Shown: one piece after another, positions 1 to 64,000 of the stretch
How positions within the stretch are numbered: position 1 is the stretch's first letter
Layout of the letters: every line of letters begins with the position of its first letter
Source: Macrostomum lignano
Taxonomy: Eukaryota
Direction: 5' to 3'
DNA: 64,000 nucleotides
NCBI GenBank assembly: GCA_002269645.1
Contig: NIVC01001518.1
Location: 1 to 64,000 of the forward strand
The notes under the pieces: model-generated
Database searches by the model: none
The model's input: only the letters and a program-made list of their open reading frames with translations
What the model was told of the DNA's origin: nothing
Program-made: the position numbers and the translations under genes

Positions 1-29
1 TCTCCAAAAATTTCAGATACCAATCCCGA

Positions 30-320
30 AAAATCCCAGATCCCAATCTTTAAGAATCCAGATTCCAATCCTAAATAATCCGTGATTCTAGTCCTTCGAT
101 CCCAGATCCCAATTCTAAGAAATCCATATCCCAATATTCCAAACCTTACAAAATCCCAGATCCCAATCCTCAAAAATCCCAGATCCCAATCCTCAAAAAT
201 CCCAGATCCCAATCCTCAAAAATCCCAGATCCCAATCCTGAAGAAATCACAGATCCCAATCCCGAAAAATCCTGATTTCAATCCTTAAAAAATCCCAAAT
301 CCCAATCCCCAGATCCCAAC
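30..320. repeat. Imperfect ~23-bp tandem repeat (AAAAATCCCAGATCCCAATCCTC), intronic to the GRAF-like gene
   Basis: Units visible directly; they produce the spurious ORF 82..288 and the tail of ORF 247..1074. Confidence 0.85.
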
Positions 321-339
321 ACTCGGCTGCGAGCCCCAC

Positions 340-2107
340 CTGCAGCAGCAGAGTCCTAGTCGAGTCGTTAATCTCAACTTCAAACAGAAATCGCCGATCC
401 ACCTCGCTGTTGGGCGGCACTCCCACGGCAACCACCACGCCGCCAAGTCCCGAATCGCTGGGCGAAGATGAAGAATCAGTGCGGCCGGGATTCGCAGGCG
501 AGAATGGCTGCAGAGTTAGCAACCGTTTCTGCCGATTAAAAGTGCAAAAGCAACGCTGCCAATTGTTTGGCGCAACGCTGAGCTTCTTCTGTGACAGCAG
601 CAACAGGTAGCCTTCCAGCGTCTCCTGATGGTTGCCACGGCGACGCCAAGCGCCCATGTCCAGCAGCTTCTGTCGGTTCTCATCCAGCTCCTTCTCAGCA
701 ACTCCAATGCCTTCATTATAATTGGCAACCGACTCATTTGTGGCTTGCATGTTTTTCTCCCTCTCCACCAGGTTGTCGTTGCACTCCTGATAGAAACACT
801 TCCACACGCTCTGCAGGGTGGCCAGCACTTCAAAGAATCGAACTTTATTCTTGGCCTGCTCGCACTGCAGAGTCTTCACGTAAGCATAAGTGCGATTGAA
901 ATAGCAGATCCTCTCCGCCTCGGCGTCCTTGTCTATTGCTGACCAATTCCTGGGCTCCGAGTTTTTACCAGTCTGCTGCTTCAGACTGAGCATTCGCTCT
1001 TGGCTGTGGTAGAACTTCTTAGTTTCCTCGTAGTACACGCGGCGGGTTTCGCTGAGGAATTCGCGAATCTTCATCCTCTGCTGGGTCAGTACCTGCGGAG
1101 GGGTTGACGGGGGCCTTGGTTTTAATAATGATTATTAATTATTGTCAGGTGCCATCTTTAGCAGCGCCAGTTCTGACACCCGATATTGGCGCCAACTTTG
1201 ACACCCGGTATTGGCGCCAACTCTGACACCCGATATTGGCGCCAACTCTGACACCCAATATTGGCGCCATTTCTAACACCCGGTATTGGCGCCAACTCTG
1301 ACACCCGGTATTGGCGCCAACTCTGACACCTTATTGGCCCAACTATGATAATTAATATTGGCGCCAATTCTGATAATTAATATTGGCGCCAACTATGATA
1401 CGAGTAATTAATATTAGCGCCAACTCTGATAATTAATATTAGCGCCAACTCTGATAATTAATATTGGCCCAACTCTGATAATTAATATTGGCCCAACTAT
1501 GATAATTAATATTAGCGCCAACTCTGATAATTAATATTGGCCCAACTATGATAATTAATATTGACGCCAACTCTAAAAATATTTTTGGCGCCAACTCTGA
1601 CACTAAATATTAGCGCCAATTCTGACACTTATTATTAACGCTAATTCTATAAAACTAGTCTTATAGTTTAACAGATAAGCAATAAGCTACAACACACCCA
1701 TATAACAATCAAACAACAAAATCAATCACCTTAAGAAAGGACTCCTGAGAAATATCAAGCCAACGCATTCTTGCATCCTCAATGTAGCGCAGATCCTTAG
1801 CAAATTGTGAAGCAAACTTGGCCATATCTCGCTCAGCTTTGCTTAGATTGGCGGATTGCGCCTGAGCTGATGAGCTGTCAGTCTGGAACTGCTGCTGCTG
1901 CTGCTCAGGGCCAAGCTTCTGAATAGACAGGGAGAATGCCACTAAAGCTTCATTATAAGCTCTGCCAGTCTCCTGTACGCGTTTGAAACTGTCAATCACA
2001 GATTTCATTGTTTTGACTGATTCCTCAAGTTGGCGCTCCTGATCCAGCAGAGCGTAGCGAAAGTCTGGGCTATCGATAGCACAAGAGTTGTAGTCAATTG
2101 AGGGCAT
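340..2107 (-). CDS. GRAF/oligophrenin-1 (ARHGAP26/10/42 family) BAR-PH RhoGAP-type gene, first two coding exons (2107-1730, 1092-340); continues beyond the left edge
   Basis: Exon 1 'CAIDSPDFRYALLDQERQLEE' resembles the GRAF 'DSPHFRETL..HEAELD' BAR start. Donor AAG|GTGATT at 1730 and acceptor CCGCAG| at 1092 are both phase 0. Exon 2 has the BAR C-half, then PH motifs 'EGYLLL..NWQRCFCTF' and 'DRRFLFEVE..TLLLQ', with donor CAG|GTGGG at 340. The RhoGAP domain is not in the window. Confidence 0.85.
1160..1645. repeat. 25-bp minisatellite in GRAF-like intron (TATTGGCGCCAACTCTGACACCCGG drifting to ...GATAATTAA)
   Basis: Direct tandem units. Confidence 0.9.
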
Positions 2108-5100
2108 TGTGACCGTTGGTTTTTTTTAAACTGAAATTTGAGCAAAGTTGCGTTACACATCAATCTACAATTGCTAGTAATATTTTAACATTTCAATTTA
2201 GCCATGGTTATTTTAGCCTAGTAGATATTCTATAACTAAAATCCCCTAGGCATAAATAATTGCAATATAAATGATAGCTAAAACTATGAATAAGTCATTT
2301 ACATTGTTATGATTTATGAAGTATAATCTGTACTTTAGCCTAGGCTTGGTAACATTAATTTACTCATTTAATAGAATTGCTTATTGTATTAATAATATAT
2401 AAAAAGTATATACAAAGCTTTGTTTCTTATATTTTAGACTATTAATATAACATTAAATGCATTGTTAACATTAAAAGCAAAAGATAAAATTTACAAAGGA
2501 TTATTGTACTAAGGATATTGTAAAGTTTTCTAGAATAATATTTACTTTATACATAATTTTGGTTAAATTGGTTTAAACTAAAATTATATTTGGTTTAACC
2601 ATTAACAACTTTTGAGTTAAAAATTTTAGACAGCCTTAAGAATATGCAAGTGGCAAAATAATTAGAAAGATGTCAGAGGTCTTTGCAAAAACAAGCTATA
2701 TGTAATTTACTCAAAAATTTTATTCCATTTTTGTTGGCTCCCCTATAGGGGGTGCCAATTGCTAGTAATATACCATATATTGGCTATAAAAGTTGCAGTT
2801 TGCACTTCAACCCTGGATGAACCAAGATCTGGGAGACCCTAAGTGTAGACTGAGAGCACATCAAGCTCATCTGTGGTCTGCTGGGAATGGATCCATAATG
2901 GATGTCTAAAGAAATAGCAGACCCTAGGAATATTATTTCATCCAGCATCTACCAAATACTCACAGAGGACCTGGGGTTGCCAGAATCAATGCCTAAACAA
3001 GCTCTTCAATGAGATTGTCCAACTTCTAAAACACCTGAGTGATTTGGGTGCTGCAGATGGCATTTATAAGTTTCCTAAATGCTAGGAATGAGCCATTGCA
3101 TTCATTCAATCCTATTTGACTAACTGTGAAAAATAAACTATATTAAAATTAGATTTAAAAATTAGAACTAGACAACAAAAATTTTGATTTCCAATTTATT
3201 TAAATCTAAATTTGCACTTACGTGGTTTGCTTCTATAGTTAGGAAGATGGCTGCCCTTTTTCAGAGAAAATTCCAATACAAAAGGGGGTTTGATATATGC
3301 CATGCCGGTGCATTGTAGAGAGAAAATTGCAGTGCAGTACAGCGCAAGATAATATTTTCTTTGACTAAAAATAAGCATGTAATTTCTTTTTATTTGCATT
3401 TTTTGTTTATAAGTATATTGATGGCTTTTTAATTAATATACATTAACATTGCTTTTTATATGAAACAGATTCAAATACAAAGTTTTACAAGCATTTTTCA
3501 AATGGAAAATATTGATTTTTGCATTTTATAAGTTGTAGTACACATCACAGGAAAACTTTTTTGATAGGATTTGTTCTGGTGCAGGTGTGCCATTAGACTC
3601 TAGAAGGTTACATGTATGCTGGAATTTTCTGGCATACCATTGGAGAGTTTGGCTATTTTAGCATACCACTTTGAGCTTGAGAAAGTTTTGGCAAACTGCA
3701 ATAATGTTTATTTAGTTTAAATGTTTTTTAAACTAAATGTGCATTTCAATGACAATAAGAGTTTTTTAAAAATGTATTTTTATATACAATATTAATAATA
3801 TTTTTCTAAACAAAAACTTTAAAAAATATTTTATCTATTTAAAATTACTAAAATTGCTCTAGTAATTACATTTTTTGCTTTTGTAAGACATTATAGGAAA
3901 GATTAGATGTTTAAAAATCTTTTTAGAAAATTTAAAATGTATTACTTTAATAGCATTTTTTATCTTTTAATTGTTGCTTGATTGTTGTAATTAAAAAAAA
4001 GTTATTTTTTGGTACAACTGCAAGAAAGTGGTATATTATAACAAAAGAGGCATTTTTCCAGCATACCATGCCACATTATCTAAACACATGAAAAATATGA
4101 TAATAGTCAAATAGGTTGAGGTTTAAAATTCACTAACTACTGAATTTTTATTCTACTTAACTGCTTAACAAAACTTGACTTGAATACTCAGCTTAAGTAC
4201 TTGACTTGACTTGACTTTGACTTGACTTGACCAAAACCTGAGTTTGTCTAGGTACTATGCTCTAGTTGTACTAACTTATACTAAACTACAAGTTAGGCTA
4301 ATATAGTAATATATAGTAATATCACTTGACTAGGCCTACTAATAGTAATTAATACATATGTCTATATATACATATTATAATAATGAATGCATCCTTAGCT
4401 ATTGTATACCTAAATAAGCCTGGATACCAATGGTAGACCTTGATCCTGATTGGATCCCAACCAATTGTGAGTCCTAACTTTTATGAATTCATTCTTACTC
4501 AATCCTACCTGACTAGATTTTCAATGTTGGTCATTTCCATTACCGAATAACTTGCAAATGGTAACACAAGTTTACTTTTCCATAAAGCATTCCTTACGCA
4601 AGTTACTTTCCTATTTTGGTAACGGAGTAACAGTAAGTTAACTTGAATTTTGGGAAGTATGTTACAGTTACTTTGCAACAATTATAATATTTAAATTTAA
4701 AACTGATATGCTTAGCTATTATGCTAGTTGTCACATTTTTTTGCATTTGTCATTCCTAAATTCAAAACTAAGTGAATAGTATTGTATGGTATTATGCTAT
4801 AATTAATGAAATGTGTTTTTATTTTGTTAATTTTGATAAAATATTTTCACTTATCATTTTCAAGTCAATAAAAATATTTTGTTTAGTTGTTAGAAACAAA
4901 CTACCAAAGAAAAAAATGTATCTGTACTCTCCAAAGTTTTTGGTACCTGCCATGCTCAACCCTATCCCCCCCCAAGCAATTAGGGGGGTGCAGCTGGCTA
5001 TGCGATTAAGTCCACTGGCATTGCACTGCACAATCTTTTATATTAATGATAATAATTGAAAAAAAAATAAATAAAATAAGACTAGTAAAGCAGACTGCAG

Positions 5101-7074
5101 AGTGCAGTAAAGCCAGGTAGCTATTACGAGCTACATGTTATAACATATAATGTTATTATTGTTATTAAAAATTAAAATTGTGTTTTGCTTTTAAAGTTTC
5201 TGATACTTCTCTTCTTTTTATGGAAATAGCCTAAAGTCATAGGCAGTGGGAGCTTGCGGCACTAGGGGCACATGCCCCCTAGAAAATTAGTCCACATGGT
5301 AATTTTTAGTGCTTTTTCTAATTTTAGGTCCTAATTAGCAGCTTGTAAAGGTACCCGTGCCCCCCCCCCTTGCCCTGTGCCCAGTGCCCCCTTTAAATAG
5401 GCCTATTAGGCTCTACCACCCCTGCCTAAAGTGGTTAAAATTTAATACAGTTACTAAAATTAATGTTGTTGTATTCTTCCTTCTGGCTTTTTGACCATTT
5501 GTGTTATTCTTGACCTGTGCATTTACAATGTTAAGGAAGTAGAAAATTTTGTAAATAACAGGTAATGGAAATGAGTAACGGAAGTAACTTAAAGGTTACT
5601 GGGTTTTTGTACAAGTACAAAGTTACTAGGCTAACATAAATTACTTTTTAAAAAGTGGTAACTTAAATTACAGTAATGCAAGTTACTTTTCTAAGTAGGC
5701 CTAACTTGCCCAACACTGTAGATTTTTCCTATCCTAGTTAGGCTCTACCTTTTATACCATTTCTCTATATTCTATAAGTTATAAAAATATATTTTTAACT
5801 AAAATGATATTTCAATCAAGTAAGTTTTAGGTATAATATTTTACCTTAAAATAAAAAATGCTTATTTCAATGCTTATTTCAATGCTTTTGGAATTTATAG
5901 GGCATTTATAACAATCATCATCTAACTCAACAGGTAATTTTATACAGTTTTTTAAATTTTCATTACAGAAATAACACCTAGTTTTTGACAATTTTCATGA
6001 GAATGAGAAATTAAAACTTAGGACCAAACTGTGTATTTTACATATTCTGAGTCTAACTCTAAGTTCAACCAAGTTCAAAAAGTTTGACATAATAATACAT
6101 TAATACCCATGCATTAATGGGAAAATCAGAGGGCCCCATTAGATGCCCAAGGATTTCTCATTAACACCCACAAAGCATGGGTATTACTATTATTGTGCCA
6201 TAGATATTTGTGTCCTTGACAAAGTGGGACAAAATTAGTGGGCAATTAATGACATTAACTGCCAACTAATCTGCATTAAAGTAAGTTTGAAATAGACAAT
6301 AGGGCGTTAAATGTCATTAACTGCCCACTAATTTGCATTAAAGTAAGTTTGACTCCTGAAAGCGGGCTTAAATGTAGTCTATGGCATTAAAAGGCAAGAA
6401 TAAGTGCCCATGAAGTATTGTCATGGTACAATACTTAATAAAAGGTAGTAGATAGGCTAGACTAGACAAGCACAACATTCACTAAATGATAAAAAATATG
6501 TAAACCTAATCATAATAAAGTAGGATAAAATGGTAATGTAGTACACAAGTTTATTACTTTGTCTTAAGGCCCAACACCCCTAGCCCTCTTAAGTCTTAAT
6601 TACCAACCAATTCAATTGGTTTGTATTAAATTGAAAATGGAAGTCTTAGTAGGCCTAACACTTAGAAAATAGCAATTAATAATTATTGTTAGAATGTATT
6701 TACAGTACATAACATAAAATTCAATTAACATGGAGCCTACCCGCCACTGCTTATAAAACAATGCACAGCACGACAGAAGGACAGGACCTTGTCCTTATCT
6801 ATATTTCTTTATCTATATCTATGTTCTTTATATTTCTAAGAAACAGTTGCGATTGAAATGTGCGTCTTGCAGTCTGAATAACAAAACTATATTATATTTT
6901 CCAGAAATATTTATAGCATGCAACAAATTACTTCTCGAACTTAAAAAACGCATACTAATGGCACTGATAAAAAACGAGTAAATGCCAAATTGTATTTCGA
7001 ACACATGCACGGGGGCCCACGACATTTTGTGCTTTTTATATATGTACGTCGTCATGCCTTACGGGAGCACGAGA

Positions 7075-7712
7075 AATGCCCGTAGACAAATTGCCCGCCG
7101 AGATTTGCACGCAGTGCATTTTGCCCGTGAGTGAATTGCCCTTCGTCGAAATTTTCCCGCCGAGAATTTCCCGCCGAGATTTGCCCGCATTGCAATTTGC
7201 CCGCAAGTGAATTGCCTGCGATCAAATTGTCCCGCTGAGTTTTTTTCCTGCCGAAATTTGCCGCAATACTTTTTTTCTGCAGTGAGTGCATTTAGCCACG
7301 CGGCAGATTTTGTCTGCATATTGCCTCACCAGCAATGCTTAGTAAAGCTAATACAGATTGTACAGGATCAAACGTTTTGATAGTAACTGCATGCATATCA
7401 AATGCTTATTTGGGGGGGGGGGGGGGGGGGCAATGCAGCTAGAAGCTAGCCTGTAAAATGCGCTGCAGGAAAAAGCATTATTGCGGGCAAACCTCAGCGG
7501 GAAAAAAGCTCGGCGAGCAATTTCGCTCGCGAGCAAATTGCACTGCGCGGGCAGGCAAATCTCGATCGGCGGGCAATTCTCGGCGGCCAAATTAAATCTT
7601 CCACGGGCAATTCGCTCACGGGCAAAATGCACTGCGGGCAAATCTCGGCGGGAAAGCTCGGTTGGTAAATCTCGTCGGGCAAATCTCCTACGAGCAAATC
7701 GATCGGCGGGCA
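7075..7712. mobile_element. Non-autonomous foldback/MITE-like element with internally repetitive inverted arms
   Basis: 7094-7141 is the near-perfect reverse complement of 7605-7652, and 7263-7280 pairs with 7463-7485. No coding capacity; TSD not identified. Confidence 0.6.
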
Positions 7713-7831
7713 TCGTCTGCTGGCATAAGGACCCCATGCTACACGTCGGTATCTTCTAATAATAATTTGATTGACCATTCAGATGCCAACAAATAAGAAC
7801 GACAAACTCCGGCGAGCACGAGAATTTTCCG

Positions 7832-8310
7832 GGGGCCCATCACAAGCTCGAATAAAATCACATCGTCGAAAAGTTTAGCAACCACCATATCACAAGCTCG
7901 AAAAGTCATAAACTCAAAAAATCACATCGTCGAAAAGGAAGCAGTTAGGGTTGGGGTTAGGGGTAGGTTTATTAAATTGAATGCAAAACTGAGCTGAACT
8001 GAATTAAGGACATTTAAATTTGTCAACAATAAACCGCTGATGAAGGTATTTTTGGAATATTTAAATAATATTGGTTAGTACCTTAGGGTTTTGGTTCAAG
8101 AGGTTAGGCTAGGGTACCGGTGCCTTAGGGTTAGGGTTAGTGCCTTGGGGTTACACTAATCGAAAATTATTGCGAAGATTGCAATCTGATTGTAATTCTT
8201 CTTGTGAAAAATTGCAATAAAAGTGCAATAATTATAATTGAAAATTGCAATCATCATTGCAATTATTATAATTATAACGCAATTTTATTGCAATCATTAC
8301 AATTGAAAAT
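7832..8310 (+). repeat. Dispersed repeat with TCACAAGCTCGAAAA/CACATCGTCGAAAA motifs, GGGTTA units and AATTGCAAT-rich tail; possibly Helentron-associated type
   Basis: An inverted homologue lies at about 10895-11105. Family assignment is by resemblance only. Confidence 0.45.
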
Positions 8311-9693
8311 CAAGGAGTTTTCTCATCCTTGCTATAAATGTACGCGCATGGTTTGCCTTCAGCTGTTCTTCAGGCGGCTTTTAGCCCTTCCATACCCAGG
8401 ACCAGGTGTATGTTAGTTGCGCAGCTGCTCGCCTGTCAGCAGTGCAGTCATGGCAGTGGTAGGGCATTCTCCATGACTTTGCCTGCTTGGTATTGAAACT
8501 TAATGCTATGCTCGTATTCAGGAAAAGAAGTAACACAAACAAAGTTTAAAAAGGTGTAATAATGAAACATATTTCGTAGAGAGATTGCTTAAGCAATATT
8601 CTATGTACTACAAATTTATTATGGTAAAAACGATAAAAATGTTGGACATGTGACTTTTACCAATTGAATTGTCAGCCGAGCTATTAACCTGTAGTTCATT
8701 CTAAACTGCTTCATGCACATGACATACCAGATGCAAAACAGTCAACTGCTTGCTGTTCCTCTTCAACCCTGCTCATTTGCAATACAGGCAGCTAGGTGGT
8801 GTAGATTCATGATTGATGAAGCAGATACTGCAACTTTGCCTGATGGTAATAGCTCATTCTTTTCATCATCAAAATCGATAATCACTTGGCAAGTCTTATT
8901 CATGAGTACACTGCATGTCTGATCTCTTGTATGCCATGAATAAAAGGTGAAAAGGGTTTTGTCATGTAGTATATAAACTTTTGGGACTTTACCAAATACA
9001 TATATGCTAGAAACTAGATAATAGCTAGAAGGAAGTAGCCAAGCACAGATATCGCTAATACTACCATAGCAATTTTCCTTATTTAAGCTAAGGTCTTTAG
9101 GTTTTTTTAAAGAACAAGATAGTAATTATTAGTTATTAAAATGATTACATAGATTGCACAAAAGTATAAATAAACAACTATTCCTTCAATTATAAAAGGA
9201 GAACAATAATTTAGTATAATATAAATAATATAATACCATATAGATCTAACCTTTGCTTTAGTTGGCCAAAAATACTTATAAATGTTTTTCAAATATTTAA
9301 TCACTTTACTAGCATTAGGCAGTTTCTTAGCCATGATATGTACCATCATAGGAAAATTTCCAACTGAACAGTGCAAGTCTCCTAAAAATTAGTTGATTCA
9401 TCTTTAAATCTATTACAAGCAAGTGGACAACTTATTTTTATTATATAGGATTTAGTTAGTCAACATATGCTTAATTCATTTTATTGGGCCATGGGTAAAA
9501 GCTTAAATGCTTATTGAAAAGCCAAAGGATATAAGTATTAGTTGGTAAAGCTAGTATTAATACTATATAGCTATTGTTATACAGATATATAATTAATACA
9601 ATGCTTATAGCCTTCCAAAAATAAATAATTAAATGGTATTTACTCTAATGATTATAGAATACATGTATTTGCAAACTACCATAATGTGTATAT

Positions 9694-9728
<35 letters not shown>

Positions 9729-10894
9729 TATAAATATATACATGTAAATAAACTTTGAATGCTCAAAGTTAAATAAAATGCACTAGTAGTAATAGTATCA
9801 TTATACAATACTACCAACTAGGCCCTATCCAAAGAAAAAACTTCCTCTTGATCTTTTGATAAGAATATATATCAAAATTAGCCTTCAGAAAATTAGAAAT
9901 TAGAAAATTAGAAATTAGAAAATTAGAAATTAGAATTAGAAATTAAAAAATCTTAAAGTATTTTCTCCTTTAGTTACCTTTATCATGGTCTCAAATTATG
10001 ACATGCTTATCTGAAAGCTAAAAATAATATACATATAAATGGAGTATTATACATATTATACATATTAATGTATGTATTATATAAAGAGATGGTGTAATTT
10101 TCTTCAGAACATGGTTTTGCTCTTCTAGTTTAGTAAGTGCTTCTATTATCAAGCAGAATTAATAAGTATGAATGCTTCGACTCTATTATTATTACTAAGC
10201 AGGTAAATTTTTACTAACGTGGCTAAGCTTTATGTTCTTACAGTCCCCATACAATACTTAACAGGAACAGAAAGCTTATAGGCCTATGGAACCACAGTCC
10301 CTATACAATACTTAACAGGAACAGAAAGCTTATAGGCCTAGAACAATGAAAAATCTTGATCTTTAATTGTTAAATTTTTAAACACTAAAATACGAGAAGA
10401 AAGAGGCAGAGCGAGAAATATTTGTAAGTGGCAAGTGCCTGAGTCTGAGTTCCATGTCCAAACACAAAAATAAAAAGTGCAACTTAAATAATAGCCTAGA
10501 GGATGCGCGTAGATGAATCAAAATATTGTCTGCAATTTTAGTATAAGAAACAAACAAATATCACCGAAGTCCAGCTCATTTTGCAGCTTATATCGTTTAA
10601 AAATCTATACAACAGTAAACTACATTTTTGATTTTTCTCAACGTACCCTTTTTCATGCTACAAACCATACATATTTCAAATATTTGATTAACAATTTAAA
10701 CGTCATAAAATTATAATAATTCTAATAATAATATTTAATACACATTGTAATTATTGCAATGTGCATTGTTCCTGGATAATTGGTAAAGGAAGTTCCTTTG
10801 AAAGGCCTAAATTGCCATGGTTTTGCTGGGAAGAACAGGAAGAGTTATTTGGAAGAGTTCTGGTCAGTTGAATGTGCGCCATTGTATTATCGCA

Positions 10895-11105
10895 GACAAG
10901 CATTGCAATAATTATAAGAAAAATTATAATTCATATTGTAATTTTTGTACTGAAATTGCGCTACATAAGAAATATTACAATAATTATAATTTTTTCGCAA
11001 TTTTTTCGACTAGTGTAGGGTTAGAGCTTGTGACTTTTCGAGCTTGTGATGGAGCCAATTGTTTTCGACGATGTGATTTTTCGAGCTTATGATGGCAACC
11101 CCAAA
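10895..11105 (-). repeat. Second, inverted copy of the 7832-8310 repeat family
   Basis: TTTTCGACGATGTGATTTTTCGAGCTTATGATGG is the near reverse complement of the 7836-7875 motif; GGGTTAG at about 11018. Confidence 0.5.
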
Positions 11106-11275
11106 TGTATGTATCTCTGCCATCATGCATACATGCATATGCTTTGCCCGCAGTGCACTTTTTACATGTATAAATTCCTTCACGAAATTTAGCTCTTACA
11201 TTATTAATAAAATATTTCCCAATTGGTGAAAATATCTGATCTCTCATTTCGAAACCGCATGTCAACTTTTTTCTA

Positions 11276-12586
11276 CACTCAGCAACAGTCAAAAGTTCCA
11301 CCATCCAAATTGCGAAAACTTTTCACTCACAATTCAACCCTCAAGTTACGCAACTAAGCCGCCGCGAGGAAGGGAAAGTTGTTGTGTTTTGTGCGTTGAT
11401 TCAGCGCTGAACCGAAGGCTGTTATAACAAGAGCATAGCTTAAGTTGAATGTATATTTTGTTTGTATCAGATTAAACATGCCTTTTGAGGGAGTTATATA
11501 TTTACCGACCTCAAACCCATATAATATCTTATACATATAAATCACGAGGGCCTGAGGCCCGAGGTATTTATGAAAATAACTCCCGAAAAAGGCATGTGTA
11601 ATCTCGTATAGACAATAGACATAAAGGGCCGTATGCAGAAAGCCTAGTCCAGACTAGCTAGTCCGGACTTGGGTAGTTCAGTCTATAGTCTATGGTCCAG
11701 CTAGCATAGTTCTGCTATAGTAGACTGGTCTAACTTTGTGTTTCTGCATACCAAATCCAAGTCCAGACTAGCTTTTCAAGACCGGACTACCCTAGACAGA
11801 GCTTTCTGCATACGGCCCAAAGACTTTACGGGATATTATTGAATATTACCAAATAAAATCCCGGAGAACGCAAATATTGTCACGGAAAGTCTTTATTTCT
11901 ATGGATTATAACGATATAAGTAACGGCAAGCCTTTATAGAGTCAGAGTCAGTCGGTAGCTGTTTGGGACACAGACAAATAAGTTAAAGCTGGGGCAACGA
12001 CTGAAAATAAAAGTACATTGGATTCGGATCGGTATACAACAAAAGTTGATTGAATATCGATCAATTCTCGTAGTAAACGTCAGTCGCACAAAATCATAAA
12101 ATTTTTATGCAATATTCAGTTAGAATCGCGATGCGTGTGGGATCCCCTCGCACGCAGAAGTGCGACGACTCTGCGGGGAATCCCAAGGATGAGGCAGCGC
12201 AGAAAGTTCTGAGGGAGCTGCTGCCAAAGCGTTTTCAATGGCATGACGCAGAGCTCTCCGCAACATTCTATGGTGGATTCTCTTTTCGAATGCTACGTTT
12301 TAGGAAGTCCCAGGCTTGCTCGATGGGATCCATGTCTGGGGGCCGGGAAGGCCAGCGCAGAGTGCGCAGCTGTAGCTGTTCTTTCAGTTGACTGACAGCA
12401 TCGGCTCGGTGTGGCGGGGCGTTGTTCCTGTGCTTGGGTCTGCTTAATGTCCAGGCCTGGACCATAAGCAGACCCAAGCCACCCCAAGCGGCAATAAGCT
12501 TTGCGCGTGCCGTAGGTTGCGTCACTCGCAATAAGTGAAAAAATCATCTCGCTTAGTGGGGTGGAACTTTTGACTGTTACTGAGTT
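11276..12586 (-). mobile_element. Degenerate Tc1/mariner element(s) with DDE transposase C-terminal remnant (about 12150-12530)
   Basis: Inverted termini CACTCAGCAACAGTCAAAAGTTCCACC (11276) and GGTGGAACTTTTGACTGTTACTGAGTT (ends 12586), each flanked by TA. Remnant reads 'NNAPPH...WPSRPPDMDPIEQAWDFLKR'. The interior carries other insertions, and these could be two separate 5' ends facing each other. Confidence 0.7.
11626..11818. mobile_element. 193-bp MITE, PIF/Harbinger-like
   Basis: TIRs GGGCCGTATGCAGAAAGC / GCTTTCTGCATACGGCCC; 3-bp AAA flanks on both sides. Confidence 0.75.
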
Positions 12587-12739
12587 TAATTCAGGAGTGG
12601 GTCAGGGCTTTTATTACATGTACCATGTCCCGAAGTTGGAACAGCGGGATGGCGCGGACGCCCATTCCGATAGTCCATGAACGGCTGATGCATACATCGC
12701 TATATATGGTGTAGATATCTAGTGTACATATAGTGTATA

Positions 12740-13129
12740 TACTCAGCAACAGCTAAACCCCCCCCCCAACTCACGCTGTCACACGGCCCAAAAGTTTGTA
12801 TGCCATCGGTGACTCGGAAGCAGCTCGGCATTCGCACATTGAACTGGCCGTCAAAGTCTCCAGACATGAACCCCATCGAGCATGTCTGGGACTTTGTAAA
12901 GCGAAGAGTTCAGCAGGATGCCCCACAGAATGCTGAACAGTTGCGACTGGCGGTGCTGAATGCCTGGCAGCAGCTGCCCCAAGAGTTCATCAACCGGCTG
13001 GTGATCAGGATGCCACGACGAGTCACGGCACTTTTGCATGCTCGTGGTTCCTACACACGATACTGAGACTAGAATTAAAGACATTGCTTAACTTTTGTGC
13101 CCGGGGGGGGGTTTAGCTGTTGCTGAGTA
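12740..13129 (+). mobile_element. Internally deleted Tc1 element retaining both TIRs and the transposase C-terminus
   Basis: TIRs TACTCAGCAACAGCTAAACCCCCCCCC / GGGGGGGGGTTTAGCTGTTGCTGAGTA with TA TSD. ORF 12800..13066 reads 'WPSKSPDMNPIEHVWDFVKRRV...RGSYTRY'. Confidence 0.85.
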
Positions 13130-13594
13130 TATATAGTGTACATATCTCAGCAGGGGATACATGTACATGTAGTAAAAAACTCTCCCGCGGGAGAATCTCG
13201 GCGGGCAATTTGCCTGCGACAAAATGAAATAGCGTGCTCTTCATATTTACTTTTTGACTTTATATACATGTACATGTACGTCGTCATGCGACGTCGCTTA
13301 CAAATATGTGCTTTTACATCGCATGGACAGATAACGTCGTCATTCGTTAGCTGATCGTCCGTGGAATGTAAAAATGTGTAAAAATGCCAATGCATGACGT
13401 CGTCAGACGTCAGGAGTTTCTCAGCCAATCTGATTGCTGTACGACGGGTATTAGTTTTGCGCAACACAATGTCGCGACTCTTAGTCATTTCTTCAGTTCA
13501 TCTGTGTACTTGATTCTGTTCTTACGCTGTTTTACATGTACATCTCCCTCTGTCTATACGTCAATCTTTTTCTCTTTCCATTGACATAAATACA

Positions 13595-14315
13595 TGTGTA
13601 CCCCACCCGGCCTAGTCCGGTCCGGGCAGGCCAGCCAAACTCTCAAACCAATCAGATCACCAGAACTCTAGGTGGCGTGCAAGCCGGATACACATCACGC
13701 CCCCCCCCCCTCGAAAAAGCAATGAGAAGCAATGCATGGGGAACACAACAGTCCATAGAATGCACACAGTCAAAAGTTATTCAGTTCGCCAATCAACTCG
13801 GGCTAAACCGGACCGGAGCTCTTCTTGTTCGGCCGCTTCGTCTCAGCGGAGTCAACGGCGTCTCATTTACCAGCGCCCTTGCTTGCGCCTAGTCCGGCAT
13901 CGGGCGTGTGGCTATCCGCTGACGATGTACTCGGAATGCGAATCAGGTTGCCAGAGTGCCATCGCGTGCCATCGTCTAGCAGCCAGGACTCCGCGCCCAG
14001 TCATTGGGTGATCCTTCGAGTCTCGCCGAGCCCTGTCGCCGTCTGTGACTTGCAGACGCGGAAGGAGTCGCTCACAGTCGCGAGGGTCGGACTCCATGGC
14101 GCCGATCGGTGCCCAGCCTGGCCTTCTCGACTCCTTGTTGGCCTGGACTCGATGCTCGGTCCCCGATGGCGCCGTTGGAATCAGGGGCGGATGCCTCGGC
14201 CCACTGGCTCAGAGGTCCTCGAAACGGCAGACCGATCATCAGCTCAGCCGGCGTCAGGCCCGTGGTTGCATTCGCTGTCGACCGGTAGCATTGCAGAAAC
14301 TCGCGGATTGCCTCC
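13595..14315 (-). mobile_element. Ty3/Gypsy LTR retrotransposon 3' relic (integrase C-terminus, polypurine tract, short putative LTR 13595-13697)
   Basis: 'EAIREFLQCYRSTANATTGLTPAELMIG' matches the Gypsy integrase 'L..YR.TP..TTG.SPAEL..G' motif. On the minus strand GAGGGGGGGGGGG is followed by TGATG...TACACA. Truncated at TTAA 14316-14319. Confidence 0.65.
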
Positions 14316-15298
14316 TTAACAGTAGGAATACCAAGCCATTTTTCCGCCCGTCGAACTACCAAGAGGGGGGGAAAAATTTCCCCCCCGCTGACAATTTTTT
14401 TTGCTGCGCCGGAACGGAGCAACGCAGGCACACGAAATTCAAGAACACGGGCTAACTTTTTGTTGCGCACCTTCTCAAACAAGAATCAAGTCGCCAGCCC
14501 TTCGGACCGTCGAAATATTCGACGATTCTTCCAGAAGGTCGGATTTTTCCCATAAGCGCTAGTGTATTCAGTACACCCCTGTGCGCCAAATGGCACTGCG
14601 CCTCAGTGCAGCCTTGCCAAGTCTCCATATTTCATCAGCACGTCGACCAAATGTGTCTGCATCAGTTCTGACTTCGTTGGTTACTGGCCTTCCCCGAGAC
14701 GGAGCTTCTAGACCTTCAACAGGTGGCACCAGGTGACTATGGACAGCCTATTGCAAATATGTCAGGTTTTTCTTATCAAGCTTCAATAATGAGCAAACCT
14801 CAACTGCTGGACATCCTCAGCTAGTCAGTCAAGCATTCAGCCATCACCCCGACGCCGTCGGCACCTTCAACAGGTGGCACCAGGGGAGTAAGGACACCTG
14901 AGCGTGATTTTTCATCATGCTCTTAACATTTCTGAAGCTCTCAAAATTTTTAAAGCACGGACATTGCCATAGTTAAGCTTGAACTCATGTTGCTGTATAT
15001 TTATATTATTATTACACATACTTTTATGCATACGAGCTACATACATATTTTATTCGAAAAGCTGTTTAGTTTATTCAACTATAATATTGAACCCAATTTT
15101 TATGCAGAAAGGGTTATGCTTCTAAGAAGCTGTGAAGTCTGGGTTTGCGTGCCGAAAAGGTGGCCTCTGTATGGCTCTGTTTACTCAATATATTTATTAG
15201 TCAATATTGTGGGGTGGGGTGCAGCGATGCGCGATTGGTCGAGAATTGTTAAACAAGTTTAGGCGAGAGAATGAGTCATGAATAATAATGGTATATTC

Positions 15299-15391
15299 TT
15301 CTGCAGTCGGGATGCATGATATCGGTATAACACGCGAGCGCCGGTAGGCGCGAGTCGTGTTATTCCAATATCATGCATCCCGACTGCAGAA
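15299..15391. repeat. 93-bp hairpin (24-bp perfect stem TTCTGCAGTCGGGATGCATGATAT, plus inner ATAACACG/CGTGTTAT stem)
   Basis: Direct inverted repeat about 230 bp upstream of the Crypton exons. Confidence 0.85.
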
Positions 15392-15621
15392 AAGTGCATT
15401 GACTAGTGTTTCCAAATAGGCTAGTTGTTTATGATCGAGAAAGACAACGCAGTCTCAGTAGAATCTGTCTAGTTCAATTTTGTTATGTCATTTATCTCTC
15501 TCCCTCGCTGCCTTCTGATTGGCTCTCAGTTCTCGCCTCTTTCCTCGGTTGCGGACTCCACCCCACCCCCTGTCTTATCTTACACCCCCTCCAGTATATT
15601 TGAATAAATATACCCGTTTAG

Positions 15622-16201
15622 GCCCTGCGCTTCGCTATCGTTTTTTTCCGAAGCCTCTCCAAGGCCAATCTTTAAAACCGTACCGTTTCTCCGAGAAGAC
15701 CGCTCGAGGATATCGATTCCTTCAAGAGTTTATGAAGAAACTTTGTGCGAGGGCCGGTCAAAGCAAGGTCTACACTAATCACTGTATTAGGTAAGTAAAT
15801 TTCGTTTTCCGATATGGTATATAAATAGTATATAAATAGTATATTTATAAATAATAGTTTTAACTAGTTCATGTAAAATTACTTTTCTTTGATTCTCCCA
15901 CAGAGTCACTAGAGTGTGCGATCTAGACGCCGCTGGCCATTCGCTGCAAGACATAATGCTTATTACCGGTCAGAAATGTGAGAAGACGGTCAAAAGGTAT
16001 TTAACCAGGTGCCGGGACCGCAGTCTGTTCAGGAGTTCCAAGGCAGTGAACTGTGCACTAAGCCGGCATATTCCAAGCACAAGCACAATGCCGTCCAATG
16101 AGGCGTCTTTCTCTGCTAATGCGAGCGGCTCTATCAGTTCTACTGTCTGCACGCAAGTGATGACGGATCACCAGTTGCAATGCCACCCCACAATCAATTG
16201 A
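15622..16201 (+). mobile_element. Crypton (DUF3504-type) tyrosine recombinase C-terminal remnant, two exons (15622-15790, 15904-16201)
   Basis: Splicing AG|GTAAGT(15791)...CCACAG|(15903) yields 'FMKKLCARAGQSKVYTNHCIRVTRVCDLDAAGHSLQDIMLITGQKCEKTVKRY'. This matches the Crypton 'YTNHSLRAT....L..AG....I...TGH.....L..Y' motif, with the second His as Gln. Confidence 0.75.
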
Positions 16202-16679
16202 CGAGCCGGTTCCTCGGCCAGTTCATATCGAGGCCTGTACGTCCGACCAAGAATATGCGTGTTTGCATTGACGGCAACAACAATTTTATTAACACTGTGT
16301 TTGAGTAGGGCGTATCTATCAAAAATACTAATTCTTCGAGAGAAACTATGGCTTTAGACATTTCCCCCTCATTTTCATGCTATAAGTAGTTGTTGTTTAT
16401 AATTTACAATTATAAACCGTATAAATAAAAAATTAATCATCTAATAATTAATATTTGGGTCATCTAAAAACTCGTTAAACTAATGTTTTTTTCTATGGAC
16501 AATAGCACGCATCCCGCGTGCGTGTTAATGGGTAGCGAAATGCTTGTCAATGTGGGGCAGAGAGTGCAGCGCACGGCCTACGCCCTACAGAAGCCAGTAA
16601 ATTCAATCCGTTTTTTCATTTTTTTAATGATTCAGAAATGTTAAGAGCATGATGAAAAATCACGCTCAGGTGTCCTTAC

Positions 16680-17460
16680 TCCCCTGGTGCCACCTGTTGA
16701 AGGTGCCGACGGCGTCGGGGTGATGGGTGAATGCTTGACTGACTAGCTGAGAATGTCCAGCAGTTGATTTTTGCCCACTATCGAGGCTTGATCGGTGAAA
16801 CTAGAGAAATTCGCATCAGGGTGTCCATAGTCACTTGGTGTCATCTGTTGAAGGAGCCGACGGCGTCGGGATGATGACGGAATGCTTGAGAGACTAGCTG
16901 AGAATGTCCAGCAGTTGATTTTTGCCCACTGTCGAGGCTTGATCGGCGAAACTAGAGAAATTCGCAACAGGCTGTCCATAGTCACCTGGTGTAATCTGTT
17001 GAAGGAGCCGACGGCGTCGGGATGATGACGGAAGGCTTGAGAGACTAGCTGAGAATGTCCAGCAGTTGATTTTTGCCCACTGTCGAGGCTTGATCGGCGA
17101 AACTAGAGAAATCAGCATCAGGTTGTCCATAGTCATCTGGTGTCATTTGTTGAAGGTGCCGACGTCATCGGGGTGATGACGAAATGCTCGAGAGACTAGC
17201 TGACAATGTCCGTCGGTTGAGGTTTGCCCATTATTGAAGCTTGATAAGAAAGACCTGACATATTTGCAACAGGACGTCCATAGTCACCTGATGCTACCTG
17301 TTGAAGGTGCCGACGGTGTCGGGATGATGAAGGAATGCTCAGGAGACTAGCTGAGGGTGTCTGGCAGTTGAGGCTTGCCTACTGTCGAGGCTTGATCGGT
17401 GAAACTAGAGAAATTCGCATCAAGGTGTTCATAGTCACCTGGTGCCACCTGTTGAAGGTC
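16680..17460. repeat. About 5 copies of a 151-bp tandem unit inside the right foldback arm
   Basis: ORFs 16743 and 16894 are near-identical and offset by 151 bp. The left arm has only about 1.3 units. Confidence 0.85.
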
Positions 17461-17825
17461 TAGAAGCTCCGTCTCGGGGAAGGCCAGTTACCAACGAAGT
17501 CAGAACTGATGCAGACACATTTGGTCGACGTGCTGATGAAATATGGAGACTTGGCAAGGCTGCACTGAGGCGCAGTGCTATTTGGCGCACAGGGGTGTAC
17601 TGAATACACTAGCGCTTATGGGAAAAATCCGACCTTCTGGCAGAATCGTCGAATATCTCGACGGTCCGAAGGGCTGGCGACTTGATTCTTGTTTGAGAAG
17701 GTGCGCAACAAAAAGTTAGCCCGTGTTCTTGAATTTCGTGTGCCTGCGTTGCTCCGTTCCGGCGCAGAAAAAAAAATTGTCAGGGGGGGGGGGAAATTTT
17801 TCCCCCCCTCTTGGTAGTTCTACTG

Positions 17826-20800
17826 TTAAGGACCAAACTGGACGAGACCAGTGCTACAAGGCGGCTATAAAGCCTTTAATTATCAGGCGTATGTGGAATC
17901 GTGTGAAAATTTTCGCTGCGAATATTTTTGATTCAAATGAACGAAATGATTGTTACAAGGAGGCAGCAAGTTGTGCCGCTGGATATCACCAATGGGAATG
18001 GGCTTTCAATTTTGCTGGAAAAGTCACCGACACGTGTCTGAGAGATCAATGTTATGCAGAGGCAGCCAAAACTGCAGTGCTTGCTGGACATTTTGACGAA
18101 GGGAAACGCCTTATTCAGCAAGTTACGGACACAAGCACGAAAGAAAAGTACTATATGGAGGCTGTAACATTAGCATCCCACAAGAGTAAATGGGATGCTG
18201 TGAAATTTCTGATTAATTCGGTTGCTACTGAAGACAACATAGATAATTTGTGTCACGCTGCTGTTGAATTTGCAACGAGGAATAAGCAGTGGGAATTTTT
18301 GACATTTCTGCTGGACAAAATAGCTGAACAAGCCACAAAAGATCAGTGCTGCATCGAAGCTACAAAGCTTGCCGTGAGCAAGCAGGAGTCTCAAAAAGTT
18401 TTAGAAATCGCGGAGAAATTTGCTGGTCAATTTGCCTTGGATCAGTGCTACATAGCAGCAGCGAAAACCCTTGTACTTGGCAACCGTTTTAAAAAATTGA
18501 CTGATTTGCTATCTCGAATCAGCGATAAAAAAGAACATGATAGTTTCTGCTTTCAGGAAGCAGAAAAAGTAATGAGACGTCGGAATCGTTCCAAAGTGAC
18601 AAGTTTATTAATTGGTAGAATTACTGACAATCATATGAAAAGGGAGTGTCGCATCAATGCAGTTTACTGTTTTGCATCAAAGGGAAATATGAAACTAGTC
18701 GAAGATCACTTGTCGAAATTTCCTACCGACCAAAAAAAGCAGTGCTACAAGATGGCTGCAAAATGCGCTGCAAACAATTGTCACCGGAAAGCGGCAAAAT
18801 TTTTCATGCAGAAAGTCAAAGATAAACATTTAAACTACGAGTGCTGCACTGAGGTGGGAAGATCTGCGGCAGCTAAGGGCCAGCTTGAAGAAATAAAATT
18901 TCTGTGTGATTGGATACAAAGTCAAACAAATGACGTTCAAAAACTTTTTGAGTTTCATAAAATTTGTGCAGTCGAGGCTTGCAATCATTTTAAAGAAAAC
19001 ATTCTTGAGTTTATTGGTCTCAAACCTGACTGGCTCTTCCAATCCAGCACCATCCTCAGCTTCACTGTAGCGATGGCCATCGAAGGCAGAAACTCTGTTC
19101 TCACCGACACCCTCTCTCGAATGCAGCCAGCTCGCATCACACAGCTGCTCCGTCTCTCCATCTCACAAAGACACGTCGCTCTTGCTGTCACACTGATCAA
19201 TGATGAGCGAGTCAGCACAGAGCATGTCGATCTGCCAGACAGCACTGGAGCCACTGCTCTCATGCTGGCAGCTGATGCAGGTCATCACGAACTCATTGAG
19301 AAACTCATCGATCTCGGTGCGTCAGTGCGTGCTGAAGACAGTCAGGGTCGGACTGCTCTGTCACGAGCGTGCGAAGCCGGTCACGTGCGAGCAGCCAAGG
19401 CTCTGATGGACAGAGGAGCGGATGCATGTCATCGAGACGGTCGGGGTCTGTCGTGTGCGCAGGTGGCACAGCTATTCGAGCAGCGGCAGGTGCTGCGGCT
19501 GCTGGATCGCAGTGGAGCGGGGTGAGTGAGGCAATAATTTCATCCATTTTAGAATAAATGGCATAAATGCGTGAAGTTCAAAACACTTCAGCCGTTAATT
19601 TTTATGTAAAACTTAGATAAAGCGTCTCCGATACACCAAATGTTTTTTTTATTCACGAATTGCAGAAGCCCAGAGGCCCGGCAGGCAGTCGCTCATCGCT
19701 TGGATTGGGGCCTCCATCGGTGAGTCTGACCGGTTCGGCTTTTGCTGCCGCATTGCTCCTTCTAACAGGCTGGCAGCTTGGGGCAGAAATTGCGGCGAAA
19801 CTTAGCAAGGTTGAGATTGGGTTGGACTGAGCGCTGCAGCAGCTGCGCTCTCAACTCTCCTGCTTTTTCTGTCCGAGCAAATCACCCACACGCATCTCGG
19901 ATCATTCCAGGTTCTCAGACGACTCTCAGCAAGACAGGTTCCTGAGCGAGGAGCTGCATCGACTGCTCAGCAATGCGAGATTCACCGAGGAGAGAGCAGA
20001 GTGTCAGCAGAACCTGGCTGACTGGCTGCAAGGAGTCGCTGGAGTTCTCACACAGGATGGCAATCGCAGGCAGATGACGGGCAGCTACGCAGAAGGCTGG
20101 GCCAACAGTCTGGTGCAAGTGAACGGCAGGACAGCTGCAGACTCGGACAATGACTGGACTGTGCTGGTTGCTGGGCAAGAGTTCCATCTGGAAGGTGGCT
20201 GCAAAGGAAAATATGGTTCCTGCAGAGACGACGCCACTCGGCTGCAGGTCACGAAGGGCCACGCACTGGTGGCAGTGGGAGCAGGTCAGTGAGGCTGGGT
20301 TCATTCTCATAATGCTTGTTGTGGTGCGAGTACTAAGTACGAGGTATAGGGTATTGAGTACTTTAATCGTATCGTATTTACGCTCGTATGTTTCAATGTA
20401 TTCCATTCTCGATCAACTCAAACCATTACGAAGCATTTAGTTCAAGGATATAAAAATAAAGCAGCAGTCAGTCGAGACTCCACAATTCTCAAATCTCATT
20501 CGCATAAACAACCCAAGCGTTCAATACACAATATTACTGAGATCGGAATGCAACTGGAAGCCCATTTTAACAGTAGAAAGACCACGCTATTTTCCCCATG
20601 GGGAAAGACCACGGGGGTGTATTACAAATACACACGACCCATTTTACGATATTTCGCAAACTATGTAAAAGTCCACCATATATATATAAATTTTTCGCCC
20701 TTTCCGACGAACTAACTTTCAAAGTCATCCGACGTCAGGATCGTCGAGATATTCAACGATTCTTGTCGAAGACACTGGTGGCAAGGACAACCAACACTAC

Positions 20801-23326
20801 ACTGTACTAACCTTTGTGGTGAATCCATATTGGCTCAATAATCTGGGTCCATTTGTCGTAGACGCCTTTTTTCTCAGCATCCCAGACACCAGGGTCTCCT
20901 TCGTCACAGTCTGGAGCATCGGCGGCGACCGTCGGGACCTTCAACAAAAGCACCCGATCGGAATCTCAGAGACGGCTGCATTCCCAAAACTGAAACGCAA
21001 GAATCCTCTTCTGTATGCAGCATTCATTCAGTAGAGATAATCGGTGAATGAAATGGACGATGGCGACCCTCTAGACTGACCTGTAGACATACAGGCGACA
21101 TTCGGGACCGTCAACGGAGTGCCGACCCGTCAGAGCGGCCCCGACGAGCTAGCTGACACCGCCAACGCCAACATCCTGCTTTTTCTATGAAGGCAGCAAA
21201 CCAGACATGTCTGCATATTATACAATGATTCTGCACCATGTTCAGCATTCAGCTCTATCTGGACGATTTCCGGGACCTTCAGCGGAGTGACATCACGCTG
21301 TCCTGACGAGCTGGCACCCCAAACATCGTGATTTTTCTATCAAGGCACCAAACCAGACATGTTTGTATATTATGCAATGCTTTTGCACCTTGTTAAATTG
21401 GAGAGTTACAGATCACGATGTTTGATCTCATCATCATCTATAATGATTGCTAATTATAGAACTCCTCGGATGTATCCATCACTTTCCCCAGTCGAACGTC
21501 TATGGTCTCAGTGTAAATTTCATTTATTTGCATCGATGCAAAGTGAGGGATACATAAATATGCATTTTTCAGTTACCGTGTAAATAACGCCGGTGTTATT
21601 GACACGGTACTGTGCAAAATAACGACTACCAAGTAAAAAATACATGTTTTCAAAGGGCAAGGGCATCGAAATTACTAGCCAAGAGAAAATCTGCAGTTTC
21701 AAACCAACCCATCTTTTCACTTGCCACAAAGCGACTCTCCGCTCACTGCGCTCTGTAGGCAGCCAACCTGCAGTGACAGCCACGGCGTGCGGTGTGCGGT
21801 CTGCACAGGACACGTGCCATGCGATCCAGTGCTGCAGCAATTTCTATAAGGACAGCAATGATATAGTTCACCTCGTGCGGGCGACCAGACCGAGCTCGAC
21901 CAACGAGCTCAGAGTGAGCTTCAGCTTCCAAGAGAAAGACATCATGAGACGGCTGAGCACAGTCCAGGGCCAGCTGTTCACACTCATCAAGTTCATCTTC
22001 AAGAGACACTTGCCGCTCACTCTGGACACACCTGGACTCAAGACCTACCATGCAAAGACTCTGCTCTTCACAATGCTAAAGAAGCATGGCACAAATCCTA
22101 AACTTGAGGCTTGGCAGCCCCACAATCTGATCGCTCTGCTCAACGAGTCTCTCGACATGATGCTGAGCTTCATCGACTCAAGCAGCTCGCCCGATGAGTG
22201 CATGCCACACTTCTTCATGCCCGACGCTCCGCTCTACTTCAAGAACGCTGGAATCGGCGGCGACTTCGACAACACGAAGGCGAGGGTTCGAGACCGACTT
22301 TGTGAGCTGAGAAGCGACATCGGCGGAGTGATTGAGCAGCTGAGGAGACTCGTGAGACCTCTGCAGTCAGAGAAGTTCTACTTTCACCCGTTCACTCTGC
22401 TGCCTCTGACAGCGCCGCCTGTTGTCACGGAGATCAGGAAAGGACGTGGCTCTCAGGAAATGTACTACAAGTTTGCAAAAGTGTACGGTGTGGTGCACCA
22501 GTGTGTGAGCGAGCTGCAGTCAGAATCGAGCAACAGAGACACCCTGATGAGGCAGCTCAGTCTCCTGCATAAGCTGCCGTGGTGCAAGTGCGCCGCCCTG
22601 TGCATGACCGCCATGGCGCATTTGAAGTTCGGAGAATCTGAGGAGGCTGAGAGACTCGCGATGGAGCTGCAGAGACATCAGGTTGAGTCTGGGTTGAGGC
22701 CACAGGATATTCAAGTGACAACCTTTAGCAAAACTGAATTGCCAGCAGACTCAGACTGGGCGTGGAGGTTCTGCCTCCCCTGCGACTCTCCGCCTCGCTT
22801 CCCATTCCTTCCCGAGTTCACGCAGACTCTGTTCACAGCCAGACTGTCGCAGCCTCTCTCCTCCCACCTGTACGTGAACTTCCGCTGCCTGAGCTGGAGT
22901 CTCCAAGCTGAGCTGCTCCGCAATCGCGCACCTGCAATCGCATTCGATCATTGGATTGAACAGCTGCTTGGAGACCCGGACTTGGAGGAGCTGCTCACTC
23001 TGGCTCACTACAGCGACTGCCGCGAGCACGTGGAGCTCAGCCTGCAGCAGATGGAGATGATCGAGAAAGAGAGACGCGTCGCCATGGAGACGCAGGACGA
23101 GGAGAAGATCGGCTGGGTCAGGCAGAAGCGGTGGCGAGTTTCGAACCGCAGTGGCAGCGACAGCGGCGCTCACCGCAGCAGGGAAGATAAGGAGCGGAGG
23201 CTGTGGGCGAGGGCGAGGCTGCAGCGAGACGGGGCCGACCTGGGTCGCCTGGTTGCCATGGAAACTGCAGCGGAGCAGAGAGACAGCTGGACTCACGCCA
23301 AGCTCAGTCGGATGAGACTGCAGTGA
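17826..23326 (+). CDS. Gene A: 33-aa helical repeats - ankyrin repeats - Mab-21/cGAS-like nucleotidyltransferase (cGLR); exons ~17826-19521, 19666-19719, 19911-20284, 21759-23326; 5' end abuts the foldback arm
   Basis: Splice phases chain in frame (GG|GTGAGT ph2; 54-nt exon ph2-2; CCAG|GTTC ph2; GCAG|GTCAGT ph1; GTAG|GC). ANK motifs 'GATALMLAADAGH' and 'GRTALSRACEAGH'. NTase 'TGSYAEGW..DSDNDW', third Asp 'QDTCHAI', Mab-21 motifs 'LRVSFSFQEK', 'LKTYHAKTLLF', 'CMPHFFMP'. Confidence 0.8.
20567..21400 (+). mobile_element. Diverged intronic element, possibly of the same TTAA|CAGTAG family as the foldback arms
   Basis: TTAACAGTAGAAAGACC at 20567. Imperfect ~150-170-bp repeats with GGACCTTCA.C and TTTCTATCAAG motifs, like the 151-bp units. 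Confidence 0.4.
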
Positions 23327-23837
23327 CCTGAGGACTTCGTTGCTCAGATTTTCAAGCTTACCTGTACAGGAATTTTAGACCCAGTAACATTTTTCTTTTT
23401 TACTTTTACCATTGGGGGTTTTATTTCTTTTGTTGAATTCTGTTGAGTTTTCAAGTTTCACGATTTGTATTTGAATTTATTATTTTCTGTCTCCAAATAG
23501 TTTTAATATAAAAATGTGCTTTGACTATGAATAAGATTATTGTCTGTTCATGCTGTTGTGTTTTCCTGCTGCTTTTTGGAAATGAGGACATCGAGATCCA
23601 TCGAATGCGAACAGCCCTCCCGCTATGAACTGCAGTTTTGTACATCTGTGCTGCGATTCAATTTACACTGCATGCTGAATTGATTTTTTCGTTTAAACTG
23701 CGTGTCTGCTTTGATGCGGGCTTTTCTCTGTTATTTTGTTCTGCGGACTTCAATGCTCAATGGCCAATGCTTTTTAATGACAATGTTTAAGCCAAAAAAT
23801 GTACAGGTAGTAATTGTCTGCATGGACCTAGAAAATT

Positions 23838-23905
23838 CAGAGATCGGCTGAGTCAGGGAGAAGCTGGAGAGACTTGATGCAGAAGCTTTGGTTGAACTCG
23901 TAATT
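23838..23905 (+). pseudogene. Short relic of the cGLR C-terminal junction ('IG*VREKLERLD')
   Basis: AGATCGGCTGAGTCAGGGAGAAGCTG matches gene B 35448-35473 AGATCGGCTGGGTCAGGGAGAAGCTG. Confidence 0.55.
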
Positions 23906-24559
23906 TTATAAGCCTCTCGTTGACTTTGCGCCTTTTTTAAGCATGCATCATGTACCCAGCAACGATTGATAGCATGACAGCTCCCTCATGAACATTCACT
24001 GACTGACAACCTGACAGCTCCCTCATGAACAGTCACTGACTGGACAGGCAGGTCGCGGCCCCAGTCGCCATTCATTTTTCTGTCCGATCCAAGAGCTCCG
24101 CACGCTGCTGATGATCTCAAAACTGCGGCCATTTCAATATTGACGTCCATATTTTATGCCTGCTCTGTGCCATAAACCAAATACACTGCTTCTGTTTCTA
24201 AATACAGAATGATGCGACCTGCCACTCGCTCTCAGTGACAGCTCTGATGCTCTGCAAGGGAGCCCTGAGTATGCTTGAAATGCCAGCCTTTGTTTTGCAG
24301 ATTTGCCTCATAAAATTCACTTGATGGAGAGGTGCGTGTGTGTGTGGTGATTCAGCGAATTTCTGAGTTGGCCCTGATTGATTAGGGCCAACTCAGTGAG
24401 CTTGACTCGCGGGTTCAGTGAATCTCTGAGGAGCTGCTCTGACATTCTCCCGCAGCAACATGCATGCAGACAGGGGGACGCAGAGAGATGGACAGCCGGG
24501 CCTGTGAGCGCAGCTGTGCAGCAGCAAACTCTTTCGTTATAGATGTTGCGCCTTCATTC

Positions 24560-24760
24560 CGTCCTCCTCTCGCGTCCCTAGTCGATGGACAGCTGGCTTC
24601 GCCCTCTGAAAATGAGCCCGGCATTGACACGCGGTGCAACTCTGAAACTCTGAACGCTCTAACGACAGTCTTTACTCTAAATTGTCCATCTGGAATAGTG
24701 GCGGAGGGACTCAAACTCGGGGACCTCAGCAACAATTCATAACAGCTGCGGGCCTGGAGG
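24560..24760 (-). mobile_element. Possible DIRS-like tyrosine recombinase relic
   Basis: 'SPSATIPDGQFRVKTVVRAFRVSELHRVS' resembles DIRS YR 'P......L.LKTVFLLALAS..RVSELHALS'. The match is short. Confidence 0.3.
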
Positions 24761-25489
24761 AGACTGGATAGAGGGGCTGACTGATCAGAGCACATTCCCA
24801 GGGATTACTTATATCCCAATTAACTACAATTATATAGTCAATTATACAATAATCCAGTTGATTATTGCAGACGTCAATGTAGTGACTGACACGGAACCGA
24901 GATACTATGCTGAGTAAGACTTCGGCCCCGACTTGGGCATTGATTGCGATATACGTAGAAACGTACATCCAACTACACGTACACCAACCTTGCACGTACA
25001 TCAGCTCATATGTGCATTTGGAATAAAATAGCCCGCGCAGGGAATGAGGGTATAGCCGTGTATAACAATTATGTACTACTATCATTATGACGCTGGGGCC
25101 CCGGACTAAGCAGGGGGATGCGACTTCCTGAGGGCAATGGCCCAGAGACGCGCTTTCTGACTGCTCCCCCCTTTCTGGCTACTGCGTGGCCGGCGGGAGC
25201 AGTACCTTGTTGTTGTTGTTGTTGTTGTTGTATCATTATGTTTGTTTGATTAGCTATGTACTACTACGAGCTATTATATATTTTTGTTTATTTTTTTTGT
25301 TTTTATTCAGTGTGCTGCAAAAACAACTTATTCAGGGGCACAAGTGTCATAAAATAAGCCAAGTCATGGTATAGTTGCAACAGGGACAACTTCCAACTAT
25401 ACTAAATCTCTAAGGTTTGTATGTTTGCTTGAATAAACTACTCGTACCTAGTTATCAAAATTAAGGACTCCTGGCTGTTGCTTGTTGTG

Positions 25490-26860
25490 TGTGATTGGGG
25501 AATCTGAAGGCCGTTGTGTGTGATTGGGAATCTGAAGGCTGTTGTGTGTGATTGGGAATCTGAAGGCTGTGGTGTGTGATTGAGGCATTTGAAAGCTGTG
25601 GTGTGTGATTGGGGAATCTGAAGGCTGTTATGTGTGATTGGGAATCTGAAGGCTGTTGTGTGTGATTGGGAATCTGAAGGCTGTGGTGTGTGATTGAGGC
25701 ATTTGAAAGCTGTGGTGTGTGATTGGGGAATCTGAAGGCTGTTATGTGTGATTGGGAATCTGAAGGCTGTTATGTGTGATTGGGAATCTGAAGGCTGTGG
25801 TGTGTGATTGAGGCATTTGAAAGCTGTGGTGTGTGATTGGGGAATCTGAAGGCTGTTATGTGTGATTGGGAATCTGAAGGCTGTTGTGTGTGATTGGAAA
25901 TCTGAAGGTTGTTGTGTGTGATTGGGGAATCTGAAGGCTGTGGTGTGTGATTGAGGCATTTGAAAGCTGTGGTGTGTGATTGGGGAATCTGAAGGCTGTT
26001 ATGTGTGATTGGGAATCTGAAGGCTGTTGTGTGTGATTGGGAATCTGAAGGCTGTGGTGTGTGATTGAGGCATTTGAAAGCTGTGGTGTGTGATTGGGGA
26101 ATCTGAAGGCTGTTATGTGTGATTGGGAATCTGAAGGCTGTTGTGTGTGATTGGAAATCTGAAGGCTGTTGTGTGTGATTGGGAATCTGAAGGCTGTGGT
26201 GTGTGATTGAGGCATTTGAAAGCTGTGGTGTGTGATTGGGGAATCTGAAGGCTGTTATGTGTGATTGGGAATCTGAAGGCTGTTGTGTGTGATTGGAAAT
26301 CTGAAGGTTGTTGTGTGTGATTGGGGAATCTGAAGGCCGTTGTGTGTGATTGGGAATCTGAAGGCTGTTGTGTGTGATTGGGAATCTGAAGGTTGTTATG
26401 TGTGATTGGGGAATCTGAAGGCCGTGGTGTGTGATTGAGGCATTTGAAAGCTGTGGTGTGTGATTGGAAATCTGAAGGTTGTTGTGTGTGATTGGGGAAT
26501 CTGAAGGCCGTTGTGTGTGATTGGGGAATCTGAAGGATGTTGTGTGTGATTGGGAATCTGAAGGTTGTTGTGTGTGATTGGGGAATCTGAAGGCTGTTAT
26601 GTGTGATTGGGAATCTGAAGGCTGTTGTGTGTGATTGGGGAATCTGAAGGTTGTTATGTGTGATTGGGGAATCTGAAGGCCGTGGTGTGTGATTGAGGCA
26701 TTTGAAAGCTGTGGTGTGTGATTGGAAATCTGAAGGTTGTTGTGTGTGATTGGGGAATCTGAAGGCCGTTGTGTGTGATTGGGGAATCTGAAGGATGTTG
26801 TGTGTGATTGGGAATCTGAAGGTTGTTGTGTGTGATTGGGGAATCTGAAGGCTGTTATTT
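25490..26860. repeat. 28-29-bp minisatellite with higher-order structure (GTGTGTGATTGGGAATCTGAAGGCTGTT / GTGTGTGATTGAGGCATTTGAAAGCTGTG)
   Basis: Direct tandem units. Confidence 0.95.
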
Positions 26861-26874
26861 GTGTGGCGTACATG

Positions 26875-27186
26875 TACATGTATAATGCTGAAAATTCGAA
26901 TAAATGGTTATTTAATTGTAACTTTATAGATTCATCTCAACTATAGTTGTTTTGCAGCACAAAAACATACTATGGAAGGTTGGCTTACTTGGTTATAATA
27001 ATCCCGCAATCAGGACGTTTGTTTGAAGTTAGTTTTTGTTTAAACTAGGGGATCTATTCAGCAAGCACAAAAGAACGAACAAATGGACCCAGCAGCCAAC
27101 GAGTGGTGGCTAATATAGCTAGTTGGTGACAATGCTTATACATGCCAAGAGTCAAGAGAAATGTTTAAAAAATCGAATTACAGCTA
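26875..27186 (+). repeat. About 310-bp dispersed repeat, copy 1
   Basis: Colinear with 38773-39078 (ATCCCGCAATC..AGGACGTTTGTTT..AACAAATGGACCCA..TGCCAAGAG). Confidence 0.8.
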
Positions 27187-27199
27187 AGTTCAGGCGTGT

Positions 27200-28490
27200 C
27201 GTAAGTATGTGCCTGTGGCGCTAAAATGAGTGCCTGTGGCGCTAAAATGAGTGCCTGCGGCGCTAAAATGGTGCCTGTGGCGCTAAAATGAGTGCCTGTG
27301 GCGATAAAATGGTGCCTGTGGCGCTAAAATGAGTGCCTGTGGCGCTAAAATGGTGCCTGTGGCGCTAAAATGAGTGCCTGTGGCGCTAAAGTGAGTATCT
27401 ATGGCGCTAAAATGAGTGCCTGCGGCGCTAAAATGTGTGCCTGTGGCGCTAAAATGAGTGCCTGCGACGCTAAAATGAGTGCCTGTGGCGCTAAAATGAG
27501 TGCCTGTGGCGCTAAAATGAGTGCCTGTGGCGCTAAAGTGAGTGCCTGCGACGCTAAAATGAGTGCCTGCGACGCTAAAATGAGTGCCTGTGTCGCTAAA
27601 AATGAGTGCCTGCGGCGCTAAAATATGTGCCTGTGGCGCTAAAATGAGTGCCTGTGGCGCTAAAATGAGTGCCTGTGGCGCTAAAATGAGTGCCTGTGGC
27701 GCTAAAATGAGTGCCTGTGGCGCTAAAATGGTGCCTGTGGCGCTAAAATGAGTGCCTGCGACGCTAAAATGAGTGCCTGTGGCGCTAAAGTGAGTATCTA
27801 TGGCGCTAAAATGAGTGCCTGCGGCGCTTAAATGTGTGCCTTTGGCGCTAAAATGAGTGCCTGCGACGCTAAAATGAGTGCCTGTGGCGCTAAAATGAGT
27901 GCCTGTGGCGCTAAACTGAGTGCTTGTGACGCTTAAATGGTGCCTATTGTGCTAAAATGAGTGCCTGCAGTGCTAAAATGAGTGCCTGTGGCGCTAAAAT
28001 GAGTGCCTGCGACGCTAAAATGAGTGCCTGTGGCGCTAAAGTGAGTATCTATGGCGCTAAAATGAGTGCCTGCGGCGCTAAAATGTGTGCCTTTGGCGCT
28101 AAAATGAGTGCCTGTGGCGCTAAAATGGTGCCTGTGGCGCTAAAATGAGTGCCTGCGACGCTAAAATGAGTGCCTGTGGCGCTAAAGTGAGTATCTATGG
28201 CGCTAAAATGAGTGCCTGCGGCGCTAAAATGTGTGCCTTTGGCGCTAAAATGAGTGCCTGCGACGCTAAAATGAGTGCCTGTGGCGCGAAAATGAGTGCC
28301 TGTGGCGCTAAAATGAGTGCTTGTGACGCTAAAATGAGTGCTTGTGACGCTAAAATGGTGCCTATTGTGCTAAAATGGTGCCTGTGGCGCGAAAATGAGT
28401 GCCTGTGGCGCTAAAATGAGTGCTTGTGACGCTAAAATGGTGCCTATTGTGCTAAAATGGTGCCTGAGGCGCTAAAATGAGTGCTGACAA
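27200..28490. repeat. 21-bp minisatellite (GCGCTAAAATGAGTGCCTGTG), followed by a MITE-like tail ending ATGGCGACGCCCCTG at 28593
   Basis: Direct units; the same family occurs at 29375-29435 and 58505-58990. Confidence 0.95.
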
Positions 28491-29878
28491 CACCGATTCT
28501 AAAATTGTGTACAAGTAGGAATTTCGTCGTGACATGTACATGTAGAATTCTTGCCTTTGTCCCCCCACCATAAAATCCATGGCGACGCCCCTGGCTAAGT
28601 TAACTGCTAATTTATTTGAACAAATATTTATTTTACCTCTGCATGCTTTATACATGTACATGCCTGCATGTACGAGCTATATGCATGCTTGCCTACAATG
28701 CCTTTCCTTCACAAAAATGTAGCCCAATTTTTCACCAAGCAAGAACTTACAATGTACTCGTACGAGTATCGCGATGCATGATAGCAGTCCTTATATGGCA
28801 ATCATTTTCTCAGTGTCTTTATATAAATTAAAGCACAATTTGCAGTGTCACATGTTTAAAGTTATATTGATTCGCAATTTGAGTGCCAATTATATGTAAC
28901 TGTCTTCACGAAATCGAGATTGAATGCCTATTATGCTATCAACTATCAACAGAACGCCTTTTGGAACAATTAGTATAATGCATTTAGTTGCTAAACGCTG
29001 AAATTGACGCAAGAAGGATACGCGTAGACTTGAATTTTCAGCTGATACATGTAAATTCACAATAAGCTGGCAATTGTAGCTGGACATGCTGAAAAATCAG
29101 GTTTGCCGAATTTGCCTGAGCAGATCGAGACATTTGTTTTTGAAAACATTGTACATGTACATGTAGTGCTTGTGTGATGTCACCGAATACCTACAGTGTA
29201 TATATAAACCCATGTGGCGTCGCCACCGGGAGGGGGCGCGTCCTCCTTACATGTATGTCCACCAAGTACATGTTAAAGCTACTGCTGTATGGGGGACATA
29301 TCCCAAGCTTAATTTGTCCCCCTGGCCAGCCACCAATTGTGACCCGTTGTAAAAAGCAATAATTATTTTATTTCAGGGCGCTAATGAGTACCTGTACGCG
29401 TCTAAATGAGTGCCTGCGGCGCCAAAATGAGCGCTAACAACACGGAAGACACTGTCATGTACATGTACATGTAAAGTTCTCTCTGCTTGTCCCCCGGCCC
29501 ACTATAAAATCAATTATGGCGGCGCCCGTTCATGTAAACCTAACAATAATAAACCCAAAGAGCAAGACCAAGTTTGAAACCTCCGACTTATTTTCCTAAT
29601 TCTTTACTGATTGCTGTGTCACAGAAGACTGTACAGTACGTCATATACCAATCCAAACACCAGCTTGTTCTCTCCTGTCAGATAGCTATTGCAGGAATAA
29701 TAACTAGCATTTTTCCTATCTTGCGCCTGCGTATTTTTTTGCGCATGGTTTTTGGCAACCGATTGGGTCGTTTTACATGTATTTGTCTTTGTGAGGAACA
29801 ATAACAGTAGTCCTTTCCAGTTCCTTTTCTAAATTCTTTTTGTTCCGTGCGCTGAAAGGCACTCCACCTAAGGGCAAA

Positions 29879-31083
29879 GGACTAGTCAGGCATTCTACTC
29901 ATGAAAAACACTTGACTAGACCATGGGTCCACGATGGGTCCATGGGTCCACGAGTCCTATAAGAAGGACTCGACTAGTCACGGATCCTGCATGTGGACTC
30001 GAGAAATCTGAGCTATTTTCGTTTCATTTGATTTCGGCGCTATTAATGTGTTATATATATATATTATATCAGGGCGTAGCCAGAGGGGGGCAAGGGGGGC
30101 CGCGGTCCGCCCCCAATCACCAACTCTGGCCTTGGCGCCCCCCCCCCAGAAATGCGCTTTGCCGCCCCTTTGGAAATGCTGCCGCTTTCCAGGCGCCCCC
30201 CCCCCCCGATAAAGAAACTGGCGCCCCCCCCCTATAAAGAAACTGCCCCCCCCCCTCCATAAAGAAACTGCCCCCCCCTATGAAAAAACTGCCTCCCCCT
30301 ATAAAGAAACTGGCGCCCCCCCCATAAAGAAACTGGCGCCCCCCCTAAAAGAAACTGGCGCCCCCTAAAAGAAACTGGCGCCCCGCTAAAGAAACTGGCG
30401 CCCCCCCCCTATAAAGAAACTGGCGCCCCGCTAAAGAAACTGGCGCCCCCCCCTATAAAGAAACTGGCGCCCCCCTAAAATAAACTGGCGCCCCCTAAAA
30501 GAAACTGGCGCCCCCCTATAAAGAAACTGGCGCCCCCCCCCCCTATAAAGAAACTGGCGCCCCCCTAAAGAAACTGGCGCCCCCCCCTCTATAAAGAAAC
30601 TGGTGCCCCCCTATAAAGAAACTGGCGCCCCCCTATAGAAACTGGCGCCCCCCCCTCTATAAAGAAACTGGTGCCCCCTATAAAGAAACTGGCGCCCCCC
30701 TATAGAAACTGGCGCCCCCCCCCTATAAAGAAACTGGCGCCCCCCCCCCTATAAAGAAACTGGCGCCCCCCTATAGAAACTGGCGCCCCCCCCTATAAAG
30801 AAACTGGCGCCCCCCCCCCTATAAAGAAACTGGCGCCCCCCCCTATAAAGAAACTGGCGCCCCCCCTATAAAAAAACTGGCGCCCCCTAACTCACGCCCC
30901 CCCCAATCAAAATTCCTGGCTACGTCCCTGTATTATATGTATATATATATATATATATTAAAATGAAACGAAAATAGCTCGGATTTCCCGAGTCCACGGG
31001 AGCCGTGACTAGTCGAGTCCATGCCATCGTGGACCCATGGTCTAGTCAAGTGTTTTGCATGTAGTGGAATGCCTTACTAGTCC
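29879..31083. mobile_element. Foldback MITE with ~150-bp inverted arms and a central (TA)n tract hosting a nested insertion
   Basis: GGACTAGTCAGGCATTCTACT..CACTTGACTAGACCATGGGTCCACGATGG versus CCATCGTGGACCCATGGTCTAGTCAAGTG..GTAGTGGAATGCCTTACTAGTCC; GAGCTATTTTCGTTTCATTT versus AAATGAAACGAAAATAGCTC. Confidence 0.8.
30070..30930. mobile_element. hAT-like non-autonomous element with 8-bp TSD, carrying a CCCCCTATAAAGAAACTGGCG minisatellite
   Basis: TIRs CAGGGCGTAGCCAG / CTGGCTACGTCCCTG; TATTATAT at 30062-30069 and 30931-30938. Confidence 0.85.
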
Positions 31084-31110
31084 GCGCAAATGGGCTGTAG
31101 TTCTAGCTTC

Positions 31111-31290
31111 TATAAATAAGTGCTAGTCATTTAGTTCCGTATATTTCTCTCTACCTATAAATAAGTGTTAGTCATTTAGTTCCGTATATTTCTCTCTACC
31201 TATAAATAAGTGTTAGTCATTTAGTTCCGTATATTTCTCTCTACCTATAAATAAGTGTTAGTCATTTAATTCCGTATATTTCTGTCTACC
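31111..31290. repeat. 45-bp tandem repeat x4 upstream of gene B
   Basis: Units start at 31111, 31156, 31201, 31246 (TATAAATAAGTGTTAGTCATTTAGTTCCG...). Confidence 0.9.
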
Positions 31291-31912
31291 CCCGACACTC
31301 ACGTACCCCTGCTTCTGCATGTATGCTCAACCCAAAGTTCCTTATTAAAAGAACCAACCCCAAAGCATCACCCGCCCAAATCCAAAAGTGTACATTTAGG
31401 TACGAGCTACTACGATAAGTAATACTGTAATGCATGCATGCACTGCACTGTTGTACGCTGCATGGGTTTTCAACCTCCAAGAAGGTTCCTTATTTAAAGG
31501 AACGCTTTCCTAACAATGGCTGCAATACTGTATATACGACCAAAGCGATTTTATACAACCCTTTTAAAGACAAAATTCTACATACAAACATAAAAAATAT
31601 TCTGGATTCGATCGAGCTACCTAAATCTGCCGCATATTCGGTAAGAAATCACAAAAATTCGTAATTTTTAACTTGCATACTTTTTTACGTTGATCCTGAA
31701 GTACGTACGACGTACAATCAATAACACGTCATATAAGTACATGTTTCTATATTTCCTTTCTCATACGTTTGCTTTAACTTTCAGAAATGCTTCAGTGAAC
31801 GCGCGAGTGAAATACCTTTCTTAAAGATAAAATATCACTAAGCAAATCATGCAGACTGAATCGTCAAGTCGCATAGTTAGTTAATTGTGTACCACAGTCA
31901 CAACAGCTTATC

Positions 31913-34900
31913 ATGGAAGCGACGGGCACTGCTACAACTACATCTCAGTTGGATGTGCTAAAAGCCGTCTTAGAGACAATACCTGACAAAAGCTTGAGAG
32001 ATCAGTGCTGTTTCAAAGCGGCAAAATCGGCTTCTGTCAAAGGTCAACTGGATCTGGTAATATATCTTGTTTCGGAAATCTGTGACCCAAATTTAAAAGA
32101 CCAGTGCTGCATTGAGGCAGCGAAGTCTGCTAGTCGAGGAGAAGTGGTAGAATTTCTCATCTCGTGTATCTCAAGTCCGGATCAGAGAGCAAATCTCCGT
32201 TTCCAATGCGCAGTCACGGCTTGCTCTCGTCTTCACGAAGATGTCGTTGCCTCCCTCGGCCTCGAGCCCGACTGGCTCTTCCAATACAGCACCATCCTCA
32301 GCTTCACTGCTGAAATGGCCATCGAAGGCAGGAACTCTGTTCTCACCGACACCCTCTCTCGAATGCAGCCAGCTCACATCACACAGCTGCTCCGTCTCTC
32401 CATCTCTCAAAGACACGTTGCTCTTGCTGTCACAATTGCTGTCACACTGATCAATGATGAGCGAGTCAGCACAGAGCATGTCGATCTGCCAGACAGCACT
32501 GGAGCCACTGTTCTCATGCTGGCAGCTGATGCAGATCATCACGAGCTCATTGAGAAACTCATCGATCTCGGTGCGTCAGTGCGTGTTGAAGACAGGCAGG
32601 GTCGGACTGCTCTGTCACGAGCGTGCGAAGCCGGTCACGTGCGAGCAGCCAAGGCTCTGATGGACAGAGGAGCGGATGCATGTCATCGAGACGGTCGGGG
32701 TCTGACGTGTGCGCAGGTGGCACAGCTATTCGAGCAGCGGCAGGTTCTGCGGCTGCTGGATCGCAGTGGAGCGGGGTGAGTGAGGCAATAATTTCATCAA
32801 TTTTAGAATAAAATGGCATAAATGCGTGAAGTTCAAAACACTTCAGCCGTTAATTTTTATGTAAAAACTTAGATAAAGCGTCTCCGATACACCGAATGAT
32901 TTTTTTATTCACGCATTGCAGAAGCCCAGAGGCCCGGCAGGCAGCCGCTCATCGCTTGGATTGGGGCCTCCATCGGTGAGTCTGACCGGTTCAGCTTTTG
33001 CTGCCGCATTGCTCCTTCTAACAGGCTGGCAGCTTGGGGCAGAAATTGCGGCGAAACTCAGCAAGGTTGAGATTGGGTTGGACTGAGCGCTGCAGCAGCT
33101 GCACTCTCAGCTCTCCTGCTTGAGATGCCAGTCTGAGTGCTGCAGCAACTGCACTCTCAGCTCTCCTGCTTGAGATGCCAGTCTGAGTGCTGCAGCAACT
33201 GCACTCTCAGCTCTCTTACTTTTTCTGTCCGAGCAAATCACCCACACGCATCTCGGATCATTCCAGGTTCTCAGACGACTCTCAGCAAGACAGGCTCCTG
33301 AGCGAGGAGCTGCATCGACTGCTCAGCGATGCGGGATTCATCCAGGAGAGAGCAGAGTGTCAGCAGAGACTGGCTGACCGTCTGCAAGGAGTCGCTCGAG
33401 TCCTCACACAGGATGGCAATCGCAGGCAGATGACGGGCAGCTACGCAGAGGGCTGGGCCAACAGTCTGGTGCAAGTGAACGGCAGGACAGATGCAGACTC
33501 GGACATTGGCTGGACTGTGCTGGTTGCTGGGCAAGAGTTCCATCTGGAAGGTGGCTGCGACAGACATTGGCAGCCATTGGCAGCCAGATGCACCACTCGG
33601 CTGCAGGTCACGGAAGGCTACGCGCAGGTAGCAGTGGGAGCAGGTGAGTGAGGCTGGGTTCATCACCAGAATGTTACTTCTATTTTGCAGTCCTATCATT
33701 TAGCTTTTATTCGTATGTATGTAATTGGAATCCAAAATTCGCAACCGAATGGCGTCCAGGCGTACATCAAATTATAGTCCAAACTGGCCCTAACTGCTCC
33801 GCTTCATATATTTTTCATATTCGAGCACAATGATAGAAAACCATGTATATAGATATTTTTATTAATTTTTTTATTTGTTTTATTATTTAAATACTTTTTT
33901 GGTTCTTCAGTTTGTGTTAACATACCAGTACTAGATACAAATATTCGCAGTCATAGAAAAGCCTAAAATGCCATATCAAAGTACTTTTCACAGGCTCTAA
34001 AGCGACTCAGGAATAGTATCAATGGATATAATTAGGAGAATATCAGCCGTTTGAAACCCATTAATCCGCTCTGCAGGCAGCCAACCTGCAGTGACAGCCA
34101 TGGCGTGCGGTGTGCGGTCTGCACAGAGCACGTGCCATGCGATCCAGTGCTGCAGCAGTTTCTGTGAGGACAGAGTTGAAAAACTGTTTCCATACAGTGA
34201 TAAAGTTCATCTTGTGCGGGCGACCAGACCGAGCTCGACCAACGAGCTCAGAGTGAGCTTCAGCTTCCAAGAGAAAGACATCATGAGACGGCTGAGTACA
34301 GTCCAGGGCCAGCTGTTCATACTCATCAAGTTCATCTTCAAGAGACACTTGCCGCTCACTCTGGACACACCTGGACTCAAGTCCTACCATGCAAAGACTC
34401 TGCTCTTCTTCATGCTGGAAAAGCATGGCAAAGATCCTGAAACTGAGGCTTGGCAGCCCCACAATCTGATCGCTCTGCTCAACGAGTCTCTCGACATGAT
34501 GCTGAGCTTCATCGACTCAAGCAGCTCGCCCGATGAGTGCATGCCGCACTTCTTCATTCCCGACGCTCCGCTCTACTTCAAGAACGCTGGAATCGGCGGC
34601 GACTTCGACAACACGAAGGCGAGGGTTCGAGACCGACTTTGTGAGCTGAGAAGCGACATCGGCGGAGTGGTCGAGCAGCTGATGAGTCTCCTGAGACCTC
34701 TGCAGTCAGAAAAGTTCTACTTTCACCCGTTCACTCTGCTGCCTCTGACAGCGCCGCCTGCTGTCACGGAGATCAGGGAAGGAAGTGGCTATCCAAAAAT
34801 TCACTACAAGTTCGCAGACGTGTACATTGTGGTGCACCAATGTGTGAGCGAGCTGCAGTCGGAATCGAGCGACAGAGACACCCTGATGAGGCAGCTCAGT

Positions 34901-36422
34901 CTCCTGCATCAGCTGCCGTGGTGCAAGTGCGCCGCCCTGTGCATGACCGCCATGGCGCATTTGAAGTTCGGAGAATCTGAGGAGGCTGAGAGACTCGCGA
35001 TGGAGCTGCAGAGACATCAGGTTGAGTCAGGGTTGAAGCCACAGGATATTCAGAGAGAAATTGAGATGATCACAACTGGAATGCTAGCAGACTCAGACTG
35101 GGCGTGTAGGTTCTGCCTCCCCTGCGACTCTCCGCCTCGCTTCCCATTCCTTCCCGAGTTCACGCAGACTCTGTTCACAGCCAGACTGTCGCAGCCTCTC
35201 TCCTCCCACCTGTACGTGAACTTCCGCTGCCTGAGCTGGAGTCTCCAAGCTGAGCTGCTCCACAATCGCGCACCTGCAATCGCATTCGATCATTGGATTG
35301 AACAGCTGCTTGGAGACCCGGACTTGGAGGAGCTGCTCACTCTGGCTCACTACAGCGACTGCCGCGAGCACGTGGAGCTCAGCCTGCAGCAGATGGAGAT
35401 GATCAAACAAGAGAGACGCGTCGCCATGGAGACGCAAGACGAGGAGAAGATCGGCTGGGTCAGGGAGAAGCTGAAAAAATTAGACCCACCTTTCTTGAAG
35501 ACATGGGAAAAGGTTCAGTTTCTAGGCAGAGGAGGCTTTGGTGAAGTTCACGAAATTGTCACAGATAAAAACGTAAGCTGTGCCGCAAAGATTCTAAAGA
35601 TGCCGTCGCAGCTTGGAGCTTCCTCTAACTCGAAAAGCAGCGAAATAGAAAAAATCATAGCAGGTGAAAGAAATCTGTATGGATTGCAGCATGACAACAT
35701 AGTCAAGTTCCTTCATATAGCTCAGACAGAGCCTGCGACTATCGTTGTCTTCACGGAGCTGCTGAAGGGTCAAACCTTAGAGGCATTTATTAACAAGGAG
35801 CCTCTTAAAGACAGAACCACACGAGAGTTCTGCAAGCAGGTAACTTAAGCTGTTTATTACTGATCTATTATGCCATTTCCAGATTGCATATTTTTCATTT
35901 TTCAATGCATGAATAATTCAGATCTGCAGCGCCCTGGCCTACATTCACAATCGGAAGCAGCCAGTGATTCACCGGGACATCAACTGTAGCAATATAATTG
36001 TACTTGAAGACAGCCGGAAAATCAAGCTGATTGACTTCGGCCTGTCAATTATACTGAAGCAGTCGATGAGCCACATCTCATCCAGCAGTCAGTATCCCAA
36101 GGGCACTCTGAACTTCATGGCGCCAGAGCTGCTCGGATCAGGGGGATCGGACAGCTTGCAGTACAGCAGACAGTCAGACATCTGGGCGTTCGGCTGCTCC
36201 GTCTACCAGATGGCCACTGGGGCCAGACCGCTTGGGCACACGGGCAACATTTTCCAAATGGCACTGATACTATCCCAGTCCGACGCGCCCCCTCTGCCTG
36301 ACTGTTGCTCCTCAGAGCTGCAGAATTTTTACGGCTGCTGCACCACTCGAAACCGCCAGGACAGAAAGTCCGCGTCGGAGCTGATGGAGCACCCGTATCT
36401 GGTTACCATGGATACGATGTAG
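31913..36422 (+). CDS. Gene B: short helical repeats - ankyrin - cGLR-like pseudo-nucleotidyltransferase - STE11/MAP3K-like Ser/Thr kinase; exons 31913-32775, 32922-32975, 33267-33643, 34077-35839, 35922-36422
   Basis: Same splice sites and phases as gene A. The Mab-21 domain runs in frame into 'GRGGFGEVH..CAAK..GERN..HDNIVKF'. AAGCAG|GTAACT..TTCAG|ATC then gives 'HRDINCSN..KLIDFG..GTLNFMAPE..SDIWAFGC'. NTase acidic positions read SDIG and QST. Confidence 0.85.
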
Positions 36423-38409
36423 CTGACAAATAACTTGACTATTTGTCTGGAAACAGGAATGTTCGTTCTGTTCTTTTCATTTCTCTAACCTGGTAATATT
36501 TATCAGTTTTTATATATAATTCTGCGTTGCACCAATTTAACTACCAAAGTGAGAGATATTAATAAGTTCAAGCAGATAGTACCATTCTGACATCGCCCTC
36601 ACCCACAGTTAAGCATGTGAATTCTTTTCATTTCGGGTGACAACAGATTCTTTGAGAAAACAGGTTCTTCAAAAGTGCCTAATTCTTAGTGGCCTTAGTT
36701 TAATCTAAATATTACGACCCTGGAATCTAGCGTAAAACTTGAATATATGAATATATGAATTGAGAATTGGGTCCTAATTCCAGAATTGAGCAAGCAAATT
36801 TACGGGAAGCTTTCCATTGTCCGCAATAAAACAAATTTCTCAACCAATTTGAGCATCTTTATGGGCTTCAACTTTCTATTTCTAGCTTATACTGCATTGA
36901 TAAAATAGTTGAAGTTATGTCATTTCATTTCACTTATCTTTGGTCACTTATTCCTTGTAAAATTGTCACATTCCGCATTGTCACAGAGGCTCAGACTCAG
37001 AACCCAGTCCCCATCCCACCCCACCCCTATTCTAGTGACTATAGTAGTGCTTGATACAGTTGATTGATAGTCCTACTGTCCTTCATTCTATAACTTCATT
37101 CTCAGGATGCAAAAATTCTCTCAAAACTGTTAAGTGTGCTAATTACTGCAAGACGAAATTAATATTCACTTCTGTAAAGTGTAAATTCCAATCCCCTGAT
37201 TTTGCAGTCAACACAATTTATCGTTATATCGCCTTAAGTGTAAGTTTGCTCTCTCACGCTAACTTGAATTTTAAGTTGCGCAAATTAAAATTGCTGTAAA
37301 ATATGCTATACCGTACGAATCATCACCGTATTGATAAAACAAATAAAAATTGCTCATCTTTTTCTCTTTGTTAGGTCGATCTTTATAACCGAATGTTTCT
37401 CCCAAATTTTTTTATTTACTTGAGCCGCATATTATGCGAATTCCAAGCTGTTGATGCCTTCGCTTTGTTATATTTTTCGTCCTTTATTTTCCAGTCTACG
37501 GGTGGTTTTAAAAATAGTTGCTTAGGAACGTATTTGATTTTTGTTGAAATCGTAGCTGTGTACGAAGTAATAACTAACATTATATTTATTATTTGCGCTG
37601 TCAATAATAATTTAGGATTACTTTCAATATTTCATTTTCATTGGGAAATTTACGAATTCCAAGCGACTTAAAAACAGTCAAGTTCCCGTTATATTACGCT
37701 GTAAGGATTTACTGTGCATGTGTGGCAGGCGGGTTGCCACCTTTGCTTATTAATTTTGTCTGTTATTTGTTAAGAAAATTTAATATTTTTTTCTGCGAAA
37801 TTAATCTGTGCTCCAACCCCGGAAATTTTGCGTTTTTTTTCAACCCTTGTTTATCACGTTATCATCCGGGCCGTTGGCCCGTTGACCCGTCATCGTCCCA
37901 GTTTTGTTTTCTCTATTTTCCCATCTACAGTGTATGGCCTGTTGTTCCCCACATTAGATTTTTTTCACCGATTTTGTCATTGTTTCTGCGTAAAGTTTGC
38001 TACTGTCCAACCCTTTGTCCACCCCTTGTCCCGTTGCCCATCCAAGCCCTGCCCCATCTGTTGAAAATTTCATTTATAACAATATTTATACGTTTGCCTC
38101 AAACGCTTCTGCCGTTATACGCGTGCTGGTAACCTTCCCTCCTTGTTTGCGCTATCTTTAATTTTTGTTCTTTTTACGCCGCAACTTATCCAGTCTTAGT
38201 GGTACCGCTCGCCATGAATTTTGTCCGTCCTATAAAAAATATTTATCTGCCTGCTCGACCATCTGTTAAGCTAATTAATATTCAGCCAACTACAATAATA
38301 ACCATCAACCATATTTATTTTAATTAATGAATTAATTAAGCCCATAGCCTATTTTGAGTTCTTTGCCCGCGGGGCGTAAAACAACCAAACAGTTCTCAAC
38401 TCAAAGAAA

Positions 38410-38490
38410 GCTCTGAGACTATATTCGTCTGAGACGAGAATTACGGTGGTGGCAGCTTTCTACCCTACTGATAGTAATCGGCTAAGCATA
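38410..38490 (+). other. Short patchy similarity to the 28S rRNA 3' region (not an rRNA gene)
   Basis: CGTCTGAGACGAG..AGCTTTCTACCCTACTGAT.AGTAATC resembles 28S CGTCGTGAGACAG..AGTTTTACCCTACTGAT..GGTAATCC as I recall it; the sarcin-ricin loop is absent. Confidence 0.3.
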
Positions 38491-38772
38491 TTCGACGCAC
38501 ATATTGTCTTCGGTGTCAGAGACCCGATTTGAACGACCGTGCCTGTTAAACGACCGCTTGACCACGACCGCAGCCAAGCTCCCCCCGGAATTGAGGACCC
38601 CGGTAGCCGGAGTATAACAGGAGAAAATTCGTTGTAATTCGTCTGCGCGACTTTCCGGAATTATTCGTGCGAATACAACGCCGGCGGAAATTCAAAGTTT
38701 CCAAACCGCCCCGATTTTGGTGTCAGCAAACGACAGCTTCCAAAAAAAATTATTTTCTCTGCCCCGTGCCTC

Positions 38773-39078
38773 ACATGTATAACGCTGAAAATCGAATAAA
38801 TTGTTATTTTTACTTTATAATTTTATCTTAACTTAGTTGCTTAAAGCATAAAAACATATATACTGAAACGTTATAGGAGTGTAGCTTACTTGGCTATTGA
38901 TCCCGCAATCATCAGGACGTTTGTTTAAAGTTAGTTTTTGTTAAAACTATGGATCCATTCAGCAAGCGCAAAAGAACAAACAAATGGACCCAACAACCAA
39001 CGAGTGGCTAATAGTCGGTGTCAATGCTTATACGTGCCAAGAGCCAAGAGAAAATGTTTTAAGATCGGATCACAGCTA
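38773..39078 (+). repeat. About 310-bp dispersed repeat, copy 2
   Basis: Colinear with 26875-27186. Confidence 0.8.
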
Positions 39079-39299
39079 TAGAAAACTCTATTGCATCTCC
39101 ATTTCTTTATTTGGATAATTTTCTTCTTAATTTAATTCAGAGAATGTAAGACAAAGTATTCAATTTATAAACTGTCAATGATAGAATAACGATTTATAAT
39201 AAAACTAGGGTAGCTACTCACCCTGAACTGAATGCTTAATCAATCATATTTAAATAAGTTGGCACGGTTAGGTACCTGGCTTTGGCCTTGAATGGACTA

Positions 39300-39545
39300 A
39301 ATACATCCGCCTCCGCCCTCTATCCACCCTCAACATCCGCCCTCTACATCCGCCCTCTACATCCACCTTCTACATCCGCCCTCTACATCCGCCCTCTACA
39401 TCCGCCCTCTACATCCGCCCTCTGCATCCGCCCTCTACATCCGCCCTCTACATCCGCCCTCTACATCCGCCCTCTACATCCACCCTCTACATCCTCCCTC
39501 TACATCCACCCTCTACATCCGCCCTCTACATCCGCCCTCTCCCTC
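39300..39545. repeat. 13-bp minisatellite (CCCTCTACATCCG)
   Basis: Direct units; same family as 42545-43575. Confidence 0.9.
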
Positions 39546-39729
39546 CCTCTCTCCTTCCGCATTCTCATTCTCTCTCTTCTGATGGCAGGTGGTGAAGCGG
39601 ACCCTCCGGGAGGCTGCTGAGTGCTAATTTATTGATTTGTTTTTCCTACAAGACTATTTATAGCCACACGCACTCCCGTCGAGAGGTTGCCTTAGATACA
39701 CACCAGAGGCAATAAATCTGGAAGTAGAT

Positions 39730-39900
39730 GACTGTAGTTTACTGTAATTTCCTGTAGTTTACTGTAATTTACTGTAGTTTCCAGAAATTTCCTGTATTTC
39801 CTGTATTTCCTGTAATTTCCTGTAATTTCCTGTATTTCCTGTAATTTCCTGTAGTTTCCTGTAATTTCCTGTAATTTCCTGTAATTTACTGTAGTTTACG
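39730..39900. repeat. ~10-bp tandem repeat (TTTCCTGTAA)
   Basis: Direct units. Confidence 0.85.
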
Positions 39901-40342
39901 AATTGGAGAAATCCGAATTGTTGTTTTTCATAATTTTAATTATCATACCGCTTAATTACAATAAATCCATAGCAGGATTACTGAGCAGTCATCAAAGAAG
40001 ACGTGTCTCTGACTGCCTTTGCAATGCATTCTGATTCTGAAATGTGACTGCATGTGATTCTGATGGCCGTGGCTGCTTCAAAAATCCTTCTTTATATATT
40101 AGAGCTTCATCAGCTGGGATGTACTATTGGACAAAATTTACGTCCCCTACTTTGATGTCAGTTCTGAGGCTCTGATAGAACATATTTCACACTTTTATTT
40201 GTCACCGATTATCCCAAATAGCTACCTTCGAAAAAGTAAAAAAATTTGATATAGAAGCTCGCTTGCGCTTTTCTACAATTCTTTTCTGGTAAAGGACTCG
40301 ATGGAATTACATGTAAAATCCTAAACACTATTATCCTAAACC

Positions 40343-40493
<151 letters not shown>

Positions 40494-40689
40494 GAAATTG
40501 AAGCAACATGTATGCCGAAGGCCTGCTAGCACATACTAGCTGTGGCGTCTGTGTGTCTTTGTCTGTCTTTCAGCGCTCCAGTTGACAGGATGTATAAACT
40601 GGCATCGCATGGATCCCATGAGCTCATGAGCCCAAAGCACTTCAGTCTCGCGGTTGCGCAGTGCATGGGCAACCGCCAATTCCATTGAC

Positions 40690-40905
40690 TGTTGGGATGC
40701 TGTTGGGGTGCTGTTGGGGTGCTGTTGGGGTGCTGTTGGGGTGCTGCTGGGGTGCTGTTGGGGTGCTGTTGGGGTGCTATTGGAGTGCTGTTGGAGTGCT
40801 GTTGTGGTGCTGTTGGGGTGCTGTTGGGGTGCTGCTGGGGTGCTGTTGGGGTGCTGTTGGGGTGCTGCTGGGGTGCTGCTGGGGTGCTGTTTTAGTGCTG
40901 TTGGG
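40690..40905. repeat. 11-bp minisatellite (GGGGTGCTGTT)
   Basis: Direct. Confidence 0.9.
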
Positions 40906-41284
40906 GTGCATATTAGAAGTTATTGAAGAGGATTTGCGCTTTACCTAAAACAATTTACCTGAGAGAACGGGGGTTGAGAGTTGGAGAGATTGAGAGTCAG
41001 GCCCGCAGACCTGCAGATCCGCTTGATATGTTTGAATGTACATTACTTCCAATGTACATCGCAAATTGCAACATGATTGTGCACACCAAAATATAAGATA
41101 GTTATTGAAAGTTTAAAAAGCCCCGAGACAATTATTAACGCAGTATAAATGACGGAACCGGCACTCGGCAGTCTGTTAAAGTTTCCACCCCGAAACCAAT
41201 TGGTCAACTGCTCTCAGATCTCAGCTGTGGAGTGATGCAATTGCGTCACAATGTGAAAGTTTAACCTGTCTAAGACTCGTGGGG

Positions 41285-41695
41285 AATCGCTGAGGTGTCA
41301 ATTGGCTAACGGGGGAATTGCTGAGGTGTCAATTGGCTAACGGGGGAATTGCTGAGGTGTCAATTGGCTAATGGGGGAATTGCTGAGGTGTCAATTGGCT
41401 AATGGGGGAATTGCTGAGGTGTCAATTGGCTAATGGGGAAATTGCTGAGATGTCAATTGGCTAATGGGGGAATTGCTGAGATGTCAATTGGCTAATGGGG
41501 AAATTGCTGAGATGTCAATTGGCTAATGGGGGAATTGCTGAGATGTCAATTGGCTAACGGGGGAATTGCTGAGATGTCAATTGGCTAATGGGGGAATTGC
41601 TGAGATGTCAATTGGCTAATGGGGGAATTGCTGAGATGTCAATTGGCTAATGGGGGAATTTCTGAGGTGTCAATAGGCTAATGGGGAAATTGCTG
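41285..41695. repeat. 31-bp minisatellite (GGGGGAATTGCTGAGRTGTCAATTGGCTAAT)
   Basis: Direct units. Confidence 0.92.
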
Positions 41696-42544
41696 GAATT
41701 CTGTGGCTCATGGGTGCTGCTGAGATGCCAAGGGTCAATTCAGAGTTGTTGGTTGGCCAAGAATCAAAAGGAGGGCTAGGTGTAAGCCATGACTTAAAGA
41801 GAGGCTTTGATGCCAAGGCTAGCTAGATACTTTCAGAAGTGACGCTAATTTTCTTTGAGCATCATATTTTTCTGAAGAAAACTAGCGATGGTGACTTCAA
41901 AAGCATGCAGACTTGGCGGGCATTACAGCCTTGATGGGGACGAGAGTCTGGGATGAATTTCTCTTCTCATTGAATTATGAGTTATACCTCTGGATTTGCT
42001 GAGTGATTTTGACAAATGATTTGGCCCGGGCCGGCGCCCCCAGTTTCCCTCCCGCATCCCTCTCTGGACTCTCAAGCCCCAGTCCGACGGCCGTCCCACG
42101 GGCAGCCCCTGCCGCCAGAGGCGATGCGGGCGGCAGTCGCAGCTCCGGGCCGGCGCTCCCGCAGCCCGCATGCAAAGTCAGGCAGGGAGGCCGTGCGGCC
42201 GCCCGCAGCAACTGCAGCGGCTCTGCCGCCATCAGCTGCGCCTCAGCCTCCAAGCCGGGCCAGCAGAGCCTTCGAATGCAGCCCCGCTGTGCATGCAGTG
42301 AGCTGCAGTCAGCTGCAAGGCCTCCGCACCGCCTCTGAGAGAGGCATTCCCTGCTGAAAGCCAGAGCTACCTGGTTGCCATGGCGACCGCAGCTGCTGCA
42401 TAATTCAGACTCGGAGCTTTTATATTGGGCTCGCATCATGGCTCGTACTGGGGGACTGCGGACTGACTTGTGAAATTCCTGAGAGACCACAGCAGAGTCA
42501 GCTGAACTGGTGAGTCTGTTGAGCATGAGGCATGAGCTGGGATT

Positions 42545-43575
42545 CGGCCCTCTTCTTCCGCCCTCTACATCCGCCCTCTGCATCCGCCCTCTACATCCGC
42601 CCTCTACATCCGCCCTCTACATCCGCCCTCTACATCCTCCCTCTACATCCGCCCTCTACTTCCGCCCTCCCTCCACCCTCTACATCCGCCCTCTACATCC
42701 GCCCTCTACATCCACCCTCTACATCCGCCCTCTACATCCGCCCTCTACATCCTCCCTCTACATCCGCCCTCTACTTCCGCCCTCCCTCCACCCTCTACAT
42801 CCGCCCTCTACATCCGCCCTCTACATCCGCCCTCTACATCCTCCCTCTACATCCGCCCTCTACTTCCGCCCTCCCTCCACCCTCTACATCCGCCCTCTAC
42901 ATCCGCCCTCTACATCCGCCCTCTACATCCGCCCTCTGCATCCGCCCTCTACATCCGCCCTCCCTCCACCCTCTACATCCGCCCTCTACATCCGCCCTCT
43001 ACATCCGCCCTCTACATCCGCCCTCAACATCCGCCCTCTACATCCACCTTCTACATCCGCCCTCTATATCCGCCCTCTACATCCGCCCTCTACATCCACC
43101 CTCCCTCCACCCTCTACATCCGCCCTCTACATCCGCCCTCTACATCCACCCTCTACATCCGCCCCCTACATCCGCCCTCTACATCCGCCCTCCCTCCACC
43201 CTCTACATCCGCCCTCTACATCCGCCCTCTACATCCGCCCTCTACATCCGCCCTCTACATCCGCCCTCTACATCCTCCCTCTACATCCGCCCTCTACATC
43301 CGCCCTCTACATCCGCCCTACCTCCAACCCTCTACATCCGCCCTCTACGTCCGCCCTCTACATCCACCCTCTACATCCGCCCTCTACATCCGCCCTCTAC
43401 ATCCTCCCTCTACATCCTCCCTCTACATCCGCCCTCTACATCCGCCCTCTACATGTACATCCACCCTACCTCCAACCCTCTACATCCGCCCTCTACGTCC
43501 GCCCTCTACATCCGCCCTCTACATCCGCCCTCTACATCCGCCCTCTACATCCGCCCTCTACATCCGCCCTCTGTC
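42545..43575. repeat. ~1-kb 13-bp minisatellite (CCCTCTACATCCG) immediately upstream of the fibrinogen-related gene
   Basis: Direct; explains ORFs 42510 and 42532. Confidence 0.95.
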
Positions 43576-43606
43576 TCCGCCATCTTCCGGCGCCAAACCT
43601 GACATT

Positions 43607-43812
43607 CCACACTCAGACCAAATGCAGCTCCAACCCGACATTCCACACTCAGACCAAATGCAGCTCCAACCCGACATTCCACACTCAGACCAAATGCAGC
43701 TCCAACCCGACATTCCACACTCAGACCAAATGCAGCTCCAACCCGACATTCCACACTCAGACCAAATGCAGCTCCAACCCGACATTCCACACTCAGACCA
43801 AATGCAGCTCCA
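43607..43812 (+). repeat. 36-bp tandem repeat spanning the start codon of the fibrinogen-related gene
   Basis: GACATTCCACACTCAGACCAAATGCAGCTCCAACCC x5 plus a partial; in-frame MQLQPDIPHSDQ units. Confidence 0.9.
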
Positions 43813-44832
43813 AGTCGCTCGTCAAGTCGCTCTGCTGCTGCTGCTGCTGGCTGCAGTGCTGCATCACGTGACCGAAGCCTCCGCCGACTCCGGGCAGATG
43901 TGGCAGTCGAGCCGCGAGAGCCTCCGACTACGAGGCCGTGAAGTCGCTGCCAGCCCGAGGCGAGTTTGAATGCGCGGTGGGTGCCAGCAGCGACTCCGCT
44001 GTGCAGCTGATGTCGTTCAGCGCCAGCTCCGGCCTGTGCGCTCACTTCAGGTGCCGCCTGGGCCTGAGCCACTGCAGCAAGTGCCGCAATGCGAACAAGG
44101 GAGCTCAGCGGGTGCGGGTGAGTCACTCAGTTGGACATGTCAGCGTTAACGCGGAGTAGAAGAACTGGCGCACCTGTGCACCTGTCACTTTGCAGACAGC
44201 CGGCAGTGACTGCTGGACCACCGTGCAGCACAGGCTGTCCGGCTCAGTGGACTTTTACCACAACTGGACTCAGTACCAGAGCGAGTTCGGCGAGGGACCC
44301 GACGGAAACTACTGGATCGGTGAGTGCATCCCGGATCTGCTGCATTCGCTTGCTTTTCCAGTTCGGATTTCAATGACAAACAGCGCCATGACGCCCGCAT
44401 CTTCCCAGGCCTGAACTCTCTCCACGCTCTCACTGCTTCTGCTCCTCGGAAGCTGAGGATCCTGATGAAGGCGTGGAACGACTCTGAGCACTGGGCCGAG
44501 TACTCCAGCTTCTCCGTGGGTCCCGAGTCCGACAACTACCGACTGAGCGTCTCCGGCTTCTCCGGCAGCGCCGGCATCGGCGACAGCCTCACCTACAGCA
44601 GCGGCATGCAGTTCACCACGAAGGACGCCGAGCACGACACCGATCCTACTGGCAACTGCGCAATCCGTTATAAAGGTGCCTGGTGGTTCAAAGACTGTTT
44701 CCACACCCACCCGAACGGAGAGTACAAAAACTCATCTGCTGCCATCGGAGGTGCTCATGCAGAAGAGTTATTTGGCATGGCAACTTTGGCGCTTACTACT
44801 CGCTGAAGGAGATCGAGATGCTGCTTCTGTAG
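43802..44832 (+). CDS. Secreted fibrinogen-related domain (FReD) protein with Cys-rich, possibly PAN-like, N-terminal region; exons 43802-44117, 44196-44319, 44409-44832; two apparent frameshifts (~43912, ~44766)
   Basis: Signal peptide '[18 protein letters not shown]'. FReD motifs '[30 protein letters not shown]', '[10 protein letters not shown]', '[24 protein letters not shown]'. After the -1 shift: '[18 protein letters not shown]'. Splice phases 0 and 1 are consistent. Confidence 0.8.
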
Positions 44833-45364
44833 CAGCACCAGCGTGATGGCAGAGAAGCTGCCGCTGCTGCAACCGCGAATTCGAGCGCTCAATCGGCTTC
44901 GAAGCAACTTTGACATTTCCTGAAATTTGTACAAACTGAAATATTCTGCTGCAGTGCGAGGACAGCGGCGAGATGAAGCGGTCGATGCTGATAATGAAAA
45001 TACACGAGCTCAGAATGTCCACCTTGAGAAAAATTAAAATTTCCGGATTAAAAATCAAATTCTACATTTTTTTAATTTCTTCAAATAAATTTCACCCGAT
45101 GTTGAGTCTCGCCTAAGTACAAGGACTCTATACTCTGAGATCCTGACCAGTTTCTCTGCAACACGCTGCATTAATATTATTATTATAGTGAGATGCGATG
45201 AGGCTGAGAATAGATTATGGTGAGATGCGATGAAGCTGAGAATAGATTTTGTTGGAATAAGCTGCCCATGATTTCATAAAGTGGAACATGTTCATTCTGA
45301 TTGACTGAACTGAGTTGTTTAAGCGCATTTCAATTTTCTGTTCTAGAGAGAGGGATGGGAGGTG

Positions 45365-45650
45365 GGAGTGAGGGAGGGAAAGAATGGGGAAGAAGATGGA
45401 GAGAGGGAGGGAAAGAATGGGGAAGAAGATGGAGAGAGGGAGGGAAAGAATGGGGAAGAAGATGGAGAGAGGGAGGGAAAGAATGGGGAAGAAGATGGAG
45501 AGAGGGAGGGAAAGAATGGGGAAGAAGATGGAGAGAGGGAGGGAAAGAATGGGGAAGAAGATGGAGAGAGGGAGGGAAAGAATGGGGAAGAAGATGGAGA
45601 GAGGGAGGGAAAGAATGGGGAAGATGGGACAAAGGGAGGGAAAGAATAGG
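45365..45650. repeat. 33-bp polypurine minisatellite (GAGAGGGAGGGAAAGAATGGGGAAGAAGATGGA)
   Basis: Direct; related to 55045-56520. Confidence 0.92.
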
Positions 45651-47034
45651 GAAAAAATCGCGCATTTTGAACAGTTTTTTTGCACTTTTAGGTAGGAAGA
45701 CTTGAGTTTAGGAAATTTTAAGGTAGCCTATGACACTTTCCGTAGTGAATTTAGGGCGGGTGCAAAATTTGGTGTAATTTGGTCGAGCGGTTTGGGAGTC
45801 CATAGTGAAGTACGAGGGTTGTCCCAGAAATAGCGGGAAAGACCGGTACAGAGGCTGACTGTGATATGCGAATTTGATGCAACTTGCGTCATAAGTAGAA
45901 AAAAATTCAACGATTGTTTTGCTTTTTAAATGGGGTAAAAATGTCAATTCATTCAAATGTTATGCCTATAATTAGAACAAGGGGTAGGGGGTAGAGTTAC
46001 TCCAAGTCGAGCCTAGTATGCTGACCATAGACTAAACTTTTGATGTTAAGTCAACACCATCGATTCGAAAACAAAAGCAAAGGAAGAAGCTGAAGAGAAA
46101 CAAAAAAGCACATAAGCTCTCGAAAAAAGAAGAAGCTAATTTGAAGCAGAAGCAGAAGCAGAACTTCTGCAGCAATTACTTCTCCACTTAGCAAGTACTC
46201 AATATTCACGTCTTGTACGCCAGGGCTTGTCCTTGGTTGTACTAAAACTTCACTTGCTTGTTGTACATCGGTCGTGTGACTTGATTGTTCATTTGATGAC
46301 AGTGTGAATTGGATTAATTTTAGTAAATTACGAGCGTACAAGTGACGAATAAATTATTGATTTGTTTAAATCGGCCCAATGCGGATGCGATTTGCAGACT
46401 GAAACAAACAAAAAGTGCTAATTCACGGTTTAAAGCAAAAACGGGAGCTGAAAGCAGTATATTGAATCATTCAATGGTCATCCCATTTACATGTGCATGC
46501 ATCTAAATTTATCACTATCATTTAAAAACTTCCAAAATTTGGCTTAATCCGGTTCGGCCTCAATAGCATAACTTGATCGGGCAGTCGCGGCCCTCCCCCT
46601 ATCCATCTCTCTCCCCTCGTGTCTCAGCTGCCGCCCCTTCACCCCTGCCCACTGACAATGCACTTGCTATGCCGAGCACGCAGCCACAGTCAGCTCTCAT
46701 TGTTTAACTCAGCAGAGCTCGCAGCATCTCACTGCTCCTGCATCTCTCACCCCGCTGAGCAGAGCAGCTGCCGGGCCCACTGGCACCCAACCAGGCCTCA
46801 GACACAACCGCTGGGTTAGAGAAGAGAATCGGCCTCAGTCCATTTAAACAAATTTCTCTGCACAGGGAGAGCTCAGAGATTTCAGTCCGTGACAGAGGGA
46901 CTTTTGCTGCTGCTGCTGAGCTGGCAGGCAAATTCGCTTGAAGAAGAGCAAAGCACTCAGTTTAAAGTCGTGTGGAACAGCTGCGGCAGACAGCAGATCG
47001 GCAGAGAAGCGCTGCTAGGAGAAGCTGTGTAGCC

Positions 47035-49711
47035 ATGGCAACACAGATGGAGCGGAAGCTGAGAGCGGCGCTGGAGGCTGGAGACAGCGAGGAGCTGCAG
47101 CGACTGTGCGGTGAGGTCGGCAGCAACATCGAGCTGGAGGTGGGCGGGTTCGACACGCAAGACTTTCCCTTAGAAGAGCTTCGCATGCCGCTGGCCCATC
47201 ACGTGGCCTGCAAGCCGGTGAGCTCGTCGTGCCTGGAGCTGCTGATTAACAGATTCGGACTCGACTGTCTGACACATGGAAATGATAGGGGCGAGACTCC
47301 AGTGGACTTGGCTGCCCAGCATCAGGACGAATCTTGGATGGAGCTGGTTAAAGAGAAGGGAGGCAGAGGCTGCTTGAGAATTGTCGATGGATGGAGACAG
47401 TCAGTCGCTCACTTTGCCGCTATGAACAGAAAAAGCAACTCTTGTCTAAGGTGGCTGGTGAAGGAGCTCGGCAGCGACTGTCTCACAGCTCCTGACAAAC
47501 TCGGTGACATGGCCGTCCATTTTGCCGCTAAGCATCAGGGCATCGAGTCACTGGAGTGGATCAAGAGACAGATCGGAACTGACTACTTTCGGCAGAAGGG
47601 GGGTTCTGGAAGAGAACAGCATTTCACTTTGCTGCTCAGAAGTCTGACAATTCAAATCTGAAGTGGCTGGTGAGGGAGCTCGGCAGCGACTGTCTCACAG
47701 TTCCTGACAAACACGGTGACACGGCCGTCCATTTGGCCGCTCAGCATCAGGGCACCGAGTCGCTGGAGTGGATCAAGAATCAGATCGGAACTGACTGCTT
47801 TCGGCAGAAGGAAAAGCGGGAAAGAACAGCATTTCACTTTGCTGCTGAGAAGTCTGACAATTCAAATCTGAAGTGGCTGGTGAAGGAGCTCGGCAGCGAC
47901 TGTCTCACAGTTCCTGACAAATACGGAAACATGGCCGTCCATTTAGCCGCTCAACATCAACCAGTCGACTCTCTTCAGTTCATTTTTGACCAAATTGCAG
48001 CCGAAATGTTCAGCTTGAAGAACAACAGGGGCGAAACACCGACTGATGTTGTTGAGAGTAATCGGTGCCGCACAGACCAGTCAGCAAAGCGGGCCTGGAT
48101 TTCCTCCACGCAGCCGCAGCTCGAAGCCTCTAGGCCTCCCGCTGGCAGCTCAGCGCCGACTGCCGCCTCAGCTGGGTGAGTCCTGACTGAGAACTGCTGC
48201 CTCAGCTGGGTGAGTCCTGACTGAGAGCTGCTGCCTGACACTTAAAATACTGAAAATATTGTTTGGCGAAAATTCATTGCACCTTGATGATCGGCGCCCT
48301 GAAATTCTCAGCAGCGCCGCAGTCAAGCGAGGGCGTCATGAATCTGTCACTGCAGCTCCTCATGGGACCCCGAACCCCCACCCAAAGCTCAATCTGCAGG
48401 AATTTTTTAGCACAAAGCATCAGCGAGTTTAAGTGCCATCAAACTCTCCGAAGTTTCAAACTCTCCGATTTTAGTAGAAATGTACTTAATGTGACGTTCC
48501 AAATATTGTCACTTAAATGACTTCAGAGCCTCCAATCTCTTCGTGGGACCGCAATCTCCCGATTGCGTCTCTAATGTCCATATAGCGCCACCCAAAGCTC
48601 AATCTGCAGTGGCTTCTTATTTACCACAGGGTGTGTACATGTACAAGATTTACTTCGACAAGCCTCTTGTACTGGCGTGAGTTCATTCAGCTCACACTGC
48701 TAAAGCACACAGCTACAGCACACACAGCTAGAGCATGCAAATCATCCCTAATTGCCTCAATTCGCATCCCATCAGACCCGAAGGCCCCCCGCTCCTGGAG
48801 CGCTGGGACGCCGTTCGTCTCATCGGCCGCGGAGCCTTCGGCGAAGTCCACGAAGTTCGAACTGACACGGGCGTCACGTGTGCTGCCAAGACTCTCAGAC
48901 TGCCTGTGCAGCTCGGTGATGAGCTGCCCTCTGTGAGCACAGAGATCCACAGAGCTATCGAGAGCGAGAGAAACCTGTGCCGACTGCGGCATCCCAACGT
49001 CGTCAGGTTCTTGCACATCGCTCAGCCGGAGCCCGCCACAGTCGTTGTATTCATGGAGCTGCTGGACGGCCGAAGCTTGGAGAGGTTTATCGACAACAAG
49101 CCGCTGGACGAGCTGACGATTCGAGACTTCAGCGAGCAGGTGAGCATTGTGCATCCTTGATGCTCCTGTTCCATGTTCCCATGAATGATGACTGCTCACT
49201 GACCGACCGCTCGCAGATCTGCCGCGCGCTGCTCTACCTGCACAGCCGGCAGCCGCCCGTGATCCACAGAGACATCAACTGCTCGAACATAATTGTTTGT
49301 GCTGACAACACGCGAATCAAGCTGATCGACTTCGGCCTGTCAATCAAGCTGGAGCAGTCAGTCAGCCACATGTCAGCCTCCACTCAGGCACCCAAAGGCA
49401 CTCTGAACTTCATGGCGCCGGAGCTGCTCGGAGCGGGAGAGTCGGACAGCGTGCAGTACAGCAGAGAGTCGGACATCTGGGCGTTCGGCTGCTCGGTCTT
49501 CCAGATGGCCTCCGGCGCGAGGCCGTTCGCAAACGCCAAAAGCATGTTAGGAATGGCCAAGCTGATCGACAGGAAGGGCGCCCCCGCCCTGCCGGACGGC
49601 CGGTCCGCAGAGCTTCAGGATTTCTACAGCCGCTGCACCGCCATGGATCGCAGGCGGAGAAAAGCCGCACAGGAGCTGCTTGAGCAAGAGTTCTTGAGGA
49701 AAAACCTCTGA
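47035..49711 (+). CDS. Gene C: ankyrin repeats - STE11/MAP3K-like kinase; exons 47035-48175 (apparent frameshift in the G-run at 47598-47603), 48776-49139, 49217-49711
   Basis: GCCATGG start. ANK units 'GETPVDLAAQH', 'GDMAVHFAAKH', 'GDTAVHLAAQH'. GG|GTGAGT (ph2) joins CATCAG|A (ph2). Kinase 'GRGAFGEVH..CAAK..ESERN', 'HRDINCSN', 'KLIDFG', 'GTLNFMAPE'; the kinase intron is at the same position as in gene B. Confidence 0.82.
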
Positions 49712-50227
49712 CTCTCAGTGCTAACCCGAGTTGCTTCTAACACTGCAGGGAGATTTTGGAACTTTTATGTTAGGCGTAAATCGAACGAGAACAAAATTTA
49801 TTTTTCTAAGATTCGCCTACACTAATATCTTTTAAACTTTTCTTTATTTCATCTCCATAGTGCTTTTATTGCTATGAAAGCATGTTCCATTTTTAGAGTG
49901 TAGCTGGCCATTCGAGAAGTTGGGAAACTGAAAATTTCTTGAGTAGATAGCGAGAAGACAAAAAAGGAGGGCACCATCCAGCATCCAGCACCCACACAGC
50001 ACCAACGCAACCGAAATCATTTCCATTCTTCATCACAGCTTATGATCTCAATTCTCCATCAGATGCATCGAATTTGTCATATCGTTAATTTATCAAAGCT
50101 ACTCCATCCTGAACGTGAGCTGCTACTTTAACTGCACGGATTTTAAGCCACATGAGCATTAATTGTGCTCAATCCGGTTTGCTAGCATAGGCACATGCAG
50201 GGCTTCTAATGGAGCTCTGATTTTTCT

Positions 50228-50700
50228 CCTTTGGATTTGATGGAGAATAGAGAAGCTGAGCTGGGATCTGATGGAGAATAGAGAAGCTGAGCTGGGATCT
50301 GATGGAGAATAGAGAAGCTGAGCTGGGATCTGATGGAGAATAGAGAAGCTGAGCTGGGATCTGATGGAGAATAGAGAAGCTGAGCTGGGATCTGATGGAG
50401 AATAGAGAAGCTGAGCTGGGATCTGATGGAGAATAGAGAAGCTGAGCTGGGATCTGATGGAGAATAGAGAAGCTGAGCTGGGATCTGATGGAGAATAGAG
50501 AAGCTGAGCTGGGATCTGATGGAGAATAGAGAAGCTGAGCTGGGATCTGATGGAGAATAGAGAAGCTGAGCTGGGATCTGATGGAGAATAGAGAAGCTGA
50601 GCTGGGATCTGATGGAGAATAGAGAAGCTGAGCTGGGATCTGATGGAGAATAGAGAAGCTGAGCTGGGATCTGATGGAGAATAGAGAAGCTGAGCTGAGT
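50228..50700. repeat. 31-bp minisatellite (TGATGGAGAATAGAGAAGCTGAGCTGGGATC), highly homogeneous
   Basis: Direct. Confidence 0.95.
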
Positions 50701-50714
50701 TGAAAAATCTCAGC

Positions 50715-51806
50715 TGTGAAATGCTGAAGTGCCGGTCACCGAATGCAAAATGCAATAAAAAGGCAGGCAGCCGCAGTGCACAGATAAACTGTGTGGAATC
50801 CAAAATCAGCCCATATGTGAGTCCCGCACTGTCCTGGGCAGGCACCGAGCTGATGGCTAATGGAATCTGAGCTGGAAAATGGTCTAAATATAGAGATGGT
50901 TGAGAGGCCGGGGTATGGGTGAGAGGTCCCTTTCACACACCCCCTCTCACCCATCCACTCTCACCCATCCCCTCTCACCCATCCCCTCTCACCCATCCCC
51001 TCACCCATCCCCTCTTACCCATCCCCTCTCACCCATCACCTCTTACCCTTCACCTCTTGCCCATCACCTCTCACCCATCCCCTCTCACCCATCACCCCTC
51101 ACCCATCCCCTCTCACCCATCACCCCTCACCCATCCCCTCTCACCCATCACCTCTTACCCTTCACTTCTTACCCATCACCTTTTACCCATCACCTCTTAT
51201 CCATCACCACTTACCCATCACCTCTTACCCATCACCCCTCACCCATCCCCTCTCACCCATCACCTCTTACCCTTCACTTCTTACCCATCACCTCTCACCC
51301 ATCACCCCTCACCCATCCCCTCTCACCCATCACCTCTTACCCTTCACTTCTTACCCATCACCTCTTACCCATCACCTCTCACCCATCCCCTCTCACCCAT
51401 CACCTCTTACCCTTCACTTCTTACCCATCACCTCTCACCCATCACCCCTCACCCATCCCCTCTCACCCATCACCTCTTACCCTTCACTTCTTACCCATCA
51501 CCTCTTACCCTTCACTTCTTACCCATCACCTCTTACCCATCACCTCTTACCCATCACCTCTCACCCATCCCCTCTCACCCATCACCCCTCACCCATCCCC
51601 TCTCACCCATCACCTCTTACCCTTCACTTCTTACCCATCACCTCTTATCCATCCCCTCTCATCAGCCATCAGCTCGGTGTCTGCCCAGGACAGTGCGGGA
51701 CTCACATATGGGCTGATTTTGGATTCCACACAGTTTGTCTGTGCACTGCGGCTGCCTGCCTTTTTATTGCATTTTGCATTCGGTGACCGGCACTTCAGCA
51801 TTTCAC
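50715..51806. repeat. ~145-bp inverted repeat (50715-50858 / 51664-51806) enclosing a pyrimidine-rich CTCACCCATC-type minisatellite (50940-51660)
   Basis: TGAAATGCTGAAGTGCCGGTCACCGAATGC...CCGAGCTGATGGCT is reverse-complemented at 51664-51806 with few mismatches. Confidence 0.88.
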
Positions 51807-51935
51807 TGAAATCCTGTCGATCAGCTTGGCCATTCCTAACATGCTTTTGGCGTTTGCGAACGGCCTAACGCCCGAGGCCATCTGAAAGACCGAGCAGCCG
51901 AACGCCCAGATGGCCGACTCAGCCATAGTCTACGA
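51800..51935 (-). pseudogene. Inverted fragment of the gene C kinase C-lobe ('ESAIWAFGCSVFQMASGVRPFANAKSMLGMAKLIDR', then stop)
   Basis: Near-identical reverse complement of about 49465-49572. Confidence 0.8.
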
Positions 51936-52559
51936 GCGTATTTGTACTGCATTGTTGCAAGTAATGAACTGGATTAGTTGCATTTTAAAAATAGCGCTCG
52001 GCAAATGCACACACGAATGCCAGTAGTTTCTTTCTTCTGTTTAGCAGAGCAGAAGCAGAAGCAGAGCAGTTAGAGCATCTGAAAACTCGCAGGCAGCGAA
52101 TTTTACAGTCATTGAGCACAGGCGCAATGCAAAGCAGTGAATGGTTTGAGCGGGGCAGGGTTAGCGCTCAAGCAGTCTGTTTCTGTGCCGTCAACCCCCC
52201 AGCCCAAAGAATTTGCTGCGAGTCCACTTTTGAGCGCCTCAGAGGAAGGAGAGACAGGAGGAAATGCAGAGGCCGCACGCAGCAGCTCAGCTGCACACAG
52301 ATGTGCCTCATCAGCTCTGCCCCATTGTCTAAAACCCCTGCACAAATCTCACCAGCTGTGCACCTGGCTCTCCTTGCCGAATGAGTTCAGCATCTCTGCT
52401 GCATCAGTTTGAGCTCTGACAGATGAAGAGCGAATGGAGGCTGCGGGCAGAGAGTGGCTGCAGATTTGCTGACGAAACTGCTGAGAGACTGTTGCTAATT
52501 AAGGAAACAGGTGGGGCGAGCGGAGCGCAGAGAACCTCGAAATAAGCGGCTAGAGAGAT

Positions 52560-52685
52560 AGGGAGAGAGATGGGGGAGAGGGAGATGGGGGAGAGGGAGA
52601 TGGGGGAGAGGGAGATGGGGGAGAGGGAGATGGGTGAGAGGGAGATGGGGGAGAGGGAGATGGGGGAGAGGGAGATGGGTGAGAA
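52560..52685. repeat. 16-bp purine-rich repeat (GGGAGATGGGGGAGAG)
   Basis: Direct. Confidence 0.88.
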
Positions 52686-52724
52686 GCAGAATACACACAA
52701 ACACAAGGTTTTGTTGATCTGATT

Positions 52725-52960
52725 GCCCTTTTTGTTTATCTGATTGCCCTTTTTGTTTATCCGATTGCCCTTTTTGTTTATCCGATTGCCCTTTTTGTTT
52801 CTCCGATTGACTTCTTTGTTTATCCGATTGACTTCTTTGTTTATCCGATTGACTTCTTTGTTTATCTGATTGCCCTTTCTGTTTATCTAACTGCCCTTTT
52901 TGTTTATCTGATTGCCATGTTCGTTTGACTGATGGCGCATTTTGTTTATCTGATTGATCG
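52725..52960. repeat. ~21-bp tandem repeat (TGTTTATCTGATTGCCCTTTT)
   Basis: Direct. Confidence 0.85.
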
Positions 52961-53334
52961 ACTCACTCGGACCATTTTGTGTTCTATTTGAGCAAGACAC
53001 GTAACTCGGCATTGCTTCAGTTCACCCAGCGCTGTAAAATGGGTGCCAGCATTTGCGCGGGTAATTGAGGCTGTCTGTGGCGACCTCCCTGCAGTCCTTG
53101 CATTGAACAGCCGTACGCAGCCTCAGATGCGCCGTGCAATAGCTGGTGTAATCAACTATTATTTTATTATTGTACAGCATAAATTTATATGGCCTTGAGC
53201 ATCACGTTTGTTACAAACTACCAACCGAAGTACAAAGTGTTGCAGAAGATGTTGTAGAAGTAAAAAAACATTAAAATAGCTTCTCAATTTATCGATTCAC
53301 AGCTAAAAATAGCTACGAAAAATAGCTACGAAAA

Positions 53335-54180
53335 TTTTGCTTGCCGAGCTTTGCTTGCGGAATTTTGCTTGCCGAACTTTGCTTGCAGGAAATTTGCTTG
53401 CAGGAACTTTGCCTGCCGAAGTTTGCTTGCAGGAAATTTGCTTGCAGGAACTTTGCCTGCCGAACTTTGCTTGCAGGAAATTTGCTTGCAGGAACTTTGC
53501 CTGCCGAAGTTTGCTTGCCGAGTTTTGCTTGCGAAATTTTTATGTCTGCTTTCTAGAAATTTGCAATCACACAATCGCAAGGTTTTTTTTAACTTGCAGA
53601 ATTATTTTCTTGTTTGCTTGCTTGTTTTGATTGCTTGTAAAGTTGGTCAGTCAATTATTATGTACTATACAAATGCTTTGCAAGTGGATTCTTATCAGGG
53701 TCGACGTAAACTGACTTGACACTGAGCTTTCAAACTAGGCTTATAGAGTTTCATTCTAAGAATGTAGTATATAGAATGCTTAGAGATTTAGTATAGGTAG
53801 ATAGGGATCGGTGACAGTATAAATCTTTGTAGTTCCTGATTTCAGCACGATTGAGCAGGTATGATAATTGTAGTGATGCTAATGTATAATAATGCATATA
53901 CTAATAATGTATATAGTATAATGTATATATTAGTATATAAAATGTAATTAATAATCCGCCATATCCTCATACAAAATCATAACACTATAGGCGACTTCCA
54001 CCAATCTTAGAAAATGAAAATTAGAAATACAAGAGCTCAAAAATAGGTTCTTTAAGGTTCCTTTAGTTCGGCAAGCAAAGTTCCTGCAAGCAAAACTCGG
54101 CAAACTTCGGCAGGCAAATTTCCTGCAAGCTAAATTCGGTAAGCAAAGTTCGGCAAGCAAAACTCGGCAAGCAAATTTCA
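53335..54180. repeat. Inverted pair of TTTGCTTGC/GCAAGCAAA repeat arrays (53335-53545, 54065-54180), likely arms or copies of a non-autonomous element
   Basis: The arrays are reverse complements at motif level. Confidence 0.65.
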
Positions 54181-54184
54181 TATA

Positions 54185-54395
54185 CCCCGCTACTGGCTCC
54201 CAGCTCGCAGCTCAGGCAGAGCAGAAGGCAGTCAAAGTTCATGTAGCAGTACGCGTCATAGTTCTCCATTCGCAGGGGAAACGAGGTGGCCAGATGATCA
54301 GGTATGAGGCTCGTGAGCTGATCGAGCACAGTCTGGTAACTCTCCAATCTGCTTCATCAGGGAGGCTTCGAATTCCCGTTGTAGAGATCTCCAGA
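54185..54395 (-). pseudogene. Fragment of a further cGLR-family C-terminal region
   Basis: 'EASLMKQIGELPDCARSA' resembles gene D 'KASLESINRIPDFAKTT'. In another frame, 'LIPDHLATSFP..YMNFDCLLLCLSCELG' resembles gene D 'FLPDLLE..HFP..FFNFSALIRCLSLELG'. Confidence 0.5.
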
Positions 54396-55044
54396 TAAGA
54401 TACAAAGTAGACTACTATGAGTAGCAACATAAAGATGCGAAAAACCTGAACGCTAAAAACTGCAAATTGTCACACTCTATTTTTAAAGACCACGAAAGCA
54501 ACAAGTGACCATCTTTTGCAACATTTAAAATTAGAACTCTGAATATGGTATTCGATGCTCAAACCTAATGTATTCCATAGGGGTCAAATTTCCAAAACGC
54601 TAAACTGTAACCTACTAAAAATAAGCTGTTGTTCAAGAATTTTTTCCTATAAATACAAGCCAAAATCCGAGCTAAAAATCTCAGACTCGGGGCAGCCTCT
54701 AAAGATCTTGGAGCTTGCTGGAACTGCTAAGCGAGGCTACATCTCTGAGAGAGAAGTAAACCAATTGGTGAGCCGTTGCTCGAGCCTTTGTTATTGATTT
54801 TGAGAGCGATTTTATTGCCGGCCGTTATTGATCAGTTGATTAACTGAGTTCATTGAATTTGAGGCCTCCCATTTTCCTAAGGGATTGGATAGGATCTGCG
54901 GACCGATTCCGATACCCTTAGAGGATTATCGATTGATTGATTTTGGTTATCCTATAGATTAACCGATAGGAGCACACGACTCCGATTCCGTTATTTCTAG
55001 AAAAAGACGAGAGACGAGACGAGAGAGACGAGACGAGACGAGAC

Positions 55045-56520
55045 GAGATGGGAGAGAGGGAGGGAAAGAATGGAAAAGATGGGAGAGAGGGAGGGAAAGA
55101 ATGGGGAAGATGGGAGAGAGGGAGGGAAAGAATGGGGAAGATGGGAGAGAGGGAGGGAAAGAATGGGGAAGATGGGAGAGAGGGAGGGAAAGAATGGGGA
55201 AGATGGGAGAGAGGGAGGGAAAGAATGGGGAAGATGGGAGAGAGGGAGGGAAAGAATGGAAAAGATGGGAGAGAGAGAGGGAAAGAATGGGGAAGATGGG
55301 AAAGAGGGAGGGAAAGAATGGGGAAGATGGGAGAGAGGGAGGGAAAGAATGGGGAAGATGGGAGAGAGGGAGGGAAAGAATGGGGAAGATGGGAGAGAGG
55401 GAGGGAAAAAATGGGGAAGATGGGAGAGAGGGAGGGAAAGAATGGGGAAGATGGGAGAGAGGGAGGGAAAGAATGGGGAAGATGGGAGAGAGGGAGGGAA
55501 AGAATGGGGAAGATGGGAGAGAGGGAGGGAAAGAATGTGGAAGATGGGAGAGAGGGAGGGAAAGAATGGGGAAGATGGGAGAGAGGGAGGGAAAGAATGT
55601 GGAAGATGGGAGAGAGGGAGGGAAAGAATGGGGAAGATGGGAGAGAGGGAGGGAAAGAATGGGGAAGATGGGAGAGAGGGAGGGAAAGAATGTGGAAGAT
55701 GGGAGAGAGGGAGGGAAAGAATGTGGAAGATGGGAGAGAGGGAGGGAAAGAATGTGGAAGATGGGAGAGAGGGAGGGAAAGAATGGGGAAGATGGGAGAG
55801 AGGGAGGGAAAGAATGGGGAAGATGGGAGAGAGGGAGGGAAAGAATGTGGAAGATGGGAGAGAGGGAGGGAAAGAATGTGGAAGATGGGAGAGAGGGAGT
55901 GAAAGAATGGGGAAGATGGGAGAGAGGGAGGGAAAGAATGGGGAAGATGGGAGAGAGGGAGGGAAAGAATGTGGAAGATGGGAGAGAGGGAGGGAAAGAA
56001 TGTGGAAGATGGGAGAGAGGGAGGGAAAGAATGTGGAAGATGGGAGAGAGGGAGGGAAAGAATGGGGAAGATGGGAGAGAGGGAGGGAAAGAATGGGGAA
56101 GATGGGAGAGAGGGAGGGAAAGAATGTGGAAGATGGGAGAGAGGGAGGGAAAGAATGTGGAAGATGGGAGAGAGGGAGTGAAAGAATGGGGAAGATGGGA
56201 GAGAGGGAGGGAAAGAATGGGGAAGATGGGAGAGAGGGAGGGAAAGAATGTGGAAGATGGGAGAGAGGGAGGGAAAGAATGTGGAAGATGGGAGAGAGGG
56301 AGGGAAAGAATGGGGAAGATGGGAGAGAGGGAGGGAAAGAATGGGGAAGATGGGAGAGAGGGAGGGAAAGAATGGGGAAGATGGGAGAGAGGGAGGGAAA
56401 GAATGGGGAAGATGGGAGAGAGGGAGGGAAAGAATGGAAAAGATGGGAGAGAGGGAGGGAAAGAATGGGAAAGATGGGAGAGAGGGAGGGAAAGAATGGG
56501 GAAGATGGAGCTCTGAAGGA
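55045..56520. repeat. ~1.5-kb 31-bp polypurine minisatellite (GAGAGGGAGGGAAAGAATGGGGAAGATGGGA), preceded by (GACGA)n
   Basis: Direct; explains ORFs 54959-56578. Confidence 0.97.
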
Positions 56521-56979
56521 AAGAATGGGGGAAGATGGGACTCATAAGTCGCATATAAATTTATATCTAGATATTTGAGCGTATGTCTGGTGTTTTTTGT
56601 AGAAAATTTTCCGTTAAAAGATGTTTATTGCATAGTTAATTGAAATATTGGTTTTCATTGTTTCTGCAGAACTGTATACAGCAGTCCGATGTCGATGAGA
56701 AGTATGTACTTTTACATTACATCGAAAAAAAGAGACAAAAATAGACCTTCTTTTCTTTCCATGTTGCGTAGACAGCGAGAGCCCGATCTCTATCGAAGGC
56801 ACAAGAAGAAGGTTTAATGCAAAAATACAGGAATTGTTTATTCGTATTTAGTTTTAATTGTTCAATTGAGTAGCTTAGCTGCTGCAGTCTCGAGTGTCAG
56901 CTCAGCACAGCGGGTCAGAAGTTCTGTCTGAAAATGATTGATATCAAAGTCTTTAGTTGTAAACCCAAGAGATTGACTC

Positions 56980-63091
<6,112 letters not shown>

Positions 63092-64000
63092 GAGACTGCA
63101 AAACAGTTTTTTTATGTTGCGATAAATGCTTTTTTATTTTATCAGAATAGTTATCAATGATATTTTAATGGTTCCTAATTTTAACACGATTTACAGAAAA
63201 GTTAATTCACATCATATCTATTTTTGAGCCAAAATAAGTCAAACTCATTATAATGAAATGAATCATTTTAATGTGTGTAACAAACACACTAAGATTGCAG
63301 CTAAAGAAATGTTACGTAAAGATTTTATAATATTTTTTTATTTTAATTAAATGGTTACTTAAAGATTTACAAGCTTGAAATAATATCATATTCAGTTTGA
63401 CTGTAGTTACGATACTCCTCTGTAATCGACAAATTAGGCCAAAGAAGACTACTTTGACTAGATTGCATTGAATAGAGAAATCTATCTAACCAAATCTGCA
63501 GATTGTGCGCAGATCCAGAGAATAAAATTGAAGGCGGGCAACTTATACTATGTATCATGGTGCTAAAATTTTCGAGACAAAGCAGGCATTATCAAATTTG
63601 TTTCGTCCCAGCTGGGAAAAGAGAATTGAAGCTGGGGCTGGCCACCTTACCCCTCACCGGCCTGGACCCGCCACTACCGCGGATATCAGTCTGTCAGTGA
63701 CCAGTGTGCTAATAAGATCGCCGCGTACATATATATAACTAAAATATATTATTACGGCTCACAAAGTACATGTATACGTTTTAAAATATCATTGCGCTAT
63801 ACAATATCACATTTTTAGTGGTTTAACATATAATAAAGTTTGATGAAATTGAAATATTTAAATATATTTGGTCGGAAATTTTAGTTCCTTATTCCTTTAA
63901 AAAATCAAAACGATCGACCTTGAAAGCAAAAGCAGCAAGAACACATGCTCGAAGTTAGTGCAAAAAGCAGCCATTTTCCTAATTGTTCTATTTACACCAA

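Follow-up and report, generated by a model that had tools for sequence, protein, structure and literature searches.

cGAS-like receptors (cGLRs) are regarded as enzymes that respond to ligand binding by making a diffusible nucleotide signal. Nucleotidyltransferases (NTases) with the Pol-beta fold need acidic residues for two-metal catalysis. OASL combines an inactive OAS-like NTase with a C-terminal ubiquitin-like signalling module and acts by protein interaction. PKR and RNase L, the latter with N-terminal ankyrin repeats, carry a ligand sensor in cis with a kinase-fold domain (kinase or pseudokinase) and are activated by ligand-induced dimerisation. The active site of cGLRs has been described by the motif h[QT]GS-X8-20-[DE]h[DE]h-X50-90-(h)[DE]h (Li et al. 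2023, PMC9980059); that study reported 15 active enzymes, and its main text names no Macrostomum lignano enzyme. In shrimp, the inactive Mab21 proteins LvMab21-1/2/3 bind and activate IKK-epsilon in trans, so their output is direct protein-kinase activation and not cyclic-dinucleotide synthesis (PMC12928593).

Here we describe gene B of M. lignano, found in a 64,000-nucleotide stretch of contig NIVC01001518.1 (the window). Like MAB21L1/2 and shrimp LvMab21, it has a Mab21 fold without essential NTase residues. However, gene B descends recently from active-looking cGLRs and not from the MAB21L clade, and its WNK/STE-like kinase is covalently fused, whereas the shrimp proteins act on a separate kinase of the TBK1/IKK family. 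OASL differs from gene B in NTase subfamily and in its appended domain, and it has no kinase. The likeness to PKR and RNase L lies in the proposed mechanism only, in which ligand binding and dimerisation by gene B would be predictions; the sensor parts are not homologous.

Structure of gene B and its relatives in the window

Gene B (31913-36422, plus strand) has five exons and an intact open reading frame (ORF) of 1185 codons. From the N to the C terminus it encodes DQCC/ankyrin repeats, a Mab21/cGAS-like NTase, a family-specific helical domain, and a protein kinase. The region 33267-36422 consists of three exons in one frame with GT-AG borders (33267-33643, 34077-35839, and 35922-36422), while the upstream exons, 31913-32775 and 32922-32975, were modelled on the splice pattern of paralog P0001. 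The features of gene B are as follows.

31913-32775, plus strand: exon 1, with the ATG, two DQCC-type helical repeats, and then ankyrin repeats
32922-32975, plus strand: exon 2, a 54-nt linker (SPEARQAAAHRLDWGLH) with AG/GT borders
33083-33215, plus strand: 50-bp tandem repeat in intron 2, 2.7 copies
33267-33643, plus strand: exon 3, the N-terminal half of the NTase core
34077-35485, plus strand: exon 4, cGLR part, with the third catalytic position, Mab-21_C, and the helical domain
35486-35839, plus strand: exon 4, kinase N lobe (Pfam Pkinase, E 6e-9)
35840-35921, plus strand: intron within the kinase domain, GT..AG
35922-36422, plus strand: exon 5, kinase C lobe (Pfam Pkinase, E 7.9e-29), with the stop codon TAG at 36420-36422

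The ankyrin repeats of exon 1 match Pfam Ank_2 (E 3e-17). This exon ends in a G/GTGAGT donor that overlaps an apparent TGA; the same splice pattern is used by P0001, and the resulting model is in frame. The peptide of exon 2 is also present in P0001 and P0021. The 50-bp repeat of intron 2 occurs as a single copy in gene A and is common to locus L003. Mab-21_C lies at about 34364-34573 (Pfam E 1.8e-7) and the helical domain at about 34691-35485, the latter with a pLDDT of 85 in the predicted model and no match in the PDB.

The window holds three related genes and one gene fragment.

17723-23326, plus strand: gene A, the sister Ank-cGLR paralog without a kinase; exons 17723-19521, 19666-19719, 19911-20284, and 21759-23326
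46966-49711, plus strand: gene C, ankyrin repeats and a kinase 58-60% identical to that of gene B
51813-51920, minus strand: inverted kinase C-lobe fragment, its protein nearly identical to gene C
56983-63133, minus strand: gene D, a divergent Ank-cGLR, 30% identical to gene B

Gene C is identical to UniRef A0A1I8I663. Gene D is read on the minus strand as ankyrin repeats (63133-61730), NTase (59755-59472), and Mab21_C with the helical domain (58452-56983). The inverted fragment is a rearrangement remnant, and with this fragment, a frameshift in gene D, and many satellites, the window is rich in rearrangements.

The Ank-cGLR family, of which gene B is a member, was catalogued earlier by Li et al. 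2023. The Ank-cGLRs of that study (PAA68676.1 and PAA93208.1) share with gene B the ankyrin N terminus, the exon structure, the MTGS motif, and the motif spacing, and are 76-85% identical to it over the NTase, Mab21_C, and helical regions. They were listed and cloned there as predicted cGLRs, and PAA68676.1 (P0008, BOX15_Mlig016402g1) is 82% identical to gene B. They have a complete D-I-D and Q-D and end past the helical domain, whereas gene B has D-I-G and Q-S and an added kinase. Gene B itself was absent from the protein databases searched, in which its cGLR part had no match above 87% identity.

The NTase active site and the kinase

The MTGS of gene B (33430-33441) is the h[QT]GS motif of Li et al. 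2023. Its DxD, 20 residues after the GS, is degenerate (D-I-G-W, 33502-33513): the first Asp is kept (GAC, 33502-33504) and the second acid is Gly (GGC, 33508-33510, in DSDIGW). The third catalytic position reads Q-S-T (34124-34132), with AGC at 34127-34129 (AQSTCHAI) where the family has GAC and Q-D-T. Gene A keeps D-N-D and Q-D (GAC at 20146-20148 and 20152-20154 in DSDNDW, and at 21809-21811 in AQDTCHAI), and has a 7-amino-acid deletion immediately past the third motif. These codons are all as given in the preliminary description, and its reading that gene B lacks two of the three catalytic Asp residues agrees with both the published motif and the paralog alignment. It had also used gene D as an intact comparator. 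That gene does retain the triad (minus strand, about 59755-57118, DADIDLTV and PAVDIVRA), but a G run between its GS and DxD motifs, near 59560, has lost 1 bp.

The assignment of these positions is consistent across the family, which fits the published motif with spacings of 20 and 58 residues; in other M. lignano cGLRs, a motif of the D-[LI]-[IV]-P-A type is aligned with its third Asp. In the first set of 34 paralogs, 33 kept SD-I-D, and the third-motif Asp was kept by all those that cover this motif; of about 95 M. lignano paralog domains that were informative, about 85 have D-x-D and x-D-x. Homology to cGLRs from the list of Li et al. extends over the NTase core as well as the C-terminal helix bundle. 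The Pfam model for the N-terminal Mab-21 NTase had no match in gene B. A PDB profile search with the family profile returned cGAS and cGLR1 at E 5e-5. Significant Foldseek matches were all to MAB21L1, Sp-cGLR1, or cGAS (best E 2e-5), with a TM of ~0.33 and a pLDDT below 50 for the NTase core, where the AF2 model is of low confidence. At the level of the fold, gene B falls in the Mab21/cGAS-like superfamily, having a Pol-beta-type GS...DxD core and, after it, a Mab-21_C helix bundle. Because Asp is replaced by Gly in the DxD and by Ser at the third position, established Pol-beta NTase chemistry predicts that gene B is incapable of canonical two-metal synthesis of a nucleotide messenger. With these two acids lost, gene B also falls outside the published active-site criterion for cGLRs (PMC9980059).

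The cGLR part is joined to the kinase between 35485 and 35486, inside an exon and with no intron between them (AAATTAGA followed directly by CCCACCTTTC). In the junction alignment, Mab21-family homology stops and kinase-family homology begins inside the kinase exon, and the kinase intron of gene B has the same position as that of the Ank-kinase gene C. A junction within the kinase exon together with a conserved kinase intron shows a fusion at the DNA level and not an artefact of the gene model. The C lobe is 100% identical, over that lobe, to UniRef A0A1I8I7J9. In that older gene model the C lobe is combined with a helical part resembling that of gene A, and the model thus gives no independent confirmation of the join.

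As had been proposed, the frame is otherwise intact and the fused kinase keeps its core motifs: GRGGFG (35525-35542), the beta3 Lys (AAG 35588-35590, VSCAAK), the alphaC Glu (ERN), HRD (35970-35978), DFG (36033-36041), APE (36120-36128), and the catalytic-loop Asn of INCSN. Every catalytic motif that is invariant in the family is kept, and there are 6 non-catalytic singleton changes, compared with 8 and 11 in other divergent members. The residue at HRD+2 is Asn (35982-35984, HRDINCSN) and not the Lys of the Ser/Thr-type HRDxKxxN. This Asn is common to the whole M. lignano kinase subfamily, more distant M. lignano relatives having HRDIKCSN, and since it takes the place of the catalytic-loop Lys, activity of the subfamily is not assured. 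The best PDB matches of the kinase were WNK1/3, SLK, and ASK1 (E 1e-25 to 1e-23), and it shares with WNK the signature H-x-R-x-(x)-P-[VI]-IHRD-x-x-C-x-N-I. We rejected its assignment as a true WNK: WNK kinases have no beta3 Lys and take the catalytic Lys from the Gly-rich loop, whereas gene B has a beta3 Lys (AAK), as do non-WNK kinases, and no Lys in GRGGFGEV. The kinase family is M. lignano-specific and WNK/STE-like, and is otherwise found as Ank-kinase genes.

Enzyme-bearing paralogs

No other Mab21-kinase fusion was found among 1.84 billion representative proteins, and no second kinase-fused copy or orthologue of gene B was found in our searches, which included seven other Mab21-family loci. 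One kinase-cluster locus contained no Mab21 copy. Four of 103 M. lignano Mab21 proteins do have a C-terminal enzyme domain: gene B with its kinase, and PAA59752.1, PAA80948.1, and PAA93319.1 with a caspase. The remaining 99 had no match to a kinase or caspase domain. All four have lost the same two carboxylates and kept the first Asp; the number of independent fusion events is two or three, for which we estimated a lineage-level association of p ~0.02. The loss shared by the three caspase-bearing paralogs is new here, and no description of caspase-bearing cGLR-Ank proteins of M. lignano was found in the literature searched.

The caspase fusions have D-[IM]-N with E-S-F or Q-T-T at the catalytic positions. 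They are compact genes with short introns, and their effector matches Peptidase_C14 (E 3e-25 and 3e-27) and keeps SHG and QxCR motifs, which we read as the putative catalytic His and Cys of a caspase. Like gene B, they combine a Mab21 and helical scaffold (40-44% identical to that of gene B) with an intact-looking C-terminal enzyme. In these proteins the caspase is reached via a second ankyrin block, whereas the kinase of gene B is joined directly. They also differ in age. The caspase-fusion lineages are 33% identical to each other with ORFs open, which implies that the architecture is old and maintained and that fusions of a dead cGLR to an effector persist in the M. lignano genome, whereas gene B split from gene A at a dS of ~0.07. 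We propose that these four members form a group defined by a Mab21 and helical scaffold, loss of these two carboxylates, and a C-terminal enzyme in one ORF.

The claim that only the kinase-bearing paralog had lost its catalytic residues therefore holds for the window and for close paralogs; in the family as a whole it fails, as the caspase fusions and some unfused paralogs have lost them too. The unfused cases are P0030 (NVN), P0150 (G-I-D and T-S-T), and the L011 gene, a close paralog with D-I-N and other odd substitutions.

Explanations for the fused gene

We put at roughly one in two the probability that gene B is a real, lineage-specific chimeric gene that acts, as its putative function, as a messenger-independent sensor-kinase. 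It would have begun as an ankyrin-repeat cGLR of the expanded family, and a genomic deletion would then have fused the last exon of this ancestor, with the reading frame preserved, to the kinase domain of a nearby gene of the kinase family. The NTase has kept the fold signature and GS motif and lost the second acid of the DxD and the third Asp. The ankyrin repeats, dead cGLR, and helical module may serve as a ligand-binding, clustering scaffold whose activation would bring the kinase domains attached to it close enough for trans-autophosphorylation. The sensor would thereby be wired straight to its effector, with no diffusible nucleotide. The same conversion may have occurred in the caspase-bearing paralogs, gene B being the youngest case. 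The preliminary description had already suggested a non-catalytic module that controls the kinase directly. That suggestion gains from the degenerate active site and the in-frame kinase and, indirectly, from the shared loss in all four enzyme-bearing paralogs and from the shrimp IKK-epsilon case; for gene B itself, the substitution rates given below, the lack of a second kinase-fused copy in our searches, the unfused paralogs with similar losses, the small number of independent fusions, the rearrangements of the window, the Asn at HRD+2 of the kinase, and the low-confidence model of the NTase core weigh against it.

A plausible competitor, which we hold short of probable, is that gene B is a young neutral or decaying by-product of a local deletion. 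Removal of the normal C-terminal tail would have relaxed constraint, the Asp codons would have been lost by drift or by gene conversion from a dead paralog, and the ORF would be open only for lack of time. Pairwise dN/dS between genes A and B is 1.04 (1.40 in the NTase exon), and private pN/pS is 0.85 for gene B and 0.84 for gene A in a family range of 0.21-1.15, so that purifying selection on gene B is not demonstrable. Sister gene A is aberrant as well in its D-N-D and its deletion beside the third motif, the close L011 paralog has D-I-N and its odd substitutions without any fusion, gene D is frameshifted and has a kinase fragment nearby, and the genome holds dozens of redundant paralogs. 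Against this reading, all 1185 codons, four introns, and the catalytic motifs of the kinase are intact, and the same two positions were lost in the long-maintained caspase fusions. Of the gene B changes at otherwise invariant columns, 12 of 13 fall in the NTase/Mab21 core; for nine other paralogs the figure is 42 of 74 (Fisher p 0.015). With ~27.5 private nonsynonymous changes over ~476 codons in the gene B lineage, change at two of the three catalytic codons has p ~0.01 even under neutrality, a post hoc figure that assumes the two changes to be independent. They would not be independent under ectopic conversion, which fits the higher divergence between genes A and B in exons (6.2%) than in introns (2.9%).

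The other explanations carry little weight. It is improbable that gene B is a decoy or dominant-negative regulator of active Ank-cGLR paralogs, acting, in the manner of OASL and inactive OAS paralogs, by ligand competition or mixed oligomers, with an incidental or modulatory kinase. Its ankyrin repeats, spine helix, and helical domain are 80-93% identical to those of active-looking paralogs and the loss is confined to catalytic residues, but retention of all kinase motifs and the loss of catalysis specifically in effector-bearing paralogs would be left unexplained. Very improbable is an artefact in which base-call errors made the two non-Asp codons or a chimeric assembly join made the fusion. 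The assembly does contain at least one likely homopolymer indel (the G run of gene D), and A0A1I8I7J9 is silent on the join; yet both changes are substitutions (GAC to GGC and GAC to AGC), unlike that indel, and the junction is in frame with unique sequence on both sides, no repeat that could mislead an assembler, and no homology shared by the Mab21 tail and the kinase exon. Scarcely credible is an NTase that is still catalytic through alternative metal ligands, namely the first Asp and a gene B-specific Asp at RTDADSD. Gene B does keep MTGS and the first Asp and has a private Ala-to-Asp change (A75D) four residues upstream of the latter. However, P0035 has RTDADSD together with an intact DxD, so A75D is not compensatory by design, and the published cGLR criterion needs three acidic positions, with mutation of the motif having ended synthesis in 4 tested enzymes (PMC9980059).

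Returning to the sensor-kinase reading, a broader proposal that we advance only tentatively is that the cGLR scaffold has been converted repeatedly in M. lignano into a sensor-effector that needs no second messenger. Each time, the NTase site would have been silenced by loss of the same two carboxylates and an effector added in cis, namely a kinase in gene B, caught soon after fusion, and a caspase in two or more old lineages. Activation by ligand-induced ordering or oligomerisation would be read out by effector proximity, as a cGLR-based analogue of inflammasome/apoptosome or PKR logic. Should gene B be no more than a drifting chimera, it would still show the material from which such fusions arise, and the caspase fusions would merit study independently of it. 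RNAi and transgenesis are available in M. lignano, a laboratory model, and the family supplies natural proteins in which a cGLR scaffold that has lost catalysis is wired directly to a kinase or caspase. If these proteins work, the activation step of cGLRs would be usable without any second messenger, and kinase autophosphorylation or caspase cleavage would give a simple read-out for finding the ligands of the flatworm family.

Gene content of the window and structure of gene B

The window is eukaryotic sequence with introns and many satellites, and its close protein matches all come from Macrostomum lignano, a free-living flatworm. Two UniRef entries match it exactly: A0A1I8I663, which is the Ank-kinase gene C (46966-49711), and A0A1I8I7J9 (P0040 among our M. 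lignano protein matches), which contains the C lobe of the gene B kinase. The satellite arrays (e.g., a 29-bp unit x48, a 21-bp unit x61, a 13-bp unit x80, a 31-bp unit x48, and (TCTA)x226) give rise to long spurious open reading frames (ORFs) on both strands. Two minus-strand ORFs at 250-2125 hit the APPL-family BAR domain (E 1e-7 and 3e-10) and resemble exons from an unrelated gene at the window's left edge.

Mapped features of the window
25483-28484, 42547-43813, 55046-56540, 59919-60826, and others: long satellite arrays, many in number
32922-32975, plus strand: 54-nt linker exon of gene B, encoding the same linker peptide as in annotated paralogs
33083-33215: 50-bp tandem repeat in intron 2 of gene B, 2.7 copies, 97% identical
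51813-51920, minus strand: inverted kinase C-lobe fragment of 36 codons, its protein nearly identical to gene C; a leftover of local rearrangement

The preliminary description held that 33267-36422 is read in frame, and this was borne out: three exons (33267-33643, 34077-35839, and 35922-36422) with GT-AG borders share a single frame. The gene starts upstream of 33267, with an ankyrin ORF (31913-32775) that ends in a G/GTGAGT donor overlapping an apparent stop codon. The resulting five-exon model is an unbroken ORF of 1,185 codons, encoding DQCC-type repeats, ankyrin repeats, the linker, the NTase core, Mab-21_C, a helical domain of ~260 amino acids, and a protein kinase. The helical domain (about 34691-35485 in gene B) is present in all paralogs and was modeled with a pLDDT of 85 and a pTM of 0.87; Pfam gave no match to it and the PDB none of significance (best Foldseek E 0.19, TPR-like at most). 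The 50-bp repeat of intron 2 is found as one copy in gene A and as the same array in a paralog locus (L003, 10865-11097).

The cGLR active site

The cGLR active site has been defined as h[QT]GS-X8-20-[DE]h[DE]h-X50-90-h[DE]h, and mutagenesis of four enzymes showed that nucleotide synthesis depends on this motif (Li et al. 2023, PMC9980059). The M. lignano Ank-cGLR family reads MTGS-X20-DIDW-X58-QDT. Its third Asp lies within D-T-C-H-A-I-x-C-C, which aligns with D-L-I-P-A-F, D-I-V-Y-S-Y, and D-I-I-V-A-L of other M. lignano cGLRs cloned by Li et al. Their screening panel included five M. lignano proteins, among them PAA68676.1 (PMC9980059); this protein, P0008 in our set, is 82% identical to gene B. 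Searched against the PDB, the family profile matched only cGAS, cGLR1, MAB21L1, and MB21D2. Foldseek with an AF2 model returned only MAB21L1, Sp-cGLR1, and cGAS, from a model whose NTase core is unreliable (pLDDT <50 over the whole core, 15-sequence family alignment). The Pfam model of the N-terminal Mab-21 NTase did not detect the gene B family even at E 10.

The codons reported earlier for the sister genes were all found in place. Gene A has GAC at 20146-48 and 20152-54 (DSDNDW) and GAC at 21809-11 (AQDTCHAI), while gene B has GAC at 33502-04, GGC at 33508-10 (DSDIGW), and AGC at 34127-29 (AQSTCHAI). Gene B is therefore a member of a known predicted-cGLR family, departing from two of the three active-site criteria. 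From established NTase chemistry and this sequence, catalysis is predicted to be lost in the gene B NTase; residual catalysis is given a small share of our confidence.

Both comparators have peculiarities of their own. Gene A carries a polar Asn at the hydrophobic middle position of its D-N-D (exon 19911-20284) and a 7-amino-acid deletion directly after the third catalytic motif (21759-21900). Its tail, KRWRVSNRSG...SRMRLQ, is an alternative form common to P0005 and P0008, two M. lignano protein matches; other paralogs end in KLERLD...KRKAESD, and the two tail types look like one sequence read in different frames. Gene D had been taken as an intact comparator. Its motifs are present on the minus strand (DADIDLTV and PAVDIVRA, giving AD-I-D and V-D), but the frame shifts in the NTase exon between GSYAEGW and GNSLSG (59555-59573, minus strand), where the DNA reads GGATGGGCAAC versus the expected GGATGGGGCAAC, one G short in a run. 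Either the frameshift is real, making gene D a pseudogene, or the assembly has a homopolymer error here.

Effector fusions and active-site losses among paralogs

SD-I-D is conserved in 33 of the 34 paralogs of the first set, and every paralog of that set that covers the third motif has its Asp. The preliminary description took gene B, the kinase-bearing paralog, to be the only one to have lost two acids. The first set agrees with this, but when 103 Mab21 proteins were aligned to the family profile, three M. lignano proteins were found to have lost the same two carboxylates while keeping the first Asp. These read D-[IM]-N-W with E-S-F or Q-T-T. In each, Mab21 and the helical scaffold are followed by a second ankyrin block and then an intact-looking caspase domain (Peptidase_C14, E 3e-25 and 3e-27).

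cGLR-caspase proteins of M. lignano
PAA59752.1: protein match P0146, locus L009, 3001-6651
PAA80948.1: protein match P0271
PAA93319.1: protein match P0147, locus L010, 3001-11307

Among the 103 Mab21 proteins, only gene B and these three carry a C-terminal enzyme domain. The caspase-fusion genes are compact with short introns, and they keep SHG and QxCR motifs, which we read as the putative catalytic His and Cys of the caspase. Over the cGLR part, identity between the two caspase lineages is only 33%, which implies that the cGLR-caspase combination is of long standing and has remained open.

Active-site changes also occur elsewhere. P0030 reads NVN and has no visible effector; P0150 and P0154 read G-I-D and T-S-T, likewise with no visible effector, though their gene models may be incomplete. 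An unfused close paralog at locus L011 (1152-4693, BOX15_Mlig021195g2 region), 79% identical to gene B, reads D-I-N, retains the third Asp, and shows further unusual substitutions (CC to WG, VHLV to VDLV). It is an example of sporadic active-site erosion without effector fusion.

No kinase lies within 10 kb of seven other Mab21-family loci (GCA_002269645.1), and no Mab21 copy was found near the kinases at one kinase-cluster locus, so a general genomic linkage of the two families has no support at these loci. When 1.84 billion representative proteins were searched exhaustively with HMMER, no other protein with both Mab21 and kinase parts was returned; a candidate from that search, P0142 (1,003 bits), is actually three tandem kinase domains. 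The three caspase-bearing proteins also came out of this search.

Li et al. have already published the Ank-cGLR family, along with its ankyrin, TPR, and tandem fusions (PMC9980059). The word "kinase" does not occur in the portion of the Li et al. 2023 supplements available to us, and literature searches found nothing on cGLR with Macrostomum or on cGLR as a pseudoenzyme. In the literature and databases searched, we found no description of an active-site-dead family member fused to a kinase, of dead cGLR-caspase fusions, or of a link between the two kinds of fusion.

Kinase, fusion junction, and possible readings

The gene B kinase was described as intact looking, and GRGGFG, the beta3 Lys, the alphaC Glu, HRD, DFG, and APE are indeed all present. 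Among solved structures, its closest relatives are WNK1/3, SLK, and ASK1; the beta3 Lys rules out WNK membership. It is part of a large kinase family in M. lignano, mostly Ank-kinase genes or tandem kinases, whose other copies are 54 to 63% identical to it, and none of its six singleton changes at family-invariant columns is catalytic. The whole gene B/gene C subfamily reads HRDINCSN, with Asn for the catalytic-loop Lys (35982-35984 in gene B), whereas the more distant M. lignano Ank-kinases PAA85900.1 and PAA60035.1 read HRDIKCSN. The Lys has thus been lost in the subfamily, whose members may not be fully active.

Homology switches at the DNA level from the Mab21 to the kinase family between 35485 and 35486, inside the kinase N-lobe exon and away from any exon border, and the kinase intron (35840-35921) lies where gene C also has its intron. 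The pattern is the one expected if a genomic deletion had joined a cGLR gene to a kinase gene downstream of it. The two sides of the junction have no common repeat able to mislead an assembler, and an artefact takes only a small share of our confidence. P0040 is not independent proof of the fusion: its helical part resembles gene A and most paralogs, not gene B, and its gene model skips the kinase N lobe, confirming only that the C-lobe sequence exists.

At otherwise invariant columns, gene B shows 13 singleton changes, more than any of the compared paralogs (4 to 11); 12 of these fall in the NTase/Mab21 core, a higher share than the 42 of 74 in those paralogs (Fisher p 0.015), which fits relaxation confined to that core. 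In a branch-specific test on private substitutions against five paralog loci, gene B (pN/pS 0.85) was indistinguishable from gene A (0.84) or the family range (0.21 to 1.15 in five other paralogs). Pairwise dN/dS between A and B is 1.04 (1.40 in the NTase exon), and it is high throughout the family (0.63 to 0.80 for the other pairs). Exons of B and A (32207-35471 versus 18965-23129) diverge by 6.2%, the NTase exon by 9.4%, and the alignable flanking introns by 2.9% (10/341; p 0.017 versus exons), suggesting either diversifying selection or (ectopic) gene conversion limited to exons. If it is conversion, any argument that counts the two lost Asp residues as separate hits is weaker. Among other readings of gene B, the main rival is a young chimera on its way to being lost among redundant paralogs in a cluster rich in rearrangements, which we regard as a serious but less probable account; a decoy role is given a small share.

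We favor the reading that the dead cGLR module of gene B controls the kinase, with a probability of about 0.5. It draws on the association within the M. lignano family between an effector in cis and loss of the same two catalytic residues, and on a precedent from shrimp, where Mab21 proteins without NTase residues make no cGAMP but bind and activate IKK-epsilon (PMC12928593). In shrimp, the kinase is a bound partner; in gene B, the NTase residues are lost and the kinase is fused, and the dead module may control it within one protein.
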